Positions 1-64,000 of a DNA stretch of 64,000 nt are shown in pieces. The notes below the pieces were generated by a model. That model was not told where the DNA came from, searched no databases, and was given only the letters and a program-made list of their open reading frames with translations. Position 1 is the stretch's first letter. Each line of letters starts with the position of its first letter. A program made the translations under genes and the position numbers. Origin of the DNA: an uncultured virus (IMG/VR IMGVR_UViG_3300022552_000006) (lineage: Duplodnaviria; Heunggongvirae; Uroviricota; Caudoviricetes); IMG/VR virus record IMGVR_UViG_3300022552_000006. One strand, given 5' to 3'.

Positions 1-3000
1 CTATATTACTTAGACCCATGGTGGAACACATCTTTTAGTTATAGAAGAAGAATAAACATAACAAATTCTGATATTTATAATTATAATAATGTTTCTGTAG
101 TTTTTTGGTTTAATCATGATGGAAAAGCAAATTCAGATTGTTCTGATATAAGAATAGCTGACGAATCATCAAACACTAATCAATTTGGATTAAGAAACTG
201 CAACTCGACACACGTGGAAATTGTTATGAGAGTTGACGTAAATGCAAATTCTTATAATGATACATGGTATGTTTATTATGGGAATAATACACCTGTCAAT
301 TTTGCTAATTCTTCTTGGAATGATGTGTATTATGACTTGTGGGATGAGTTTGAGGGAACTTCTTTAGATACAAGCAAGTGGACTGTTTGGAATGATGTGA
401 CTTATACTGTTGAGAACGGAAAGTTAAAGGTAACAGATTCAAGTCACGGTGCATGGCAGAGCAAGAATGGGTTTAACTCTTCTTGGGAAGTCAGGCAAAA
501 CGGGTTTAGGATTGACATGAAAGGGCTTTCTTGGTCAACATCTGCTTCTAAATTGGGTGTACTTTACGCTTGGCTTTGGAACGGGACAGATGGCACTGAG
601 TCAGAGACAACCGCAGTTAATGGTTTCATAGATGCTTGGAATAACATAGCTGGTACGGAAATAGCTTATATTGAAGGCACTGAATACAAGCCCGATACAC
701 GTTATGATTCTTTATCAAATCAGAATATTACTATTATCATCTATCCGAACAACACTATTTTTACGGGCTGTGCTGGAGATAGCTGCCCGAATAACGCAAC
801 GAAGCAAAAAATTTCAACTATAAAGAAATTCATTTTGATGACTTGGGGATTTTCAGGTTACGACTTTCCCGATTACGTTTACATAGATTCAATCTATTTA
901 GAACCAATAACACAAAGTGGATTAACAACAACTTTTGGTTCTGAAGAAACTGGTAATTTATCACCAATAATTTCTTATGTTGGCGTAACACAATATACAC
1001 CAGCAAACTCCACGCAATATCCAGTAACGCCCACTTTTGAGGCAAATATAACTGACCCTGACGATGATTACCTTTATGTTTACCTTTATTACAACGGAAC
1101 GCAAATAAATGCAACTGGAACAAACACGACAACTTACAAGTATTCTGTAACCACACCAACGCTTGGAGCTGGTTTGTGGAACATAACTTGGGAAGCGTAT
1201 GATGGGACTGCAACTTCAACAGATACATTTTGGTATGAAGTAAATAAGGCGTACACAGAGACAACTTTACTGATAAATGGCTCTCACTCTAATCAAGACT
1301 TTTATTTAACAGATGTAGCTAACTTTACAGTTAGCGTTAATGTAACTGGAAAAACAGTTCACCTCAATACTAATATGACTGGTTGGGCAATTCAGTCTGG
1401 AACAACACCACTTTATAATTATACGACTTTAAGCGAGATAGGATATTTTAATGTGACAGGTTATTTTTCTGGAGATGAAAATTACTCTTCAAGCTCTGAC
1501 ACTCTCTTTATAAATGTCACATTTACGATACACAATACTAATGTAACAGTTACATTGAATGGAGAAGAAGCAGATAGATATTATGAATATGGTTCAACTG
1601 TACGCATAAAGGCAAATGTCACAGACGGCTCCGGAAACTTGATTCAGCCGCAAAATTCAGACGAATTTTGCTTGTCAATCGATGCTGTAGGATACGGTGA
1701 AAATTACACATGTGATGACGATTTGGATGGTGAAATAGAATATAATTTTACATCATTTTCTTCAATGAACAGGATAAACGGTTCTCTTGCTTCACTTAAC
1801 TTGACTTTTGGTGGACAAGGTAATCAAACTTATGTTAATTACAATAAATATGATTCAGTGATAAATTTTTCTTTTGGCTTATATGCTTTTCAAAAGGGAT
1901 TAAATTATTTACATAATTTAACTTTGGATATCGGAAATGATGGGAATATAGATTTTGGTCTTATAGGAGACTTTGGCAAACTTGCCAAAGACATTGTAAA
2001 TAACTCCGAGTTTTTAAATGGAGAAAAAAATATTACTGAAGTTTGGAATGGAGGTACAACAACAGAATATGAAGGTGAAGTTAAAACAATTTATATAAGA
2101 GTACCTACTAACTTAAATGTATCATCGGCTTATTTTAACATAACTGCATCGCCAAATGGAAATGCAACACGAAAAGCATTAACACTTAATTGGGCACAAA
2201 CATATGCACGTGGAGGTTACAACCTTTCTTATAGTTGGTGTTGGGCCCCTGTTGGGGGTATTATAGGGCATAAGTATTATCAGATAGGGGGGAAATGTTT
2301 AGAGCCATACCTTAAATATAACAACACAATCTATTATAATATTGCAACAGATAGTATGGGAACAACTATTGACTTACCATATGAAATGATGTATGGATGT
2401 TCTGTATCTTATGATAGTGATAATGATGGCGAAACAGATGAAATATATATTTTTGGTGGAGAAGATGCGTCCAGTAATCCTATAGATACCGCATATAAAT
2501 TCGATGGTTCTACTTATACTGCTTTAACATCTATGCCAGATGCGAGGGCGACAGCAGCGTGCGTATTAATGGATGATATGGTATATATATTTGGTGGAGA
2601 TAATGCAACAGTGATTAAATATAGTATCACTGAAGATAAATGGTATTTTGGTGGAAATATAGGTGATTCTACAATCGAAATGTCGCAAGCTGCACAATTT
2701 AACGCAACTCATATATTGCATTGGGGTGGTTACGGTAATATAGATATAGATTTATATGATACAACAACAGATACCTTTACAGACACAGGAGAAAATTTCA
2801 AGTTATACGGGGGCATTGGCTTATCACTCAAAAACGCAAATGGAGATTATGACATTTATCATATCGGGGGATATTATAACTCATGGAATGAAGGAATTTA
2901 CAAATATAATAAAACTACCAAACAATTTGAGAGAATAAGCCCTGATTTTAATTGGAATACTGATTGGCCTAATTCTTATAACTATTATAACACAATATAT

Positions 3001-3993
3001 CAAGGGGGCACTTCTTTTGGGATATATAATGGCACTTTATATGCTTCACCAAACACTGTTAATGCATATGAGTCTTTTCTCTTCAGATTAAAGTTTTTCC
3101 CACAAAATCCTTACATAATAGTTGGTGATACGTCTAATTCTCCTATATGGAGTTTTACCGGGGGATTTACATCTTATGAAGAAAGAGGTAGCGACGCTTC
3201 AGGTGGCGCAAAAATAATACAGAAAACAGATGATTTTGCTCAAGACATTAATGAATACATTGTAACACATAATAGCGATTATTATTGCGATATTCCAATT
3301 TATATTCATTCTGGATCAGCTGGAAAAATAACACTTCAATCTCTAAATATTACATGGAATACAACAAACATAATACTAAATGCTTCAGTAATTCAAGAAT
3401 ACTTAGATTCAAGTAGCAATGGCGTTATACAAGTTCCACTTGTATTCAATTCAACACAAAATGGAACTTTGGAAATAAATAATGTCAAATCGCATTACTA
3501 TGGCTCCGACAATATAACAGTTACAGCCAATTATACTGGCAACGCCACTTATTATGCATCACATGATTCTCACATCATAAAGAATGTGTATTCCAATTAT
3601 TCCAAATCTTTTCCATTTAATGTTCATTATTTGGAGTTCATGCCTACATCAAATGCGCAAGAAAATATAACGCCATATGGTCAGACAGATTCAATTCCAA
3701 TATGGAATTTCACAAGCTTGGGTTACGATAAACCTATTAACATTAGCGTTTATTGGAATAACTCATCATACGAGCCAGTTTGCGCAAATATAACTTTAAG
3801 CTTGGATAACACGCGCGATGCAGGCGATTTCAAGCTTACAAATGAATCCCAAACTTTAATACCTAATCTTGCATTTCAGCAAAACCAATCAGTTTGGGCA
3901 TGGCTTGATTTGAACGCTTCTCAATGCGGGAACCCAAGATGGATTAATATAGATTTGGTGTGGGAATCTTACTGCACGGAGTGTGTTAGATAA
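1..3993 (+). CDS. Large surface/virion protein, 5'-truncated by the window: DUF2341-like N-terminal part, Ig-like segments, Kelch-like repeats
   Basis: Frame 1 is open from base 1 (LYYLDPWWNTSFSYRREINI...DCSDIRI...YVYYGN, a DUF2341-type pattern). Contains IYIFGG/VYIFGG/YHIGG Kelch-like motifs and very many N-x-S/T sequons. The ORF-track start at 214 is internal. Confidence 0.75.
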   Translation, partial: LYYLDPWWNTSFSYRRRINITNSDIYNYNNVSVVFWFNHDGKANSDCSDIRIADESSNTNQFGLRNCNSTHVEIVMRVDVNANSYNDTWYVYYGNNTPVNFANSSWNDVYYDLWDEFEGTSLDTSKWTVWNDVTYTVENGKLKVTDSSHGAWQSKNGFNSSWEVRQNGFRIDMKGLSWSTSASKLGVLYAWLWNGTDGTESETTAVNGFIDAWNNIAGTEIAYIEGTEYKPDTRYDSLSNQNITIIIYPNNTIFTGCAGDSCPNNATKQKISTIKKFILMTWGFSGYDFPDYVYIDSIYLEPITQSGLTTTFGSEETGNLSPIISYVGVTQYTPANSTQYPVTPTFEANITDPDDDYLYVYLYYNGTQINATGTNTTTYKYSVTTPTLGAGLWNITWEAYDGTATSTDTFWYEVNKAYTETTLLINGSHSNQDFYLTDVANFTVSVNVTGKTVHLNTNMTGWAIQSGTTPLYNYTTLSEIGYFNVTGYFSGDENYSSSSDTLFINVTFTIHNTNVTVTLNGEEADRYYEYGSTVRIKANVTDGSGNLIQPQNSDEFCLSIDAVGYGENYTCDDDLDGEIEYNFTSFSSMNRINGSLASLNLTFGGQGNQTYVNYNKYDSVINFSFGLYAFQKGLNYLHNLTLDIGNDGNIDFGLIGDFGKLAKDIVNNSEFLNGEKNITEVWNGGTTTEYEGEVKTIYIRVPTNLNVSSAYFNITASPNGNATRKALTLNWAQTYARGGYNLSYSWCWAPVGGIIGHKYYQIGGKCLEPYLKYNNTIYYNIATDSMGTTIDLPYEMMYGCSVSYDSDNDGETDEIYIFGGEDASSNPIDTAYKFDGSTYTALTSMPDARATAACVLMDDMVYIFGGDNATVIKYSITEDKWYFGGNIGDSTIEMSQAAQFNATHILHWGGYGNIDIDLYDTTTDTFTDTGENFKLYGGIGLSLKNANGDYDIYHIGGYYNSWNEGIYKYNKTTKQFERISPDFNWNTDWPNSYNYYNTIYQGGTSFGIYNGTLYASPNTVNAYESFLFRLKFFPQNPYIIVGDTSNSPIWSFTGGFTSYEERGSDASGGAKIIQKTDDFAQDINEYIVTHNSDYYCDIPIYIHSGSAGKITLQSLNITWNTTNIILNASVIQEYLDSSSNGVIQVPLVFNSTQNGTLEINNVKSHYYGSDNITVTANYTGNATYYASHDSHIIKNVYSNYSKSFPFNVHYLEFMPTSNAQENITPYGQTDSIPIWNFTSLGYDKPINISVYWNNSSYEPVCANITLSLDNTRDAGDFKLTNESQTLIPNLAFQQNQSVWAWLDLNASQCGNPRWINIDLVWESYCTECVR

Positions 3994-5453
3994 TGCCAAC
4001 AAGAACATCTCGTGGATATATTTGGATACCGCCAGCAAATTATCCAAATTACAAAATCACGGTTACGAGGCACGATAATACTGTTGACGATGTCACAGAT
4101 TACATTATAAGTGGATCCGTGACGCTGGGCGCGACAGAAACGATTGGAGATTTTTCCATCACTTTTGACAATTTAGACGAGAGTTATTCATCTGTATATT
4201 CTGGCGGTGAAATAGTTCAGATTTACATGGATTATGGAGATGCAACAACGCGCATCTTTAAGGGGATAGTGGATAAAGTTGGGCATAATAAAACAGAAGG
4301 CGGCTTTTTTGAAATAACGCTAAAAGGAAGGCATTATGCAGAAAAATTGTTGTCCATTACTGTTACAAAACAATATACAGATACAGAAGCTTCTGTAATC
4401 ATAAAAGACTTGTTTGATACCTATGCCACAGAGTTCACATATAACAATGTCTCGACCACTACAAATAATTTGACAGTTAACTGGTACCAGAAGCCATTTT
4501 GGGACTGTATCACAGAGATATGTAATGCCATTGGATATGACGCTTATATAGATGATGATTTGGATTGCCATTTCTTTGAGGCTGGCTCAATTGAAAACAC
4601 GACAGAAGCGATTGTTCACGACCAGAATCTTATATCAGTAGATGGTTTTGGAGATGATATTACAGAAGTTGCTAATCGCGTTATCGTTTATGGCCAAGAT
4701 ATAGAAGGGTTGCCACTAATCTCATCTGCTGAAGACACGGCAGCACAAGGCGATTTGTTTGTTAAAGAAAAAATAATAACAGACAACAACATTACCACAA
4801 TGACGCAGGCTCAAGAAAGGGCAGAAAAAGAATTGGAAAGACTCAAAGAAACTATTGACCGTGGCACATGCACTGCTTATCCTGGCTTGCCAACATTGAG
4901 TCCGGGAGAAAAAATAATGATAAGCGATCCGGTAAATGGGTTAACTGGATATTACAAGATAATAAGCTTTACTCACAGGTTCAACGAATATGGCATGACT
5001 ACAGAAGTTACAATTGAAAGGGAAATTCCTAGCGCGGGGAAATTATTTAAGGAGAGAATTTCTGCTGAGCAGAATATTGCCGACATCGCCAATCCCTATG
5101 AAATGAGATATTCATGGAATTTCACTTTCGATGACGATAGTCAGATAGAATCTCATACATATACAGAAACACGCGAAGGATATTTAGTTTTAGAAGAAAA
5201 TCGCTCAACTGGAACAGCTATTAGCGTCACAAAAACAACGTCTTCTAATGTTACTCAAGTGCATCTAAAAGTGACAGGAGAAAACTTGATAGGTACGAAC
5301 TATTGGGTTTCTTCCGACAATGGACTCAATTGGACTAGTATAAATCCCGAAAATTTACAAACTATAGCATCTTCTGGTCATTCTTTGAAAATTAAGGTAC
5401 AATTAAATAGCTCAGATACTAAAATCGATTCGTTAGCTTTGTTATATAAATAA
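3993..5453 (+). CDS. Tail/baseplate hub-like protein (late-control D / prophage tail-like)
   Basis: IGDFSITFDN, IFKGIVDKV, ITLKGRHY, NRVIVYG and PGEKIMISD...YKIISFTH patterns typical of hub proteins; translationally coupled to the upstream structural gene. Confidence 0.6.
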   Translation: MPTRTSRGYIWIPPANYPNYKITVTRHDNTVDDVTDYIISGSVTLGATETIGDFSITFDNLDESYSSVYSGGEIVQIYMDYGDATTRIFKGIVDKVGHNKTEGGFFEITLKGRHYAEKLLSITVTKQYTDTEASVIIKDLFDTYATEFTYNNVSTTTNNLTVNWYQKPFWDCITEICNAIGYDAYIDDDLDCHFFEAGSIENTTEAIVHDQNLISVDGFGDDITEVANRVIVYGQDIEGLPLISSAEDTAAQGDLFVKEKIITDNNITTMTQAQERAEKELERLKETIDRGTCTAYPGLPTLSPGEKIMISDPVNGLTGYYKIISFTHRFNEYGMTTEVTIEREIPSAGKLFKERISAEQNIADIANPYEMRYSWNFTFDDDSQIESHTYTETREGYLVLEENRSTGTAISVTKTTSSNVTQVHLKVTGENLIGTNYWVSSDNGLNWTSINPENLQTIASSGHSLKIKVQLNSSDTKIDSLALLYK

Positions 5454-5714
5454 TTGGAGGTGAAAATTGTGGAACCGTTAATTGGAGCATTCTGGGGCGC
5501 TGTAGCTGGCGTTGGCTGGGGCTTACTTGGCTACGGCAGAAAAAAGCAAAGCGAGCCAGATACGGAGTTCAGCCCAAAATACTTTGCAAAGACACTTGTA
5601 ATCGGGGCGGCTTTGGGAATTGCAGCATGGTATATGAATCTTCCGATTGAAACCGTTGCAGCTACGCCAGTCGCAGACAAGATAATCAACATAATAAATG
5701 GGCTTTTTGAATAA
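5454..5714 (+). CDS. Small two-TM membrane protein (holin-like)
   Basis: Two hydrophobic segments; last gene of the structural operon; true start is probably the GTG near 5469 after GGAGGTG. Confidence 0.5.
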   Translation: MEVKIVEPLIGAFWGAVAGVGWGLLGYGRKKQSEPDTEFSPKYFAKTLVIGAALGIAAWYMNLPIETVAATPVADKIINIINGLFE

Positions 5715-5719
5715 GCTTA

Positions 5720-5744
5720 TGCATATGATACTTTGAGACTTTGA
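5720..5744. repeat. 25-bp motif made of tandem TGA(T/G)ACT 8-mers, second copy at 37663-37687
   Basis: tgcatatgatactttgagactttga vs tgcatatgatactatgagactttga (1 mismatch). Confidence 0.8.
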
Positions 5745-5769
5745 GACTTTTTTCTTAGTGCTTAATATT

Positions 5770-5862
5770 TGGTTGCGGGGGGTGGACTCGAACCACCGAC
5801 CTCAGGGTTATGAGCCCTGCGAGCATTCTGTATCCAAAAACTCCAAGCTGCTCTACCCCGCA
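5770..5862 (-). tRNA. tRNA-Met(CAT), initiator-like, with a 15-nt D-loop insertion (probable non-canonical intron) and encoded CCA
   Basis: Reverse complement folds as TGCGGGG/CCCCGCA acceptor, GAGC/GCTC D-stem, CAGGG-CTCATAA-CCCTG anticodon arm (three G-C pairs), GGTGG-TTCGAGT-CCACC T-arm and ACCA end. Confidence 0.92.
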
Positions 5863-5889
5863 ATTGCTTTATATAATCTAATGTATAAC

Positions 5890-6309
5890 CTATTCTTTAA
5901 TCTCATTCAAAAGGTCTGGATTTTCGTAGATGTTTTCAATAACAATCATATTTTTGTAATCTTCAGGTACTCTAAAGCCATTAGCATAAGTTCCATACTC
6001 CTCACAATAAGCAATATTCACTCTTTTTACAATCACAATAATCTTTTTCCTTCTGTCTGGATATGCCAAAATATCTCCCTCAAAAATCTCCTTTCCATTT
6101 TTGTCCTTTAGTCCTGTGAATTGCATTAAAATGTTTGTCTTTTGTAACGTCTCGAGGTCTATGTATTTTATGTCTTCCCAAGCATATATTGTTCTATTTT
6201 CTTTATCCCATGCTCTGAATTTTATTTTCTTCATTTTTTTTATTCTTCTGCCAACTGTAGTTCCTTTAAAATACTCAATCCATGCAAATGTATCAAGTAT
6301 ATATCTCAT
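5890..6309 (-). CDS. YopX-family protein (likely start 6234) preceded in frame by a 25-aa PIN/VapC-like N-terminal fragment
   Basis: IKFRAWDK...MQFTGLKDKNGKEIFEGDIL...NIYENPDLL is the YopX signature; MRYILDTFAWIEYF is a VapC-type start. Confidence 0.8.
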   Translation of the reverse strand: MRYILDTFAWIEYFKGTTVGRRIKKMKKIKFRAWDKENRTIYAWEDIKYIDLETLQKTNILMQFTGLKDKNGKEIFEGDILAYPDRRKKIIVIVKRVNIAYCEEYGTYANGFRVPEDYKNMIVIENIYENPDLLNEIKE

Positions 6310-6318
6310 TTACAAAAC

Positions 6319-6777
6319 TCACCTAAAATCCTCTTCCTCTCTTTCGAATTTTGGGAGCTCTGGGCTTATACCAAACATAGATGCTGCTATTTTGTCAGGG
6401 GGGGCAGTCGCCTCCATTAATGCTTTAGCAATCCAAACCGCCATTAAGAATATAGCATCTTTATCTCTTTCGTCTTTTGGTAGTTTTTCAAAAGGGACCA
6501 TATCTGGATGCGTTTTTTTCTTAATATCTCTCTTTTCCCCAAATTTCCAACCCATTTGCTTATATGATTCAACCCAGCTATCGTGTGCCTCTTTTGGCGT
6601 TGGCAAATTATCTTGTGACATATATTTATCAATTATATCAATAAATTGTGTTCTAAATTTATCATCTCTATTATTCCATTTTTCTGGCACTATGCTTCTG
6701 TTAGACCATTTGGCTTCTAATCTTGTTGCTTCATATATTATCTCTGCTAAGTTTTCTAACAACTTTTTATTTTTCAT
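6319..6777 (-). CDS. RyR-domain phage protein
   Basis: HDSW...GWKFG...KTHPDMVPFEKLP..E..KD motif. Confidence 0.75.
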   Translation of the reverse strand: MKNKKLLENLAEIIYEATRLEAKWSNRSIVPEKWNNRDDKFRTQFIDIIDKYMSQDNLPTPKEAHDSWVESYKQMGWKFGEKRDIKKKTHPDMVPFEKLPKDERDKDAIFLMAVWIAKALMEATAPPDKIAASMFGISPELPKFEREEEDFR

Positions 6778-6792
6778 TTTTCAATCACCCTG

Positions 6793-6954
6793 ATATTTAC
6801 ATTTCATCTTTCTCACACTCCCTTATCAAGGCAGTTAATTTTAATCAATTTCTTCAAACATTCTTCACATATTTTTCTTGGAGTTAAGCTTTTGATTTTC
6901 TTTCCGCAATATTTACATTTCATCTTTCTCACACTCCCTTATCAAGGCAGTTAA
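6793..6954. repeat. 46-bp perfect direct repeat (6793-6838 and 6909-6954) bracketing a small CxxC/CxxC ORF
   Basis: atatttacatttcatctttctcacactcccttatcaaggcagttaa occurs twice; the minus strand between them reads MKCKYCGKK...ICEECLKK. Confidence 0.9.
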
Positions 6955-7377
6955 CAACAGATTTCTTCTTCTCATTAAGTCCCTCGTGAGATGGTCATAC
7001 TTTGTGTCTATCTCGTGAAGTCGGTCTATCAGTTCTTGGATTTTTTCTCTTTTTTCTTTGCTCCACATTTTCAATCTTTCACCCCTTTACGACACTATTC
7101 TTTCAAATTCACAAACTTGTCTCATATACCATTTCCAATCTGGCTTCATGTTTTCAAACCACCTTTCAATTAATCTTTATACCTAATAATTCTGCATCTT
7201 TTTTCAATCTTTCAAGTTCTTCTTCTTGCCTTTCTAATCTTATAGTTAAGACATCTTCATGTAAGGCATAAAATGTAACTTCATGTAATCTTAACATTAA
7301 TAAAAGAAACCCATCTAAATTATTCTTTATATTTTCTGCATTTATCTCCCAATATTGTAATCTTTTAACCACTTAAA

Positions 7378-7626
7378 TCACCCCTTTAATTTCCCCAATT
7401 TTATGCCTATTGTAGGAAGGTTGTCTTTCCACTCTATATCAGGATAATTTTCTTTAAGCCAACCATCATCCAAAACCACAAGTAAAATATCCCTTACTTC
7501 AAATTCGTGTTCCTTCCCGCTTTCATCTACAAAGGTTATGCTCTCAATCTGGCGGTAGTCTATTTTCTTTTCTCCGTTCAAAATCTGCTTCAGGTATTTG
7601 TCTTTTATTTTGCATTTGAGTTTCAT
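7378..7626 (-). CDS. ASCH/PUA-like small protein
   Basis: KIKDKYLKQILNGEKKIDYR matches the ASCH N-terminal GxKxxxxR pattern. Confidence 0.55.
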   Translation of the reverse strand: MKLKCKIKDKYLKQILNGEKKIDYRQIESITFVDESGKEHEFEVRDILLVVLDDGWLKENYPDIEWKDNLPTIGIKLGKLKG

Positions 7627-7883
7627 TTAATCTCCTCTTTATAGCAAAATTTATCTAACTTTTCTGGAATTGATTTTATTCGTTTTCTTGCTATTTCACA
7701 GTATTCAGGATTTATTTCTATACCTATGAATCTTCTATTTAACATCTTACATACTACTGCTGTTGTTCCTGAACCAAGAAATGGGTCAGTTAAAACCAAG
7801 TCTATACTATTGTCTGGAATATCTTTCATAACCTCTAAGCAATCTCCACAAATCACTTTGTTTATCATATCTTCAAATTTCAT
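7623..7883 (-). pseudogene. Internally deleted beta-class N4/N6 DNA methyltransferase
   Basis: GDCLEVMK...DLVLTDP joins directly to FLGSGTT...FIGIEINPEY; the PPY of motif IV and the whole target-recognition region are missing. Confidence 0.8.
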
Positions 7884-8088
7884 TTTTCAATCTCCTCTAC
7901 CTCATTAAACAGTATACAAACTAATGCCCCAAGAACAAAAGCCATAAATGGGTGGCTTATGGTTATCGCTTGTAAGTCTTCTATACTAAATAACATAAGC
8001 CAAATCACTATCAAAACTGTTATTAAAATCATATTAGATAGTCTCATTTTTTATCTCCCTCAATGCTCTGAATTTTATTTCCTTTATT

Positions 8089-8721
8089 TCAATTCTCCAT
8101 TATAAATTTACCCCATTGTTCCGCCATCGCCTCAGCAATTCCTATATATGTTCTACTTCTGTTTTTCCATCTTTCTTTCGATGGCGACTCTAACCATACC
8201 TGTTGTTTTATTTTTTCTTTGGGTACAATCTTTGTAGGTTTTAATTTCGGTAAATTTCTCAACCATAGACATGTTGCTTTTGAATATGGTTCTCCAAACT
8301 GCCAAGGTTGTATTATCTGGTCATATTTAAAGCCTATCATAGCAATTGCATATTTATGAGGAATAGGATTTTCAACTGCTATATGCGGTATATTATTGAA
8401 AAGTATTAATTGTTTGAAGAATTTTACTGCTTCACACAATTTTTCCCATCTCATTGCTGAAGGCATATATCTGCTATCTTCCCATAACCATCTTACACCT
8501 GAATTTGCTAAATATGTACACGGTGGATGTGCTATCATTAAATCCCATCCATCATCTAAATGATTTAATACATCATCTTGAATATGATACTTTGAATTAT
8601 CTTCTGCTGGTAAAATATCACAACTCCATGCGTCAAATCCCCTTTTTCTGAACTCTTCCCGTACTCTACCTGAAAACTCACATGCTATTAACACTCTTAT
8701 CATCATTAAACACCTTCTCAT
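8089..8721 (-). CDS. Short phage-type DNA cytosine methyltransferase-like protein
   Basis: RVLIACEFSG, AWSCDIL, DLMIAHPPCTYL, IAVENP, KATCLWL and RSRTY..IAEAMA.QW motifs. Confidence 0.75.
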   Translation of the reverse strand: MRRCLMMIRVLIACEFSGRVREEFRKRGFDAWSCDILPAEDNSKYHIQDDVLNHLDDGWDLMIAHPPCTYLANSGVRWLWEDSRYMPSAMRWEKLCEAVKFFKQLILFNNIPHIAVENPIPHKYAIAMIGFKYDQIIQPWQFGEPYSKATCLWLRNLPKLKPTKIVPKEKIKQQVWLESPSKERWKNRSRTYIGIAEAMAEQWGKFIMEN

Positions 8722-8732
8722 ACAACAATTCC

Positions 8733-9257
8733 TTACAATCCCCTCTTTAGTGCCTGTTGGGGCTCCGCTTCAACTCCCCTTTTTGCCGAGGGACAGGCAA
8801 CTCCTCTTCGTAGCGGAGCATGAGTTTGTGCCTTCATTGGGGAGTCCCATTTGCTATTTTCGTGAGACGTGGGCTGTTGTCTCCCCTCAGTTAATGCAGG
8901 AAAATTAAATGCGAGTTTGAAGAGCCATTCGTTATACAAATAATAATTAAACCTCTTTATTACAATCTCTTTTTTAGTTTCTTTGATATATCCAAATTCT
9001 TGATTAAGTAATTCAGTATATTCTGGATATTCTTCTACAAATAATTCTGGACTATCTCTATATCTCAACCAAAACTCACAGGCGGATTTGAGGCGTTGTT
9101 CTATAAGAGATAAAGCATGAAGAAAACCATATTCATGGTCTATTCTCCTTCTTACACTGTTTCCAAGATACCTAAATTTTTCTTTATCTATAAATATTTT
9201 TCTTACATTTTTTCTTAGTTCTTCCAAATCCAAAGGTTTTGGTTTAGTCATTTTCAC
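8733..9257 (-). CDS. Hypothetical protein, PLDLEE family copy 1
   Basis: Starts MTKPKPLDLEE and contains QRLKSA; paralogous to the two neighbouring ORFs. Confidence 0.6.
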   Translation of the reverse strand: MKMTKPKPLDLEELRKNVRKIFIDKEKFRYLGNSVRRRIDHEYGFLHALSLIEQRLKSACEFWLRYRDSPELFVEEYPEYTELLNQEFGYIKETKKEIVIKRFNYYLYNEWLFKLAFNFPALTEGRQQPTSHENSKWDSPMKAQTHAPLRRGVACPSAKRGVEAEPQQALKRGL

Positions 9258-9570
9258 TCACCATATTTGGAAACCATTTTTTGATTAATTGCTTAATCTC
9301 GTATTGTAAATCTAATAATGTTTTGTTTTTTAATTCTATTTCGTCAATGTCTTCCATTAATCCTTGAACTGCTGATTTGATACGTTGTTTAACAATTTCA
9401 AGTTTTTCTTTTTCAAGCGCTGGTTTGTAAATCCTTATAGTTTGTCCTATTCTTTTGGAAAGTTTATCTGCATTTTTTCTCTTTTTTCTTTCGAGTTTTT
9501 TCCACTCTTTTAAAATCTCTTCCAAATCAAGTGGTTTTGGATTATTTATTCCTTCACTACCCATACCCAT
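9244..9570 (-). CDS. Hypothetical protein, PLDLEE family copy 2
   Basis: NPKPLDLEE...QRIKSA. Confidence 0.6.
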   Translation of the reverse strand: MGMGSEGINNPKPLDLEEILKEWKKLERKKRKNADKLSKRIGQTIRIYKPALEKEKLEIVKQRIKSAVQGLMEDIDEIELKNKTLLDLQYEIKQLIKKWFPNMVSEND

Positions 9571-9790
9571 ACCCCACTACATATTTTAAAAATCTTAGGA
9601 TTAAATTTTTCTTCTTCTATAACTGAACTCGTACCATCGCTAAAAAAGAGTTTAAGTTTCATTTCTTACCGACCTCCTCACAGTTTTTATTCAAATCTTC
9701 TTTGTTAAGTATGATATCTTTCTCAAGGCATAGCCATTCGTTCCATCCTATCTGCCTTAATTTCGGACAATTTTTACATTTCAATTAATC

Positions 9791-9946
9791 TCACCTGCCT
9801 TTTTGTTTGATATGTTGCTTTATTTTTCTCATAATTGCTATGACGCCTTCATTTCTCATTAATGATGGATCTTCATTCCAATAATCTATCATATTTGTTA
9901 TATCTTCTTTCAATTCTTCCAAATCAAGCGGTTCTGGTTTAGTCAT
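9791..9946 (-). CDS. Hypothetical 51-aa protein, PLDLEE family copy 3 (below ORF-track cutoff)
   Basis: Hand translation MTKPEPLDLEELKEDITNMIDYW... Confidence 0.55.
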   Translation of the reverse strand: MTKPEPLDLEELKEDITNMIDYWNEDPSLMRNEGVIAIMRKIKQHIKQKGR

Positions 9947-10593
9947 TTTCACACACCATTAAAGAAGTATTGTAATAAATCTAATAGAAGACCCTCATCA
10001 TATTGCTCTAATATCTCTCTTATATGTCTTTTAGATTTCTTTGATTCTCTCTTTATTTCTCTTATTAGCTCTTTTGTATCTTTTTCAAATTGTTTAAAAG
10101 CACCGCAACCTCTACAATCTTCAAAATCTAAACATGCTCTCATATAGTATGTTCCTTTCCATTTTCCATAATCACAGCGAACTTTGTTTTTTCTAATTTC
10201 TATTATTTTTCTTGCTACCAATTCAAATCACCCCTAAAGGATTCCACTCATAAATTTGTTTTTCACAAAAAATACAATATGCCCTGAAATATGGCTTCTT
10301 TATTCCTACATCTACAATTAAACCATTTCTTTTGCATTCTGGACATATTACATTAAATATTTTTGTTGTTCTTATTTTCATTTTTCACTCACCACTTTAT
10401 ATTTTTTTAAAATTTCAATCGCTTGATTGACTAATTCTTCATTATCTCCACAATCAGTATCAAAACCCCATCTTCTCCAACCAGATTTTTTGCTATAATC
10501 TTGTTCTTTCGCACTAACCAAATCTAAAATTTTGTTTATTGCTTTTTTCAATCGTGTTTCAAACTTCATTGGTATCACCACTTTTTTTGATTT

Positions 10594-12933
10594 CTATGAA
10601 ATTATTTTGCTCAATATTTCAGCAGCATGCGGATCTTTTATCCTTATTTCATTATAAAACTGCTTAAGGTCTTCCATAGTCAGTTCTGGGAAAACAGGCG
10701 TTTCTTTGTCTCTTGACCTCCATCTCACCTTTCGCTTGTCTGTGGGGTCGTAGCCCTTTTCCCGCAGAAGATAACCTTTAGCGTCAAGCATCTTAAGCAT
10801 TTTTGCAGTTTTGTCGGTGCCCCATCCCATTAGCGCTGCCATTTTAGCTATTGTAATGTCTTCCCCATTTCTTTCCACTTCTTGGCACTTTTTGTATAGC
10901 TTGCGCAATTTTTCGCTTCCTTCAAATATGAGTAAGAAGCTCTTTTCAAGCAATTTTTTTACCAAATTATAATCGTCAAGCGTGGCAACTATATAAACCT
11001 TGCCATTGATTTCAATTTTCGGTCTCTGGAACTGGTGGAGCCATGCAGACAGCTTGATAAACTCCTTAATTTTTGGGAAATCCCTCCTTAATCGCACATA
11101 CTCACTAGCCACTTTAATCTTTCTTGCGAGAATAAGCGAATAAGGATTTATAACGCCTTTATACCTACTTTTAAGCAAGCGTATGGCGTCTTTTATAAGT
11201 TCTTTCCTGTCTGCAACATGTATGCCCGGATGGATGTCTTCTTCTGCCTGAAATTCAAGAATAGCTTTTGTCTGCTCTGCTGAATCATTGCATTCAAGTC
11301 TCCATGTCCTTGACATAAATTCCTTGTCAAGCTGAAGCTGTGTGGATGCACAAGCAAAAACAGGCACGCCGTGTGCCTGCAGCTTTCTGTGAACATTTCT
11401 TCCTTGAGAATCTTTATCCACGATATCGGCACTAACGCCTTTCTGATCTCCTGACATTAAAGGTCTTAAAGTGATTATGGCTTCTTGCGCACCTTCAAAT
11501 TCTTGAACAACAATTATTTTACCGTCGATATTAGGCATCATTACTCCATCAATTTCTATTTTGGGAATATTTGGGTCTTCAGCAAAAATGTAGTTGAGGG
11601 CTTTCGGCGAGATGCTCGTGGATTTCAATAGAATATCCTCATCTGGTATGAAATCAAGAACCTGATTAAGAAGGTATGTTTTCCCGATGGATGTTTCCCC
11701 ACTTAGTTGAGGATGAATACGCGTATCAGTATAAGCAGACAAATAGCTCAAAAACAAAAGGAACCTGTTCTCGCGTTCATTTACAATTACTTTATCAAAT
11801 TCCTTTTGTATTTCGTCATATAAATTATTTGATTGGAGAAACTGCATGGCGTCGGCGTACATCTGTTCATTGAGCTTACAAGGGCAATCTGGGCCATGTA
11901 CCCCTAGCCGAGTAAGTATATTTATGGCTCTCATGTCAAAATAGATGTAGGGCTGTCTTTTATACCAATCTACCCAATCTTTGAGCTCCTTTACAGAAAA
12001 GTTTGTTAATCCACCTCTGTCAACACAAGCATTGTGATATGTTTTCAGAATAGTCATTGTATCTTCATCCGATAAGTCATCCAATGCACAACACAAAGCT
12101 ACAATTCCAGCACCATCGTGTCTCATTCCTTCGTCAACACCTTCATGGATTAATTTCTGGACACATGGTAATGTTGTATAAGCGCCTTCAAACTTCTGTA
12201 TGACTTTGGGTTTTTCTTCTTCAATAGAACTCATCACAAATTTGTTTATTATTGCCTTTATTTTGCCTTTTGGTACAATCCAGTATTCAATGGATTCGGG
12301 ATATTTAACTTTGTTTAAGTCATAAACACGCTCTTTTCGTTTTGGTATATCATCAATTAAAGTCTTATATGCCCACTTGACATTTCCAAGCTCATCTTTT
12401 CCAGCATTTTTCCTGCCGCCAAATTCCCTTACCAGATGCCCCTTGCTCTCATCTGAAAAATTCACACAAGAGTCGTCAAATGGTTTTCCCTTTCCCATAT
12501 AGTTTCTGTCAATGCCAGACTGAAGTACAATCTCATGCCATAAGTATGTCCTTATTTGCCTCTCCTGAAAGCCTTTCTTGTATGCATTTTTTAATAAGTC
12601 GCTTACTTCCTCATCCAGCGTAAGCTTGTAGAATATGTGAATGTGTATGCCTTTGCCCCCTGTATCGGCAAGAATAAACGGGATTCTTTGTTCCCTCAAA
12701 TAAGTTATTATTTTGGAGCCGAACTTTCTGGTATTGCTCCAGTCGGTAAAGTCCAAGTCAATGACTATTTCATTCTGCAAAACTGTTCTGTAATCTATCG
12801 GAAAGTCTGCCTGCGATAGGGGAACCCATATTCCTATGGGCCATGTTTCATCAGGAGCCCTATAGTGGTTGCTAACTAAAATTGGCTTACCCTTATTTAC
12901 TTTTTTAATTTTTTCTATCCATTTTTCTTGCAT
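10594..12933 (-). CDS. Primase-helicase: AEP primase domain, primase C-terminal domain, P-loop ATPase and C-terminal winged helix
   Basis: IVIDLD and TGGKGIHIH (AEP motifs I/II), LPCV...GMRH, Walker A GETSIGKT, Walker B IIVVQE, EFMSR arginine finger. Confidence 0.85.
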   Translation of the reverse strand: MQEKWIEKIKKVNKGKPILVSNHYRAPDETWPIGIWVPLSQADFPIDYRTVLQNEIVIDLDFTDWSNTRKFGSKIITYLREQRIPFILADTGGKGIHIHIFYKLTLDEEVSDLLKNAYKKGFQERQIRTYLWHEIVLQSGIDRNYMGKGKPFDDSCVNFSDESKGHLVREFGGRKNAGKDELGNVKWAYKTLIDDIPKRKERVYDLNKVKYPESIEYWIVPKGKIKAIINKFVMSSIEEEKPKVIQKFEGAYTTLPCVQKLIHEGVDEGMRHDGAGIVALCCALDDLSDEDTMTILKTYHNACVDRGGLTNFSVKELKDWVDWYKRQPYIYFDMRAINILTRLGVHGPDCPCKLNEQMYADAMQFLQSNNLYDEIQKEFDKVIVNERENRFLLFLSYLSAYTDTRIHPQLSGETSIGKTYLLNQVLDFIPDEDILLKSTSISPKALNYIFAEDPNIPKIEIDGVMMPNIDGKIIVVQEFEGAQEAIITLRPLMSGDQKGVSADIVDKDSQGRNVHRKLQAHGVPVFACASTQLQLDKEFMSRTWRLECNDSAEQTKAILEFQAEEDIHPGIHVADRKELIKDAIRLLKSRYKGVINPYSLILARKIKVASEYVRLRRDFPKIKEFIKLSAWLHQFQRPKIEINGKVYIVATLDDYNLVKKLLEKSFLLIFEGSEKLRKLYKKCQEVERNGEDITIAKMAALMGWGTDKTAKMLKMLDAKGYLLREKGYDPTDKRKVRWRSRDKETPVFPELTMEDLKQFYNEIRIKDPHAAEILSKIIS

Positions 12934-13603
12934 TTATCTCACGCGCCTTTTCGCATTCTTTCTGGTATATGCAGTAATTGCATTCCCACTTTCTTTCCGG
13001 ATTTTCCCATGATTCAGGAGGCGGAAGGATGTCTTCAGTAAGATAGGTATGGATATTCCGCGCCCGTCTAAATATTTCTTCGAGTACATTCCAATCAAAT
13101 TTAACATCAAATGATTTTGTCTCAAGTGAATATGGATCAATATATATGACTTTTCCATCGCAATTCTCAAGCATAAGATATGGCATAATTTGCATCAAAT
13201 GAAAAGGTTTAATCGATTCTTGCCTCCACACATTAGATGTTGTCTTGATTTCAAGTATATATTTCTGGACTTTATTTCTGACAATAACAAAATCATCTAC
13301 TCTTCCGCGCAAAATTAGCTTTGATTTAAAATCTGGAATGATAATCCGTGCTTCCTCTTCCATATAGCTTATCTTATCGCTTTGTTTCAAAATATTTGCA
13401 ATCCAAGTGTGAAGAATATTTCCGCGTTCGAATATGCGTATTGTCTTTTTGCTGTGCTTTTTCGGAATCTTATATGTATACCATAACTTTCGGATACAAT
13501 ATGGAATTTCAGAAATGTAATATATGCCTATTTTTCTATCCCATAAATCTTTTGCAAGTACATCATCGATTATTTGATTGATATCCATGCTATAAACCTC
13601 CAC
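12905..13603 (-). CDS. Solo Cas4-like PD-(D/E)XK exonuclease
   Basis: YCIRKLWY, GNILH, GRVD, LEIKT, Q..PY and C-terminal CNYC...C (four-Cys Fe-S pattern). Confidence 0.85.
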   Translation of the reverse strand: MEVYSMDINQIIDDVLAKDLWDRKIGIYYISEIPYCIRKLWYTYKIPKKHSKKTIRIFERGNILHTWIANILKQSDKISYMEEEARIIIPDFKSKLILRGRVDDFVIVRNKVQKYILEIKTTSNVWRQESIKPFHLMQIMPYLMLENCDGKVIYIDPYSLETKSFDVKFDWNVLEEIFRRARNIHTYLTEDILPPPESWENPERKWECNYCIYQKECEKAREINARKMDRKN

Positions 13604-13796
13604 CTATTCTTAAGTTGCATAAACGCAATTTTTTGGTTGTAGAAATGTTTGACAGATGTGGTGGTGTTAAACCCAGCTGGAACAGAAAACCTTTTGAACT
13701 TATATAGCTTCTTACGCCAGACAAACACAATCGAATCATTCGTGATTCTTACAGTTTGCGGGCTGTTACGAAATTTTTGAACCAATTTATTCCAGC

Positions 13797-14084
13797 TCAT
13801 AATGTGGCACCACACTTATTACATTTTTCTATATGCGAACCTTTTGGAAACCAGTTATAATAACCACACTTCGAACAACGGATATAATCCATAAAAGAAT
13901 AATCAGAAATTTTCACAATTTTTTCATTAAATATGATTGTTGGAACGCCGTTATGCTCGACGACTATAAGCTTGTCATCTTCTTTCAGCAGTTTGCCAGT
14001 TAAAATAGCAACAGAAGTCGGAGTGTCGTTGTATGTTACCTTAACAACTTTATTGATAAATTGCTCCCAAACCATTCGAACCAA
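13797..14084 (-). CDS. Sm/LSm-like small protein with C-terminal Zn ribbon
   Basis: INKVVKV...TGKLL..D..LIV pattern followed by CSKCG...CNKCG. Confidence 0.45.
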   Translation of the reverse strand: MVRMVWEQFINKVVKVTYNDTPTSVAILTGKLLKEDDKLIVVEHNGVPTIIFNEKIVKISDYSFMDYIRCSKCGYYNWFPKGSHIEKCNKCGATL

Positions 14085-14169
14085 CTCAAACAGTGATTAA
14101 TTAGAAAAAGAAAATTTAATCAATTTATATTGTGTATCATATAAATTAAATGGGGATGTCAAAGCTTAC

Positions 14170-15075
14170 CTATATAGAACAATGAAGATCCCACCTATCC
14201 CCATAAAATTTTATTTTAGCCACACCTTTTTTTCCTGGCTTATAGTTTTTTCTTTCTGCATAAGAATCTTCATAGTTTAGAAAGTGACCAGTTAAAACAT
14301 AATATTTCTTTTTCTTTTCAACAATTTTCTTTTTGTAGTTAATCTTTCTCCTTTCTTCAGTTTGGACTGCAAGGTCGTGAACATGACCATACAGTATTAA
14401 GTCGCTATCCACATATTCTCCTATTCGCCTGACCGCCCTTAATTTTCCTTCGGGCGTCCACGCACCCGAGCTGCCATGCGTTGCATAAATTGAATAATTT
14501 TGCTTCCCGACTTTTAGTTTTGTAAAACAAGCAAAGCCAAGATATTTTGTATCAAGCTCTTTGGCCATCATCTTTGTTATATTTATGCCGGATTCTTTCC
14601 AGATGCGATATTCATGGTTTCCGTATAACAATCCGAAGATGTTTTTTTTAATAGGTTCAAGATATTCAATCATCTCCTCAAATTCAGTCATTGGGTTGCC
14701 TACTTCAGAATAAATGTCAGAAACAGAAGATTTTGTCCCGGCATTAATGAGGTCACCCATTCCTATAACTTGGCTACCTGATTCTTCAATGTACTGCAAG
14801 GTGCCCTCAAACAATTTTTTGTCGCAGGATTTGTCACCAAGATGGACATCGCCAAGCGGGATCAATTTAACTTCGTCTTGGTTAAAATTTTTGACAATAA
14901 GCCTCGGCGATTTGTGGCTCGTGGATTCAAGTTCTTTTTCCAGTTTATCAAGCATAACATTAACTTCACTTTCTGGCATATTTTTTATGAGTTTCATAAT
15001 TTTTTTTTCTTTGCTCATAGACATAACCGCTTTGAACATAAAAGCGTGGTTTGATCTGGGCTCAAATAACACCAC
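14170..15075 (-). CDS. Calcineurin-like metallophosphoesterase (true start probably near 15018-15024)
   Basis: GDVHLG, GMGD, GNHE, THG and GHVH motifs. Confidence 0.9.
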   Translation of the reverse strand: MVLFEPRSNHAFMFKAVMSMSKEKKIMKLIKNMPESEVNVMLDKLEKELESTSHKSPRLIVKNFNQDEVKLIPLGDVHLGDKSCDKKLFEGTLQYIEESGSQVIGMGDLINAGTKSSVSDIYSEVGNPMTEFEEMIEYLEPIKKNIFGLLYGNHEYRIWKESGINITKMMAKELDTKYLGFACFTKLKVGKQNYSIYATHGSSGAWTPEGKLRAVRRIGEYVDSDLILYGHVHDLAVQTEERRKINYKKKIVEKKKKYYVLTGHFLNYEDSYAERKNYKPGKKGVAKIKFYGDRWDLHCSI

Positions 15076-15567
15076 ATTTTTCCATCCTTTTTTCTATACC
15101 AGTTTTGAACTCTGTTACAAAAACTTTTTCTTGCTGACTCTTCCCAGCGCTTGGTTGAATGATGCCATGACTTTTCAGGTTGTTTCCACTCTTTTTCTAT
15201 GCTGTTCCATTTCCTGCTGGCTTTTGCATGCGATAAGTTAATTTTATGTTCGAATATGACATACAAAGTAAATATGCAGAGTAATAAAAATACAAACAGA
15301 ATCAAACCGTATCTAACATTATTCCTTTTCTTTTTCATAACACCGCCCATAATAAAACAAATCCTTCATAGGCACCGCCTCGGGATTTTGCAGGTTGTTA
15401 GTTATAGCACTGCTATTCTAAAGCAGTGAAACAAATACATTGTATATTCCGTAGGCAAAACCTGCAAAGATTCCCAGCTCGACAACTTTTAAAAGATTGT
15501 CGATGGTCTTTTCAGTCATTTTGTTTTCACCTCCAAATCGAAATTAAGGTAGACGAATATTTAAATG

Positions 15568-16608
15568 TTAATTAATCGACAATTGGCGAATTTTTTGGCT
15601 TATCATTCTTCCTATATCTTCAACAACATTTACAGTAACAGCATTTCCTACTGTTTTGTATCTGCGTGTATCGGATAACATCGCAGTCCAACCATCTGAA
15701 AAACCTTGTAAACGTTCTATCTCTATCGGGGTAAGACGACGAATATATGGATAAGTTTGTCCTCTTTCAATTGGATATAACACTAAATTATCTTTTGGAA
15801 CAGATGTAATTGAATAAGTAATATCATCTTTTTTTATTTCTGGATGATTTCCTTTGCCAGCGAGTGTACGATAGCGATCAGCTATAATTGATATTTTTTT
15901 TATTTTGTAACAATCAAGTCTTTCAACTATTCGCTTGACTGATTTTTTAGGTAAATAGTATTTTTTGTCTACCTGCTTTTTAAGTATATCAATTAGCGTT
16001 ATTTGTTTTTCTTTTCTTGGAAATATTGGAAACACCCCACCAAATTTTGTTTGTAAGTTTTTAGATCTTTTCCAAGCGAATATAAAAACTCGTTCTCTAT
16101 TTTGTGGAACACCGAAGTCTTTAGAGTTAAGCACTTGCCATTCCGCATCATACCCAAGCTCATCCAGCGTGGCAAGGATTGTAGCAAATGTTTGTCCTTT
16201 GTTGTTAGATAGAAGCCCTTTGACGTTCTCAAGAAGAAGAAAGTGTGGTTGTTTTTCCCTAGCGCACCTAGCGATTTCAAAAAATAATGTGCCTCTTGTA
16301 TCCAAAAATCCTTTTCTTTTTCCAGCCACCGAGAAAGATTGGCAAGGGAAGCCCGCACAGAGGAGGTCAAAGTCTGGCTGCTTGCTCCAGTCAATTGTAG
16401 CAACATCTATTGGCTTATAGTTTTCTCCGAAGTTTTGGTTATAGCATTGGACTGCATATCTATCGATTTCTGCGTATCCAACGCATTTGAAGTCTCCTGC
16501 CTTTTCGAGCCCGAGGCGAAATCCACCAATTCCACCAAACATATCAAAGAAAGTAATTTTTTTCAATATCAACCATCTCTTTTTTCGGATTCTAATTGTA
16601 TATCGCAA
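15568..16608 (-). CDS. dcm: DNA (cytosine-5)-methyltransferase
   Basis: FGGIGG, GFPCQ, ENVKG, QNRER, RRLTP.E..RLQGF and YK..GN motifs. Confidence 0.95.
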   Translation of the reverse strand: MRYTIRIRKKRWLILKKITFFDMFGGIGGFRLGLEKAGDFKCVGYAEIDRYAVQCYNQNFGENYKPIDVATIDWSKQPDFDLLCAGFPCQSFSVAGKRKGFLDTRGTLFFEIARCAREKQPHFLLLENVKGLLSNNKGQTFATILATLDELGYDAEWQVLNSKDFGVPQNRERVFIFAWKRSKNLQTKFGGVFPIFPRKEKQITLIDILKKQVDKKYYLPKKSVKRIVERLDCYKIKKISIIADRYRTLAGKGNHPEIKKDDITYSITSVPKDNLVLYPIERGQTYPYIRRLTPIEIERLQGFSDGWTAMLSDTRRYKTVGNAVTVNVVEDIGRMISQKIRQLSIN

Positions 16609-17026
16609 TACATATGTAATTATATATTTAATTTTTTAAATTATTTTAGTTGCTTCATCACACAAATCTATTTAAATTCATTTTCCAAAATTATGAATAG
16701 ATTTAAGTCCCATGTGTGGGCAACGCATGGCTTCCAATCCTCTATTCATAAATTTTGAGAGGAATTTTGCTGGTTGCCGGATGCAACACTTAAACCCCGG
16801 GAAGTGTAATGGCAACCAGCTCTAATTGGTTGGTCAACATGGATGTCGAAGAATACAAAAAACGATATAAAAATTTAACCAGACCCGATCTTATCGCGCT
16901 TGCCGAAAAACAGAGAAAAAGGATCGCGGAAGCCAAAAGAGTTCTAAAGGCAATTGAAGACTTGATTATTTACAGGACATTGGTATTACAAAGTACGCAG
17001 ATTGCCCAGACCGAAAATGATTTGCC

Positions 17027-17416
17027 TTAAACCCACTTAATTGATTTTGGGCATCTACCTCTAACTTTTAAAGACTTCCAATGATATCTGTTTCCAAATC
17101 TGAAGTTTATAACAAAATATGATGGTATAGGTATTTTCTTTAGCCTATTCCATTCATCTATAGCCCTTTTATCAAAGTAAAAATATTCCCCCTTAACAGA
17201 CTTAACTTGTTCTAACCAAACTTTATACATGCCAAACAATGGCACATATTCAACCACAATTAAATCCATAGCGCCTATAGAACCTGACACCCTAAAAGCA
17301 ATTCTATTTTCAAATTTATTATGATAGAGTGTCCTGACTCTTTCGCTAACATATCCCCTTTTCATGAATTTTCGCCGCCATTCATCTATAGGTCGCATAC
17401 CATATAGAAGTGTCAA
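17027..17416 (-). CDS. Hjc-like Holliday junction resolvase / PD-(D/E)XK nuclease
   Basis: GY.SE, FRVSGS.G..DLI and EQVKS motifs. Confidence 0.65.
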   Translation of the reverse strand: MTLLYGMRPIDEWRRKFMKRGYVSERVRTLYHNKFENRIAFRVSGSIGAMDLIVVEYVPLFGMYKVWLEQVKSVKGEYFYFDKRAIDEWNRLKKIPIPSYFVINFRFGNRYHWKSLKVRGRCPKSIKWV

Positions 17417-17474
17417 AAACTGTTGTCATTGGATCCTGCCATTCATTTTTTATATTCATGTTATAATTATTACA

Positions 17475-17863
17475 TTTTCCCGTATAAAAAGCTCACATTT
17501 TCGTCATTCGCGAAACGCGAAACGCGTAATCTGAGCTTTTTGTAGGGGAAAATCGATTTTCCTATACAAATATATCAGATAATGGGGTTATCAAATCTTT
17601 TTGTATAGGAAAATGCATTTTCCCCCTCAAAAAGCGCATTTTTCCCTACAAAAATATCAGATAGATATATAAGCGACAGGGTAAGTAGGGAATTCGTTTA
17701 ATTTCATCTAAAAAACATTAAACAGACAACCGGAATTACTTATCGCTGATATATGCGTCTGATATTTTTGCGCAGAAAAGTGAGCTTTTTGTAGGGGAAA
17801 ATCGATTTTCCCCCTCAAAAAGATTTAATAACCACATTATCTGATACTTTTGTATAGGAAAAT
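17475..17863. other. Candidate replication origin: about 106-bp imperfect inverted repeat built from reiterated TTTTTGTA(G/T)(G/A)GGAAAA boxes
   Basis: Arms 17556-17661 and 17758-17863; palindromes GGAAAATCGATTTTCC (17547, 17796) and GGAAAATGCATTTTCC (17608); lies at a divergent transcription point beside replication genes. Confidence 0.7.
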
Positions 17864-17948
17864 ACAATATGTATACTAAATTGCACATATTATTATATAT
17901 TGCGAATTGTAATACATATAATACCAAACAGAAAAGGTGAAATACAAT

Positions 17949-18209
17949 ATGCAAAACAGATACATCGGAAAACGTAGAATACAAAAAATCTTTACTGATG
18001 AAGGCATCGAACCACCTGCAATATCTGCAGAAGCAATAACCGAATTAAATGAATTATTACTAAATGCTATCGAGCAGATAATGCTATATGCCAATGAATA
18101 CAGAATTGCAACAAATCCGAAAAGAAGATTGAGTACAAGAGATATTGAACTTGGATATAAAAAATATATAAAAGAAGAGGTGAAACAAAATGGAAGGAAA
18201 ACCACTTGA
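17949..18209 (+). CDS. Histone-fold protein (archaeal HMf-like)
   Basis: IGKRRIQKIFTDEG / AISAEAITELNELL / KRRLSTRDIELG align by eye with HMf alpha1, L1-alpha2 and L2-alpha3 (RKTIKAEDIELA). Confidence 0.75.
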   Translation: MQNRYIGKRRIQKIFTDEGIEPPAISAEAITELNELLLNAIEQIMLYANEYRIATNPKRRLSTRDIELGYKKYIKEEVKQNGRKTT

Positions 18210-18774
18210 AGATAGTCCAGACTTCTCTCCTGTTGTAATACCAGATGGAATTTACAAAGCAAAAGTTAAGGCTTATAGAACAAATGTACATCCACAATAT
18301 GGAGAAAGCTTGATTATTGATTTCGAAATTACAGAGGGAGAACATGCTGGTAAAATAATAGGAGGGTTTGCTAGCTGGAAAAAAGTAACCAAGAAAACAA
18401 AGTTATATAAATGGGCCGTGAAACTTGGTGCAAAGGTTCCAACAGTCATAGGCGAAACATTTGATCCAGATAACCTTATAGGCAAAGAAGGTAGAATCTT
18501 GACTATGCAAATACAAAAAATTGACAGAGACGGCAAACCATTTTTCCAAAGCATTGTCAAGGATGTGTTGGGTGCTGAGGGAACTCCAGCACCCTCTTCC
18601 CAACAACAACCTATGACAGACAAGTTCAGTTTGCTTAAACAATTTCAAGGTAAAACTTTTACAGAAGAGGACTTACATTCAGTGGGCTTCTCTGATAGTG
18701 AAATACAATTCTTGAAATCAATGGGATATATCTATGAGCCAAAACCAGGAGAGTTAAAGCTTATTTCAGGATGA
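18190..18774 (+). CDS. Single-stranded DNA-binding protein (DUF669-like OB fold) with RPA32-like C-terminal winged helix
   Basis: IPDGIYKAKV...FEITEGEHAG...LIGKEG; C-terminal GYIYEPKPG. Confidence 0.7.
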   Translation: MEGKPLEDSPDFSPVVIPDGIYKAKVKAYRTNVHPQYGESLIIDFEITEGEHAGKIIGGFASWKKVTKKTKLYKWAVKLGAKVPTVIGETFDPDNLIGKEGRILTMQIQKIDRDGKPFFQSIVKDVLGAEGTPAPSSQQQPMTDKFSLLKQFQGKTFTEEDLHSVGFSDSEIQFLKSMGYIYEPKPGELKLISG

Positions 18775-19351
18775 TATATATGAAAATACTTTGGGACCTT
18801 AAATGCCCAATACACGATATACCATTAATTGCGCATAATGACATCTTTGCAAAGTGCCCTAAATGTAACTGTTCCTTTATTCAGGAAGAAGTGCGTAACC
18901 CATATAGAAGGCAAAAATTAAGAGAAAAAATGTTGAATGAAGAGGTGGTTTAAATTGGATAAATATACTGAAGTAGCAATAAAGTTTGCTTCTGGCAACG
19001 ATATAAAGATGCAACTTTATGAAACAGATTTGCTAAATAGGTTAATACCGTTGTTCAGGAAAAGGACTGTAGGAAGTTTTTATTATAACGGAAAGCGATA
19101 TATACTTAACTTCAATAATGTTGATATGATTACAGTCCAACGCAAAACAGAGCTTGGGGGAGAACTATGATTTACAAAAAAGAATTGCTATTGCTTATGC
19201 CGGACTTGTCCAGCGAAGAGTTTAGCCAGTTCATAACAGACTTGGACAAGACATTTCAAAAGCATGGCATAGAAGGTTGGATTCTGAAAGACAGTCCAAA
19301 TAAAACTGAAGAGGAATTTACTTACGAGTGGAGATAACTCTTAAGGTGAAA

Positions 19352-19458
19352 GCAGAATGGTAGAGAGGTTAAACGCTTGTAGCTATCATCCTTCGCAAGA
19401 GGGAAGAATACAAGCGGAGTGGGAGATAGGAACCCGCACCACAATCGAAGCCATCTGC
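19352..19458 (+). ncRNA. Candidate structured RNA (multi-stem junction with possible loop-loop pairing)
   Basis: GCAGA-A-TGGT/GCCATCTGC, CGCTTGTA/TACAAGCG, TCCTTC-GCAA-GAGGGA and GTGGG/CCCGC helices; intergenic and GC-rich. Confidence 0.6.
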
Positions 19459-19640
19459 CACAAAAGGATAACAACATCGGAGGCGATTGAATGTTAGTAC
19501 ATATAATAGCAAAATGGTTGCTTGCAATAACATCTATGCTTTTTTTCCTCGTGGCGGGAAAGGAAATTGGAGACAATAGAGTATTTACATTTTTCTTTTT
19601 TGCAGGAATTTTATCTTTAACAGTATCAGAGTTGATGTAA

Positions 19641-19970
19641 ATGGCAACTATTAAAGATATGAAGAATAAGCCAAATTCAGCTTTTTTGCAGTTTTTTGGC
19701 AAAAAACCCAGAATAAGGGTCCTCGATTTCTTTTTGACATATCCAAAGTTTAGCTATTCCAAATCCAGAGTTGCGAGGTTAACAGGAGTTTCGAGAATAA
19801 CAATGGATAAGATATGGGACGACCTGATCAAAAAGAAAATAATTGTTAAGACAGGAGAAACAAAGAAAGGGAGTTTGTATAAGCTAAATGTATACAATCC
19901 TGTTGTAAAAGCTCTACTCGAGTTTGATTTGGAATTAGCTTCTTTATATAATAGAAGTGATGATAAATGA
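19641..19970 (+). CDS. Winged-helix transcription regulator (archaeal type)
   Basis: FGKKPRIRVLDFFL...YSKSRVARLTGVSRIT...LYKLN. Confidence 0.75.
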   Translation: MATIKDMKNKPNSAFLQFFGKKPRIRVLDFFLTYPKFSYSKSRVARLTGVSRITMDKIWDDLIKKKIIVKTGETKKGSLYKLNVYNPVVKALLEFDLELASLYNRSDDK

Positions 19971-20318
19971 AGATTAAATCTAAAGAATTTTGGCTCGATT
20001 TGTTTGAAAAAGATAGATTCATAGATACAAAAAACTGGAAAGAAACAATCCCGGCTTTGATGATAATTGGTGCTTTGCATTTCGGCACAACTGAAAATGC
20101 AAAAAAGAAAATAATGAAGTGGATGAAACTAAAATATGTTTATGGGATGAAAGGAAAAGTATTATACTTTTTTAGATGTTGGAATAGATTGGTGAAAAAT
20201 GGAGTCTTTCGCAACGGGAAAGTTTATGCAGAGTTCACTGATGACACTGCTGCAATTGAGCTTGCATTGTTAATCTCTGTTGCACAAGGATATATAAAAA
20301 GATTTGACAGCAAATAGT

Positions 20319-20633
20319 TTAAATCATCAAATTATTTTTGATGCTCCTTTCTCCAGCTTTTGTTATCATCCAGATAATTTTTGTTGATCCATAAAGCCCT
20401 TTCTCTTTTAGTTTTAGTTTGTTGGCTAATTTATCGAACTCTTCAATATTTTCCCATTTTCGTATTGCCTTTATCAAACCAAACCTCCTAAGTGAATCTG
20501 TTGCGCGCATCACTTTGCTTATGTTAAAGTTCAAGTCTTGTACAATTTGCTTCGAGATAGCCAACTTTTTGTCGTTGAGATACCTAAGTATAATTATATC
20601 AGAGTCTCTACTCCCCACTTTCATATTAATCAT
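20319..20633 (-). CDS. Winged-helix DNA-binding protein
   Basis: SKQIVQDLNFNISKVMRATDSL...GLI; WMITKAGE. Confidence 0.6.
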   Translation of the reverse strand: MINMKVGSRDSDIIILRYLNDKKLAISKQIVQDLNFNISKVMRATDSLRRFGLIKAIRKWENIEEFDKLANKLKLKEKGLYGSTKIIWMITKAGERSIKNNLMI

Positions 20634-21170
20634 CTATTTTTCTGCTTCCGCGTCCTCCGGTGGTGTAATTGGTTTTAGAATTTTTATATATCCCTTCTTT
20701 TCCCATATCTCTAAATAATTTGAGATTGTCACCGCAAAGTCTACATAATTAATTTGTGTTATATTCACCGCAACATTGCTAATTCTTCCAAGTTGTCTTG
20801 CATTAAATTCGAGCTGCCTTAGAATCTTGTCTAACATATTCATTCTGGCAACTCCCAGCTTATCCTTTTTAGACCTTTTTATTTCTTTATAGAGTTCCCA
20901 CATCTCTTCATTAATTCTTTTTAATTGTTCTGCGGTATTTAGAATTTCTTGCTTCAATTCCTCACGCGATTGGGTTGTAGTCTGAGGCTGTTTAAGACCT
21001 AAAGCTTGCATACCTTCGGCATCAAAAAAGCTTTTTACTGCCATATGCGAAACTTGGGCATTCAATTCTTCGTTTAAAGTTTTGGCAATTTGCCTAAAAC
21101 CTAATCCTTGAGCCCTTAATTTTCTCGCTCTTTCTGCAAGCAAAGGATTTCTTGCAATTTTTCCAGCCAT
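20634..21170 (-). CDS. HTH/coiled-coil protein, possible terminase small subunit
   Basis: N-terminal HTH (GLGFRQIAKTL), central helices and a beta-like tail (VNITQIN); not adjacent to the large subunit. Confidence 0.4.
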   Translation of the reverse strand: MAGKIARNPLLAERARKLRAQGLGFRQIAKTLNEELNAQVSHMAVKSFFDAEGMQALGLKQPQTTTQSREELKQEILNTAEQLKRINEEMWELYKEIKRSKKDKLGVARMNMLDKILRQLEFNARQLGRISNVAVNITQINYVDFAVTISNYLEIWEKKGYIKILKPITPPEDAEAEK

Positions 21171-21778
21171 AAAAATATATAAGGTGAAGTCATATATATT
21201 TTTATGGCTACTCGAATACACAGGAATGATATTGCTGCAAAATTTACAACGCCAAAATGGCAGCGTATGCTTACTGCATCTAGAGTTGGGTATTGTGAAG
21301 GTCGCAACATTCCAAGACTAAAATGCCATCTATATGCTACATTGCATCCAGTGTATTACGCAGGAAGGACAATGTGGTTATGTGCAAGATGTATAGACAA
21401 ATTAAACAAATCACGGTCTCCAAAAACAAGACCTATTCCAAGATACTGATTTTCTAATTATATATTAGACTATATAAATTGAATTAAATATAGCACACCT
21501 TAAATACATTATGTCATTTAAAGAAGAATCCACAAAAAACATTTTAGAAACCATAATGGTGCTGAAGCAGTCTATTGATATAATCGATAACAATAAGCCT
21601 GCAAGAGCTGGAGCATTATTGGGTTCGCAGGCAATGGTTCTTACACAATTTCTACAAAACAACAAAAAGGATAAAGTTGTGCTTAAGACAATAAAAGAAA
21701 TGGAGAAGATGATGAAAAAAGAGAAAGACAAGCGAAAAGCAGCTATGAAAAAATTAAATATTAAGGAGGGGTTAACAT

Positions 21779-22081
21779 ATGTCGGGTGACTGGGGAAAAG
21801 AAAATCGTCTTGAAGATAAGCTTTTTACACCTATCATAAAAGATGTGATAGTTGAACTGGCAAAAAGCAAGGAAGTGCCTACGATAACAGAGTTCATGTT
21901 CAGGACCCACAGGGCATATTCCCAGATTCATAAAATCAGGAATTACCTTGCCCTCAAAGGTTTGGTAAAGATAGAAAAAAACGGCAAAGACACCAAAACC
22001 AAGCTGACGCCAAAAGGCGAAAAAGTTGCAACGGCGCTATGGAAATTCATTGAATTAATCAACAAGGTCGAGGGTGAATAA
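21779..22081 (+). CDS. MarR-like winged-helix regulator
   Basis: YSQIHKI...L..KGLVKIEKNG...KLTPKGEKVA. Confidence 0.7.
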   Translation: MSGDWGKENRLEDKLFTPIIKDVIVELAKSKEVPTITEFMFRTHRAYSQIHKIRNYLALKGLVKIEKNGKDTKTKLTPKGEKVATALWKFIELINKVEGE

Positions 22082-22492
22082 GATGTTTGGAATAAAAAAG
22101 CAGGACAAAAAAGAAGTGCCTTACAAAATAAAGAAAGTCATTAAAAAGTTTTCTATTCCATTACCGGAGCAGGAAATCGCGAAGCTTGGCAAAAAGTATG
22201 TTATGATTGAATCTGGAGAAATTCTCGCATTTTTGATGAACAGGACTAACAGGATAAGTCAGCTGGTACAACAGAAGAAAAAACTTATGACCACAGACCG
22301 GGCTCTTTATGAGGCAATTGCTTCCGCAAGGGGCAATAGGGAAATCGGGCTTGAAAAACTGAAATTCGTTTTGTTTCATATATCCATCGTTCCTGAAGCA
22401 AAAAAGCTGATAAGCCGTGAAAGGATGAATGAAGTCAGAAGAGCCTATGGCGGCATTTGAACTGTTATAAATTATAAAAACTTGAGAGAGAG

Positions 22493-22696
22493 GTGAATCA
22501 TGTGAGATTAAATGTACATAAGCTTGCCTTAAGAGTGGCAAAGAAAGAAGGGAAAAAAAGGCAAGTGAATATCGCACAAATCAAAGAAGTTGTGAAATAC
22601 GCTTTAATCGATCTCGGAACCGCATCTAACAAAGATATAATCGATACAATTAATGCATATAGACCAAAGAAAAAAAGAAAAAAATACTGCGAGTGA
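22493..22696 (+). CDS. Small basic protein resembling the HU/IHF N-terminal helices
   Basis: LNVHKLALRVAKKEG...VNIAQIKEVV; lacks the HU beta-arm. Confidence 0.4.
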   Translation: MNHVRLNVHKLALRVAKKEGKKRQVNIAQIKEVVKYALIDLGTASNKDIIDTINAYRPKKKRKKYCE

Positions 22697-23150
22697 TGCA
22701 TATGCCATTTTCAGTGGTCAATTCAAGGGGGCAGAAATACTGGTTACACAAAGTCTTGGGAAAAAAGAACAAGCGATGGCTCTATTACTTTTCCAAAAAG
22801 CAAGAAGGGGCCATAGAAAAGCCTGAAGGTTGGTATGTGGAAGAGTTCGAAAGAAGCGGCATTCCATTATTAAAGAAAAAAAGGTGGTAAAGTGTCTGAA
22901 TTAACCAAAAATAGAAACATAAACTTTGATGAAAATACACAGAAAATGACTGTAGTTAAGAAAACTATTGAAATTTTTGACAAGGGAGAAATTTATAATA
23001 TTTATCAAAATCTCAAGCAACAGTTACAACAGCTTGAGAAACAGTGGACTCAACTACAAAAAACAATCGAGAATGTGAAAAGGGATTTAAAAGAGCTTGA
23101 ACCAATCTATAACAAAATTAAAGAAGATTTGAAAAATCAAAAATGAATAA

Positions 23151-23474
23151 ATGGAGGGGATTTATGTGGCAGATGAAATACAAAACACTATATATGTCGG
23201 AAACAAGCCGCCAGTTGTATATGCGGCAAGCATTCAAACACAGGTGGCAAAAGGAGAAAAAGAAATTCATATCAAGGCTCGCGGAAGAGCAATAAGCAAG
23301 GCGGTTGATGTTAGCCAGCTTGTAACGAATCGTTTTCTTGATGGCTGGAAAATAAACAATGTTACATTAGGCACAGAAGAGATGGAAGTGGAAAGGGAAA
23401 ACAAAAATACAAAACAAAAAGAAAAAGCCAAGATAAGAGTTTCTACAATAGATATAGCAATGTCAGCGCAGTAA
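23151..23474 (+). CDS. albA: DNA/RNA-binding protein Alba
   Basis: IYVGNKP..Y, IKARGRAISKAVDV and VSTIDI signature. Confidence 0.95.
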   Translation: MEGIYVADEIQNTIYVGNKPPVVYAASIQTQVAKGEKEIHIKARGRAISKAVDVSQLVTNRFLDGWKINNVTLGTEEMEVERENKNTKQKEKAKIRVSTIDIAMSAQ

Positions 23475-23655
23475 GGTGAATCTTGTGAAAAAAAAATTGA
23501 AAATCGGGAATGAAACCTTAATGCTGACATTCGACCCGAAGCAAAGCACAAAAGCAAAGAAAGTTTATAAGGGTAAAAACACAAAAGGCAAGCAAATAAA
23601 ATATATTGAACTTGATATGCAGCCAAAAAATAAAGATGAGAGGGAGTGAGGAATT

Positions 23656-24312
23656 ATGCATGTTTTAATAGGATTTCCATTATATAACAATATGCCAGTT
23701 GAGACATTTATGAGCTGGAATAGCTTGATGTTCGACCTTTTGACAATGACATCTAAAAATAAGAAGTTTTCATTTTCGATTGCCAACACGAAAGGAATGG
23801 TTACAGATCAGGCAAGAAACAACTTGGCTTCAAGATTTATGCATCAGAAGAACCCTAAATGCGACTATCTTTTGTTTCTTGATTCTGATATGATATTCCC
23901 ATCTAATCTGTTAAAAAGGCTGCTTAAGGTTGACGCTGACATAGTGACAGGATTGGCATTCAAAAAATGGTTTCCGCATTATCCTACAATTTTTAAGAAG
24001 AGGGGAAGAGACTACCTTTCTATGGTAAACTATCCGCGAAATGAGATAATTGATGTGGATGGATGCGGTATGGCATGTGCCTTAATAAAGCGAAAAGTCT
24101 TTGAAAAAATTCCGGAGCCTTGGTTTGAATTCAAGATAATCAAAAAAGACGGCAAAAAGATGGTGCTTGGCGAAGATTTGGTATTTTGCCAGAAAGCAAA
24201 GAAAGCTGGGTTTTCGATAAAATGCGACACAAGCATTGTCTGCGGGCATGTTGGTGGAGTTATTGATGAGAGGACATTTCAAGGTGTAAGACAATTCGCG
24301 CCTCCAATATGA
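23656..24312 (+). CDS. GT-A fold (GT2-like) glycosyltransferase
   Basis: ARNNL, FLDSD, VDGCGM, GEDLVFC and CGHVG motifs. Confidence 0.85.
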   Translation: MHVLIGFPLYNNMPVETFMSWNSLMFDLLTMTSKNKKFSFSIANTKGMVTDQARNNLASRFMHQKNPKCDYLLFLDSDMIFPSNLLKRLLKVDADIVTGLAFKKWFPHYPTIFKKRGRDYLSMVNYPRNEIIDVDGCGMACALIKRKVFEKIPEPWFEFKIIKKDGKKMVLGEDLVFCQKAKKAGFSIKCDTSIVCGHVGGVIDERTFQGVRQFAPPI

Positions 24313-24349
24313 AGTGTTTTCTATGATAAAAATAAAAGAGAGGGATAAT

Positions 24350-25453
24350 ATGGATGTAGCAATGGTTTTAGGCATAAGACCAGATTGGATAATGAATTCA
24401 ATATTGATAGAAAAGCTTGATAGCTGGCTTGGAAAAGACTTCAAACTTATTCACACCGGGCAGCATTATTCCTATAATATGGACAAGATATTTTTTGACG
24501 AGCTGGGTATAAGGGAACCGGATTATCACCTTAACATAGGTTCTGGGTCCCATAGCTATCAGAATGGGGAAACAATCAAAAAGGCAGGCAAGATACTTGA
24601 GAAGTTGAGACCAGATGTGTTATTGGTGTTTTCTGACGCCAATCCAGTGCTTTCTGCAATTGCGGCAACAAAGCTGGGAATCAAGGTATGCCACCTTGAA
24701 GCTGGGATGCGCTCATGGGATTGGAGGATGCCAGAAGAGAAAAACAGGAGAATTGTTGATTCCATTTCGGATTACTTATTCACTCCTACACGAATTGCCC
24801 ACGACAACCTTGTTCGGGAAGGGGTAAGAGAAACAAAAATACACATAGTCGGAAAACAGGTCGTTGAAGTCTTGGATAAGTTCGATAGAGCCATAGAATC
24901 GTCTGTTATTCTTGAGAAGCTTGGTTTGGAGGAAAATAAATATCTTCTCGTGACTGCACACAGGCCTGAAAATGTGGAAAACGAAAGAAACTTGAAAAAC
25001 ATCTTGACTGCCATTGGAGACGCCTGTGACTATCTCAACATCAATGCGATTTTCCCCGCGCATCCAAGAACACAGAAAGCCATCAAAAAATTTGAGATTA
25101 AGTTGAATCCTCGCATAAAAATGATTGACTATCTTGGATTTTTCGATTTTTCCAAACTGGAGAAAAATGCCAAGATTCTGGTTACTGATTCTGGCACGGT
25201 CGAGGAAGATGGGTGCTGGTATCATGTACCTGTTGTTACATTCAGGCTTAGCACAGAGAGACCAGAAACAGAGGAATGTGGGGCAAATGTTGTGGTTGGT
25301 GTTGACAGGAGAGCCATTTTTGGCGCTATAATCCAGTCTTATGACAAGGACACAAAATGGGAGTGTCCATATCATCTTGGCGCTGCAGACAAGATAGTAT
25401 CTGTGTTGAAGTCGAGAGAAGATGAAATGGAGGATGAGAAAATATGGTGGTAG
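24350..25453 (+). CDS. wecB: UDP-N-acetylglucosamine 2-epimerase (non-hydrolysing)
   Basis: G.RP, HTGQHY, HLEAGMRS, MPEE.NR, HRPEN, TDSG and TERPE motifs. Confidence 0.92.
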   Translation: MDVAMVLGIRPDWIMNSILIEKLDSWLGKDFKLIHTGQHYSYNMDKIFFDELGIREPDYHLNIGSGSHSYQNGETIKKAGKILEKLRPDVLLVFSDANPVLSAIAATKLGIKVCHLEAGMRSWDWRMPEEKNRRIVDSISDYLFTPTRIAHDNLVREGVRETKIHIVGKQVVEVLDKFDRAIESSVILEKLGLEENKYLLVTAHRPENVENERNLKNILTAIGDACDYLNINAIFPAHPRTQKAIKKFEIKLNPRIKMIDYLGFFDFSKLEKNAKILVTDSGTVEEDGCWYHVPVVTFRLSTERPETEECGANVVVGVDRRAIFGAIIQSYDKDTKWECPYHLGAADKIVSVLKSREDEMEDEKIWW

Positions 25454-25866
25454 TGAAAGTGAAAGAGCTTAACAGGTTTGTGGATGATAGGGGTATCCTT
25501 GATCAGGTGTATAACAAGGATTTGCCATTCAAGCCGAAAAGAGTTTATGTCATTCACGGGAGAAAAGACGCAATTCGCGGTTTGCATGGGCATAAAAAAG
25601 AGTGGAAAGCGTTCTATGTAGCTAAAGGCATGGTATATTTTGTCACGGTTACAATGAAGGAACATTTTGGGAAGTCAGTGACATTAAGCGAAAAAAAGCC
25701 TGAACTTTTAATCGTTCCACCTAGCTATTTTAATGGCATGAAACCTCTTGAAGATTCCATAATTTTTTGCTTTTCAAGTCTAACTCTTGAGGAATCTATG
25801 AAAGACGACATACGCATGCCGCCATTTTCAATTGGAAAAAAAATATGGGAGCAGGAGGGGAGATGA
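25444..25866 (+). CDS. dTDP-sugar epimerase/isomerase cupin (RmlC/FdtA-like)
   Basis: DDRG and IRGLHGHK cupin motifs. Confidence 0.8.
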   Translation: MVVVKVKELNRFVDDRGILDQVYNKDLPFKPKRVYVIHGRKDAIRGLHGHKKEWKAFYVAKGMVYFVTVTMKEHFGKSVTLSEKKPELLIVPPSYFNGMKPLEDSIIFCFSSLTLEESMKDDIRMPPFSIGKKIWEQEGR

Positions 25867-26179
25867 TGAAAAAGAAAAAAATTGCTTATTATAAAGATGT
25901 GCCAGAAGGTGTAATTAAGCAGGCTATACAATATGTAGTGGATATGCAACTACCACAAGAAAGAATAGTAAATGCGATTTACAATCAAATTGTAAGCGAT
26001 ATTAATCAACCTCCTTTATTCAGAGTAAAAAAGAAGATTTTTCTGCCTTTTTTATTGGAATTTGATATAGAAGATGACAATGAAACAATAACATTAAGTA
26101 TTAGTCGTTGTCTTCAAGATGGTAGAAAGGCGTCTGAATGGATTAAAAATGAAATTCTAAAAGCAGGTGAGAAATTTAT

Positions 26180-27148
26180 ATGAGAATACTTGTAACTGGC
26201 GGGGCAGGATATCTTGGTTCAGTTCTTGTAAGGAGACTATTACAGGAAGGTCACGAAATAACAGTTGTTGATAAAGGATATTATGGGCTGAAATCGCTGA
26301 AAAAGCTGCCGATATTGTTAATAAAGAAAGATGTGCAGTCAATTAGAAGTTTAAAAAACATTGATGTGCTGATACACCTTGCTTCCATTGTTGGGGATGC
26401 TGCATGTCGGCTTAGTCCAGGGCAGACTGTCAGGACTAATGTGTATATGACAGAGCATCTGGCAAAATTATGCAAAAAGCATAATGTTAAGATGGTGTAT
26501 GCTTCAACATGTTCTGTTTATGGCAAAACAGATAGGATTGTTTCAGAGAGAGTTAAGCCAAGACCTGCTTCGCTTTATGGATGGTCAAAATTATTTTCAG
26601 AAAATATAATCAGGAACGGTGGTTGCGATTATGTGATTTTAAGGCTTGGAACTCTATTTGGAATGAGCCACAGGATGCGGTTTGACCTTGCTGTCAACCT
26701 TTTCATAGCCAAAGCATTGAGTGGAGAAATGATTACAGTTTATGGCGGACAACAATATAGACCGTTTCTACATGTTAAGGATGCAGCTGAAGCATTTAGC
26801 AGGGCTATAGACTGGAGGCGTGGCATTTACAATGTAGCTTTGACAAACTTCCAGATTATTGATGTGGCGAAAGCGATTGCAGAATATTTTGGTGTTGCGT
26901 ACGGTGTTATCGAAGGAATAAAAGACGAGAGAGATTATATTGTCAGCTTAAAAAAATCAAAAAGGCGATTTATGCCAAGAAGGGGGCTGGATGCTGCGTG
27001 TGCGGAAATAGAAAACGCTTACGATTTTGGCATCTGGAAAAATTACAAAAAGTCGGAATATAGCAACCATAAAGCTTTATTCAAGGATATCGAGTTTATG
27101 AAGCGTGTATACACTTTGGGTCCGATATTGCCGCATGATGAAATGTAG
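26180..27148 (+). CDS. NAD-dependent sugar epimerase/dehydratase
   Basis: GGAGYLG, ASTCSVYG, YGWSK and RMRFDLAVN motifs. Confidence 0.92.
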   Translation: MRILVTGGAGYLGSVLVRRLLQEGHEITVVDKGYYGLKSLKKLPILLIKKDVQSIRSLKNIDVLIHLASIVGDAACRLSPGQTVRTNVYMTEHLAKLCKKHNVKMVYASTCSVYGKTDRIVSERVKPRPASLYGWSKLFSENIIRNGGCDYVILRLGTLFGMSHRMRFDLAVNLFIAKALSGEMITVYGGQQYRPFLHVKDAAEAFSRAIDWRRGIYNVALTNFQIIDVAKAIAEYFGVAYGVIEGIKDERDYIVSLKKSKRRFMPRRGLDAACAEIENAYDFGIWKNYKKSEYSNHKALFKDIEFMKRVYTLGPILPHDEM

Positions 27149-27245
27149 GCGATGTTATGAATTTAAAAGAGTGTGCGTTTTGCAGAAAGTTTTGGGATGG
27201 AACATGCGACCTGAAAAATTGTATGGGATGGGAGGCGATGACAAG

Positions 27246-28016
27246 ATGAAGATAATGATAACAGGGGCTTCTGGAAGGCTGGGCAAAGAACTCAGCAAGC
27301 TTTATCCGGATGCGTTAAAGCCAAGCCACAAGGAACTGGATATAACAAATATGGATGCGGTTATGAAATACATAAAAAAGCATAAGCCAGATGTTGTGAT
27401 ACATCTCGCTGCTTTGACAGGAATTATAACATGCGAGGAGAACAAGGAGCTTGCGTGGAAGACGAATGTTGAAGGGACAAGATATATTGTGGATGCTCTT
27501 GAGGCATATAGAGAAGATGCGAAATTGATATACATGTCAACTCCTTGCGTGTTTTCCGGCAAAATATCGAGTGCACCGTTTGATGAGGATAGCCTTCCTA
27601 ATCCGCAAAATTTTTATGGCTTGACAAAAGCTTTGGGAGAGACAATCATCCGATTTAGTAGGCTGTTAAACTGGTTTATAATAAGGGCGAATTTCGTGCC
27701 AAGAGAAAAGTGGCCACACCCGAGAGCATTTACGGACAGATGGGGGACATATTTATTTGCAGACGACCTTGCGAAGGCAATAAAGGAAGTTGTTGAGAAG
27801 GCAAATGGAAAACACGGAATCTTGCATCTTGTTGGCGATAAAAGAATGAGCATGTATGAACTTGCAAAGATAACGACGCCAGATATTAAACCAATGACAA
27901 TTAAGGACTATAAGGGAGAGTTCTATGCTTACAGAGGGGCAATGCCTCCAGAGTTGACGCAAGATATGAGCTTGGCGACAAAATACTGGCACACATATAA
28001 AATTACGGGTGGTTAA
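27246..28016 (+). CDS. dTDP-4-dehydrorhamnose reductase-like protein (RmlD family)
   Basis: MITGASGRLG, HLAA.T, MST..VF.G and YGLTK motifs; the ORF-track start at 27105 is too early. Confidence 0.85.
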   Translation: MKIMITGASGRLGKELSKLYPDALKPSHKELDITNMDAVMKYIKKHKPDVVIHLAALTGIITCEENKELAWKTNVEGTRYIVDALEAYREDAKLIYMSTPCVFSGKISSAPFDEDSLPNPQNFYGLTKALGETIIRFSRLLNWFIIRANFVPREKWPHPRAFTDRWGTYLFADDLAKAIKEVVEKANGKHGILHLVGDKRMSMYELAKITTPDIKPMTIKDYKGEFYAYRGAMPPELTQDMSLATKYWHTYKITGG

Positions 28017-28544
28017 ATGCCTTTTTCGGAACAGCCAGAAGAGGGGGAAATGCTAATGACTCAAATGATATTGAAAAATTCTAAAAGGAAAATACTTGAT
28101 GTGGGTGCTGGTGCAGGCAAGTGGGGAAAGATATTGAGTGGCAAGGTGGAACAGATTGATTGTGTTGAAATCTGGAAACCATATATCGAGCAATATAGAT
28201 TAAAAAAAATTTACAACAGGGTTTACAACATGGATATAATGGATTTTTCAAGCCTTTCATATTACGATGTCGTAATTCTTGGGGATGTGCTGGAGCATCT
28301 ACATTACAAGGATGCAATAAAGCTGGTTAAGAGACTCAAGAAGTCTGTTGAGGAAACATATCTTACAATTCCTGTTTCACTTTGTATACAAGGAGAATAT
28401 ATGGGAAATCCATATGAGACTCACAGGTATCAGTGGACTCATGAAGAGCTTGAAGAGCTTGGATTTGATTTGATACACAAAGGAGCGAATGCATCTGGCT
28501 CGGTAGTAATCGGTACATATGTGATGAGGGGGAAAAATGAATAA
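28017..28544 (+). CDS. Class I SAM-dependent methyltransferase (probably acting on glycan)
   Basis: ILDVGAGAG and DVLEH motifs; inside the sugar cluster. Confidence 0.85.
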   Translation: MPFSEQPEEGEMLMTQMILKNSKRKILDVGAGAGKWGKILSGKVEQIDCVEIWKPYIEQYRLKKIYNRVYNMDIMDFSSLSYYDVVILGDVLEHLHYKDAIKLVKRLKKSVEETYLTIPVSLCIQGEYMGNPYETHRYQWTHEELEELGFDLIHKGANASGSVVIGTYVMRGKNE

Positions 28545-29310
28545 ATTTAAGGTTTCAGTTGTTGTGCCTGTTTATAACACGAGAAGAAAATATCTTGAGC
28601 AATGTGTCAACAGCATTGTCAAGCAAACCTATAAGCCATACGAAATCATAATTGTTGACGATGGCTCCACGAGGGTTCAAACACTGAAAGCTTTGAAGCA
28701 AATAGAGAAGAAAGGAGTAGCGTGCGTGATTCATCAAAATAACAGGAAAATAAGCGGGGCTTTGAATACCGGCATAAGAAACATGAAAGGAAACTGGTGG
28801 GCTGGATGCTCATCTGATGATGTGTGGTTTCCATACAAGCTCGAAGAGCAGGTCAAGTATGCCAAAAAGCATCCGCATGCAAAAGTGATTTACGCAAACT
28901 GGGTTATGATTGACAAGGATGGCTATTTGATAGGCAGGGTTGAAGAACCCGAATTTTTTGACATCAAAGCGCAACAGCTTCACTTAATGTACAGGGGGTA
29001 TTTTGCGACATGGAGCAATATGCTGGTGCATAAGAGCGTTTTCGAGAAGGTGGGGCTTTTTAACGAGGCATATCCAACTTCTGAAGATTATGAAATGAAT
29101 GTGAGGATGTCGCAATATTATCTTTTTTACAAAGTTCATAGATATCTTATGATGTACAGGAAACATTCGGAGCAGTTAAGCGAGAGCCAGTGGGGATGGA
29201 AAGGAAAGAAAGGTCAGAAATACACACAAAAGGCGATGGAGCTTGCAAGAAAACTTTTTGGGGGAGATGGTCAAAATGAAGGAAATTACAATAGGCATAC
29301 CATTGTATAA
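28537..29310 (+). CDS. GT2 glycosyltransferase
   Basis: VSVVVPVYN, VDDGST, ALNTG, SDD and EDY motifs. Confidence 0.92.
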   Translation: MNKFKVSVVVPVYNTRRKYLEQCVNSIVKQTYKPYEIIIVDDGSTRVQTLKALKQIEKKGVACVIHQNNRKISGALNTGIRNMKGNWWAGCSSDDVWFPYKLEEQVKYAKKHPHAKVIYANWVMIDKDGYLIGRVEEPEFFDIKAQQLHLMYRGYFATWSNMLVHKSVFEKVGLFNEAYPTSEDYEMNVRMSQYYLFYKVHRYLMMYRKHSEQLSESQWGWKGKKGQKYTQKAMELARKLFGGDGQNEGNYNRHTIV

Positions 29311-29980
29311 TTCAATGCCGACACAGAGCTTTCTGTCAATATTGAAGATGCTTCATAATATGGGCAATAAGTTTAATGTCATTTACACAAGCAATTATCC
29401 AATTGAGTCTGCTCGGAATGAGATTGTCAGAAGATTTTTGAAGCGGGATAGCGATTATCTTCTGTTCATAGACTCTGACCAGATATTGCCCGAAAATGTG
29501 CTTCAAAGACTAATGGGGCTCGGAGATGTCGTTTCCGGGATTTCGTTCAAAAAGGCATATCCATATTACCCGACAATATACAAAAACGCTGGAGAAAAAT
29601 TTCAGCCAGTTGTGGATTATCCAAAGAATAAGATTATTGAAGTGGATGCTGTTGGAATGTTCTGCACTCTTGTAAAAAGGGAAGTGTTTGAAAATATGGA
29701 ACGCCCGTGGTTTGAATTTGGTCAGACAAGCGATGGCGAGCTAATTGGGGAGGATTTAATGTTTTGCAGAAAAGCCAAAGACCTCGGTTTTTCGATAAGG
29801 TCTGATACTGGGCTGATAGTTCCGCATGTCGGGGCCATAATAGACGAGAGGGCTTTTCAAAACACAAGGCTGGCTCTGAATGTCATACGCAAAGGCAAAT
29901 ATGCTGAAGTCAAGAAATTTATTGATGGATTGACTGCGGAAGACATTAAAAGAATAACTGACATAAGTGAGGAGTTTTAA
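29276..29980 (+). CDS. GT2-like glycosyltransferase, paralogue of 23656-24312
   Basis: IGIPLYN.MP, ARN, FIDSD, FKK.YP.YPTI, GEDL.FC and HVG.IIDER motifs shared with the paralogue. Confidence 0.85.
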   Translation: MKEITIGIPLYNSMPTQSFLSILKMLHNMGNKFNVIYTSNYPIESARNEIVRRFLKRDSDYLLFIDSDQILPENVLQRLMGLGDVVSGISFKKAYPYYPTIYKNAGEKFQPVVDYPKNKIIEVDAVGMFCTLVKREVFENMERPWFEFGQTSDGELIGEDLMFCRKAKDLGFSIRSDTGLIVPHVGAIIDERAFQNTRLALNVIRKGKYAEVKKFIDGLTAEDIKRITDISEEF

Positions 29981-31027
29981 ATGAAACCGTTAATTGTTAC
30001 ATGGGCAAAAATGCCAGAAACAGTTGGTGGGTGCGAATCAATTTTTCAAGACCTCGCCAACAAGTTGGATGGTAAGCTAATTACATATCCGTTTGGCAAT
30101 TCGTTTCCATACATCAAAGGTATGCCATCGAACTTCAAGACAATAGAGGAATATAAGTCATGGATATTTGACGATATGCTTCACAAGGAGCTTCTGAAAG
30201 AGAAGAAACCTATTATAGCCAACTGTGGCGTTGTCAATATATGGAGAAAACATGACACAAAGATAATAAACATATATAATGATCCCTATGCCCTTGCACA
30301 AGAAGTTATGGTTAAGAACAGGAGCAAGTTCATATACAACGACAATTTCATATCTTATATGGCAGATATGCAAAAGGTTTCCGCAAAGGGTGCATACAAT
30401 ATTGCGGTGAGCAATATAGCAAAAGAGGCAATGGAGAAAATTGGAATAAAATGTGACAATGTCATTGAGCACGGGGTTGATGCCACGCTTTTTAAGCCGA
30501 TGAGTAAAGTCAAGCTGAGAAAAAAATACGGCATAGATGCAAGTGCTAAAGTCGGGATTTTTGTTGGAATTGAGCATCCAATAAAGAACTGGGAGTGCAT
30601 AAACTGGCTTATAGACAACAAACAAGACATTTATTGGATAATTGTGTTCAAGGAAAATTGGGGCTTGAAGTATATATCCAATGGGCAGATTTTTGTAAAA
30701 GTTCCAAGAAAGCAAATGGTCGAACTTTATAATCTTGCGGACTTTGTTATAATGCCGTCATATTTCGAGTCCTTTGGGCTTGTTCCTATAGAAGCCGGGT
30801 TGTGCAATGTGCCTGTTGTAGCTTCAAGAACCGGGTGGATTGAGGACAAGGGAATCACAGATTATGGTATTGTTGTGAATGGCTTTAAACCAAAAGCATA
30901 CTCAAAGGCAATAGACAAGATTTTCGAATATGGATTTAAGCCAAGAAAATATATGAAGAAAAGGTTTGATTTCGAGAAATGGATTAAAAAGTGGAAAAAC
31001 TTAATGGAGGTGAATACGGATGTTTGA
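29981..31027 (+). CDS. GT4 glycosyltransferase
   Basis: HGVD..LF and PSYFESFGLVPIEA motifs. Confidence 0.9.
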   Translation: MKPLIVTWAKMPETVGGCESIFQDLANKLDGKLITYPFGNSFPYIKGMPSNFKTIEEYKSWIFDDMLHKELLKEKKPIIANCGVVNIWRKHDTKIINIYNDPYALAQEVMVKNRSKFIYNDNFISYMADMQKVSAKGAYNIAVSNIAKEAMEKIGIKCDNVIEHGVDATLFKPMSKVKLRKKYGIDASAKVGIFVGIEHPIKNWECINWLIDNKQDIYWIIVFKENWGLKYISNGQIFVKVPRKQMVELYNLADFVIMPSYFESFGLVPIEAGLCNVPVVASRTGWIEDKGITDYGIVVNGFKPKAYSKAIDKIFEYGFKPRKYMKKRFDFEKWIKKWKNLMEVNTDV

Positions 31028-31145
31028 ATGCGAATGTTTGAAATGCGGATACAAGCTTAAGACAAACAAGCATTGTATAGACACGAAATGCCCTCGCTGT
31101 GGCGGGGAGATGAGAAGGGTTGACAGACCTGGCGGTGGTAGATGA
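31020..31145 (+). CDS. 41-aa zinc-ribbon protein (below ORF-track cutoff)
   Basis: MFECECLKCG...CPRCGGEMRR with an upstream GGAGGTGA RBS. Confidence 0.6.
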   Translation: MFECECLKCGYKLKTNKHCIDTKCPRCGGEMRRVDRPGGGR

Positions 31146-31721
31146 ATGAAGAAGGCAGAATACGATGCATTTATGAAATATTTGGCTAAAGAGCTGATTC
31201 AGATGGCAGTTGTCAGAAATATGAAAACACTGAAAAAGACAATTAAGAAAAAGGTAATCGAAGACGCCCTGAAAGGCAAAGACAAAAGCATAGTTGTGAA
31301 TATCTCAATCGACATAGATGATGGGGCTATAAGATTGCTGTATACACAGTTTGAAAAACTATTGGGAGGGGTATTCAATGGTAGTATCGACTAAAAGACA
31401 TTTTAGGCTTGAGTCAAATGAATATATAGTTACTGCAGAACAGATGCTGGTGATTATCGGGTTTACTATAAGGGAAAAGATGTCACTAATACCGTTACTG
31501 CACTTATTAGAACAAAATTGGAGGCGTAAGAATGCAATATCAAGAAGTTAAGTGGAATAAAATAAAAACTAATGACAAAGTTTTATACAAGCATTTTCCA
31601 TTCAATAGCATAATGGAAGGCGTTATAGAGAAGATTTCTCCATCGAGAAAATATGTTAAAATAGATGGAACATGGTATGAAAGCAAAAAAATAACTATTT
31701 TGGAAGTTTTGGAATAAGGAG

Positions 31722-32168
31722 GTGACTTGGATGCAATATCAAGAAGACAAATATTATACTCCAGAAATAGAAGATATGATACTTGAGAAGCACAATCTCG
31801 AATTGGTTAGCAAACAGAGGAAAGAGCTTCTAAAGGAACATAAGCTGAACACCGAAACCGATGTTATTTTATACTGCAAAACAGAGCATGGAAGAAAAAG
31901 AAAAGTTGGCATAGAGCTGAAAGAAAGCGATTTGATTAAGGCCATCCATCAGGCAATGGTCAGAAGAGAGTTTTTCAATTACTTTTATGTCGTGATAAAC
32001 CATTCTGTTGAATACATTGTAGACTGGATACTTGGCGATTATAATCTTCTTTCTGCAATAAAAGTCGGTGGCATCGGAATCATTTCTTATGCTGACAAAA
32101 TTATGGTCAGACCATCTAAATTTTTTCGATATACTGCAAATTTGAATGACAATATGTTTTGGCGGTGA
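31722..32168 (+). CDS. PD-(D/E)XK-like nuclease
   Basis: ETDVI...GIELK...KAI.QA. Confidence 0.55.
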   Translation: MTWMQYQEDKYYTPEIEDMILEKHNLELVSKQRKELLKEHKLNTETDVILYCKTEHGRKRKVGIELKESDLIKAIHQAMVRREFFNYFYVVINHSVEYIVDWILGDYNLLSAIKVGGIGIISYADKIMVRPSKFFRYTANLNDNMFWR

Positions 32169-32438
32169 TAATAATGGATATCTTAGAAATATGTTTATAT
32201 GCATTTTTGGCTTTAGAAATAATAGCTTTGGCTGGAATGCTTTTTGTGGCTATACCTAAAGTAATGTATAATCCAGCATGTGATAATGTTCCAAAACATA
32301 GTGAATTGGGATGTAAATGTGATTGCCAGAAAATTGGCTGGGAGTTCTGGGATTATAAACCAGGCGTTGTTTTTCGGCAGCCTGAATGCTGGTGTGCGAT
32401 AGAAATTTATGGAACAGAAACAAAAAGGATATGGTAAC

Positions 32439-33047
32439 ATGTGGGACAAATGGTTTGACGAATTAAAAGAAGATGAAGTAATGATAATGATAGCAATAGC
32501 AAGGAAAAAATACAACGAGAAATTAAAGTCGGAAGAAGTGGTGTTCAGGGAGATTGTTACGAAAGAAACATGGGAGAGAAAGTTTAACAAGCTGAAAACT
32601 CTTGTTCACCATTACCCAAGCAATGCAAGACCAGAGGATTATAGCATTTATATGACTTATAATCCAAGAAGCTTGAAAAAGGCGTTGTTTCTTCTGCAGG
32701 AAAGATTATTGAAATGGCAGTTTGAACTTTACAAAGGAAATATGGAAAATTATTTTTTTCACATCAGGAAACTGCCAAGCGAGTTCATATCGTGCCTTCA
32801 AAAGCCGGAGGCAAGGTCAAGAAGGTGGCACTTTCTGATAGATGTTGACGATATGGATAAGATAGGCGAAGTCAGAAGACAAATCAGCGAGCTTGGGCTG
32901 AAAGTCAAATACGAGGAACCAAGCAAAAACGGCTTTCACATTCTTGTCGAGCCGTTCAACATACTGAAGTGGAAGCCGATTGAAAATGTGGAAATAAAGA
33001 GAGATGGGATATTCCATATCTATCATGTGAGGCGAAACTGTGAATAA
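32439..33047 (+). CDS. Stand-alone AEP (primase-polymerase)-like protein
   Basis: FLIDVDD and SKNGFHI resemble AEP motifs I and II. Confidence 0.5.
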   Translation: MWDKWFDELKEDEVMIMIAIARKKYNEKLKSEEVVFREIVTKETWERKFNKLKTLVHHYPSNARPEDYSIYMTYNPRSLKKALFLLQERLLKWQFELYKGNMENYFFHIRKLPSEFISCLQKPEARSRRWHFLIDVDDMDKIGEVRRQISELGLKVKYEEPSKNGFHILVEPFNILKWKPIENVEIKRDGIFHIYHVRRNCE

Positions 33048-33315
33048 ACACGACAAAATTCTCGAAAGCGTGGCAGAAGATTTGAAGAGGGATGGCTATA
33101 AGGTAATGAAGCATGTCTATTATCCGAGTCCAAAAAAGACGGTAGGCGAAATGGATATTCTTGCATTTAAGGATGGCAGATATTCCTATTGGGAAATCAA
33201 GTCAAATATAAGGGGGTTTTATAAGGGCTTGGAACAGTTAGACAGGGCTGGAAAATATTTTCCGCTTAAAGAAAAATATCTTGTTATGGAATCGCAGATT
33301 TATTTAATGAAGTAA
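33040..33315 (+). CDS. Small PD-(D/E)XK nuclease (YraN-like)
   Basis: GEMDILAFK...WEIKS...QL. Confidence 0.7.
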   Translation: MNKHDKILESVAEDLKRDGYKVMKHVYYPSPKKTVGEMDILAFKDGRYSYWEIKSNIRGFYKGLEQLDRAGKYFPLKEKYLVMESQIYLMK

Positions 33316-33327
33316 GAATTGGCGGAG

Positions 33328-33427
33328 TGGAGTTGGTCTATCGCTTCCAACTCCAGCAAGGTGTCTGTTGCTTCTCGAAGTCGAGTCCCGTCACCCCTGA
33401 GATTAGGATTCGACCTACGACAGACAT
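33328..33427 (+). ncRNA. Candidate structured RNA in a convergent intergenic region
   Basis: TGGAGTTGG/CCAACTCCA hairpin; GTGTCTGTTG/CGACAGACAT and GTCGAGTCC/GGATTCGAC stems whose G-U pairs work only on the + strand. Confidence 0.55.
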
Positions 33428-33449
33428 TATATAATTGTATTAATATTAT

Positions 33450-34088
33450 TTAAATACTTTTTGCCAATCGCTTCACGGTTGCCCAGTTATACCTTATGAT
33501 ATTACACTTTCTTTTTTCTCGCAATTTCTGTTTTACAAATTCAATTGTCTTTGGATCTCCCGGGTTACCAGAGCCAAAATCCCCATATTTCTTTTTCAGG
33601 TTTTCATATTCTTTTATCGACAGGCTTTTTCCAATTATGCTGGCTGCACCAACTGGAATATCTCTTGTTTCGTTTTCATGGTCTATAACCCACTTAGACC
33701 AGTCAAAATGGAAGCCAAGCTTCTCTGCCCTTTCAATAAATTTTTCCCTCGAATAGTCGAAGTTGTTGATTTGAACTTGGGCAATAGGGTATTTTGCCTC
33801 AAACTCCCTGACAATTGTGCAGAAGGCGTTACATTCCATATCGTTTAAATTGTATTGTTTGTTCGATTTGCTTATTTCAGGCGCCTTAATGTAAATGGCT
33901 TTGTAGTCCTCGACTATGTCCTGAATTACTGGCGTTATTTTCATTATTTTAGAATGAGTTAACAGTTTGCTGTCCCTGACTCCGATGCGTTGCAAGGCCT
34001 CAAGCATATTCTCCTTGACGACAACTCCTGTCACGATTAAACTGCCAATCACAGGGCATCGTGTTACATCATCTATTCCAATAATCAT
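33450..34088 (-). CDS. rnhB: Ribonuclease HII homologue with divergent active site
   Basis: IGIDD.TR.PVIG, GVRDSK.L, VGAASI..K and GDFGSG.P.DP.T motifs. Confidence 0.85.
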   Translation of the reverse strand: MIIGIDDVTRCPVIGSLIVTGVVVKENMLEALQRIGVRDSKLLTHSKIMKITPVIQDIVEDYKAIYIKAPEISKSNKQYNLNDMECNAFCTIVREFEAKYPIAQVQINNFDYSREKFIERAEKLGFHFDWSKWVIDHENETRDIPVGAASIIGKSLSIKEYENLKKKYGDFGSGNPGDPKTIEFVKQKLREKRKCNIIRYNWATVKRLAKSI

Positions 34089-35715
34089 TACCATAACCCC
34101 ATTATATTTGCTACGCCATCCCATAAAAAGACATATGCTCCACAGACGGGGCAGTATTCTGTGCCTTCTGGCAACTCAGTTCCACAGTTCGGACAATACA
34201 TTAATATCACCTTTTTTTCAATTATACCCCCTCCTCTATGTCGAAAAATTCTTTTAATAAAAATTGCCTACCTTCATTCCAGCCAACTTCATATCTGTTG
34301 TTTTCATCAATTTCTTTTCTTTTCTCAATTAACATTTTTAGCCATTTCTGTGCCTCTTTCCTAATTTTTTCAAGGTCTTTGGATGTTACATTTAAATCCT
34401 TTAAAGTTTTTAATTTAATTTAAACCACCTCTATATTACTTCCATCTCATAATCATTAATACTCTTCTGATGCCATCTTCCATCAAAAAATAAATGCATC
34501 CATACCTGAAATTCATCATTATTGAAGGTGATAGTGACAACAACAGGTAACTCCCAACTCATTCTATTTGGATCAGGAACAAAAACAATTTTTTCTAATG
34601 ATGGATTTCTTCCATATTCTCCTTTTCTTACTGTTTTCTCCTCTTTTATGAGAACATTCTTACAGCAAAGAACATTCTCAATTTCATCTTTGAGTTCACT
34701 TCTATAGTTTTCTAACTCAATTATTAACTCTTTCTTCATTTTAAACCACCTCCATGTCAGTTTTAACATACTGTGCGTTGCACTCTTTAACAAGAAAATC
34801 TGCAGTTTGCTTTGTTATGCCATAAGTATTTAGATTCTTTCCGTTACGATAAACAATTACTATGTAAGGGAATATTTGATTGCTGAAAAAGATTGCTTCT
34901 CTGACTACTAACTCAAGATTTAATGTTAGTTTTTCCCAACCTGTCGTCTGAGAGAAGATTTCTATCGTGTTTTCGTCAATTCTGTATCCTGTGCCGTTAA
35001 ATCCATATTTTTCTTTAAGGGCATTTACATAACATTCCAGATGTGCTAATGGATTGCATTCAAAGAGATTTCCACCACTAAACCAAGTTAAAACTCCTTT
35101 CGGTTCTTCTTTACCGCAAAAATAACATTTGTCAAATTTTGCTTCCCTAACTTGCTGTTCAATTGGTTTTTTGAATGTCAATTGCATAGCTCAACACCTT
35201 TTGCTCTCTTGTTCATCTTCTATTATTTTTGGATTTTTGTAAACATTATCCTTAATGTTACTACCCTTATTTATTTTTCTATATTTTAATCTACACCACT
35301 CTGCCCAAGCTACATAAATCCACCAATACCTCTTCATATGCTTATTTAGATACGCAATCACTCTCATTCATACCTCACCTCTCTCTTGTTAATTGCATAA
35401 CATCACCTTCTTTTAATTTGTTGCTTTAAAAACTTAAGGTCGGATATGTCATTCTTTGCCTTCTGATAGCCAAGTTCAAACGCCTCATAATACAGTTTGC
35501 CGTTCAATTTAAGCCATATAATGAATGACAAGAGGCCTGTCGTCAGCAGAATCATTTCTGGTATCATTTCGCCATAGCGATTAAAATCGAAGAGTATCTT
35601 TCCAGTTCCATGAAAGTATGCGTTTAATAGTATATAAGTTAATGTAGCTGTGGCTGCTAAAACTGTTACAATTCCGTAAAAACCAAATAGTTTAATGTAT
35701 TTTGGTTTCATGTCA

Positions 35716-36126
35716 TCACTCAAGTTTTGGTGCTATAACTATGCCTACAAATTTTTTCTTGTTTTTGTCATATTGCCCGAGCATTAATGGGTAATCTTCT
35801 GTTATTGCTATATCTATGTAATCGTCTTCAGAGGTTTCTTTGCTTACAGATATTTCTTTGAAATCTTTGAGAATTTTTATGGCTTTCTTTAGAAAATCCA
35901 AGCTTACTCTTGTCCTTATTATCCAATTTTCGTCTATCTCTATTGTTCCTAAACCTACAATATGTAAAGGTTCTGTCATTGCATCGGCTGAAATTATTTT
36001 TCCATGTCCTAATTTCAATAACTTGTTTCTCAGTTTAAAATTCTCTTCTTCAAGATTTTTTATTTTCTTCTCTAACACTTTAATTTCAGATTCAAGCATC
36101 TTTTTTGTTTTTTTCATTTGTATCAA
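35716..36126 (-). CDS. Coiled-coil fused to a PCNA C-terminal-like fragment
   Basis: SLDFLKKA...EDYPLML...GIVIAPK matches the tail of the full PCNA (SIEYL...NDYPIK...VIIAPR). Confidence 0.5.
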   Translation of the reverse strand: MIQMKKTKKMLESEIKVLEKKIKNLEEENFKLRNKLLKLGHGKIISADAMTEPLHIVGLGTIEIDENWIIRTRVSLDFLKKAIKILKDFKEISVSKETSEDDYIDIAITEDYPLMLGQYDKNKKKFVGIVIAPKLE

Positions 36127-36998
36127 CCTCCTTTTTACTTATCAATTCGCCAATTTCTATAAATGTCATTTCAAGGTATGCGACCGTGCCGTCTTCCCTG
36201 ATTCTGTAGCCCCAGACATCATTGCTGTCTTCATACAGGATAATATCCTGTGGCTCGAGGAACGGGGCTATGAATTTGACAAAATTGTCGGCATCATACC
36301 ACTTGCGATAGTAGTCATCCCATTCAATCCACCAGTTGCCTTCGCTGTCCTGCGTGATTTTCATATCTTCGAGAAAGTAATGAACAAAGTCAAAGTCATG
36401 TTTTTTGCTTTCCAGCAGTTTTTTAACTCCTTGTTTCAATTCTTCAACTTTGTCTTTTTTGACTTTTCCCATCATTTCCAGTGTGCTATACATTCCCATC
36501 AAATCGCCTCCACGACATTCTTGACAAAGTTTATGCTTTCATTCAGGTTCCATTCGCCATCCTGTTCCAACCTTTCAAGCATTTTTCTTCCCCAAGATTT
36601 GATATATTTTCTCTTCATATCAACCACCCTTAAAATTGTTTTTTGTTGAAATTTTCAATAAGTTTCCTGTGTTCGGATTTGTCAGATGTTGCTATGGCAA
36701 TCTTGAGTTTCATAAACTCTTTGTCAAGATGCTGGATTCTCCTGTTGTAATGCTTCTCTGCCTCTTTGAAGTTGCTGACCTTAACTTTTATTCTTTTGCT
36801 GTTCACGTCATAATAGTCATTTACGATGACAAGACCGTGTTGCTTTGCTTCTGAAATCACGGCAAGGATTTTTCTTTTAATGCTTCTGCATAACTTACTT
36901 TTCTTTCTTTCAATGCGTTTCTTTTCCTTGCGAAAATCGTCTGCTATTACGCTCTTTTTTGCGTCATAAACTTCTCTCAACACATCATCTATTCTCAT

Positions 36999-37436
36999 CT
37001 AATCGCCTCCATTTGAATTTTTGAGTCCATTTGCTGTTGCATACATTATTAAGAGGTCATCAACCATTTTTTTGGTTTCTTCCACCATAAAGTGCATATC
37101 CCGATATTGTTTTGTGGTGTCATTCAATTCGGCATACATTGAGATGTCCATAGAATGTCCAGCATCAAATCCGATTACTACAAACCCGTTTTCACATTCA
37201 AAGTATGTTACACCACCGTGGACATTAAGCATCTGAATTTTATCACGATTGTCCCAAGCCCATTTGCCAAGTATCGATTTTTCAGGGATATAGACATACC
37301 CACAGAGATGAATGAGTTCCTCGTGTCTGGATACAATATAATATGGGCGTTTAATTACGCATGTAAACCCTCTGTGGCAGAAAATTTTCAAATTCCCTTC
37401 TTCTTTTATGATTTTTTCCAATTTTTTCCTATCCAT
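36999..37436 (-). CDS. Conserved phage hypothetical protein
   Basis: HLCGYV...VHGGVTY...IGFD.GH..D motif seen in phage proteins. Confidence 0.6.
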   Translation of the reverse strand: MDRKKLEKIIKEEGNLKIFCHRGFTCVIKRPYYIVSRHEELIHLCGYVYIPEKSILGKWAWDNRDKIQMLNVHGGVTYFECENGFVVIGFDAGHSMDISMYAELNDTTKQYRDMHFMVEETKKMVDDLLIMYATANGLKNSNGGD

Positions 37437-37673
37437 TTTAAACTGCCTCCAGTTTGATAAAAAACCTGTTATTTTCCTTTTCCAAAACCAGTTTTCTGCG
37501 ACTATTGTTTGCCTCGTCTATAAAGCTCGCAACATCTTGAAAGTTCTGGTCTGGTTTTATTTCTATTCGCATATTGGCATCACCTTTTTTTGTTTTTTTG
37601 GCGGCGAGGGGGAAACAAGCATAACCTTTTTATATCCCCTTTTAACGCCTGACTTCGCCATGTGCATATGATA

Positions 37674-38834
37674 CTATGAGACTTTGATACCGTTTCGTTC
37701 CATAAGCATCTTCTTGTGCCTGAAGAATGTCGCCCTGCTATGTCCAGTTCTTTGGGTGTATTCCTGAACCGCCTCTTTTATGCTGTTTGTCTTGTCAAGT
37801 ATTTCCCTGATAATGGCCAAGTCCTCATCTGGCTTAAGGATGGCGTTTGCAAGTTCTTCCCAACTATTTGGCTGTGTCTTGTAAAAGCCAAACAACTTTA
37901 ACGGCAACCTGAAGTCAACTGGATATGACTCGTCTGTGTTCTCTTTAATGAAGTCGGCAATTTCGATTGGTATGTTCTCTATTTTGCATATTTCATATAT
38001 GATTTGCATTTTTGTCGGGTAGTCAAAATCCATTTCATAGTAATAAACCCTGGACTTTATGTTGTCGAGTTCTTTCGGCAAATCGTTCAAGCACCATAAG
38101 ATTTTGGCTTTGAGTTCAAAAGTTTTCGGAATCATTAGCCCTTGCTCATCTGTCAACTTGTCAGATGATGACAGATATGTGATAAACCTTTCTCCAGCAG
38201 TATTCCACAACGCCGCCAAAAGAAGCCCCCTGCTCAACTCATTGTCAAACATCTTGGCTATGTCATCGAACAGTATGACCTTCTTATTTCTGTTTTCATA
38301 GAGAAATGCAAACAGTTTCAACGGCGTGGTGTATCCACTCAAAACGGCATAGTCTTCATTCAGTTTCCAGCCAAGTTCGTTGAAAATGTCAATCGCCATT
38401 CTCGTCTTTCCGATCCCCGTTCCCCCTTTCAGTATCATTCCCGCTATGTCTGTTTGCTTCTCATCTAAAAATGCCTTCAGCATAGAACGTGGCACTTTAA
38501 AGTATTCCTGAATCTTGGGCGTGGTTTTTTTCATTTTTTCGATGGCTTCCTGTTGCTTTTTCTGGCTTTCGAGTTCAAATTTCTTGATTTGCTCAAACTC
38601 TTCGTGTTCAATAATCTCTTTAGCAACCTTTTTGGACACCTTTTCAAACTCCTCTTCAACAGGAATTATGGACAATTCTTTCAACTTCTCGATAAGCATA
38701 TTCTTGTTTTCAGAGTAAGACACGCTTCTGTCAATTTCGGCCTCAACATCAAAATTTTGGTTGTCAATTTGTGCCTTTTTATAATACTCATTTACCATTT
38801 TCTTCAATTTTTCAATATCCCTTTTGGTAAGCAT
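37674..38834 (-). CDS. P-loop (AAA+-like) ATPase with C-terminal HTH
   Basis: GGTGIGKT, VILFDD and KSR motifs; C-terminal TGHSRATFFRHK. Confidence 0.8.
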   Translation of the reverse strand: MLTKRDIEKLKKMVNEYYKKAQIDNQNFDVEAEIDRSVSYSENKNMLIEKLKELSIIPVEEEFEKVSKKVAKEIIEHEEFEQIKKFELESQKKQQEAIEKMKKTTPKIQEYFKVPRSMLKAFLDEKQTDIAGMILKGGTGIGKTRMAIDIFNELGWKLNEDYAVLSGYTTPLKLFAFLYENRNKKVILFDDIAKMFDNELSRGLLLAALWNTAGERFITYLSSSDKLTDEQGLMIPKTFELKAKILWCLNDLPKELDNIKSRVYYYEMDFDYPTKMQIIYEICKIENIPIEIADFIKENTDESYPVDFRLPLKLFGFYKTQPNSWEELANAILKPDEDLAIIREILDKTNSIKEAVQEYTQRTGHSRATFFRHKKMLMERNGIKVS

Positions 38835-40499
38835 CTAATCACCCCTTCGCCTTTTTCAAAGCCAATTCAATAAAATCATAAAATGAGTCAAGGTTAAGAT
38901 ACCAAGCAATCAACTCTTCCAAACTTACGGCAATAACTTCGTTGCCGTTCTTGTCATAAAATCCGATAAACTCGGTTTCGTGTGGTTGCCAATATTTAAC
39001 CAAATCCCAGCCCGTGAATTTGCTTAATATCGGTTTTTTCATACGCTTCCCTCGACTATAATCCATTTAATTTTGCTGAAATCTATCATATATAATATCT
39101 TGTTTACTGAAAAAGAACCAACTTTTTGCAGTTCAAAATAAGTTTGCATTTTTTCAACCACTCCACTCCTGTCTGGCACTGCAAATTCAAGCAGAGTTTC
39201 ATCTATGAAGTAGATTTTTATTGTTTTCATCTGTTCGCCTCCCTTAAATCCTGCATCTTTTCAGACAAAACCTGAAAATAAATCTCCAAACTTTTGTTGT
39301 CCATAAAAACTTCAGGTTGCCCCGTCTTAAAGCGTTCAATCCACTCTTCACAATAGGAATGAACATTGTCAGGTTCGTTGGGAAATCGCCTCATAAACCA
39401 TTCAACAAAAACGAGACTTTCAAAGTTGTGCTTTTTACACAATTTTTCTATTGTTTCTTTTTTCATTAAATCAACCTCCGATTTCACTTATGTGTTCTCA
39501 TCAAAAAACTTCTATTTGTTTCCTCATTTATCTCGCCTCTTTAATTCAAGTTTATCAAGTTATAGAGGCCTTCAATTTCATTTTTTATTTTTTCCAAGTC
39601 CTCTTCAAATTCTCTTTTAACCTGTCTAACAGATTTCTTTTCGTTGAATATCAAATCTGTGATAATTTCTTCAAACTTTCCCATAATTCTCAACTCCGTA
39701 AAAAACTGTTGCTTTTAACTCTATTTTTGTAACTTTATTTTTGGCTTTTTTATACCCAAAAATTCGTAGAATCGTATCTATGTCGCTAAATGACGTTATT
39801 GTTTTTTCCATTTCCCATTTTTTCCCCATCATACATCACCATATTTCGCATAGAGTTCTGCTCTCATTTCAAGCAACTCTCTCTTCTCATCTTCATTCAA
39901 CTTTTTTCTCTTTTTCATAACATCGCCTCCGTAACATATTTTTTTTACGCTATATGTTGGCACGTTTCCTTATTTTCATAGTGCTTTCAGGTTATGTAAA
40001 GCATTTTTGCTGATGCTTAAAATCGGCAAACTTGCAAAGTCATAGTCCGTGCCTATATTCAGGAATTTCAGCACATCTTCACGTGCCTCTTCCTTCAAGT
40101 CATCTAAAAAAATGTGGAGAACCTCATCTGTTGTCTTTATTTCCTCTATTTCAACCATCTGCTCACCACCTTACCTTTTTCTTCAGTTCCTCGAAGGTTT
40201 TTTCAATCTCTTCCTGCGTCAAAAACCCAAGCGTTTCGGCTCTTGTTGGGCTTAATGTGAAATCGTCTAACTCCTCTTTCACAACTTCAATTCTGCCGTC
40301 AGGCGTGGGCTTCAATAACAGGGCTGTTTCACCTTGTAGATACCAATCTGCTAAACTGTCGTCAATTTTCGCTTCCATTTAATCCCCTCCAAAACATTTT
40401 TCCAAATCTTCTTCAAACTGCTCAACTGCAAACTCGTCATCTGGCTTACACCATTTGAGCAAAAATTGTTTAAGTTTTTTTTCGTTTATCATTCAATTC

Positions 40500-41354
40500 T
40501 CACCTCACAAACCTTATGAATTTCGGAAACCTCATAACCCCGTTCTTGCTCAACTCCTGAAACTCGACTTCGACAAATCGGGGCTTATAATCATAAAAGT
40601 ATTTTTGGCTCTCGGCTCTCGGAACGGTAACCCTGCCAAGTTTGGTTATAAGGTTCAAAACAGGAACAGAAAGGCACAGGTTCTTCTGTGGGCGTGATTT
40701 ACTCTGCGTGTCGTATCCAAGAATCTCAAGCGTCTCGGTGAAGTGCTTTTTGCATTTAAGCCAATCGTTGCTTCTCTTCTGCACATATTTTGAATCCCTG
40801 TTTTTCGCCATAACTCCCTCGTAGCCGTTTTTCAAAAACTGCTCAAAGAGTTTTTGTGGCTCTTCCTCAAACTGCTCTACAACTCCTATGGTTCGGTTCG
40901 GAATTATGCTTTTTTCAAGCATTTTTCTCCTTTTCCATAGGGGGTATTGCGTCAAATCCCTGCCGTTAAGTGAGAGAACGTCAAAGGCAACAAATTGGGC
41001 AGGATACATCTCGGACATCAGTTTAATTCTCATTCTGTCGGCTACGTGAGTCCTGCTCATAAGAATATCAAACCCCTCGTCAACAACCATCTCGCCGTCA
41101 AGAATTATGCTCCTGACATTCGGCTCTAAAATCCTTTCAAACAGTTCAAGGTTAAATTCGGGAAACTGCTCACGGCTCACAACCTGAAACACATTTAAGC
41201 GTGAGTTTCGCCTCTTCAAAACAAATTCACCCGTATCCAAATTTACCAAAAACAAATTTCGGCTTCCGTCATACTTCGGCTCAAAGACATAGTTCTCAAG
41301 ATTCTTCAAGTCCTCGTATGAAATCCTGTTCGCCAACATAGGTTTTTCTATCAT
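40500..41354 (-). CDS. Minimal ATP-dependent DNA ligase (LigD-LIG/LigC-like)
   Basis: KPMLA, EPKYDG.R, LDGE, AFDVL, EGVMAK, WLKCK and RFP.F motifs. Confidence 0.92.
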   Translation of the reverse strand: MIEKPMLANRISYEDLKNLENYVFEPKYDGSRNLFLVNLDTGEFVLKRRNSRLNVFQVVSREQFPEFNLELFERILEPNVRSIILDGEMVVDEGFDILMSRTHVADRMRIKLMSEMYPAQFVAFDVLSLNGRDLTQYPLWKRRKMLEKSIIPNRTIGVVEQFEEEPQKLFEQFLKNGYEGVMAKNRDSKYVQKRSNDWLKCKKHFTETLEILGYDTQSKSRPQKNLCLSVPVLNLITKLGRVTVPRAESQKYFYDYKPRFVEVEFQELSKNGVMRFPKFIRFVR

Positions 41355-41500
41355 TCAAAACACCTTTTTGCAGGGCAGGGAAAGAGGCAGAATTTCGTGT
41401 GTTGGGGTGTGATACCTGTGCCTCTTTCTCCTGCCTTTCTGCTATTTTGCAGGGCTGGGTAGGGAGAGAAATCGTTTAGGTGGGTGATGTAAATGAAATC

Positions 41501-42277
41501 TCAACAACCCTGCCCAACCTTTCTGCTTTTATGGAGTTTGGCTATTTGCTCCAAACCCTTGCTGAATGAGTCCTCAAGTTCCTGTTTCGGCTTCACGGTT
41601 ACTTTTTTCTTGCCCAAAATGGCTTCAAAGAGTTCCTGTTTGTATGTGTCCTTAATTTCGCCCAAAACCACGTTCTGCGTGTCCTTCTGTATGCTTTCAA
41701 GCAAAATTTCTGCGTTCTCAACATCTTTTTCGGATACTGCAATCGGATTAAGTGGCGTTGGCTTTCTCACCTGCTCTGCGTATATCAACTGAAACAATAT
41801 CAGAAAGTCGCCGAACGGCTCTATGAGTCCCAGGCGTTTTCTTGTCCTCATTATATAGTTAATCAATAGCGACTTTTTGCTCTCCTTCAAGGCCTCTCGC
41901 AATATGAAATATCCACGTTCAAATTTCTCCTTCGGTATCAAATAGTAGGTTTTGTCTATGAGATACTTTAACTTGTATGTGTCCTTCTGCTCAAACACCT
42001 TCAAAACCCTGCACGACTTGTCCTGTTTGTCCCTGATGGCTTCAATAATCCCTGCGTCAAAAACAATTTTCTTGTCCTTGCTGATTTTAAGTGCCTTCTT
42101 CATCTCGGAATACTGAATTTCACGGTTACACGTGGGGCAATATCTCCTGGTTTTAATGTCGTGTCCTTCGGGGCATACGTTTGAAAATGATATGTCGTTG
42201 TAATCTGCGAATGTGCTTAAAGACATCGGAAGGTTCAACATTCCAAACTCCAAATTTAATGTGCCTATTGACTTCAT
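41501..42277 (-). CDS. ku: Ku protein (NHEJ end-binding)
   Basis: G.L.FGMLNLP, ISF..V, I...RYC..C.REI, DKTYYL.P, Y.IL.EAL, EQVR and DTY...L motifs of prokaryotic Ku. Confidence 0.88.
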   Translation of the reverse strand: MKSIGTLNLEFGMLNLPMSLSTFADYNDISFSNVCPEGHDIKTRRYCPTCNREIQYSEMKKALKISKDKKIVFDAGIIEAIRDKQDKSCRVLKVFEQKDTYKLKYLIDKTYYLIPKEKFERGYFILREALKESKKSLLINYIMRTRKRLGLIEPFGDFLILFQLIYAEQVRKPTPLNPIAVSEKDVENAEILLESIQKDTQNVVLGEIKDTYKQELFEAILGKKKVTVKPKQELEDSFSKGLEQIAKLHKSRKVGQGC

Positions 42278-42829
42278 ATCTTACGCCTCCTTTAAAATTT
42301 TGTGTGACGGGCATAGTTCCCTTTTAAAAAAAATAAAAAAGGGGGCTTATGCCTTTCGCCTCGAAATTTCAATTTGCTCGTAAACTATTTTTCGGCATCG
42401 GGCAAAGGCCTCTTTAACCTGCTCTTCAAAATCTGCCTGTGCGTCAGGTTCAACCTCTAACTCTATGCTCGGCTTCACGTTTTCAAATTGCCCTGTCCTC
42501 TTCGTTGTGGCAAATCCGACAACAAATCTTTTAACTTTCATTTTCACCATCTCCAAAAATGCCCTTCAAAACCTGCCTGTCTCGTTCAATTATCGAAACT
42601 ACGGCACGGGCATAGGAAACTGCGTTCAACTGTCCCATACCCTTCTGCCGTGCCTCCAAATATGCCGTGTTGAAATTGTCTTCCATTTTCACCATCTCTT
42701 AAAAAATTTCGAAATTTCTTTAAATACGGCTTCCTGCTCTTCTCTGGTTTTGCATAAAATTTTGAAATCTCCAAAAACCGTATATGGATAATGCTTATTT
42801 TCATTTATCCCTTTGGATATTCCTATCAT

Positions 42830-43540
42830 TTAATCCCCCTTTATGCGTGGGGCTATAATAACAGCAAATTTCAGCCCCGAATTTCTCAAAACAAACTTAA
42901 TTGGGTAATCATTCCCGATATATATTTCGGCGTCAAAATCCTTTAATCTCTTGAGTTTCAACAGATATTCAATTGATGCTAATGTCCTTATTTTCTCCTG
43001 TGAATATGTCTCGCCGATTAAAACTTCGGAGTCCCCGCACTTCAAATATAGTTTTCTGTCCCTGTTCTCTATGGCAACGGCTTCGGTCACGTTGCTAAAC
43101 GTGTTTACATATTTCAGAAATTCCTTAAAGTCAATTTTTGCCTTTAAAGGCCATGTTAAATTTTTGATGTCGGGTAACTGTTGCTCTTCAATTTCTATGT
43201 TTTTGGTTATGTATTTCTGAATCCCGTCATAAAGCGTTGTGCCGCCTTCTGAAATTGTTATATTCACGGTATCCTTGAAATTGTTTAAAAACGGCAGAAA
43301 TTCTTTTAAGTTCAACCCTATTGTTTTATTGTTGTTTTCAATATCGAAATTCAAAAATGCCTCTCTTAATGCCTTAAAATTAAAATAACAAATCTGGGCG
43401 TAGTCAATACTTTTAATTTCAATAAAATTTTTGTTTAATCTTAAATTCACTTCATCTTTTAATGCTGAAATTGTTTTTAGCGTGTTTTTAAAATCTTTCA
43501 ATTCTTTTTTAGTCAGCGTTACATATTCAAATCTATTCAT
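42830..43540 (-). CDS. pcn: PCNA / DNA polymerase sliding clamp
   Basis: L.DEVN, ID.AQIC, IGLNL, SIEYL and NDYPIK...IAPRI motifs; 236 aa. Confidence 0.88.
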   Translation of the reverse strand: MNRFEYVTLTKKELKDFKNTLKTISALKDEVNLRLNKNFIEIKSIDYAQICYFNFKALREAFLNFDIENNNKTIGLNLKEFLPFLNNFKDTVNITISEGGTTLYDGIQKYITKNIEIEEQQLPDIKNLTWPLKAKIDFKEFLKYVNTFSNVTEAVAIENRDRKLYLKCGDSEVLIGETYSQEKIRTLASIEYLLKLKRLKDFDAEIYIGNDYPIKFVLRNSGLKFAVIIAPRIKGD

Positions 43541-44786
43541 ATACCCACCTTTTATTTTTTTTTTTTTTTTTTTTTTTTTATTTCGGTTCGGCTCGGTTAT
43601 CCACGTCTCATATAACCGTGTTCTCTCTCTTTTTTTATGCGGTTCGGCATATCAACAACCTTATGGCTCTTTATGGTGGCCACCATATCGGTTCTTTAAG
43701 GTTCGGTTCGTGCCGTTGGTTAAAATGCCAAAATCGGCAAAAACATTATAGTAATTGGTAACCGTTGCTTAATGAGTAATTTTTATAATGCTCAAATTCT
43801 GAACCCAATAAGTCGCTTAACAAATATTCAAAACTATATAAAACTTGAAATATTCTATCAGAACCATATAACCCACCACAATAAATGTTTCTGAAAATTA
43901 AAGATGCGTTTTCATTTTCAATATAAATATTAATCCTGTTAATGACTTTATACCTGTCAAAACCCTGTATAGTTACTCTAACTGTGCTTTTAACGTTGTT
44001 GGTTTTGACAAATTCGGCAAAACTTTTTAATGCCTTTAACTGTTCGGCGTCAAAATCTTTTTTTTCTATGCCGAATGTTCGATTATTCGGCTTTTTATTT
44101 AGATATATTTCTATCATTTACACCACCCTTTAAAAGTTTTCTTAATCTTTTAATATATATATTGTTTAATGGATTTGAATCTTGGTTTCTTATTGTGTTT
44201 TGTATTTGTTGTTTCATATATGTTTTAATGTATTAATTGATATATATATTTATGTATAGTGGAATATATATACTGAAGCATACAAAACTTTATATATGCT
44301 GATGTGTATTTATTGTTTTGGGTGATGTAATGAAGATAAACAACGAATACATAGAAAAACTATATGAAGACGGGCAAATAACCTATATGGAAAAAGAAAT
44401 TTTACTTAACGTAAACAACAATAAAAAATTTTGGTTGGGGTTGGTGTAAATGGCTAAATTTCAATTTGTGAGAAGTAGATATACGGGAGAGATTTTTATT
44501 GATTTACAAAACACATATATAAGAGTTGCTGACGGGCGGGAGTTTTTGCCTGTTCATTTTGAAAATGGGGAGTTGGAAAGATACAATTATATAGTAAAAA
44601 AGGTGGTGTGAATGGATAAAAATAAAGTTTTGGTAAATGTAGAAGGCCGTAAAAAACCTATATGGCTTGAAGTCGTGGACATAAAGAGAGTTGGGATATT
44701 GGAGAAACTGAAGACAATAATAAGGGGGGCCTGGAACACATAAAAAAAGCGTGTGTGGGGGCGTGTTGTAATTTGTGTGTGGGGGT

Positions 44787-44847
44787 ATACTGCAAGATGC
44801 AAGATGCACACAGTAATTAAGGATACTGCAAGATGCAAGATGCACAC
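44787..44847. repeat. 25-bp direct repeat
   Basis: atactgcaagatgcaagatgcacac at 44787-44811 and 44823-44847. Confidence 0.85.
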
Positions 44848-45699
44848 TGCACACAATAAGGTAATGCGTCAGAATTTTGTTAATCGGCTGTAAAGGTTTT
44901 GTGTGGCGTGTCCTATTATGTTAATTGTGTGGGGGTGTGTCATAAAAAAGGGTGTCCATAAATGAAGTTAACAGAAATAAATAACACGTTGTATTTAGAG
45001 ACAAAAGCACACAAACTTAATTTTAGTGTTTTTGTCGGCTCGTATATGTCTTATGCGGTCATCTCTGATTTTGTGTCTCAATATAAAAACTCTCTTGGTG
45101 AGTTTTGGGCTTTTGTCGGCTCACTTCTGTTTATTTATTCTTTTATAACTTTATGGTGGTGTTGCAGATGGATAAAAAAGAATTAATGAAAATGGCACGT
45201 GGCCTGTTCGGTGTGTCGGGCTTCTCTGAAGATTTTTTTAAGAAGTTTGACATAAAGAGAGAACAGACCAAAACACAGGCAGAAGCAAGGCAAAGGGTGG
45301 CAGAATATAAGAAGCGTGGCTACGTGGCCACATATAAGCGTTTTGACTTCGTGGATTTGGCACGTGAAAGCATCTATGAAGTCGTGGCCATTCGGGAAAA
45401 GGTGTAGTGGAAAATATATATTCGAATATACAGGTTTTGATGGCATAATGGAATATATATATTCCATAACATAAAATCCCGCATGGCCACCAACAAGGCC
45501 ACCAGGCCACAGGCACACAGGAATATAACGGTGTTATGGCGTGGCACAATATAACGGTGTTATAGGCGGGGGTGTCTTTAAATGGCGTGTGGGCTTAACC
45601 TGTGGGGTGGAAAATATAGGTTTCAAAATATGGTTTTCAATATATGGTTTTAAAAATATGGTTTAGAGAATATAATATATTGCGGGATATATGTTTTTT

Positions 45700-45766
45700 A
45701 GTATACAAAAGTATTTATATACATGATGCCAATAATAAAGCGGGTGATGTATAATGAAAATAACAA
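45700..45766 (+). promoter_or_regulatory. Archaeal BRE/TATA promoter plus RBS plus start, copy 1 of a 67-bp repeat
   Basis: CAAAAGTATTTATATA...GGGTGATG..ATGAAAATAACAA. Confidence 0.8.
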
Positions 45767-46094
45767 AAAAACAAATTAGTGAAGCACTAAAAAAGAATTT
45801 AGATGAAACCAATTTAGGCCAGGAAGTGTATTTTAAGGCACACGAGAAACATAAAATTGTTTATCATGGCATGGGATATGGCATGGATTGGGAATGTGTC
45901 GATTGCGGGATATGGTGGTAAGGCCGTTTTTAAGGTGATGGAATGAAATGTAAAAATTGCGGAAGAGAATTAAAAAGAACAACAAAAAACGGACATAAAA
46001 GTGTTAATATATATTGGATTAATAAAGGTTTTTGTAATCAAATTTGTGGTATTGAATACTATATCAAAAATAAGTAACATAATATATATACTGA

Positions 46095-46161
46095 AGTATA
46101 CAAAAGTATTTATATACATGATGCCAATAATAAAGTGGGTGATGTATAATGAAAATAACAA
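46095..46161 (+). promoter_or_regulatory. Archaeal BRE/TATA promoter plus RBS plus start, copy 2 (1 mismatch to copy 1)
   Basis: Same 67-mer, heading ORF 46149-46379; related promoters near 44270-44330 and 47030-47065. Confidence 0.8.
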
Positions 46162-47516
46162 TGTATCTTACAAATAAATTGATTGGAGGATATTTTTTGA
46201 AGATAGATACAGACCATTCAGAAGCGGGGGACTTTATACCTGCACGGGAAATAATCAGAATGGCCAAACAGCATAAAGTAAAAATTCACCTTGCGGGTAA
46301 CTATTGGGAACAATACAATAAAAAAGGTTGGGGCGAAACTGTTTCACCTGAAGAGGCCGAAAAACTGATAGGTAGATAAACCCACCACCACATTTTTTAT
46401 TATTTTGTAGTGGTGAACCAAAAGGAAAAAATCCGAAAAAATTCCGAGAGATTTTTTTATAAGGGCGGGTTGTCACCTCATAATCCGGAGGGTAAAATTT
46501 TTGCATAAAGCTTTTTTACTTCTAATTACCGCTGCATCCCGCACCTTACAATGCTTATAAGCCACCGCATTTTATAACATATACTGAGCTACAGCCCGCA
46601 GGGGATTCTCATTTGTCTGCTGGTGGGAGGATTAGCTGGTGGCAGATTCACCCATCCAGCCTTCCTGAGTTTTTCTTCATCCACATTGAACTCCGACTGT
46701 ATTTCAAACTCAACGCCATACTTTTTCAGGAAATAGAGCAGAAACATGGCGGAGCTTGCACCTTCCAGCGCCACGGCTTTTTCGTATGTGTTGAACAGCA
46801 CGGCAAAGTCCCTGACTGACACATCTTTGAGCTTCTTCTCTTCATCAATTCTTGCCCTCTCATCATCCCGCAGCCAGTCCAGGGCTTTCTCGAAATAGCC
46901 GTCAAGCTCGTCAGTTGACCTGTCCACCACGAAGGCAATTTTATACTTCTTTACCAGAACATAATTTACCCATCCCATAATTAATTATATGGCGCGCCTC
47001 CTATTTATGCTTTTCGCGGTGGACATATATACTTCAACACAGATAAGTATTTATATATGTTACACCAAAAATATAGCATGGGCGATGAGATGTTTGGCAT
47101 GAAGACGAAAAGGTGCTTGATGTGCCAGCGGGAATTTGTTACATACTTTGATGGAGTCCAGTATTGCGAAGAGTGTAGGAAGCTCCTTTAGGCGGGGCTT
47201 CTAAAAAAAGAATAGGTGAATAGAGGGTTTGGCATGTATATCGTGAAGACAAAGTTCAACGCTTTTTATGTTGCGCGGAAGCTCGAGATTGTCAAGGAGA
47301 ACAGGCACACGCGGAAAGAGGTGCTCCTTACCGATGCGTGGCGGATCATCAAAAAGGACAAGAGCGGGAAGGAGAGCCATCTGCATTACGACCTCTGCGT
47401 CATTAAGATGAAATATGTGCGAATTTACGGCAAAGCGAGCTTCGATGGCGAGCCGTCATACAGCGAGTGCGAGAAAATAATTAATAGCAGAAAGTTTAAA
47501 GAATATTAGGGGAGAA

Positions 47517-48911
47517 TTGATGCGGACGCTGGAAGATATTTTTCAGGGGGAAGACGAGCAGCAGTTTCTCCTTGACTGCCGATTTGATTTCGGCAAGTGG
47601 GTTACGCGCGTTCTTGGATACGATTACAAATGGTTTCACCGCGAGTGGATAGAGGCGCTTCTTTCAAAAAAGCGAATCGCTATCCTCGCGCCTACCGGCT
47701 TCGGCAAAACCACGATTCTTGGCATAGCATACCCGCTCTGGAACCTCTTTTATAAGAAATACTGGCAGGGGTTGATTGTCTCTAATTCCATACCGCAGGC
47801 CACCAAGATTATTGACAGGCTTAAGATGGCGATGCAGGAGAATGAACTTCTTCAGCGCCTCGTTCCCGAATATTCAAACCTGACCTGGAGCAAGACCGAA
47901 ATTGCCACATCCACCAAAGGCAGAATTTTCTGTAAGCCGTATGGCGAGAGCGCGAAAGGTGTCCATGTTAATTATGTTCTTGGCGACGAGGTGTCCTCAT
48001 ACCGCGACCATTCTATATGGTTCAGGTATATTGTTACGCGGGCAACCGCAAAGCGTGGGGAAGTTGCCGCAATCTCCACACCGGTTGACGAAAACGACTT
48101 GATGATGTCCAAGCTTATGCGTAGCCCGTATTACTGGCACAAAAGCTATCCTGCCATACAGAATAATAAGTCTATCTGGCCCGAGAGATTCCCGCTTGAA
48201 TGGCTCAAGCAAGAGGAAGCTGAATTGGGGAAGTCACACTTTGCCCAGCAATATCTCTGTAAGATAATTCCCGAATCGGAAGAGATTCCATTCCCAACGC
48301 GGCTTCTTGTACAGGCTCACAGTCTCAAATATCAGTTTATGGATAGGCGCCCCGAAGGCGATACCGATCCATATTATGTCGGATGCGATTTTGCTATGTC
48401 ACTCAAAGGCGACTGGTCTGCATTTGTCGTCGGCAAGAAGCGGGATGACAACAAGATTCAAGTTGTCAAAATATTCAGGTTTCGTGGCATGCTTCCGTCC
48501 GCCCAGACCGAAGTCTTGAAGAGCATTAACCGCGATTTCCAGCCCAACAGAATGCTTCTGGACAAGTCAACTTTCGGCGAGTTCATCGTCAACGATCTCA
48601 TCTCTGAAGGCATACCCGCAGTCGGCTTCCCGTTCACGCAGGAAAACAGGAACTCCGCATTTGCCAAAGCTATAACACTTTTAAATGAAGGAAACATAAT
48701 ATTGCCATACAGCAAGGAACCGACATATACATCGCAGATGATTGACCGCCTTGAGCATGAGCTGACGCATTTTGTTGTTGACAAGACACCGAGAGGATAT
48801 GCAACATACAAAAGTTTGGCAGACCACGATGATGTTGCAATCGCGTTCATTCTGATGCTCAAGGCGGCGGCTGAAGAAAGAAAGTTTATATCCTATATAA
48901 GGGCGAGGTAA
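47517..48911 (+). CDS. terL: Terminase large subunit
   Basis: APTGFGKT, VLGDE, ISTP, WPERF, YVGCDFA and HDD.A.A motifs. Confidence 0.95.
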   Translation: MMRTLEDIFQGEDEQQFLLDCRFDFGKWVTRVLGYDYKWFHREWIEALLSKKRIAILAPTGFGKTTILGIAYPLWNLFYKKYWQGLIVSNSIPQATKIIDRLKMAMQENELLQRLVPEYSNLTWSKTEIATSTKGRIFCKPYGESAKGVHVNYVLGDEVSSYRDHSIWFRYIVTRATAKRGEVAAISTPVDENDLMMSKLMRSPYYWHKSYPAIQNNKSIWPERFPLEWLKQEEAELGKSHFAQQYLCKIIPESEEIPFPTRLLVQAHSLKYQFMDRRPEGDTDPYYVGCDFAMSLKGDWSAFVVGKKRDDNKIQVVKIFRFRGMLPSAQTEVLKSINRDFQPNRMLLDKSTFGEFIVNDLISEGIPAVGFPFTQENRNSAFAKAITLLNEGNIILPYSKEPTYTSQMIDRLEHELTHFVVDKTPRGYATYKSLADHDDVAIAFILMLKAAAEERKFISYIRAR

Positions 48912-49272
48912 ATGGAAGAAATCACATACAAACAATTTAAAAAATGTATGGAAAGTTTAATCGAATCGCATATGGAAGAATTAAAATATGAGATGCAAGA
49001 CTATATGCAGTATATGACACCAGACATTTATGAGCGAATTCAGAATACTGTAAAAATCATAGATGAAAATGAAGATATATTAAGAGAAGGCGAAAGGCAC
49101 AAAGATGATGCACTGTTTTTCATACAAAATAATTTGCCGACGTATCGGATTATTGGGCGAGAGCTTAAGAGAAGGCATGAAAACAAGAAAAAGGAAAGCG
49201 ATTTTTCCTATGCATGAGTAACAAAAGCGTAAGCGGAAAACTTTATTAATTTGCTTTAACAAATATTATTGA

Positions 49273-50580
49273 TTGTATATGACTTTGCTCGATTCTTTTA
49301 GGCGTGTCTTTAACCTTTCTTCCAGCAATAAGACTGTCCAAACGCTTGGAATGAAAAGCGTGGGCGAGACAACTTTAACATTTAAGAGCGGCGAGGAGCA
49401 GCTAAAGCGGGTAAATCCAATTGACTTGGAAACCATTTATATTAGGGAAGGCATGGTCTACAACTGGATAAATAAGTTTGTTGAGTCTTTTCTTGCCTGC
49501 GATTTTCGTGTTAACACATCAAATGAGCGCGAAAGGAAAATCATGGAAGAGTTTCTGCGTGCTTCCAATTTTCGCAACCTTTTGAAAACAACTGTCCAGC
49601 ATATGCTTGTGTATGGCAATGCTTTCTGGGAAAAAATTACAAACGGCGGGACTAAGCTTCTTGCAGTTGATTGGATAGATCCCAAGACAATGGATGTTAA
49701 GAGAACTCCGATGGGAAAAGTAATTTATGCGCAAGATGGAAAACCTGAAGCTTATGTTCAATATGTCAAATGGAATGTGGATACATCTAAAATCCCGAAA
49801 GAGAGGCAAGTAAATCAAACTGCTATGTTTCCTGAGACGCAGAGCGGGAAAGGCATCCTTCTTAAGAGGGAAGAAGTTGTTCAGTTTCCGTATAATACAA
49901 TCGGAGATTCTTGGTGGGGTGTCGGACTTATTGAACCCATCTATAATATTATCAGGGTTAAGCAAAATGCGGAAGCCGGATATGCAGAAGCGATTCAGCG
50001 TGTAGCGTATCCACGCATCTGGGTTAAAGTTGGAGACGATCAGCATCCTCCGACACCAGAGCAGATTGATGATGTGTGGAACCAGCTCAAGGGTTTGGAA
50101 ACGAAGCATCAGTTTGTTTCTCCATATTTTTATGAGCCAGTTATTCTTGAGTCAAAGCGCGTGGAAAAGCTGGCTGACAACCTAAAATATTTCTCTGATC
50201 AAATTGTTGCCGGGCTTGGAGGTCCTAAACCATTTATAACTGGTTTGGGAACAGACACCAATAAGGCAACCTTAAATGACCAGAAAATTCTTTTTGAGAG
50301 GCAGCTCAAGGCCTTACAAGAGCAAATTAGCCAAATAATTGAGCGCGAAGTTTTCGCAGTTTTAGCAAAGCAATATAGATTTCGTTCTGTCCCGACTCTT
50401 GTTTGGGAAGAAATATCTACAGAAAGTTTGGATAGCAAAGCAGACAGGCTGGTAAAATATGTGAATGCTGGTTTACTGAATCCAGACAAAGATATCAGAA
50501 ATATAATAAGAACTTCTGAGAGATTACCTGAAGAGAGCGGCAACAGTCAGGAGGTTGGGGCAGATGGTGAATCTAAATAA
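49273..50580 (+). CDS. Portal protein
   Basis: LVYGNAFWE, IDPKTM and WWGVG.IEP motifs; follows terL; 435 aa. Confidence 0.9.
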   Translation: MYMTLLDSFRRVFNLSSSNKTVQTLGMKSVGETTLTFKSGEEQLKRVNPIDLETIYIREGMVYNWINKFVESFLACDFRVNTSNERERKIMEEFLRASNFRNLLKTTVQHMLVYGNAFWEKITNGGTKLLAVDWIDPKTMDVKRTPMGKVIYAQDGKPEAYVQYVKWNVDTSKIPKERQVNQTAMFPETQSGKGILLKREEVVQFPYNTIGDSWWGVGLIEPIYNIIRVKQNAEAGYAEAIQRVAYPRIWVKVGDDQHPPTPEQIDDVWNQLKGLETKHQFVSPYFYEPVILESKRVEKLADNLKYFSDQIVAGLGGPKPFITGLGTDTNKATLNDQKILFERQLKALQEQISQIIEREVFAVLAKQYRFRSVPTLVWEEISTESLDSKADRLVKYVNAGLLNPDKDIRNIIRTSERLPEESGNSQEVGADGESK

Positions 50581-51010
50581 GCTCAAAAAATTGACGCGTG
50601 ACCTTGATAGCATTACGCAGGACTTTGCACGCGAAATGGAATATGAAGCGCTTTTTCTCGAATCAAAAGGCAAAACTCCCATATTTAATTTTATGAAACA
50701 AATTTTTGACAATGTTAAGTCATGTGTTTTTATTGTCAGCAAAGATTGTAAAATTTTGTATGCCAATCCTATGAGCATTAAACTGGCTAACAAATTTGGT
50801 GGAAAAGCAAAGATTGGTAATTTTTGTATAAGATTTTGGAGTGGAAAGACAAAATGTAAAATGAAAAATTGTCCATTAAAAAGGGCTATGAATTCTAAAA
50901 GAATGTTAATTGATAAAATAAATTATAGGGGAGATAATTTTGAGATAGTGTCAATTCCATTATATGATAATGGAACTACATCTGTATTGGTTATTGCTAA
51001 CAAGTTGTAG
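50555..51010 (+). CDS. Stand-alone PAS-domain protein
   Basis: FDNV..CVFIVSKD.KILYAN...IG..C...C...CP......FEIVSIPL.D. Confidence 0.75.
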   Translation: MGQMVNLNKLKKLTRDLDSITQDFAREMEYEALFLESKGKTPIFNFMKQIFDNVKSCVFIVSKDCKILYANPMSIKLANKFGGKAKIGNFCIRFWSGKTKCKMKNCPLKRAMNSKRMLIDKINYRGDNFEIVSIPLYDNGTTSVLVIANKL

Positions 51011-51021
51011 AGGTTGGTAGG

Positions 51022-51252
51022 ATGTCTAAGACAGATGAATGGAGACTGAAACAAATGGAATGGCGTGGCTATACTGTAAAGGCTTTGGAAGATATGAACA
51101 ATGAATTGAAAGAAATTAAACATGAGTTAAAAGACACGAACAAAAAAATTGACAGATTAAACAATGCGCTTGGGCGAGTACAGATAAAAGTTGCTGGAAT
51201 AGGAGCTACTGTGGCCATTCTTGTTTCAATCATACTGCATATTATGTGGTGA
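51022..51252 (+). CDS. Coiled-coil protein with C-terminal TM helix (XhlA/holin-like)
   Basis: Heptad repeat followed by VAGIGATVAILVSIIL. Confidence 0.55.
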   Translation: MSKTDEWRLKQMEWRGYTVKALEDMNNELKEIKHELKDTNKKIDRLNNALGRVQIKVAGIGATVAILVSIILHIMW

Positions 51253-53132
51253 GAAAAATGAAATTATTGATGCTGGGAACAGGTCCAACAAATCCTGTTG
51301 TGGGGAAGGGAAAGGATAATCGTAGGAATAGCTCGATGCTTCTGACCACAAGGAACGGGACAACTGTGCTTTTTGACTGCACGCCACAGTTTTATGAGCA
51401 AATGCAGACATTTGCGCCGGACACCAATAAAATCGATTATATTGTTTTCAGTCATGGTCATTCTGATGCGATTGGAGGCATACCTCAGTTAAAATACTGG
51501 TTAAAGGAAAAAAAACAAGAGAAAGCTCCGATAGCATATATGCAAAAAGAAACAGAATTTCGCATAAAAGAGCGGTTTAAGGACTTGTCTCATATGGATA
51601 TAAGAAATTTCAAGCCGTATGAAATATTGAATCTCGAACACCTTAAGATTGTACCATTTAAGGTTATTCACGCCGAAGCATTCCCTACTGGAAACAAGTT
51701 TCCTACAGTGGGCTTCAGAATCGATAACAAGATAGTTTATGCAGAAGATATGGAATCTGTTCCAGATAAATCAATACCCTATTTTGAGAAGTCTAAAATT
51801 ATTATAATAGATGCTGCAATGTGGGATGACAAAAAAATAAGGGGGCATATGAATGTAAAGCAAGCTCTTGAATTCTGCAAGAAATTCAAAACACGTGAAA
51901 TTGTTTTGACGCAAGCAGGGCACACATATCCATCATATAATAAAGCGCAGAAAGAGATTGAAAAGATTTGGTCTGATATTGGCGGCGATAAGCGAACAAG
52001 CGTTACCCTTGCTTATGATGGAATGAGTCTTATAATAGCAGACAATTTTGAAAAAGTAAATGACTATCTGATTCAGATAAAGGAAGGGATTTACCTTGTT
52101 AAGCCGCACGCCGAGATGATATGGAAAGGAAACAAGAAGTATATAGTGAAAGCAAAAAAATATATGAAGATGATTGACAAGCTTCTCTACTTTTGCGACG
52201 ATGAATATGCTTATGGTATATTGCGTCTCAAAAAGCCTTTTCTCATAAATCTTGATGAATTCAATAATTTCAAGCCGCAACACCTTATAAGCAATGAAGA
52301 AAGGAAAAAATGGTGGGGCGGGAAGCGCTTTCTGTTTATGTATCCATTTGACATAATCGAGAAGTTCAAAAAGCCGAAAAAAATAAAGGTTCTGCCCGGG
52401 ACCCAAACATTCATTAAGGATGTCCAGTTTATGAGTGAGCTTTCTGAAATAGAAATGATAGAAGATGTTAATCAGTATGATCCATCAAAAGTCAATAGCA
52501 AAGCGTTGACCAACGATTGGCGAATAGTCTTAGCTTGGTATGCGACAAAAAAGCGTGGAGGCAACCTGAAGCATTCTTTCGATACAATCATAGGGCTTGC
52601 CAAAAAGATTTACGATGAGATTGTGAAAAGAGTTGAACGGGGCGACATGAAGCATATATTCAAGCCAGAAAAAATGACTCCATACGCGAAAGAGCTGTAC
52701 AATAGAGTTAAAAATATGAAAGTTAGTGAAAATAAGGAATACACCGCCTCAATTGACGAATTAACACCTCTTGTCAGTCAGTTTAAGGAATTTAAAATCA
52801 TAAAAGATTTTATATCGTTAGTTGGTTCGAATGTAAAACGAGAGGAGGGGCACATACCCAATGACATAGATTTGCATATTCGTATGCGCACCCCTCCCGA
52901 TTATATTAGAAGAGCAATCGAAGTTAGGTTGTTAAAAATGCTACCAAATGATATAGCAAATAAAATACATTTTATCTGGGGAGATCCTGAAGGTTCGCAT
53001 GACTCGTTTGTTCCGTTATATGACCTTGCCTTAGTTAAGTCTGACAGAAAAGTTGTTGAAATGGGAGAATTGAAAATCGGGCAAGCTATTGTTATCAATG
53101 GTAAAAGAGGTATAATAAAGGAGGTTAAATGA
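51246..53132 (+). CDS. Multidomain protein: MBL-fold hydrolase (PhnP/RNase Z-like), ASCH-like domain and pol-beta-type nucleotidyltransferase-like domain
   Basis: MLGTG, FDC.P, SHGHSDA and AYDGM (MBL); GIYLVKPHAEMIWKG.K (ASCH-like); SLVGS...NDIDLHIR (NTase GS/DxD). Confidence 0.75.
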   Translation: MVRKMKLLMLGTGPTNPVVGKGKDNRRNSSMLLTTRNGTTVLFDCTPQFYEQMQTFAPDTNKIDYIVFSHGHSDAIGGIPQLKYWLKEKKQEKAPIAYMQKETEFRIKERFKDLSHMDIRNFKPYEILNLEHLKIVPFKVIHAEAFPTGNKFPTVGFRIDNKIVYAEDMESVPDKSIPYFEKSKIIIIDAAMWDDKKIRGHMNVKQALEFCKKFKTREIVLTQAGHTYPSYNKAQKEIEKIWSDIGGDKRTSVTLAYDGMSLIIADNFEKVNDYLIQIKEGIYLVKPHAEMIWKGNKKYIVKAKKYMKMIDKLLYFCDDEYAYGILRLKKPFLINLDEFNNFKPQHLISNEERKKWWGGKRFLFMYPFDIIEKFKKPKKIKVLPGTQTFIKDVQFMSELSEIEMIEDVNQYDPSKVNSKALTNDWRIVLAWYATKKRGGNLKHSFDTIIGLAKKIYDEIVKRVERGDMKHIFKPEKMTPYAKELYNRVKNMKVSENKEYTASIDELTPLVSQFKEFKIIKDFISLVGSNVKREEGHIPNDIDLHIRMRTPPDYIRRAIEVRLLKMLPNDIANKIHFIWGDPEGSHDSFVPLYDLALVKSDRKVVEMGELKIGQAIVINGKRGIIKEVK

Positions 53133-55879
53133 TGTTTCTCAATGAATATGAAAAGAAAAAAAGAGAAATATTAGCGCAACTTGATAGTTTAGAAAGTCAG
53201 CTTCAGAAAAAAGAGCTGAAGTTGGCAACGCAAGAAACTCTTTGGATAACAGCTATCGAAGATAGGCTTAAGGCAATAGAAAATAAAATTAAAAGATTAA
53301 ATGAAATTGAGAAGTATGCTATTGAACCTACTTATGTCATCGAGTTCGAAGATGGCACCACTAAAGAGCTGACGAAAAAAGAAATCGAAGTGCTTGCCGA
53401 TACGACATCGCATGATGTTGGTAGCATCCAGCCAATTATTTGGGCTGTGGGAAAAAAAGTGAAAGCCAAAGGCAAGGTTGGCGTCATAAAAAAGAAAATA
53501 AAACAAAAAGGATATATAATACAGTTTGAAGATGGAGAGACAGAAGAAGTTGACGAAAAGGAGTTGGAAGAGTCTAATATAATCCCTCTAAAGCCTTTTT
53601 TACCTTCAGAAAGCAAAGTGTATAATGGTATCGAGAGCATAATAAAAGAGCTAAATCCTAACGAGGCTAATGTTTATTTTGTTGAGGAAAGACCGAAAGG
53701 CATTCGCTTGCTTTTGCATAAGGCTGGAAAAAACATTGAACTGTTTTTATCAAACAAAGAAAATGTGACAGATAAATATCCGGATATTGTGAAGCAGGCG
53801 CCAAACCTTACTGCAGAAGACATAATCCTTGATGGTGTTCTGGTCGGCAACAAATACAAGGTGTTTGACATATTGTATTATAAGAATCAGTCTTTAGATG
53901 ACATCAGGCTTTATGAGCGCAAAAAAGTTTTGAACTTACTCGAATTTACAGAGAACATAGTTAAGTCTCCATTTGTTGTTGTCAATTCTTCGGATCAGAT
54001 GATTAAGGCAGTTAAGCTATTCAGGGCTTTGCCTACCAGTGATGGTGTTCTTATTAGGGGCTATAATTCAACATATAAGTTAGGTTTTAATCAGTTTTGG
54101 TCTGTTTTTAGTCTCGAAGCCCAGCCAAAATTGTTTAAACCATATTTGCCTATGAAGCCACATGGTTCCGCTTATTATGATTTGAAAGAATGCATAAATG
54201 ATTTACAGAACGGAAAAAAATATTCATTTGAGTTCAAGTATAATGGATTTCACGCAGTAGCTCATAAGAAAGGGGAAGAAGTGAAAATATTTTCCGAGCA
54301 GAAAAAAGACATTTCTTCGGCATTTCCAACATTAATGGAAAATATCAAAAAGCTTGCGCCTAATCATGATTTTATAGTTGATGGGGAAATTGTTCCATAC
54401 TCTCCTGAAGGAAAAGCTCTTGGTAGAGACCCTTTGATGAAATTTATCGGCGCGGTGAAATCTGGGAAAAAGCTTGATGATTCATTAATTAAAATGCATG
54501 TTTTTGATATTACATATTTTGACAAGCCAATTATAGAAAAACCGTTACATGAAAGGCAGCTTGTTCTGGATAAGCTCAAGTTCAATGACAGAGTTGAAAG
54601 GGTTTTGTATAAAATCGGTACAAAAGAGAATGCAGAAAAATTGATTAACTGGGCTACACGGCAAGATGGGAGCGAAGGTTGCGTGATAAAGGATTTGGAT
54701 TCGCCTTATGTATTTGGCGAAAAATCAAAAGCATGGATAAAGTTCAGACATCTGGTTGACATTCATGCTGTCGTGCTAAAGAAAGTCGAAAAGGAAAGGA
54801 ATTTATTCAATTACCTTGTTGGAATATATGTTTCTCAGGAGGATGCGAAAAAGCTTCATCCAGATTACATTCAAGATTTTAACGGAAAAAAAGTCTTGGT
54901 TCTTGGTCATACATTTAACACAAGTGAAGAAGTTTCTCCTGGAACAATTATAGATGTTGCCTTAGAAGATGTGTGGCGCCATACTTATCCTGAAATAAAT
55001 AAAGTCAGATATTCGATACACAAGCCAAGATTTAGGCAAACAAGACCAGACTTGAAGAAAACATCATCTATTCAAGACTTGGAAGATATTGTCACCAGCA
55101 TTGGTGAAGAAGTAATTGTGGAAAAGGAAGAGCTGAAAGAAAAATCTTGGGAAGATGTTCTCAAAAAGGGCGAAGGCGAAGGTGGAGATTTTGAAACAAG
55201 ATACGAAGCGGCAGTTAAGTTTTGGGATGCAAACTGGTATAAAAGCTTTCCAAAATCAGGCAAGGGAGTATTTATTTACCATCATCATTATAGAGGGCTG
55301 ACTGAAGACGAATCTAAGATGAGTGAAGAGGAGCTTCTTGATACGGATAACTCTGTTCATGGCGATCTCAGGTGCCAGAAAGACGACAAATCACTATGGG
55401 GGTTTACAATTTTTACTGGTAGCACAAAAGATTTGAAAAAAGCAGGTGGCTGTAGGTTGTGTGAGCTTGAAGGAAACGAAAAGATGCAAGGCACATTCAA
55501 GTTGTTAGAGCCGCTTGCGTGGGCAAAAGTTGGATTAAAAAAGCCTTATGTTTCGGAGCCAGAAGGCGTAGGCGCAACCAAAAATTACTATGCGAAATTT
55601 TTCGCAGTTGATCACGGCACCTATGATATGGGAGTTTGGAGAAAGCATAGTTTTGAAATATTTTTACATGGGAAAAAACTAAAGGGGCGTTATATAATTC
55701 AGTTCGCTCCTGTTGGTGGGCGTCGCGTCTGGCTTATTTCTCATCCGGAAGACCAGACTCCTTATGCAGATTCGCACAAGCTTGAAGATGTTATCAAAGA
55801 ATTGAAAGCGAAAAAGCAAGAATGGCTCGTCTGGGCAAAGCCCGGTGTTAAGCCTAAACTAATTCATATTGGTGATTAA
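53129..55879 (+). CDS. Multidomain ATP-dependent ligase: SH3-like repeats, degenerate ligase domain, intact ligase plus OB domain, LigD 3'-phosphoesterase-like domain
   Basis: Domain 1 EERPKG.R/LDG/VFDIL/DG lacks the adenylated Lys; domain 2 EFKYNG/VDGE/VFDI/EGCVIK/WIK; C-terminal HHH.R...HGDLR...FLHGKKLKGRY. Confidence 0.85.
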   Translation: MMFLNEYEKKKREILAQLDSLESQLQKKELKLATQETLWITAIEDRLKAIENKIKRLNEIEKYAIEPTYVIEFEDGTTKELTKKEIEVLADTTSHDVGSIQPIIWAVGKKVKAKGKVGVIKKKIKQKGYIIQFEDGETEEVDEKELEESNIIPLKPFLPSESKVYNGIESIIKELNPNEANVYFVEERPKGIRLLLHKAGKNIELFLSNKENVTDKYPDIVKQAPNLTAEDIILDGVLVGNKYKVFDILYYKNQSLDDIRLYERKKVLNLLEFTENIVKSPFVVVNSSDQMIKAVKLFRALPTSDGVLIRGYNSTYKLGFNQFWSVFSLEAQPKLFKPYLPMKPHGSAYYDLKECINDLQNGKKYSFEFKYNGFHAVAHKKGEEVKIFSEQKKDISSAFPTLMENIKKLAPNHDFIVDGEIVPYSPEGKALGRDPLMKFIGAVKSGKKLDDSLIKMHVFDITYFDKPIIEKPLHERQLVLDKLKFNDRVERVLYKIGTKENAEKLINWATRQDGSEGCVIKDLDSPYVFGEKSKAWIKFRHLVDIHAVVLKKVEKERNLFNYLVGIYVSQEDAKKLHPDYIQDFNGKKVLVLGHTFNTSEEVSPGTIIDVALEDVWRHTYPEINKVRYSIHKPRFRQTRPDLKKTSSIQDLEDIVTSIGEEVIVEKEELKEKSWEDVLKKGEGEGGDFETRYEAAVKFWDANWYKSFPKSGKGVFIYHHHYRGLTEDESKMSEEELLDTDNSVHGDLRCQKDDKSLWGFTIFTGSTKDLKKAGGCRLCELEGNEKMQGTFKLLEPLAWAKVGLKKPYVSEPEGVGATKNYYAKFFAVDHGTYDMGVWRKHSFEIFLHGKKLKGRYIIQFAPVGGRRVWLISHPEDQTPYADSHKLEDVIKELKAKKQEWLVWAKPGVKPKLIHIGD

Positions 55880-55880
55880 T

Positions 55881-56027
55881 TTGGCATATCCGCGCATCTC
55901 TATTGAAAAAATTCAGATGATAGTAGAATTGACCAAAAAAGGCGAGAGCAGAAAACAGATAGCGCGCATGGTGAAATGCAGTACATCTACTGTATATTCT
56001 TACCAGAAAGAATATGGTCTGTTATAG
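55881..56027 (+). CDS. 48-aa HTH protein (below ORF-track cutoff)
   Basis: TTG start after GGTGA; KGESRKQIARMVKCSTSTVYSY. Confidence 0.65.
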   Translation: MAYPRISIEKIQMIVELTKKGESRKQIARMVKCSTSTVYSYQKEYGLL

Positions 56028-56086
56028 TTAACACAACAAATACTTTCTTAAAAGTTTATAAATTCGAGTTTGGTTTAAAACTATCT

Positions 56087-57226
56087 ATGAAAGAAGACAA
56101 TTTACAAGAAATTTTTGAGCATCCTGTAGTACAAGAGTTAGTTAATAAAGCATATAAAGACTTGGATTCAGAGGTTAAGTTGCCATTCATTCTGAAAGAC
56201 AAAATATTGATGTCTCCTGGCGTGTGGAACAACTTTTACTACAGCCCTAAGACAATTGAAACCATTTTTAAGAAAACAAACTGGGATGATGTAAAAGTAA
56301 GGGCACTTTTTTTAGACCACATTGATGACAGGGCTGCCGAATGGATTGGAGAAGTTATGAACCCAAGACTCGAAAATGGTAATATAGTTGGAGACTTGGC
56401 AATATTAGACAAGCCGACTGCAATAAAACTGGCGTATGGCGCCAAGTTTGGAATTTCTCCAAAGGTAGTTGGAGAAGCAGACTATAACAAAAGGATGTAT
56501 GATGGATACTTCGAAAATTTCTCTGTCGTGATCAATCCCGCTGTTAAGACAACATTTCTTAACAGCGAAATAAAAATCAAAAATAAAGGAGGAGAGAATA
56601 TGCCTAAGACAAAGGAAGAAATTTTAGAAGAAGAGTCTTCTAAAGTATCTGAAGAAACACCGAAAAAAGAAGAAACACCAAAAGAAGAGCCAAAGACAGA
56701 AACCAAAGTAACTGAAAATGTCGAAGAACTTGCAGAAAAAATAGCAGAAATACTTGCAAAAAAGAAATACCCATACCCAAAAGCAGATGAAGAGCTGAAG
56801 AAAAAGAAATATCCATATCCAGAGAAAATGGAAGAAGAAATCAAAAAGCTCAAAGAAGAAATAGAAGAACTCAAAAAGAAGAAATATCCATATCCAGAGA
56901 AAATGAGTGAAACTGAGCAAGAGCTTTCAGCTTACACAGATTTTATCAAAGAATATCTCAAGAAGCATCCAGGAGCGACAATAAAGGAAGCTGCAAAAGC
57001 TTGGGGAAAGGAGCACAACGAGCTTGAGGAATCAAAGTCAAGCGTAACCGTAGAAGACTTGCAGACTCAGATAGGTGAAATAGTAACACAGAAAATGTCA
57101 GAATTTGGCGTAAAGCCAATAAGAATTGCTCAGAAGTTCATAGATCCAAATAGCGAAGCTAATATAAATGCTTCAGAACTTGATTTGGCAATGTTCAATA
57201 TGATTAAGGAGGGGATTGGAGTATGA
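56087..57226 (+). CDS. Prohead protease-scaffold fusion
   Basis: PGVWN, FLDH, FGISP and FSVV.NPAV protease-like N-half; E/K-rich C-half; TTTATAAA about 25 nt upstream of ATG 56087; immediately precedes the capsid gene. Confidence 0.8.
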   Translation: MKEDNLQEIFEHPVVQELVNKAYKDLDSEVKLPFILKDKILMSPGVWNNFYYSPKTIETIFKKTNWDDVKVRALFLDHIDDRAAEWIGEVMNPRLENGNIVGDLAILDKPTAIKLAYGAKFGISPKVVGEADYNKRMYDGYFENFSVVINPAVKTTFLNSEIKIKNKGGENMPKTKEEILEEESSKVSEETPKKEETPKEEPKTETKVTENVEELAEKIAEILAKKKYPYPKADEELKKKKYPYPEKMEEEIKKLKEEIEELKKKKYPYPEKMSETEQELSAYTDFIKEYLKKHPGATIKEAAKAWGKEHNELEESKSSVTVEDLQTQIGEIVTQKMSEFGVKPIRIAQKFIDPNSEANINASELDLAMFNMIKEGIGV

Positions 57227-58233
57227 GAACTATACAAGAGCTTGCTGATACAACCACTTCTCACAACACAGACCTTCTCGCAAAGAGATGGCTAAACACC
57301 ATAGTAGATTCAGCAAAGAAAAAGATGTTCTTTTTGGACATCGTTAGCCAGTATGATATGCCTCCAGGCACCCAGAGCATAGTAATACCTTACAGAAAAG
57401 GTTACTTTAGCACTCTTGGGACTTCAGTAACAGACACAACCACAGAAGGTAATTCAGTTACATTCACCACAATGAACAACCTTGAAGGTCTTACTTTAAC
57501 ACCTTCACCACATGCATATGGTGTAGCAATATCCAACAACGCTGTGAGAACTACAGCAGTTAACCTTATACAGGCTGCCAGAGAAGAGCTTACAGACTAT
57601 TGGGCAGATGTAGTTGACAAGGCAATTGCCGCTGCAATAAATGGAGCTCCAGTTGCAACATCATCGGCAAAAGGAGCTTCTGAATTGTTTGGTGGAGATG
57701 CTTCGTCAACATCTACATTGGAATCTGGAGATATTCTAACACCATCACTTATAGTGAAGGCCAAAAGCAGACTACAAGGTACAACGATGTATTACTGGGA
57801 CAGCGGTTCAGAATCAAAATCATCACAGAGTAAGGCACCTTGGTTCTCGGAGCCCGACAGCCCATTTGTAATGTACATAGGCCCAGAACAGGAATATGTA
57901 CTTTTGACTGATAGTCAGTTTACGAATGCGGCAGAATATGGTGGCAACGAGATTGTGCTTAACGGCGAAATAGGAAAATATCAGGGTGTTAAAATAATAA
58001 CTTCAGTAAATACCACATCAGCAACAAACTGGGGTGGTGGCAGTTTAGCTGGTCACAACTGTTACATGGTCAAGGCTCGCGTATCTGCAGCTTTAGCATG
58101 GGGACAGAGACCAAGATTGAGGATATTTGAGTATCCAAGTGACCTTGAAACCAGAATAATACTTGAACAAGCATACGCAACAGACTCTTTGCACAACGAC
58201 TCGATTTGTCATGTGAAAGTCGCTGACGAGTAA
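57223..58233 (+). CDS. Major capsid protein (HK97 fold, N4-gp56-like)
   Basis: FVMYI.P.Q...L..DSQF..A..YG and NGEIG.Y.GV.I motifs; position after the scaffold. Confidence 0.88.
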   Translation: MRTIQELADTTTSHNTDLLAKRWLNTIVDSAKKKMFFLDIVSQYDMPPGTQSIVIPYRKGYFSTLGTSVTDTTTEGNSVTFTTMNNLEGLTLTPSPHAYGVAISNNAVRTTAVNLIQAAREELTDYWADVVDKAIAAAINGAPVATSSAKGASELFGGDASSTSTLESGDILTPSLIVKAKSRLQGTTMYYWDSGSESKSSQSKAPWFSEPDSPFVMYIGPEQEYVLLTDSQFTNAAEYGGNEIVLNGEIGKYQGVKIITSVNTTSATNWGGGSLAGHNCYMVKARVSAALAWGQRPRLRIFEYPSDLETRIILEQAYATDSLHNDSICHVKVADE

Positions 58234-58267
58234 GATACTTTGAGAAGGCAAAACTTTCCAATTTTGT

Positions 58268-58376
58268 GGATTATCATTTGTTTTTTGATAATCCCGCTTT
58301 TGCTTCTTTTTTTTAAAAGAAGCAATTAAAAAAGCTTAACCGCAAGGTTCGGTCAGATATGACCGTTAAGCTTTTT
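58268..58376 (+). terminator. Triple-hairpin element after the capsid gene (terminator/stability element)
   Basis: GGATTATCA/TGATAATCC, TTGCTTCTTTT/AAAAGAAGCAA and AAAAAGCTTAAC/GTTAAGCTTTTT stems with T-tracts. Confidence 0.6.
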
Positions 58377-58384
58377 AACGAGGT

Positions 58385-58792
58385 GTGAATATGGGAAATA
58401 AATATTGGTATGGTAAGCAAAGGACAATAGAAGTTGGAATTTCTGCAGTAAATTCAGGGAGCACAGCTGAAGTTCCTGTCTTTGTTGCTCCATTCAGATG
58501 CAAAATCAAAAAGGCTTCAATAGTGCCACAGTCAGCAATAACTGGAGTCCAGACCAATAATATGGTTCTTGGATTTTATTCAAGAGGAACTGATGGAACT
58601 TCAACATCAAATATAGTCAGTCTTACATTCACTAACGGAGTTGATGCTTCAGCTTACGCAGAAAAAGATTTGGGCTCTCTTTCAAACAATGTGCTTAATC
58701 TTGCTACAGTTGTCACATTCTTCAAAGATGAAAACGGTTCTGGAATGAATATGCCAAATTTGCTTGCTAAGCTGGAAGTTGTGAGAGTTTAA
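58385..58792 (+). CDS. Putative virion structural protein (decoration-like)
   Basis: Beta-rich, follows the capsid gene. Confidence 0.45.
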   Translation: MNMGNKYWYGKQRTIEVGISAVNSGSTAEVPVFVAPFRCKIKKASIVPQSAITGVQTNNMVLGFYSRGTDGTSTSNIVSLTFTNGVDASAYAEKDLGSLSNNVLNLATVVTFFKDENGSGMNMPNLLAKLEVVRV

Positions 58793-59189
58793 AGGTGATC
58801 TCAATGGTAGGCGCCTATGGATATGTAATGAATGGCTTAGCAGCTGCTACGGCAACTAAAATTGTCACAAGGAAGAAAAAGTATACCAAATCTGAATTGA
58901 GAGCAATGAACAAAAAAGAGCAGATAGAATTGCTTAAATCTCTTGGAGTCACCGAAATACCGAGATTGGAGAAAGACAGAATAAAAAAAATAATGGAGCT
59001 TCAGTGAGGTGTTTTGAATGGCAGTAACTAAAACTGAATATGGAAACTGGTATACATTAAAAGGCACTTTAGCGGAAGTTATGGGAGCGCTTAAAGGAAA
59101 AAGCCCTGATGAAGTTAGGGCAATTGTGTTTGACAGCACAGATTATGTGGCAGTTTGTGTTCATAAAACTTAAAAAAGGAGGAATTAAA

Positions 59190-59723
59190 ATGCCAAATGA
59201 AGGTTTTGCAATGAATGACCAAGTGTCAAAACAAGTTAATAAAGCTCAAGACAGTTCGTTAAATTTTAGAGGTTGGTTTGAGATAGACCACATAAGAGAC
59301 GGGCAAGTAATAGACCACAGGGTTATCAATAACACGATAACAAATGCAGGGTTGGCAGAAGTTGCTGGACTGATAAATGCAGACCAAGCTGGATCATTAA
59401 ACGCTTTTGACTACATTGCCATAGGAACTGGCACTGGATCTGCAAGCGCAAGTGATACTCAATTGGAACATGAAATCACAAGCGGTGGCGGTTCAAGGCG
59501 TGGCGGTGCCGATGTAACTGGGACAAGAGTAACTACAAGCGTGACAAATGACACGAGCCAATGGGTAACTACATTTACATTCACCGCATCATTTGCAGTA
59601 ACTGAGAGCGGAATATTTAACCAAAGTTCTGGTGGAACTATGCTTGCAAGGCAAACATTTTCAGCAATCAATGTAACATCTGGCGATTCATTGCAAATTA
59701 CTTGGAAAGTCCAGTGTAGTTAA
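59190..59723 (+). CDS. Virion structural protein (tail/baseplate fibre N-terminal-like domain)
   Basis: NTITNAG, YIAIGTG...A.DT.L..E, VTESGIFN...G.MLAR..F..INV..GDSL.ITW motif common in tailed viruses. Confidence 0.7.
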   Translation: MPNEGFAMNDQVSKQVNKAQDSSLNFRGWFEIDHIRDGQVIDHRVINNTITNAGLAEVAGLINADQAGSLNAFDYIAIGTGTGSASASDTQLEHEITSGGGSRRGGADVTGTRVTTSVTNDTSQWVTTFTFTASFAVTESGIFNQSSGGTMLARQTFSAINVTSGDSLQITWKVQCS

Positions 59724-60058
59724 GGACTTTCCTAACGCCAATACAATGGCGTAATTGAGGCAATACAATGCAATTTGAAGTTTTTTTTAGAAATGGCATG
59801 AGGCTTGTATCCTCGAACGATTTGGTTAATTGTGTTTATAACAATTCTGATGTGGAAAAAGTCATTCTTACCAGAGGCAGCCATAAATGGATTGTTAATC
59901 TTGATTCTGATGCTAGACTTATTTTCTGGCGTGACATCAATTTTTCTTCTCCGCCGCAAACAGTCTACAACATCGGCTATCAGAAAACGATTAAAGGGAA
60001 GAATGTGAAAACAATTATGAAGATTTTTCCGGACAATAAAATCGAGCTGGTGAGCTAA

Positions 60059-63000
60059 ATGGTTAAATACAGAAGAGTTTATTATGATAGCGTTAAGAAA
60101 TATGGCTTAAAGATTGGCATCACTTCAATTCCTGTTGTTTTTCTTCTTTTTATGCTTCTTGCCCAAAGAGGAGATATTACTATAACAGGATATTCTGGGG
60201 ACATGGTCTGTGCAGGGACGGAATTAGATCCCTGCTATGCTTACATTAACTTCACAGCCAACACGGACATTTATATTTATCCCAACGAGAATTGGACATT
60301 CAGCACGAACCCGCCAGTGAGGAAAGTTATCCTGCAAAGGAGCTGGCGGGATTCTTGGAGGACAATAAACCTGAGCAAGCCGTGGAATAAGAATGTGAAA
60401 TACGCCATAAAATTTAGCAAAGGAAAAAGCTATCAGATTAGATTTATTGGATACAAATATTATCCTTATGATGACATTAAATGGGGATTCGGGGACATAG
60501 ACCCCGTTTGGTATGGTGATAAATGGATTTCTCCATCATGGTCTAAAGAGATAAAGGAAGTGGTAGAATACAACAACGGAACGAGAGCAGTAGTAGATTT
60601 TGACAATATTAATTTTGCCGATATAGATAGAGCTGGATTATGGTTAGGAGACGAAAAGAAGAACATAGCAGGATTTGATAAGTCACACGGGCAGATAATA
60701 TTGTATCCTAAAGGATATGACAAGCCACCAGTTAATTTGTTTGTCAGGATACATGCGACAAAAGGAGCAAGCACTTACACTAAATGGCTAACAAGCAACA
60801 AAGGAAAACCGTATTGGAACGAGAAGATACTGGATGACGGAGCCACGCAGAAAGAATTAGGATATTATACAAACTTGACATATAACATATTTACGTTCCC
60901 CTGTTCTATTGGCATTAGAGGAGACACCCACCACGAGAAATGGAAGATACCGATAAATGTTTCAACACCGATAGATTTGGATGATATTTCGGTGGAATAT
61001 ATATTCGCTGTAAATCCAGATTCGGCAAAGAAAATGAAGTATGTGAGAGTAGTCGGGAAAAACGGTAGCGAGCAATACAGATTAAACAAGCTTATAGACA
61101 AATCCGGAGAGATTACACATAATTTTTATTTCTTGGATGAAAATAATAATACGATTTCATTTGTAGATTTTGAAAAGGAATTTAACCTTTCAAACTCTCA
61201 AGAGTGGAAGATAAAAAGAGTCACGCTCCCAAATGGGCAGTTCGTGTATGTCTTGTCGATTAGATTCAGCTTCGGAAGTTTGGATATGGACGAAGTGTTA
61301 AGTCTCAATGCCGATTGGACGACTCCGAGCAGCGTGGAGAGTTACAGTTCCCAGAGCTCTTTAGATACTGCAAGTAAGTCGATAGACGATTCCACTTCGA
61401 GTTATTGGGATGAAAATATTGGTAATGATAAAGATGGTCCGACTTACGAGTGGTATATCACATACGATATGGGGGACACCTACACGATTTCGAAGATAAG
61501 AATCTATGCAGATGGCGATGAGAGTTATAATCCTTGTAAAGTAGGAATCATAAAAGTCTGTGACGACCCTGACTGTAATGGAGAATCTAATTTGTTAAGT
61601 TCTGCATGTTCATTTTCTACTAAAAAAGAATGGCAGGAATGTTCATTTACGGCTACTTCAGGAAGGTATATCGAAGTTCGAGGAGGAATACGTCAGCCGT
61701 TTGGTGACTGTGTTAATAAAATTAATTATTTTTATACTCAAGATTTTTACGAGTTCGACGCCTATGTCGAGAGCGGGGACACATCTCCACCATCATTCTC
61801 AAACTGGCAACAGCAACCGCCAGATTTGAACTCAAGTTCTTTGGGAAAGTTATATATAAATGTCACGATAACGGACGATTCTGGAGTCAATGAATCTTCC
61901 GTAAAATTCTATCATTGGATAAATGATTCACAATATCCAGACCAACCTTGGTGCTTCTTAAATGGAACTGCTGGGGATTTCGAACACGAGCATACTATGA
62001 CCAACACTTCGTCTGTATTCAACATAACTCTGCACACTTACGCATACAACCCGTCAACGCATAATGTCCACCCAGAAACGATGAGGTCGGCAACGAAATA
62101 CAATTATAGCTTGGATTCAAATAACAAGGCATTAAAAGTCAGGTTTTACAACATTTCAACTCATCCGAATACAACTTTTGTCCTAAAGCCAAGGCTATAC
62201 AGAAATTCCGGGAATTTGTTGATTTATTATTGTAACAGCTCTTATACGACTGGCAAGGTATACAATTCTGATTATTGTATCCCTATAGCGACACTAACTT
62301 CTCAAGAAGACACAAACTACCAGAATACATATTTCTATGGGGATGAAAATTCTCTTTTAGATGGTATTAAGATTACATCAACGGGATACATAGTGTTTTA
62401 TGCGGAGGTAGGTTCGGACTGGGAAGTTGCTTACGCCAACATAGATTCAAACTCGGTTGAAACGACAGGAAATGGTGGAACATCTTGGACTAATCAAGAT
62501 TATTCAGCAGATACTTGGTTAATACAACTTAACGGAAATGGGCTAACTACCGTTGGATACAAAGTTTACGCTTGCGATAATGTAGGAAACTGCGATAATT
62601 CAACAGTCCAAAAGGACACCTATGCCATACATAATTTTGCACCTTCGCCAGCACCAGAAATATTAGTTCCTGAAAATTCAACTTATTCTGGAATTTTTAA
62701 CATAACTTGGACAGCGTCAAAAGACCCGAACAGCGACCCATTCAACTACTCAATATACTTATATCATTCTAATAATACTTTAGCTGCAATATTGGCAGAC
62801 AACAACATAACCGAAGGAACTGAATATTACACATTCGATTCGACAGGTTATCCAAACGGACAGTATTATTTAATGGCAAATGCCACAGATGATGTAGGTA
62901 ACACGAACTTCTACATTATGCCATATTATTTCACATTAGATAATAACCCACCGTTTTGGTCAGACAATTCCACGAATTCAACATTAGCAGGAAGCCCAAT

Positions 63001-64000
63001 ATTACATTCTTTAAAGTGGTATGATAATGATGGTCTAAGCGGTTATATTTTCAGTTTCTACAACGGAAGCAACACAACTTCTTGCGACGGGACTTTGGAC
63101 TGCTCTGGACTAAGCTCCGCCCAATGTCAGGCATGTTCTCAATGTTCTTACACGGCAGAAAATTGTAGCGGAACGCCCAATTCTTGCGATTCATACTCAA
63201 GCCAAAGCGACTGCGAACTTTGCGGTTGCACTTGGAGTGGCGGGGGAGGGAGCTATAACACCTATACACCAGACGATAATGACTTTGTCTGTACATTAAG
63301 AGCATCAGGAGGGGATTACTCTAAAATTAATGATTGGAGAAGTGCAATAGCATGCGATTTAACAGATTCCAGCACAAAGATATTCACGGTTTCAGATAGA
63401 GGTAATTATGATTCAAGTGACGATGGAAAAACGGTTACATTTTCAGGGGGAGGAACAGGAACTTTAAAACACATAAGCACATTTAACAAAGCTTTAATCG
63501 TAAGTTGTAGTGGAACTATAAATACTGGAACTGTAACTATAAGTTCAGGACATACGTTTACAATTTCAGATACAGGGCAACAAGTAGGGGATGTTGTTTT
63601 AAGTCTTTATAACGATTGGGCAAACGGTTATGATGAAGGCAGTGCTTATATAGACATTAAAAATTTTGTGACGGATGCTAATCATAAAGTAGTGATATGG
63701 ACAAACGCAAGTGCGTCTGGGACTCAAGGCCCGAACAGGCATAATGGAACTGCAGAAAGTGGATTTTTCGTTAATGAAACAGGCAGTAGTTACACTTTTG
63801 TTTTTAGAATATCTCATGTTCTTGTAGAAGGAATAGAAATTCAGCAACCTTCAAAACCTTCTATGGGAGTTTTCTATATGGATAGTGGATTAAATAATAC
63901 ATTTAGGAATTTACTAATACATAATGTCGGGGGAATTGTTTATCATGGGGAAGCTTCAACAATAGAAAATTCTATAATCTACGATTTTGGAAGTTCGGGA
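60059..64000 (+). CDS. Very large membrane-anchored or secreted multidomain protein, 3'-truncated by the window (missed by the ORF track)
   Basis: ATG at 60059, frame open to the window end; N-terminal hydrophobic helix (GITSIPVVFLLFMLLA), discoidin/F5-8-like segment (WYITYDMG...SGRYIEV), Ig-like and Cys-rich segments, many N-x-S/T sequons. Confidence 0.8.
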   Translation, partial: MVKYRRVYYDSVKKYGLKIGITSIPVVFLLFMLLAQRGDITITGYSGDMVCAGTELDPCYAYINFTANTDIYIYPNENWTFSTNPPVRKVILQRSWRDSWRTINLSKPWNKNVKYAIKFSKGKSYQIRFIGYKYYPYDDIKWGFGDIDPVWYGDKWISPSWSKEIKEVVEYNNGTRAVVDFDNINFADIDRAGLWLGDEKKNIAGFDKSHGQIILYPKGYDKPPVNLFVRIHATKGASTYTKWLTSNKGKPYWNEKILDDGATQKELGYYTNLTYNIFTFPCSIGIRGDTHHEKWKIPINVSTPIDLDDISVEYIFAVNPDSAKKMKYVRVVGKNGSEQYRLNKLIDKSGEITHNFYFLDENNNTISFVDFEKEFNLSNSQEWKIKRVTLPNGQFVYVLSIRFSFGSLDMDEVLSLNADWTTPSSVESYSSQSSLDTASKSIDDSTSSYWDENIGNDKDGPTYEWYITYDMGDTYTISKIRIYADGDESYNPCKVGIIKVCDDPDCNGESNLLSSACSFSTKKEWQECSFTATSGRYIEVRGGIRQPFGDCVNKINYFYTQDFYEFDAYVESGDTSPPSFSNWQQQPPDLNSSSLGKLYINVTITDDSGVNESSVKFYHWINDSQYPDQPWCFLNGTAGDFEHEHTMTNTSSVFNITLHTYAYNPSTHNVHPETMRSATKYNYSLDSNNKALKVRFYNISTHPNTTFVLKPRLYRNSGNLLIYYCNSSYTTGKVYNSDYCIPIATLTSQEDTNYQNTYFYGDENSLLDGIKITSTGYIVFYAEVGSDWEVAYANIDSNSVETTGNGGTSWTNQDYSADTWLIQLNGNGLTTVGYKVYACDNVGNCDNSTVQKDTYAIHNFAPSPAPEILVPENSTYSGIFNITWTASKDPNSDPFNYSIYLYHSNNTLAAILADNNITEGTEYYTFDSTGYPNGQYYLMANATDDVGNTNFYIMPYYFTLDNNPPFWSDNSTNSTLAGSPILHSLKWYDNDGLSGYIFSFYNGSNTTSCDGTLDCSGLSSAQCQACSQCSYTAENCSGTPNSCDSYSSQSDCELCGCTWSGGGGSYNTYTPDDNDFVCTLRASGGDYSKINDWRSAIACDLTDSSTKIFTVSDRGNYDSSDDGKTVTFSGGGTGTLKHISTFNKALIVSCSGTINTGTVTISSGHTFTISDTGQQVGDVVLSLYNDWANGYDEGSAYIDIKNFVTDANHKVVIWTNASASGTQGPNRHNGTAESGFFVNETGSSYTFVFRISHVLVEGIEIQQPSKPSMGVFYMDSGLNNTFRNLLIHNVGGIVYHGEASTIENSIIYDFGSSG

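What the first reader, a model, noticed from the sequence alone, without database searches (positions are those of the whole stretch)
40500..42277. Adjacent Ku and ATP-dependent ligase; all four prokaryotic NHEJ functions may be virus-encoded
Seen: Ku lies directly upstream of a minimal ligase in the early region; an AEP-like ORF is at 32439-33047 and a PE-like domain at the end of 53129-55879. Known: prokaryotic NHEJ uses Ku with LIG, POL (AEP) and PE activities; it is rare in archaea (split form in Methanocella); mycobacteriophages Omega and Corndog carry Ku but rely on host LigD. Inference: a self-sufficient viral NHEJ pathway for genome circularisation or repair of CRISPR/restriction breaks.
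Basis: partly seen in the sequence, partly recalled or inferred. Interest (0 to 1): 0.8.

Follow-up and report, generated by a model that had tools for sequence, protein, structure and literature searches.

The report
Archaeal virus Ku-ligase end-joining cassette
An uncultured tailed virus, probably of archaea, carries a DNA-end-binding Ku gene directly followed by its own small DNA ligase, so it may join or protect broken DNA ends without host enzymes, unlike the known Ku-carrying phages.

Summary
ORF 41501-42277(-) is a full-length prokaryotic Ku. ORF 40500-41354(-), 146 nt downstream, is a 284-aa ATP-dependent DNA ligase with motifs I-VI intact. The pair is conserved, adjacent and in the same order, in a complete 79.8-kb relative (Ku 62%, ligase 55% identity). 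That relative has no detectable PCNA, so the ligase travels with Ku.

The two further claims are real as folds but are not linked to Ku.
- The C-terminus of the 916-aa ORF is a clear LigD 3'-phosphoesterase fold (Z 13.8). It belongs to a widespread head-module ligase-PE protein family, and 20 of 21 long viral records carrying that family lack Ku.
- The 212-aa ORF is probably a small AEP-like nucleotidyltransferase (conserved DxD, GxH, D; only AEP primases align over its whole length, Z up to 7.7). It belongs to a large, scattered phage family and does not match LigD POL models.
- A 779-aa protein with AEP-type motifs and a Walker A motif is probably the replicative primase-helicase.

Best reading: a virus-encoded Ku-ligase pair for end protection and joining (confidence 0.55). 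A coordinated four-part NHEJ pathway is not shown. The scan has noted head-module ligase-PE kits before on other DNA, without Ku. GenBank phage Ku hits were Omega-like mycobacteriophages plus one fragment; my paper searches found no archaeal-virus Ku.

The parts
41501..42277 (-). Ku (258 aa). Core beta-barrel plus a C-terminal arm. C35/H39/C47/C50 are invariant in the viral clade. The tail is Lys-rich and is preceded by a conserved E-D-x-F-S-[KR] motif.
40500..41354 (-). Minimal ATP-dependent DNA ligase (284 aa): nucleotidyltransferase domain plus a compact OB domain, with no N-terminal DNA-binding domain. Intact motif residues: K27-x-D29-G30-x-R32, D86-G87-E88, F124-D125, E179-G180...K184, W198-L-K200-x-K202, R275.
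41355..41500 (-). 146-nt Ku-ligase spacer. By my reading of the sequence it has no T-run of 5 or more, and an AGGTG lies about 8 nt before the ligase ATG. It is not conserved in the relative.
42830..43540 (-). PCNA-type sliding clamp, 236 aa, upstream of Ku on the same strand.
   Evidence: NF002222 E 2.2e-23, below cut-off; its 3 of 3 GenBank virus hits are archaeal viruses. No match in relative G002.
53129..55879 (+). 916-aa head-module protein with five parts: an N-terminal region; a degenerate ligase NTase copy; a ligase NTase domain; an OB-like region; and a C-terminal LigD-type PE barrel.
53588..54118 (+). Degenerate first ligase-NTase copy (about residues 154-330). R188 stands where the catalytic Lys should be; motif III reads DGV and motif IV reads DG..R.
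   Evidence: PF01068 E 1.8e-14
54134..54778 (+). Second ligase NTase domain (residues 336-550). Motif I reads K370-Y-N-G-F-H. Family members read K-x-[DN]-G-[FY]-[RH].
55262..55753 (+). LigD 3'-phosphoesterase-fold barrel (residues 712-875). H720, H744, D746 and R748 are invariant in 28 sequences.
51246..53132 (+). MBL-fold hydrolase (628 aa), overlapping the 916-aa ORF by 4 nt. It is fused to the ligase-PE homologue in relative G002.
32409..33047 (+). Small AEP-like (palm-type) nucleotidyltransferase, 212 aa; the likely start is at 32439. D145, D147 and G175 are invariant and H177 and D199 nearly invariant.
10594..12933 (-). 779-aa candidate primase-helicase. N-terminal AEP-type motifs (VIDLDF, GGKGIHIH) and a Walker A motif (GETSIGKT) were read by eye.
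   Evidence: LigD_Prim-Pol E 0.007, below cut-off; 75% identity in G002
33450..34124 (-). RNase HII (224 aa), also present near the Ku-ligase pair in G002.

Best explanation
The window is part of a tailed dsDNA virus, probably of archaea, whose close relative is about 80 kb. It carries a two-gene cassette: a homodimer-type prokaryotic Ku followed by a dedicated minimal ATP-dependent DNA ligase.

Proposed mechanism. Ku rings load on the free ends of viral DNA, either the incoming linear genome or breaks made by host nucleases. There they shield the ends and hold them together, and the cognate ligase seals compatible ends. This would circularise or repair the genome without a host LigD, which most archaea lack.

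What is shown: both genes are present and intact, and they are conserved as a pair.

What is inferred: end binding, cooperation between the two proteins, and the substrate.

The virion-module ligase-PE protein and the small AEP-like enzyme may clean 3' ends or fill gaps. However, they belong to families that work without Ku and are not shown to be part of this cassette.
For: Identity of the two genes.
- Ku is identified by four independent sequence tests and aligns full-length to solved NHEJ Ku structures.
- The ligase keeps every catalytic motif in an 11-sequence alignment.
- The ligase scores best against the NHEJ-ligase model TIGR02779 (124.8 bits), ahead of the Lig1-type model dnl1 (99.0 bits). 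It lacks the N-terminal DNA-binding domain of replicative archaeal ligases: its match to PDB ligases starts at their adenylation domain.

The pair is conserved.
- In the complete relative G002 (79,771 bp), Ku (62% identity) is again followed by the ligase (55% identity, 156 of 284 residues).
- Four further Ku relatives and four ligase relatives sit on contigs of identical lengths (8428, 80423, 5660 and 15178 bp), so they are very probably the same contigs.
- G002 keeps Ku and the ligase but gives no match to this PCNA or to the archaeal PCNA family model. The ligase therefore tracks Ku, not the clamp.

Context.
- No terminator-like T-run lies between the two genes.
- Viral Ku aligns, at the position of the conserved bacterial C-terminal motif, with its own conserved E-D-x-F-S motif followed by a Lys-rich tail.
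- An archaeal host is suggested by the PCNA (its 3 of 3 GenBank virus hits are archaeal viruses), by Alba and by the capsid protein's single hit, an Altiarchaeum virus.
Against: - No experiment or expression data exist.
- The physical ends of the genome are unknown. G002 is classed 'linear, no end repeats'. From gene positions, its ends appear to lie elsewhere on the gene map than any break in this window. That would fit a circular or permuted genome, which needs no end joining to circularise.
- In this window the cassette sits in a replication-type block with PCNA, a clamp-loader-like ATPase and RNase HII. The complete relative encodes no family-B polymerase. The ligase could therefore simply seal nicks during replication.
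- Ku alone could act as a Mu Gam-like nuclease shield.
- Both proteins score below NCBIfam's equivalog cut-offs.
- The host, and whether it has its own Ku or ligases, is unknown.
Confidence: 0.55

Rival explanations
1. Two separate jobs. Ku acts only as a Gam-like shield that protects viral DNA ends (for example rolling-circle or concatemer ends) from host exonucleases. The adjacent ligase is the virus's replication or nick-sealing ligase (Okazaki fragments, packaging nicks). No end joining takes place.
For: - The cassette lies in a block with PCNA, a clamp-loader-like ATPase, RNase HII and an SSB-like gene.
- The virus seems to borrow the host polymerase: no PF00136 match in the complete relative.
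- Minimal ligases of similar size in Bacillus SPbeta-type phages are its nearest GenBank phage relatives, at 25-27% identity over the full length.
- From recall: Mu Gam is a Ku relative that only protects ends.
Against: - The ligase stays next to Ku in G002, where PCNA is not detectable.
- I saw no PIP-box-like motif at either terminus of the ligase when reading the sequence.
- The ligase's best family model is the NHEJ ligase domain.
- The viral Ku is a full-length Ku with a C-terminal arm, not a truncated Gam-type protein.
Confidence: 0.27
2. A full virus-encoded four-component AP-NHEJ pathway. Ku recruits the ligase, the small AEP fills gaps, and the PE domain of the 916-aa protein resects 3' ends, all acting together on the same breaks.
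For: - All four folds are present and all are conserved in G002.
- The PE fold is unambiguous, with the metal and phosphate residues H, H, D and R invariant.
- The AEP-like protein keeps an invariant DxD, GxH, D set.
- Methanocella shows that archaeal NHEJ can run on separate Ku, Lig, Pol and PE proteins (PMC4797286, abstract seen in the listing; PDB 5dmp matched).
Against: - The genes are dispersed. The AEP is 8.5 kb away on the other strand, and the PE is 11 kb away in the head module.
- The ligase-PE head protein family is found without Ku in 20 of 21 long viral records. The AEP-like family is found in only 3 of those 21.
- The AEP-like protein gave no LigD POL hit, and LigD POL is not among its top 50 structural matches.
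- The PE is fused to its own ligase, so it forms a self-contained heal-and-seal unit.
Confidence: 0.15
3. The cassette is a recently acquired passenger module with no role in the viral cycle.
For: The Ku clade is small: 9 close relatives, then a drop to 29% identity or less. No cellular genome in the species collection carries it.
Against: Both genes are intact and keep their order across relatives that have diverged to 55-62% protein identity. Catalytic residues are invariant.
Confidence: 0.03

Closest known systems
Ku of mycobacteriophages Omega and Corndog (Pitcher et al. 2006, seen only as cited in PMC12848934; Omega-like phage records)
   Same: A virus-encoded prokaryotic-type Ku. In those phages it is proposed to serve genome circularisation by end joining.
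   Different: - Those phages use the host's LigD. In phage WXIN no ligase is annotated within 4 kb of Ku.
- Identity to this Ku is only 21-25%.
- Here a dedicated ligase follows Ku, and the virus looks archaeal.
- Corndog itself was not detected by my tblastn search.
Archaeal split AP-NHEJ of Methanocella paludicola (separate Ku, Lig, Pol and PE; PMC4797286 abstract seen in the listing; PE structure 5dmp)
   Same: Stand-alone Ku plus a stand-alone ligase rather than a fused LigD. The PE fold here matches 5dmp (Z 10.7, 124 residues aligned).
   Different: - That system is cellular and, as far as I recall, gene-clustered.
- Here only Ku and the ligase are adjacent.
- Here the PE is fused to a second ligase in the head module.
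- The AEP-like protein here is a 212-aa RepB'/PrimPol-like form, not a LigD-type POL.
Bacterial Ku-LigD two-component NHEJ (Mycobacterium, Bacillus, Pseudomonas)
   Same: Ku is homologous over its full length (PDB 8v53, E 5e-16). The ligase resembles the LigD ligase domain (1vs0, E 3.1e-12; TIGR02779 is its best model).
   Different: The ligase has no fused POL or PE domain. Both proteins score below the equivalog cut-offs. Whether the Ku C-terminus contacts this ligase is unknown.
Minimal phage ligases of SPbeta-type Bacillus phages (YoqV/LigB; NCBIfam PRK07636)
   Same: Same size and architecture. The match covers residues 4-282 of the ligase and 4-273 of the 275-position profile. Identity is 25-27% across GenBank Bacillus phages.
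   Different: I did not cross-check accessions.
Head-module ligase-PE 'repair kit' proteins of uncultured tailed viruses (earlier notes of this scan) and the polyvalent-protein concept of Iyer et al. 2017 (PMC5512222)
   Same: - The 916-aa ORF belongs to this family. Its PE region is 42-77% identical to 75 further proteins; a 76th hit, at 99%, is the same protein.
- 66 of the 76 carry PF01068 and 37 of the 76 carry PF14550. That PF14550 is an XkdF-type capsid protease is recalled, not from a call.
- The gene lies between the portal and capsid genes.
   Different: - Here the family co-occurs with Ku and a second ligase.
- Where relatives have a motif that I read, from recall, as Pol-beta-type nucleotidyltransferase, this protein has a dead ligase-NTase copy.
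- A term search in the 2017 paper found no mention of DNA ligase, LigD or PE modules.
Phage Mu Gam (recalled; no call)
   Same: A Ku-related end-binding protein encoded by a virus and used to protect linear DNA ends.
   Different: As I recall, Gam is a shorter, distant Ku relative with no ligase partner. The protein here is a bona fide Ku-family member (PF02735 above cut-off).

Membership tests
Prokaryotic Ku (PF02735 / TIGR02772) | Ku beta-barrel core domain above Pfam's gathering score | tested here: met
   88.8 bits against a cut-off of 25, residues 11-184
Prokaryotic Ku (PF02735 / TIGR02772) | Full-length similarity to a solved NHEJ Ku | tested here: met
   PDB 8v53, 9i91 and 9vnq, E about 5e-16; query residues 1-248
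Prokaryotic Ku (PF02735 / TIGR02772) | NCBIfam equivalog score | tested here: not met
   119.2 bits, below the cut-off of 150. This is a divergent clade; the next relatives are at 29% identity or less.
Prokaryotic Ku (PF02735 / TIGR02772) | Homodimeric ring that binds DNA ends and recruits or stimulates a ligase | not testable with these tools
   Needs biochemistry.
ATP-dependent DNA ligase (PF01068) | Nucleotidyltransferase motifs I, III, IIIa, IV and V, plus OB motif VI | tested here: met
   K27, D29, G30, R32, D86, G87, E88, F124, D125, E179, G180, K184, W198, K200, K202 and R275 are invariant in 11 sequences. PF01068 scores 116.6 bits.
NHEJ ligase domain (TIGR02779, LigD LIG) | Equivalog-domain score | tested here: not met
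   It is the best-scoring model, but at 124.8 bits against a cut-off of 227.75.
LigD 3'-phosphoesterase (PF13298; PDB 3n9b, 3p43, 3p4h, 5dmp) | Sequence match to the Pfam model | tested here: not met
   13.6 bits, below 31.1, E 0.077. A PDB profile search found no PE entry. Four of 76 homologues carry a precomputed PF13298 hit.
LigD 3'-phosphoesterase (PF13298; PDB 3n9b, 3p43, 3p4h, 5dmp) | Eight-stranded PE beta-barrel fold | tested here: met
   - Model pLDDT 95.7.
- The top 7 Foldseek hits are all PE structures, E 8e-7 to 8e-4.
- VIA-align gives Z 13.8 (3p43, 123 of 124 residues, rmsd 2.4 A), 13.4, 11.8, 11.5, 10.7 and 9.1. The next unrelated chain scores Z 3.5.
LigD 3'-phosphoesterase (PF13298; PDB 3n9b, 3p43, 3p4h, 5dmp) | Active-site His, His and Asp (Mn2+ ligands), Arg and His (phosphate binding) and Tyr (PMC3082917, passages read) | tested here: inconclusive
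   H720...H744-x-D746-x-R748 are invariant in 28 sequences, with a roughly 20-residue insert between the two His residues. I could not map the second phosphate-binding His or the Tyr without coordinates.
Archaeo-eukaryotic primase (AEP) superfamily: the 212-aa ORF | Catalytic motifs I (DxD), II (GxH) and III (D) | tested here: met
   D145, D147 and G175 are invariant; H177 and D199 are at least 90% conserved in 83 sequences.
Archaeo-eukaryotic primase (AEP) superfamily: the 212-aa ORF | AEP catalytic fold | tested here: inconclusive
   - Model pLDDT 93.7.
- Every alignment of 120 residues or more in the wide search is an AEP: RepB' Z 7.7 over 134 residues, S-2L PrimPol Z 7.2 over 138, human PRIM1 Z 6.8, Pyrococcus primase Z 6.4, NrS-1 Z 5.8.
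- However, Z is below 8, and Foldseek found nothing at E 0.001 or better.
- The nearest named Atlas cluster carries PF24387 'AEP-like' (score 0.93).
LigD POL / LigD_Prim-Pol (PF21686): the 212-aa ORF | Match to the LigD primase-polymerase model | tested here: not met
   No hit at E 0.1 or better. No Pfam family matches more than 1 of the 83 family members.
AP-NHEJ system as a gene set (Ku + LIG + POL + PE) | Components linked by fusion, operon or consistent co-occurrence | tested here: not met
   Only Ku and the ligase are adjacent and co-conserved. Ku was found in 1 of 21 viral records holding the ligase-PE protein, and the AEP-like family in 3 of 21.

The most novel reading that the evidence does not exclude
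This archaeal virus runs a complete, self-supplied, two-stage end-repair programme. A ligase-PE enzyme carried in the virion cleans and seals damaged ends as the DNA enters. An expressed Ku-ligase pair, helped by a small AEP gap-filler and RNase HII, then circularises the genome or rejoins CRISPR or restriction breaks. That would make it the first virus-encoded NHEJ pathway independent of the host, in hosts that mostly lack NHEJ.
Probability: 0.18. Interest if true: 0.8.

Novelty: new variant of a known kind. Interest (0 to 1): 0.6.

Why it matters
- Ku-carrying viruses known from GenBank are essentially one group of mycobacteriophages that depend on host LigD. A conserved viral Ku plus own-ligase cassette, in a virus that looks archaeal, would show that viruses can carry end joining into hosts that lack it.
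- That bears on how linear viral genomes survive entry and on escape from CRISPR or restriction cuts through error-prone rejoining.
- It also bears on the patchy, transfer-driven distribution of Ku in archaea.
- The pair is small (258 + 284 aa) and could be a compact end-joining tool if active.
- Finding the head-module ligase-PE protein in the same genome gives a natural system for asking whether that widespread 'repair kit' ever works with Ku.

Tried and rejected
- Complex prediction of Ku (2 copies) with the ligase: no verdict, score 0.01 against a mark of 0.32. This is neither support nor evidence against binding.
- Single-protein Ku search of viral contigs: nothing. The clade alignment then found one locus.
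- Genome-contig scans with the Ku-clade alignment and with a TerL alignment: no relatives. No host or provirus lead came from them.
- The window's own assembly is not held. G001 is a 29-kb fragment of the same virus without the Ku region.
- PDB profile search with the PE-family alignment: only ligase entries.
- Foldseek with the 212-aa model: nothing at E 0.001 or better. The second-look VIA search added only RepB' among long matches. LigD POL was not among the listed rows.
- hhalign of the 212-aa family against the 779-aa protein: no relation, probability 0.2%.
- phmmer of the 779-aa protein against PDB: nothing meaningful.
- Sequencing runs: 8 holders, all kept as contigs, none on record as RNA. 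Laying 4 of them showed strain variants but no molecule ends, so genome termini and expression remain open.
- Ku-ligase spacer aligned to the relative's spacer: not conserved, no shared element.
- Sigma-70 promoter and terminator scan: counts at the shuffle level.
- Literature: searches found no paper that reports Ku in an archaeal virus or a viral Ku-ligase pair. Subscription journals are not covered, and no supplements were read.
- Considered and dropped: that 32409-33047 is the replicative primase. The 779-aa AEP-motif protein with a Walker A motif fits that role better.
Full report
**What the window is.** The 64-kb window is part of a tailed dsDNA virus.
- It encodes a large terminase (47517-48911), a portal (49273-50580) and a capsid protein (57223-58233), with large Kelch/DUF2341 and F5/F8-type C (galactose-binding) domain proteins, possibly tail fibres, at both ends.
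- Its informational genes have an archaeal flavour: a PCNA-type clamp (42830-43540; NCBIfam archaeal sliding-clamp models, E 2e-23, below cut-off), Alba (23151-23474) and RNase HII (33450-34124).
- In GenBank phage and virus records the PCNA finds only three records, all archaeal viruses (two Halorubrum tailed viruses and one Methanomicrobiales-associated virus). The capsid protein finds only an Altiarchaeum virus.
- The window's own assembly is not held.
- A complete relative, G002 (79,771 bp, CheckV 100%), was reached through the Ku clade.
- Near-identical sequence occurs in contigs of runs labelled marine, hydrothermal-vent and marine-sediment metagenomes, from several studies.
- No cellular genome in the species collection carries the Ku clade or the terminase, so the host is unknown.

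**The observation.**
- ORF 41501-42277 (258 aa) is Ku. It matches PF02735 (E 5.5e-25, 88.8 bits, cut-off 25), PHROG 4873 'Ku-like DNA end binding' and TIGR02772 (E 2e-34, 119.2 bits, below the equivalog cut-off of 150). It aligns over residues 1-248 with a solved NHEJ Ku (8v53, E 5e-16).
- ORF 40500-41354 (284 aa) starts 146 nt downstream and is an ATP-dependent DNA ligase (PF01068, E 1.6e-33).
- In an alignment of 11 relatives, motif I (K27-x-D29-G30-x-R32), motif III (D86-G87-E88), motif IIIa (F124-D125), motif IV (E179-G180...K184), motif V (W198-L-K200-x-K202) and motif VI (R275) are all invariant. The enzyme looks catalytically intact.
- It consists of the adenylation domain and a compact OB domain only. 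Matches to archaeal and eukaryotic Lig1-type structures begin at their adenylation domains.
- Its best NCBIfam model is the NHEJ ligase domain TIGR02779 (124.8 bits), ahead of the Lig1-type model (99.0 bits). All scores are below the curated cut-offs.

**The pair is a conserved unit.**
- Ku has nine close relatives in public protein data (61-97% identity). Identity then drops to 29% or less for ordinary bacterial Ku.
- In G002, Ku (62% identity) is followed by a 283-aa ligase that is 55% identical (156 of 284 residues).
- The ligase's five close relatives (54-98% identity) sit on contigs whose lengths (8428, 80423, 5660 and 15178 bp) equal those of four Ku relatives. They are therefore very probably the same contigs. 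I could not fetch those contigs to see the adjacency directly.
- G002 gives no match to this window's PCNA or to the archaeal PCNA family model, while the same tool found Ku, both ligases and other genes in it. The ligase therefore travels with Ku and not with the clamp.
- The spacer between the genes has no T-run and is not conserved in sequence.
- The viral Ku clade has invariant C35, H39, C47 and C50, a possible metal site. Some bacterial Ku proteins have similar residues.
- Where bacterial Ku has its conserved C-terminal motif, the viral clade has its own conserved E-D-x-F-S-[KR] motif followed by a Lys-rich tail.

**The PE claim.**
- Residues about 154-330 are a degenerate copy of a ligase nucleotidyltransferase domain (PF01068, E 1.8e-14 on that piece alone). 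R188 stands where the catalytic lysine should be, and motifs III and IV are altered.
- Residues 336-550 are a second ligase domain that is probably active. Its motif I reads K370-Y-N-G-F-H. Relatives show K-x-[DN]-G-[FY]-[RH], so the Asn and His variants are family features.
- An OB-like region follows.
- The last roughly 200 residues, folded with a 28-sequence alignment (pLDDT 95.7), are a LigD 3'-phosphoesterase barrel.
  - The seven best Foldseek matches are all PE structures, with E values from 8e-7 to 8e-4.
  - VIA-align gives Z 13.8 to 3p43 (123 of 124 residues, rmsd 2.4 A) and Z 13.4 to 3p4h.
  - It gives Z 11.8 and 11.5 to the Pseudomonas LigD PE and Z 10.7 to the Methanocella NHEJ PE (5dmp).
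  - The next unrelated chain scores Z 3.5.
- H720, H744, D746 and R748 are invariant. They correspond in order to the two histidines, the aspartate and the arginine of the PE active site described in PMC3082917 (passages read). The second phosphate-binding histidine and the tyrosine could not be mapped.
- By sequence alone the domain is marginal (PF13298 E 0.077; no PE entry in a PDB profile search).

**The PE is not a dedicated partner of Ku.**
- Its family is large. 76 proteins match the PE region: one is the same protein at 99% identity and the other 75 are 42-77% identical. 101 of 145 pattern-matching stretches in viral contigs encode a relative.
- The members are long multi-domain proteins. 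66 of 76 carry PF01068 and 37 of 76 carry PF14550. Others carry methyltransferase, UDG or MBL domains. That PF14550 is an XkdF-type capsid protease is my recollection, not a call result.
- In this window the gene follows the portal and an MBL-fold hydrolase (51246-53132), which overlaps it by 4 nt, and it precedes the capsid genes.
- In G002 the MBL, ligase and PE parts are one 1606-aa ORF with a LAGLIDADG-type insertion.
- Earlier notes of this scan describe the same kind of head-module ligase-PE 'repair kit' in other viruses, each time without Ku.
- I tested that directly. Of 21 long viral records that hold the family (36-102 kb, chosen by length from the 80 loci, plus G002), Ku (PF02735) is present in 1, which is G002. 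Among the 8 records that are at least 90% complete, it is present in 1.
- A term search in the 2017 paper on phage polyvalent proteins finds no DNA-ligase, LigD or PE module.

**The AEP claim.**
- ORF 32409-33047 belongs to a family of about 200-aa proteins with 389 representative clusters at E 0.001 or better. The family has no Pfam model: no family matched more than 1 of 83 members.
- D145, D147 and G175 are invariant, and H177 and D199 are nearly so. This is the order and spacing expected for AEP motifs I-III.
- The model is confident (pLDDT 93.7). Foldseek finds nothing significant.
- In the all-against-representatives structural search, every alignment covering 120 residues or more is an AEP:
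  - RepB' primase: Z 7.7 over 134 residues, and Z 7.3.
  - Cyanophage S-2L PrimPol: Z 7.2 over 138 residues.
  - Human, yeast and Tetrahymena primase subunits: Z 6.0-6.8.
  - Pyrococcus primase: Z 6.4. NrS-1 PrimPol: Z 5.8. Sulfolobus PriS: Z 5.7.
- The many other rows match only a 60-residue ferredoxin-like sub-domain. These Z values are in the range the tool calls 'middling', so I rate the AEP fold as probable, not proven.
- A language-model look-up puts a cluster carrying PF24387 'AEP-like' nearest among named clusters (score 0.93).
- The protein does not hit the LigD POL model. LigD POL structures are not among the listed matches.
- The family is present in only 3 of the 21 ligase-PE-bearing viral records: two strong matches and one weak.
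- The virus also has a 779-aa protein (10594-12933) with AEP-type motifs (VIDLDF, GGKGIHIH) and a Walker A motif, read by eye. Its only family support is a sub-threshold LigD_Prim-Pol hit (E 0.007). It is 75% identical in G002 and is the likelier replicative primase-helicase.

**How it most likely works.**
- Shown: an intact Ku and an intact minimal ligase, adjacent, co-conserved and independent of PCNA.
- Inferred: Ku binds the ends of viral DNA and its neighbour seals them.
- The closest precedent is mycobacteriophages Omega and Corndog, which exploit host LigD to circularise their genomes at cos sites (Pitcher 2006, seen only as cited in PMC12848934).
- In GenBank phage records this Ku finds 52 Mycobacterium phages and one 5.5-kb fragment, all at about 25% identity or less. 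In phage WXIN no ligase is annotated within 4 kb of Ku.
- The ligase's GenBank relatives are in Bacillus SPbeta-type, Rhizobium and other phages. By organism name, apart from unnamed 'Bacteriophage sp.' records, the two sets do not overlap.
- A virus of archaea, most of which lack Ku and LigD, would need to bring its own ligase. That is what is seen here.
- I put 0.55 on an end-joining or end-protection-and-sealing cassette.
- The main rival (0.27) is that Ku is only a Gam-like shield and the ligase a replication ligase. Supporting it, the block holds replication genes, and the complete relative has no family-B polymerase.
- The full four-component pathway gets 0.15, because the PE and AEP families are demonstrably not tied to Ku.

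**What remains open.**
- Genome ends: only contigs, not raw reads, were available. From gene positions, G002's ends appear to fall elsewhere on the gene map than any break in this window, which hints at a circular or permuted map.
- Expression timing, the host, and any Ku-ligase contact. The complex prediction gave no verdict.

**Novelty.**
- Known: Ku-plus-stand-alone-ligase as a cellular arrangement, viral Ku, and (within this scan's own notes) head-module ligase-PE proteins.
- Not found in the five literature searches I ran or among 50,697 GenBank phage records: a virus that pairs Ku with its own ligase, or any Ku in an archaeal virus.
- I class it as a new variant of a known kind.

Noticed in passing
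51246-55879 (and L013:1536-6356 in G002): The MBL-fold hydrolase and the ligase-PE protein are two ORFs here, overlapping by 4 nt. In the relative they form one 1606-aa ORF that also carries a LAGLIDADG-type (intein or homing-endonuclease-like) insertion at residues 1361-1419.
   Followed up: partly
53588-54118: The 916-aa protein holds a dead tandem copy of its own ligase nucleotidyltransferase domain (R188 in place of the catalytic Lys). Relatives have a different module in that position, with a G-S...D-x-D motif that I read, from recall, as Pol-beta-type nucleotidyltransferase.
   Followed up: partly
23656-31027: A contiguous sugar-modification cluster inside the virus: UDP-GlcNAc 2-epimerase, a WxcM/FdtA-like isomerase, two NAD-dependent epimerase/dehydratase or RmlD-like enzymes, a methyltransferase, and three GT2-type and one GT4-type glycosyltransferases. 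G002 has a related but different set that includes a radical SAM enzyme.
   Followed up: no
23151-23474: A virus-encoded Alba chromatin protein (PF01918, E 4e-16).
   Followed up: no
43550-43583: A 34-nt homopolymer (T on the + strand) immediately upstream of the PCNA start. Public contigs of the source-like run break exactly here.
   Followed up: no
44297-44601: In minority contigs of two runs (X1 at depth 4.5 against 33; also X2), this roughly 300-bp stretch, which includes the 53-aa ORF 44450-44611, is replaced by 33-35 other letters. This is a presence/absence variant in the strand-switch region.
   Followed up: no
44200-47500: A 3.3-kb gene-poor divergent region between the leftward Ku/PCNA block and the rightward terminase. 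It contains 14-nt tandem repeats at 45611-45674 (3.9 copies) and many strain differences and indels. It is a candidate origin or packaging-site region.
   Followed up: no
12905-15075: A Cas4-like PD-(D/E)XK nuclease (12905-13603) overlaps the start of the 779-aa candidate primase-helicase gene. An Mre11-like calcineurin-type 'DNA repair exonuclease' lies at 14170-15075 (phrog_7339, E 4e-42). These form an end-resection set that could feed recombination rather than end joining.
   Followed up: no
8089-8721 and 15568-16608: Two DNA methyltransferases: phrog_757, and a C5-cytosine methylase (PF00145, E 3e-87). This is likely anti-restriction self-methylation.
   Followed up: no
5770-6777: A tRNA-Ser(AGA) gene (5770-5862, minus strand) lies next to a YopX-domain protein (5890-6309) and a RyR-domain protein (6319-6777).
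   Followed up: no
41501-42277 (Ku residues 35-50): C35, H39, C47 and C50 are invariant in the 10-member viral Ku clade and partly present in some bacterial Ku proteins. This is a possible small metal-binding knuckle in the Ku core.
   Followed up: no

Follow-up and report, generated by a model that had tools for sequence, protein, structure and literature searches.

A split ligase-phosphoesterase chain in the head module of an uncultured virus: a candidate DNA-repair cargo

Gene organization between the portal and the capsid protein

The window analyzed here is a stretch of 64,000 nucleotides from an uncultured virus (IMG/VR IMGVR_UViG_3300022552_000006). Its head genes are encoded on the plus strand, from TerL to the major capsid protein (Table 1). 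Five genes, abutting or overlapping their neighbors, lie between the portal and a protease/scaffold-like gene. The first-pass annotation had described an end-healing and ligation cassette of five genes at this place in the head operon, and the ORF layout bears out that arrangement. The two large ORFs of the cassette are tightly coupled: the stop codon of the 628-aa ORF and the ATG of the 916-aa ORF overlap as ATGA, with the SD AAGGAGGT located 5 nt upstream. Neither promoter-like sites (34, vs. 29.0 +/- 4.4 in shuffles) nor terminator-like sites (11, vs. 8.6 +/- 3.2 in shuffles) are found in excess. None of the five ORFs matches a MuF domain model in Pfam or PHROGs, and the idea that the cassette replaces a MuF gene was set aside, as three relatives carry both genes.

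Table 1. Features of the cassette and of the genes discussed with it (domains are listed under the protein that contains them).
Feature	Coordinates	Strand	Basis or remark
Small ATP-dependent ligase, 284 aa	40500-41354	-	PF01068 E 1.6e-33; outside cassette
Ku	41501-42277	-	PF02735 E 5.5e-25; outside cassette
TerL	47517-48911	+	PHROG 38, E 1e-46
101-aa ORF	48912-49217	+	Between TerL and portal
Portal	49273-50580	+	PF04860 E 1.5e-16, PF06074 E 5e-15, phrog_9232 E 4e-30; upstream boundary of cassette
PAS-like protein, 151 aa	50555-51010	+	First of five genes
Coiled-coil protein, 76 aa	51022-51252	+	Second of five genes
MBL-ASCH-nucleotidyltransferase fusion, 628 aa	51246-53132	+	Third of five genes
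MBL-fold hydrolase domain, PhnP-like	51246-52040	+	aa 1-265 of 628-aa protein; PF12706 E 9e-25
ASCH-fold domain	52041-52440	+	~aa 280-395 of 628-aa protein; AF2 and Foldseek
Helical linker and putative minimal Pol-beta-type nucleotidyltransferase domain (VGS...NDIDL)	52441-53132	+	G..DxD motif
Ligase/phosphoesterase protein, 916 aa	53129-55879	+	Fourth of five genes
N-terminal coiled coil and two short Tudor/SH3-like repeats	53129-53575	+	Lineage-specific
Degenerate ligase nucleotidyltransferase domain	53576-54148	+	BLASTP to live domain E 2e-9, 23% identity
ATP-dependent DNA ligase: adenylation domain (EFKYNG, Lys370) and candidate OB region	54149-55183	+	PF01068 E 2.8e-42
LigD-type 3'-phosphoesterase (PE) domain and C-terminal extension	55184-55879	+	Profile vs. 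PDB, AF2, Foldseek
HTH_7 protein, 52 aa	55869-56027	+	PF02796 E 4e-8, above cut-off; fifth of five genes
Protease/scaffold-like gene	55976/56087-57226 (416/379 aa)	+	Downstream boundary of cassette
Major capsid protein	57223-58233	+	phrog_1357 E 3.9e-13, phrog_334 E 3.8e-12

The small genes of the cassette had been labeled as a PAS protein, a transmembrane coiled coil and an HTH, and these labels fare differently. For the 151-aa protein, the PAS label stands as a lead from the Atlas, where the protein scores 0.97 to PAS clusters (TM 0.61-0.80) and nine of the ten best matches with a family belong to the PAS family or clan; the Pfam PAS_9 match, on the other side, falls below the cut-off (E 7.8e-4, 20.1 bits, cut-off 27). 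The translation of the 76-aa protein agrees with its label, as it reads as a coiled coil followed by a C-terminal hydrophobic (membrane) helix and ends ...VQIKVAGIGATVAILVSIILHIMW; the PHROG matches of this protein are all weak (phrog_2990 E 4e-5; "hemolysin" phrog_937 E 0.008). No homologue of the PAS-like protein was found among the 31 related loci searched, and none of the coiled-coil protein in the related loci searched. The HTH label is secured by the HTH_7 match. The gene is read in the +1 frame and overlaps the 3' end of the 916-aa ORF. Of the 31 other loci searched, 12 also have a homologous HTH behind the big protein, fused to it in frame in four cases.

Is the gene downstream of the cassette a prohead protease, as had been annotated? 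Its product has a protease-like N-terminal domain and a coiled-coil, scaffold-like C-terminal half, and homologues hold the equivalent position in 13 other related loci. Residues ~63-205 reach Atlas TM values of 0.64-0.70 to Peptidase_S78, S77 and Mu-like protease clusters, and one His and one Ser are invariant in 13 of 13 homologues. Against the label, Pfam and PHROGs give no protease match, and a PDB search with the N-terminal domain profile (from the 416-aa form) finds nothing at E<=1. Kinship of this domain with XkdF was considered and dropped, hhalign lending it a probability of 0.35%. A prohead protease is plausible, with the structural likeness and the invariant residues speaking for it and Pfam, PHROGs and hhalign against.

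The ligase and phosphoesterase protein

The 916-aa protein opens with a region that has no homologue in the related loci searched; its two repeats give weak Pfam Tudor matches below cut-off (E 7e-5). Pfam marks three ligase stretches in the protein. The dead and the intact ligase domain that had been read in this protein are both there: the alignment of one copy to the other places Arg188 opposite the catalytic Lys370, and the second copy is strongly matched by PF01068. In the first copy, motif III Glu is replaced by Val, motif IV EG..K has become DG..R, and the lysines of motifs IV and V are replaced. This N-terminal copy (aa 150-340) is predicted to be inactive; compared with ligase domains of relatives, it gives E-values from 1e-17 to 1e-6.

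The live ligase finds archaeal DNA ligases in the PDB (4eq5, E 3.9e-17; 3gde; 2cfm), and its EFKYNG sequence, which holds Lys370, falls on motif I of 4eq5 and 3gde. The motif I Lys is kept in all 21 family members that span the site (22 members in total). Judged by its sequence, the enzyme is of the Lig1/archaeal DNA-ligase type, nearest to the replicative ligases of archaea and eukaryotes. The adenylation domain is followed by a candidate OB domain (aa 545-650). This region matches no Pfam OB model; family members conserve it, their alignment running through ...HKPRF.., and it can also be aligned with the protein of the archaeal virus ANMV-1.

The C-terminal tail had been taken for a LigD-type phosphoesterase, and the fold is confirmed. 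The tail profile retrieves 3p43 (E 6.1e-5) and 3p4h (E 3.7e-3) from the PDB. The AF2 model (pLDDT 95.5, pTM 0.91) leads in Foldseek to LigD PE structures in seven of seven matches at E<=0.001 (TMt 0.57-0.78), and the first match past the PE structures has a probability of 0.16. The H..R..HxDxR motif is present as H720, R722, H744, D746 and R748; in 21 sequences H744, D746 and R748 are invariant, while H720 is kept in at least 90%. In the HMM alignment with 3p43, svHlDlR pairs with klHYDFR. The His, His, Asp and Arg residues of PE enzymes reportedly have metal- and phosphate-binding roles, according to the Shuman laboratory. On this fold and motif, the tail is predicted to act as a 3'-phosphatase/3'-ribonuclease. 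The Pfam LigD_N model (PF13298) was too weak to serve as proof of the PE tail, and the profile comparison with the PDB and the fold search were used instead: on the window's tail it gives E 0.077 and 13.6 bits, under the cut-off of 31.1, and it reaches E<=0.01 in 1 of 22 family members. In the survey of related loci, L018 and L019 match it at E 1e-5, likewise below cut-off. The tail profile matches 1443 clusters (50% identity) at E<=0.001; with the limit set to E<=1e-10, 1203 remain.

The MBL-ASCH protein and its putative nucleotidyltransferase domain

The 628-aa protein had been described as a fusion of an MBL hydrolase, an ASCH domain and a nucleotidyltransferase. The MBL label holds on the Pfam match given in Table 1, and the domain also matches phrog_392 (E 1.4e-18) and PDB 3py5/3md7 (E 3e-11). 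The putative metal ligands H70, H72, D74, H142, D189 and H201 are conserved. The motif reads HxHxD[A/C/V/E/T]: the final His of HxHxDH is missing, as 12 of 12 aligned homologues show, which leaves the chemistry uncertain. Rather than process ends, the domain might hydrolyze cyclic nucleotides like Apyc1. Membership of Apyc1 proper was set aside, since the domain scores 13.7 bits against this model, far under the cut-off of 50.

The ASCH label is borne out by the fold. This part of the AF2 model has pLDDT 85-98, and all nine Foldseek matches at E<=0.001 are TTHA0113 or Zymomonas ASCH (2dp9, TTHA0113, E 4.4e-6, TMt 0.70; ZmASCH, E 3e-5; probability 1.00). YqfB and the TRIP4 ASCH come next. The Pfam ASCH model matches just one of 16 relatives (E 0.007).

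For the nucleotidyltransferase, the motif is conserved and the homology is marginal. The G, D and D of the motif, which follows the pattern G[SG]-x(9-13)-DxD, are invariant in 16 of 16 homologues, and by that measure the motif is not spurious; beyond the two Asp, no third carboxylate was identified. Pfam recognizes DUF6932 in three of these homologues, DNA_pol_B_palm in three and NTP_transf_2 in two, and the window's own sequence matches no Pfam NTase model. Comparison of the profile with the PDB gives marginal E-values spanning 0.045-1.4, among them MNT 5yep (0.045), HI0073 (0.32) and ASFV Pol X (0.73), and Foldseek returns AadA at E 0.086 with a probability of 0.54. The assignment is thus a marginal one, built on a short motif and these profile matches.

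A single chain in related viruses

Related viruses carry these domains in a single protein of 500-1900 aa (28 loci; the longest chain has 1914 aa), and a ligase is found in the central ORF of all 28. Residues 266-628 of the 628-aa protein match the middle of such single polyproteins (L023, E 6e-94; L012, E 1e-93; L014, E 2e-88). By sequence homology, the 628-aa and 916-aa ORFs are the split version of a chain that is single in relatives. A sequencing error was considered as the source of the split and set aside, given the SD and the ATGA junction and the same two-ORF split in the record L004. The record closest to the window (G001, a fragment of 29 kb) has an identical 916-aa protein.

The synteny set comprises 28 non-redundant IMG/VR loci, in 26 of which neighbor order was scored. 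Counting ORFs of 250 aa or more, the closest one upstream is a portal in 16 of the 26, a MuF-like minor head protein in three and neither in seven, and a capsid or head protein lies at most two genes downstream of the big protein in 22. By phmmer, homologues of the window's portal precede the big ligase gene in related loci. In this survey the homologues are strongly linked to head genes, in line with the first-pass annotation. Within the chains, an XkdF-type prohead protease (PF14550) occupies the extreme C-terminus in six of the 28 loci, and a Dam methylase is fused in five. Among the matches listed for 120 database relatives, as counted from the listing, a PF14550 fusion occurs in ~45, a fused UDG in ~20 and PF23023 (Apyc1) in ~16. 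Relatives also show weak short matches to the Pyr_excise model, and five of 22 family members show a weak match to the RNA_ligase model. When GTDB genome contigs were scanned with the ligase-PE alignment, 208 pattern matches appeared, none of which was confirmed, and no prophage hosts were obtained; for the family, neither a cultured virus nor a proteome or structure was found.

A distant example is ANMV-1 (KP703175.1) where, as in the window, a portal precedes the ligase-PE gene. The ANMV-1 portal (PF06381 E 3e-22) is followed directly by an 866-aa ligase-PE protein (AJP62006.1). The alignment of this protein with aa 370-884 of the window's 916-aa protein (24% identity, E 1e-20) takes in the ligase, the OB region and the PE-like tail. 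Differently from the window, ANMV-1 has no MBL, ASCH or NTase gene beside the ligase gene, and its ligase protein carries a further C-terminal region of ~200 aa. The ligase protein is named "ATP-dependent DNA ligase", and the portal is annotated in the record as "MutT-like phage hydrolase". The latter was tried as a counterpart of the 628-aa protein and rejected: BLASTP shows no similarity (best E 1.2), and the protein is the portal.

Proposed function and alternatives

Why would a virus keep a ligase and a phosphoesterase among its head genes? We put at roughly 55% the probability that the window encodes a split multi-enzyme head-module protein that serves as DNA-repair cargo of the polyvalent kind. 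The enzymes would be synthesized late, together with the head proteins, and then incorporated into the procapsid. In relatives the loading route would be the covalent fusion to the prohead protease, and in the window perhaps the N-terminal coiled coil. Action on viral DNA would follow, most likely after ejection into the next host, where nicks and breaks left by damage or host nucleases would be cleaned and resealed. The LigD-type PE would strip 3'-phosphate or ribonucleotide blocks and the ATP-dependent ligase with its candidate OB domain would close the nick, with the Pol-beta-type nucleotidyltransferase presumably standing where LigD has its AEP polymerase. Further parts are a putative PhnP-like MBL phosphodiesterase, the ASCH domain, presumably for nucleic-acid binding, the dead ligase duplicate and the small HTH.

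The enzyme set is probably loaded into capsids, as the first-pass annotation had proposed, because relatives fuse the enzyme string in frame to an XkdF-type prohead protease; loading also fits the polyvalent-protein idea as passages of PMC5512222 present it. Several points count against this reading. The window has no fusion of the protease-like gene to the enzymes, in which no signal for capsid targeting was found, the neighboring "protease" goes unrecognized by Pfam, PHROGs and hhalign, the seven loci with neither portal nor MuF-like protein upstream depart from the pattern, and the gene order could merely reflect late expression. Moreover, a ligase within a capsid has pre-adenylation as its sole ATP supply, which weighs against a packaged ligase.

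Alternatively, the enzymes may work in the producing cell and not in the next host, cleaning and sealing nicks of the concatemer at or in the procapsid as a quality control coupled to packaging. The head-module synteny and the protease fusions fit this equally well, and no feature separates it from delivery to the next host. T4 requires DNA ligase for encapsidation, according to older literature, and repair partners such as UDG and the weak Pyr_excise-model matches would ready intact DNA. However, the Dam and other methylases in the chains fit protection of incoming DNA, as proposed in passages of PMC5512222, and the virus has another ligase for replication-type tasks; we consider quality control unlikely. 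Less probable again is that these are ordinary late-expressed repair or replication enzymes that stay unpackaged, their place among head genes being an accident of the operon, as in a moron-like insertion. The slot between head genes does accept insertions, because the PAS-like, membrane and N-terminal parts are without homologues in related loci; the window shows no structural-protein fusion, and the promoter and terminator scans are uninformative. Nevertheless, very divergent viruses, with identities as low as 24% and the archaeal ANMV-1 among them, share the position, and a repeated in-frame fusion to a prohead protease is hard to explain for a cytoplasmic enzyme.

Two further readings change the substrate or the step. 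In one of them, RNA is repaired: the MBL and PE domains would open 2',3'-cyclic phosphates of tRNA, the NTase would rebuild 3' ends and the ligase would seal RNA, or else the MBL domain would degrade cyclic-nucleotide immune signals in the manner of Apyc1. The nearest solved relatives of the MBL domain are PhnP-like nucleotide-binding proteins, relatives of the ASCH domain include an RNase and an ac4C amidohydrolase, and the PF23023 and weak RNA_ligase matches in relatives point the same way. Yet no 5'-kinase is present, the ligase with its candidate OB domain is nearest to replicative DNA ligases of archaea and eukaryotes, and the fusion partners Dam and UDG act on DNA. The tRNA target raised by the first-pass annotation is therefore unlikely, and we regard this reading as a whole as improbable. 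The anti-signaling variant, against which the low Apyc1 score of the window's domain stands, could apply to the MBL domain alone and would leave the rest of the cargo reading unchanged. The least probable of the readings considered is that the ligase-PE protein and the viral Ku together close the incoming linear genome into a circle, as proposed for Corndog and Omega with host LigD. The window does encode a Ku and the module has LigD-like parts. This Ku, however, lies on the opposite strand 10 kb from the cassette, and its neighbor is another ligase, a small one (the pair also matches phrog_4873 and phrog_114). Moreover, a Ku was found in one of 22 related records and in none of the three estimated to be 100% complete, and four related records have direct terminal repeats, which circularize through recombination. 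The genome circularization that had been suggested at first is weakened by these counts.

Returning to capsid loading as the favored reading, the family would form an undescribed cargo class of head-module polyvalent proteins, with the window as a split member. A broader proposal, which we advance tentatively and would not expect to hold as readily, is that archaeal and bacterial tailed viruses load a self-contained LigD-like break-repair machine (NTase, PE and ligase; often methylase, UDG and MBL) via a prohead-protease tether, eject it with the genome and reseal restriction, CRISPR or nicking breaks before viral gene expression, a repair-based counter-defense independent of host Ku. If packaged, the enzymes would constitute a virion-carried DNA-repair set, a counter-defense strategy so far undemonstrated, and would extend LigD-type end healing to archaeal and bacterial viruses without Ku. 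The family is large (the 1203 clusters at E<=1e-10 noted above) and conserved in position, and is a source of compact ligase-phosphoesterase enzymes for biochemistry as well as a clear test case for the capsid-cargo role predicted in 2017 for polyvalent proteins tethered to a protease. To this the window adds a natural split form, a dead duplicated ligase domain and the co-occurrence of a viral Ku and a second ligase.

Comparison with known systems

The closest enzymatic parallel is bacterial LigD (POL-PE-LIG), which acts with Ku, and the NHEJ set of the archaeon Methanocella, made of stand-alone proteins (Ku, Lig, PE, Pol). They share with the window an ATP-dependent ligase and a PE-fold 3'-phosphoesterase, combined with a nucleotidyltransferase that in the window is putative. 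The window PE model matches PaeLigD PE (3n9b), CkoPE (3p43), MbaPE (3p4h) and the Methanocella NHEJ PE (5dmp), from which it differs by insertions and a C-terminal extension of ~40 aa. The window also has a Ku, not adjacent to the cassette, whereas Ku is missing from 21 of 22 related records. Unlike LigD, it has a putative minimal Pol-beta-type NTase in place of the AEP polymerase domain, and no AEP polymerase model in Pfam matches the 628-aa or the 916-aa ORF. The MBL, ASCH, dead-ligase and HTH parts are additions, as is the location in a viral head module. In the mycobacteriophages Corndog and Omega, the phage Ku uses host LigD (Pitcher et al., 2006, as cited in a passage of PMC7719229). The likeness lies in a virus-encoded Ku tied to an NHEJ-type ligase activity that the virus needs; the window virus brings its own ligases where Corndog and Omega borrow that of the host, and its relatives are mostly without Ku.

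Had this architecture been characterized before? The first-pass annotation did not recognize it as a described system. That view stands for the family, of which a literature search, including passages of PMC5512222 and PMC7824862, found no description, and it does not stand for the general design, which is in print in passages of PMC5512222. The same annotation had overlooked this published design, along with the split nature of the two large ORFs and the window's Ku and second ligase.

Enzymes expressed with head genes are also known from P1 and T4. The head of P1 contains DdrB, a processed and packaged product of the darA operon, and T4 Alt is loaded into the head and acts at the start of the next infection, according to passages of PMC5512222. 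The packaging of these proteins was shown by experiment, while that of the window enzymes is proposed here. The Dar proteins and Alt are anti-restriction or host-modifying proteins and not ligases, and no sequence relationship is expected.

The design as a whole most resembles the phage polyvalent proteins with a C-terminal assemblin-like peptidase (Iyer, Burroughs, Anand, de Souza, and Aravind, 2017; PMC5512222), for which passages of that paper predict packaging and delivery along with the DNA. In its main text, the ligases named are RNA ligases only, in the passage on 2H phosphoesterases; LigD, UDG, ASCH and XkdF are absent from that main text, and "mbl" occurs once, as a Bacillus gene in a reference title. 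The window chain differs from the polyvalent proteins in being split into two ORFs and in having no protease fusion. As in the polyvalent proteins portrayed in those passages, large multi-enzyme chains lie by the portal and terminase genes, and the relatives carry DNA methylases and a prohead-type protease end. Several unrelated enzymatic domains are thus present beside the portal/terminase genes, as two coupled ORFs in the window and as one chain in its relatives.

Organization of the head module

The head module of the window runs from the large terminase to the major capsid protein on a single strand (see table), and its genes abut or overlap. The 628-aa and 916-aa ORFs meet in an ATGA junction, where the stop codon of the first overlaps the start codon of the second, with AAGGAGGT 5 nt upstream; the division into two ORFs is therefore genuine, and from this sequence arrangement they look translationally coupled. 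The same split is found in L004 (G001), a 29-kb IMG/VR fragment whose 916-aa protein is identical to that of the window. Promoter-like and terminator-like sites in the window are no commoner than in shuffled sequence.

Features of the window with their positions and supporting matches
Feature	Coordinates	Strand	Basis or placement
Very large frame, 1330 aa, open at 5' end	1-3993	+	Kelch and DUF2341 matches
Two DNA methyltransferases	8089-8721 and 15568-16608	-	phrog_757 (E 1.5e-62); C5 cytosine methylase PF00145 (E 3e-87)
Repair/replication genes	12905-15075	-
Repair/replication genes	18190-18774	+
Sugar-nucleotide/glycosyltransferase gene run	23656-31027	+	UDP-GlcNAc 2-epimerase (E 8e-89)
Repair/replication genes	33450-34124	-
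Repair/replication genes	37674-38834	-
Ku-ligase pair	40500-42277	-
ATP-dependent ligase, 284 aa	40500-41354	-	PF01068 E 1.6e-33
Viral Ku, 258 aa	41501-42277	-	PF02735 E 5.5e-25
Head module	47.5-58.2 kb	+	ORF calls, Pfam, PHROGs
Large terminase	47517-48911	+
101-aa ORF		+	between large terminase and portal
Portal	49273-50580	+	PF04860 E 1.5e-16; phrog_9232 E 4e-30
Five genes (151, 76, 628, 916 and 52 aa)	50555-56027	+	between portal and 416-aa ORF
628-aa ORF	51246-53132	+
916-aa ORF	53129-55879	+
HTH_7 ORF, 52 aa	55869-56027	+	HTH_7 E 4e-8
416-aa ORF		+	between the five genes and major capsid protein
Major capsid protein	57223-58233	+

The ligase protein and its phosphoesterase tail

The 916-aa protein contains three stretches matching the ATP-dependent ligase domain (PF01068-type, Pfam), the best at aa 354-539 (E 2.8e-42), and among solved structures it is closest to the replicative DNA ligases of archaea and eukaryotes (4eq5, E 3.9e-17; 3gde; 2cfm; human LIG1). 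The live domain carries the motif EFKYNG with Lys370, which is conserved in 21 of 22 aligned relatives, those spanning motif I. An upstream copy (aa about 150-340) matches the live domain (E 2e-9) as well as the ligase domains of the relatives, and in this copy Arg188 replaces the lysine and the motif III Glu and motif IV/V lysines are gone. Residues 1-150 form a coiled coil and two weak Tudor-like repeats, with no homologue among the 31 other loci searched.

The C-terminal tail gives an unconvincing Pfam LigD_N match by itself (E 0.077), and one of 22 relatives reaches E<=0.01 with this model. In an alignment of 21 tails, H744, D746 and R748 are invariant and H720 nearly so, an H..R..HxDxR pattern that we take to be the active site of the LigD 3'-phosphoesterase (PE). 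Searched against all PDB sequences, the tail profile has two PEs as its top matches, 3p43 from Korarchaeum (E 6.1e-5) and 3p4h from Methanosarcina (E 3.7e-3). The AlphaFold2 model of the tail (pLDDT 95.5, pTM 0.91) retrieves LigD PE structures in all 7 Foldseek matches at E<=0.001 (3p43, two chains of 3n9b, 3n9d, 3p4h, 5dmp and 2lj6; TMt 0.57-0.78), the next match having a probability of 0.16. The first-pass annotation had read this protein as a dead ligase, an intact ligase and a LigD-type PE-like tail; it was correct on both ligases, and the predicted structure confirms the PE fold.

The 628-aa protein

Residues 1-265 form a metallo-beta-lactamase-fold (MBL) hydrolase (PF12706, E 9e-25), closest among solved structures to the PhnP-like proteins 3py5 and 3md7. 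Of its metal ligands only the last His of HxHxDH, directly after the Asp, is missing, another residue taking its place in 12 of 12 homologues; with the Apyc1 model the window's domain falls far short of the cut-off. For aa 266-628, an AF2 model (pLDDT 79.9 overall, 85-98 across the first domain) matches the ASCH proteins TTHA0113 or that of Zymomonas in 9 of 9 Foldseek matches at E<=0.001, followed by YqfB and the TRIP4 ASCH domain.

The last ~120 residues contain VGS...NDIDL, with G, D and D invariant in 16/16 sequences, and are consistent with a Pol-beta-type nucleotidyltransferase (NTase), an assignment that is marginal. Among 16 relatives of this region Pfam finds DUF6932 and DNA_pol_B_palm in three each and NTP_transf_2 in two, and its NTase models do not match the window's own sequence. 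The regional profile has marginal PDB matches to MNT 5yep (E 0.045), HI0073 (E 0.32), ASFV Pol X (E 0.73) and kanamycin NTase (E 1.4), and Foldseek gives AadA with probability 0.54. A conserved LHFIWGDPEGPHD..PLYDL after the NTase motif matches a chain named rSAMD9 (9o0d) marginally (E 0.12), possibly by chance.

Small genes and the downstream protease-like gene

The 151-aa protein is PAS-like: its Pfam PAS match is below cut-off, and in the Atlas (score 0.97) the PAS family or clan accounts for 9 of the 10 best family-bearing matches (TM 0.61-0.80). The 76-aa protein is a coiled coil with a terminal hydrophobic helix. The related loci contain no homologue of either, and both are therefore lineage-specific additions.

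The 52-aa HTH_7 protein belongs to the conserved unit, a homologous HTH following the big protein in 12 of 31 other loci and being fused to it in frame in 4 (L007, L010, L013, L017). In the window it is read in the +1 frame, its ORF sharing 11 nt with the end of the 916-aa ORF; a Shine-Dalgarno sequence is not evident, and homology to the relatives begins upstream of the first ATG. Where it is not fused, the HTH occupies a separate frame abutting the polyprotein stop, offset, as read from coordinates, by +1 in L003, L005, L006, L014 and L016 and by -1 in L011 and L012. Termination-reinitiation or programmed frameshifting could account for the out-of-frame HTH.

The 416-aa gene downstream receives no protease call from Pfam or PHROGs, and hhalign against XkdF domains gives no support. 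The Atlas model of residues ~63-205 resembles Peptidase_S78, S77 and Mu-like protease clusters (TM 0.64-0.70), and 13 homologues at the same position in related loci all keep a His (LFLDH) and a Ser (GISPK). The gene is a probable protease-scaffold fusion, and its true start is probably ATG 56087.

Relatives and linkage to head genes

A database search with aa 340-916 of the 916-aa protein returned 155 proteins at E<=1e-5, mostly of 500-1600 aa. By our own tally of precomputed Pfam lists among the 120 matches listed, XkdF-type prohead protease (PF14550) occurs in about 45, MBL in about 22, UDG in about 20, an Apyc1-like model in about 16, LigD_N in 9, Dam methylase in about 8 and HTH_7 in 5. 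An IMG/VR scan gave 31 loci; L004, which is the window's own record, and two near-duplicates (L025, L032) were removed ahead of the family scans, leaving 28. All 28 central ORFs have the ligase domain; an N-terminal MBL is present in 10, Dam methylase in 5, PF14550 at the extreme C-terminus in 6 and LigD_N (E 1e-5) in 2. By phmmer, aa 266-628 of the 628-aa protein have their homologues in the central part of the relatives' single chains (among others L012, E 1e-93; L023, E 6e-94; L014, E 2e-88), in which the domains typically run MBL, ASCH, NTase, ligase, OB and PE, sometimes followed by HTH or protease. The window holds a split form of a single-chain protein plus an extra dead ligase domain; the split, the dead copy and an accompanying Ku-ligase pair set it apart. 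Against 1.84 billion representatives the tail profile has 1443 protein matches at E<=0.001, of which 1203 reach E<=1e-10 and 450 reach E<=1e-30; the named members are from MAGs carrying the labels Bacillota (3) and Anaerolineales (1).

A different arrangement occurs in the related locus L009 (3525-5969), where a 761-aa ligase protein precedes an 814-aa protein with an N-terminal MBL, a PE-like tail in mid-chain (aa 263-482, matching that of the window at E 2e-80) and a C-terminus of protease/capsid-like type (phrog_4523, E 2e-7).

For synteny, 76 neighbour proteins were scanned with PHROGs. Among the 26 loci with an upstream ORF of at least 250 aa, the nearest is a portal in 16, a MuF-like minor head protein in 3 and other or unrecognised in 7; for three of these 7, a phmmer search with the portal of the window places a portal 1-2 genes further up (L017, L033 and, weakly, L018/L019). 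Of the 26 loci in which a downstream ORF was tested, 22 have a major capsid or head protein no more than two genes downstream; the others are L013, L015, L021 and L023, two of them cut by the contig end. The first-pass observation of a gene set between portal and downstream head genes is confirmed, and the homologues are likewise linked to head genes. In ANMV-1, a virus of uncultured archaea, the portal is directly followed by an 866-aa ligase (24% identity to aa 370-884 of the 916-aa protein, E 1e-20). The ANMV-1 gene annotated 'MutT-like phage hydrolase' (KP703175.1, 1913-3193) is recognised by the portal model PF06381 (E 3.2e-22) and by none for hydrolases, and the public annotation looks wrong.

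Other genes of the window and a possible host

The Ku and adjoining 284-aa ligase form a second, separate end-joining pair. Other repair and replication genes encode a Cas4-like PD-(D/E)XK exonuclease, an Mre11-like 'DNA repair exonuclease' (phrog_7339, E 4e-42), RNase HII, an SSB-like protein and a clamp-loader-like ATPase. The sugar-nucleotide run also encodes an FdtA-like isomerase, two NAD-dependent epimerase/reductases, a methyltransferase and GT2 and GT4 transferases. The frame at 60059-64000 (+; 1314 aa, open at its 3' end) has a galactose-binding-like domain and many N-x-S/T sequons; it and the large frame at the opposite end are probably tail-fibre or adhesin-like proteins.

Most of the named cellular relatives of the RNase HII are from archaea (Odin-, Thor- and Bathyarchaeota, Methanomethylicota, Woesearchaeota, Thermoprotei, Nanoarchaeia), plus two Patescibacteria, and the PAS clusters nearest the 151-aa protein come from Thermoplasmatota. 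As a lead only, these relatives hint at an archaeal host.

Proposed role and comparison with known systems

We favour, at a probability of about 0.55, a head-module protein for DNA end healing and sealing that would be loaded into the procapsid and would act on the viral genome, most likely on entering the next host. DNA is preferred over RNA as the substrate because the ligase is of DNA-ligase type and the relatives' fusion partners are Dam and UDG. Could the module instead circularise the genome? The first-pass annotation had proposed a virion-loaded kit for circularisation or repair, and this is partly supported: the PE fold and head-gene linkage stand, whereas circularisation as a conserved role is argued against. 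Ku occurs in one of 22 related records (that of L008) and in none of the three judged 100% complete, direct terminal repeats are present in 4 related records, and the window's own Ku sits beside a separate ligase on the strand opposite the module.

As described in PMC7719229, LigD combines polymerase, phosphoesterase and ligase, a set that the module parallels, with a Pol-beta-type NTase where LigD has an AEP polymerase. Among the relatives, in-frame fusions to a prohead protease recur, always at the C-terminus, and resemble the polyvalent proteins fused to a C-terminal protease that the main text of Iyer et al. (2017; PMC5512222) interprets as capsid cargo delivered with DNA. In that main text 'ligase' appears three times, in a 2H phosphoesterase passage on RNA ligases and in references; 'LigD', 'UDG', 'ASCH' and 'XkdF' are absent, and 'mbl' occurs solely in a reference title. 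A jumbo-phage survey (PMC7824862) mentions XkdF solely as a head peptidase. Literature searches on XkdF with ligase, on phage or virion phosphoesterase with DNA ligase and portal, and on the ANMV-1 ligase returned no description of the module. Relative to what is in print, it would be a new class of cargo within a known design.
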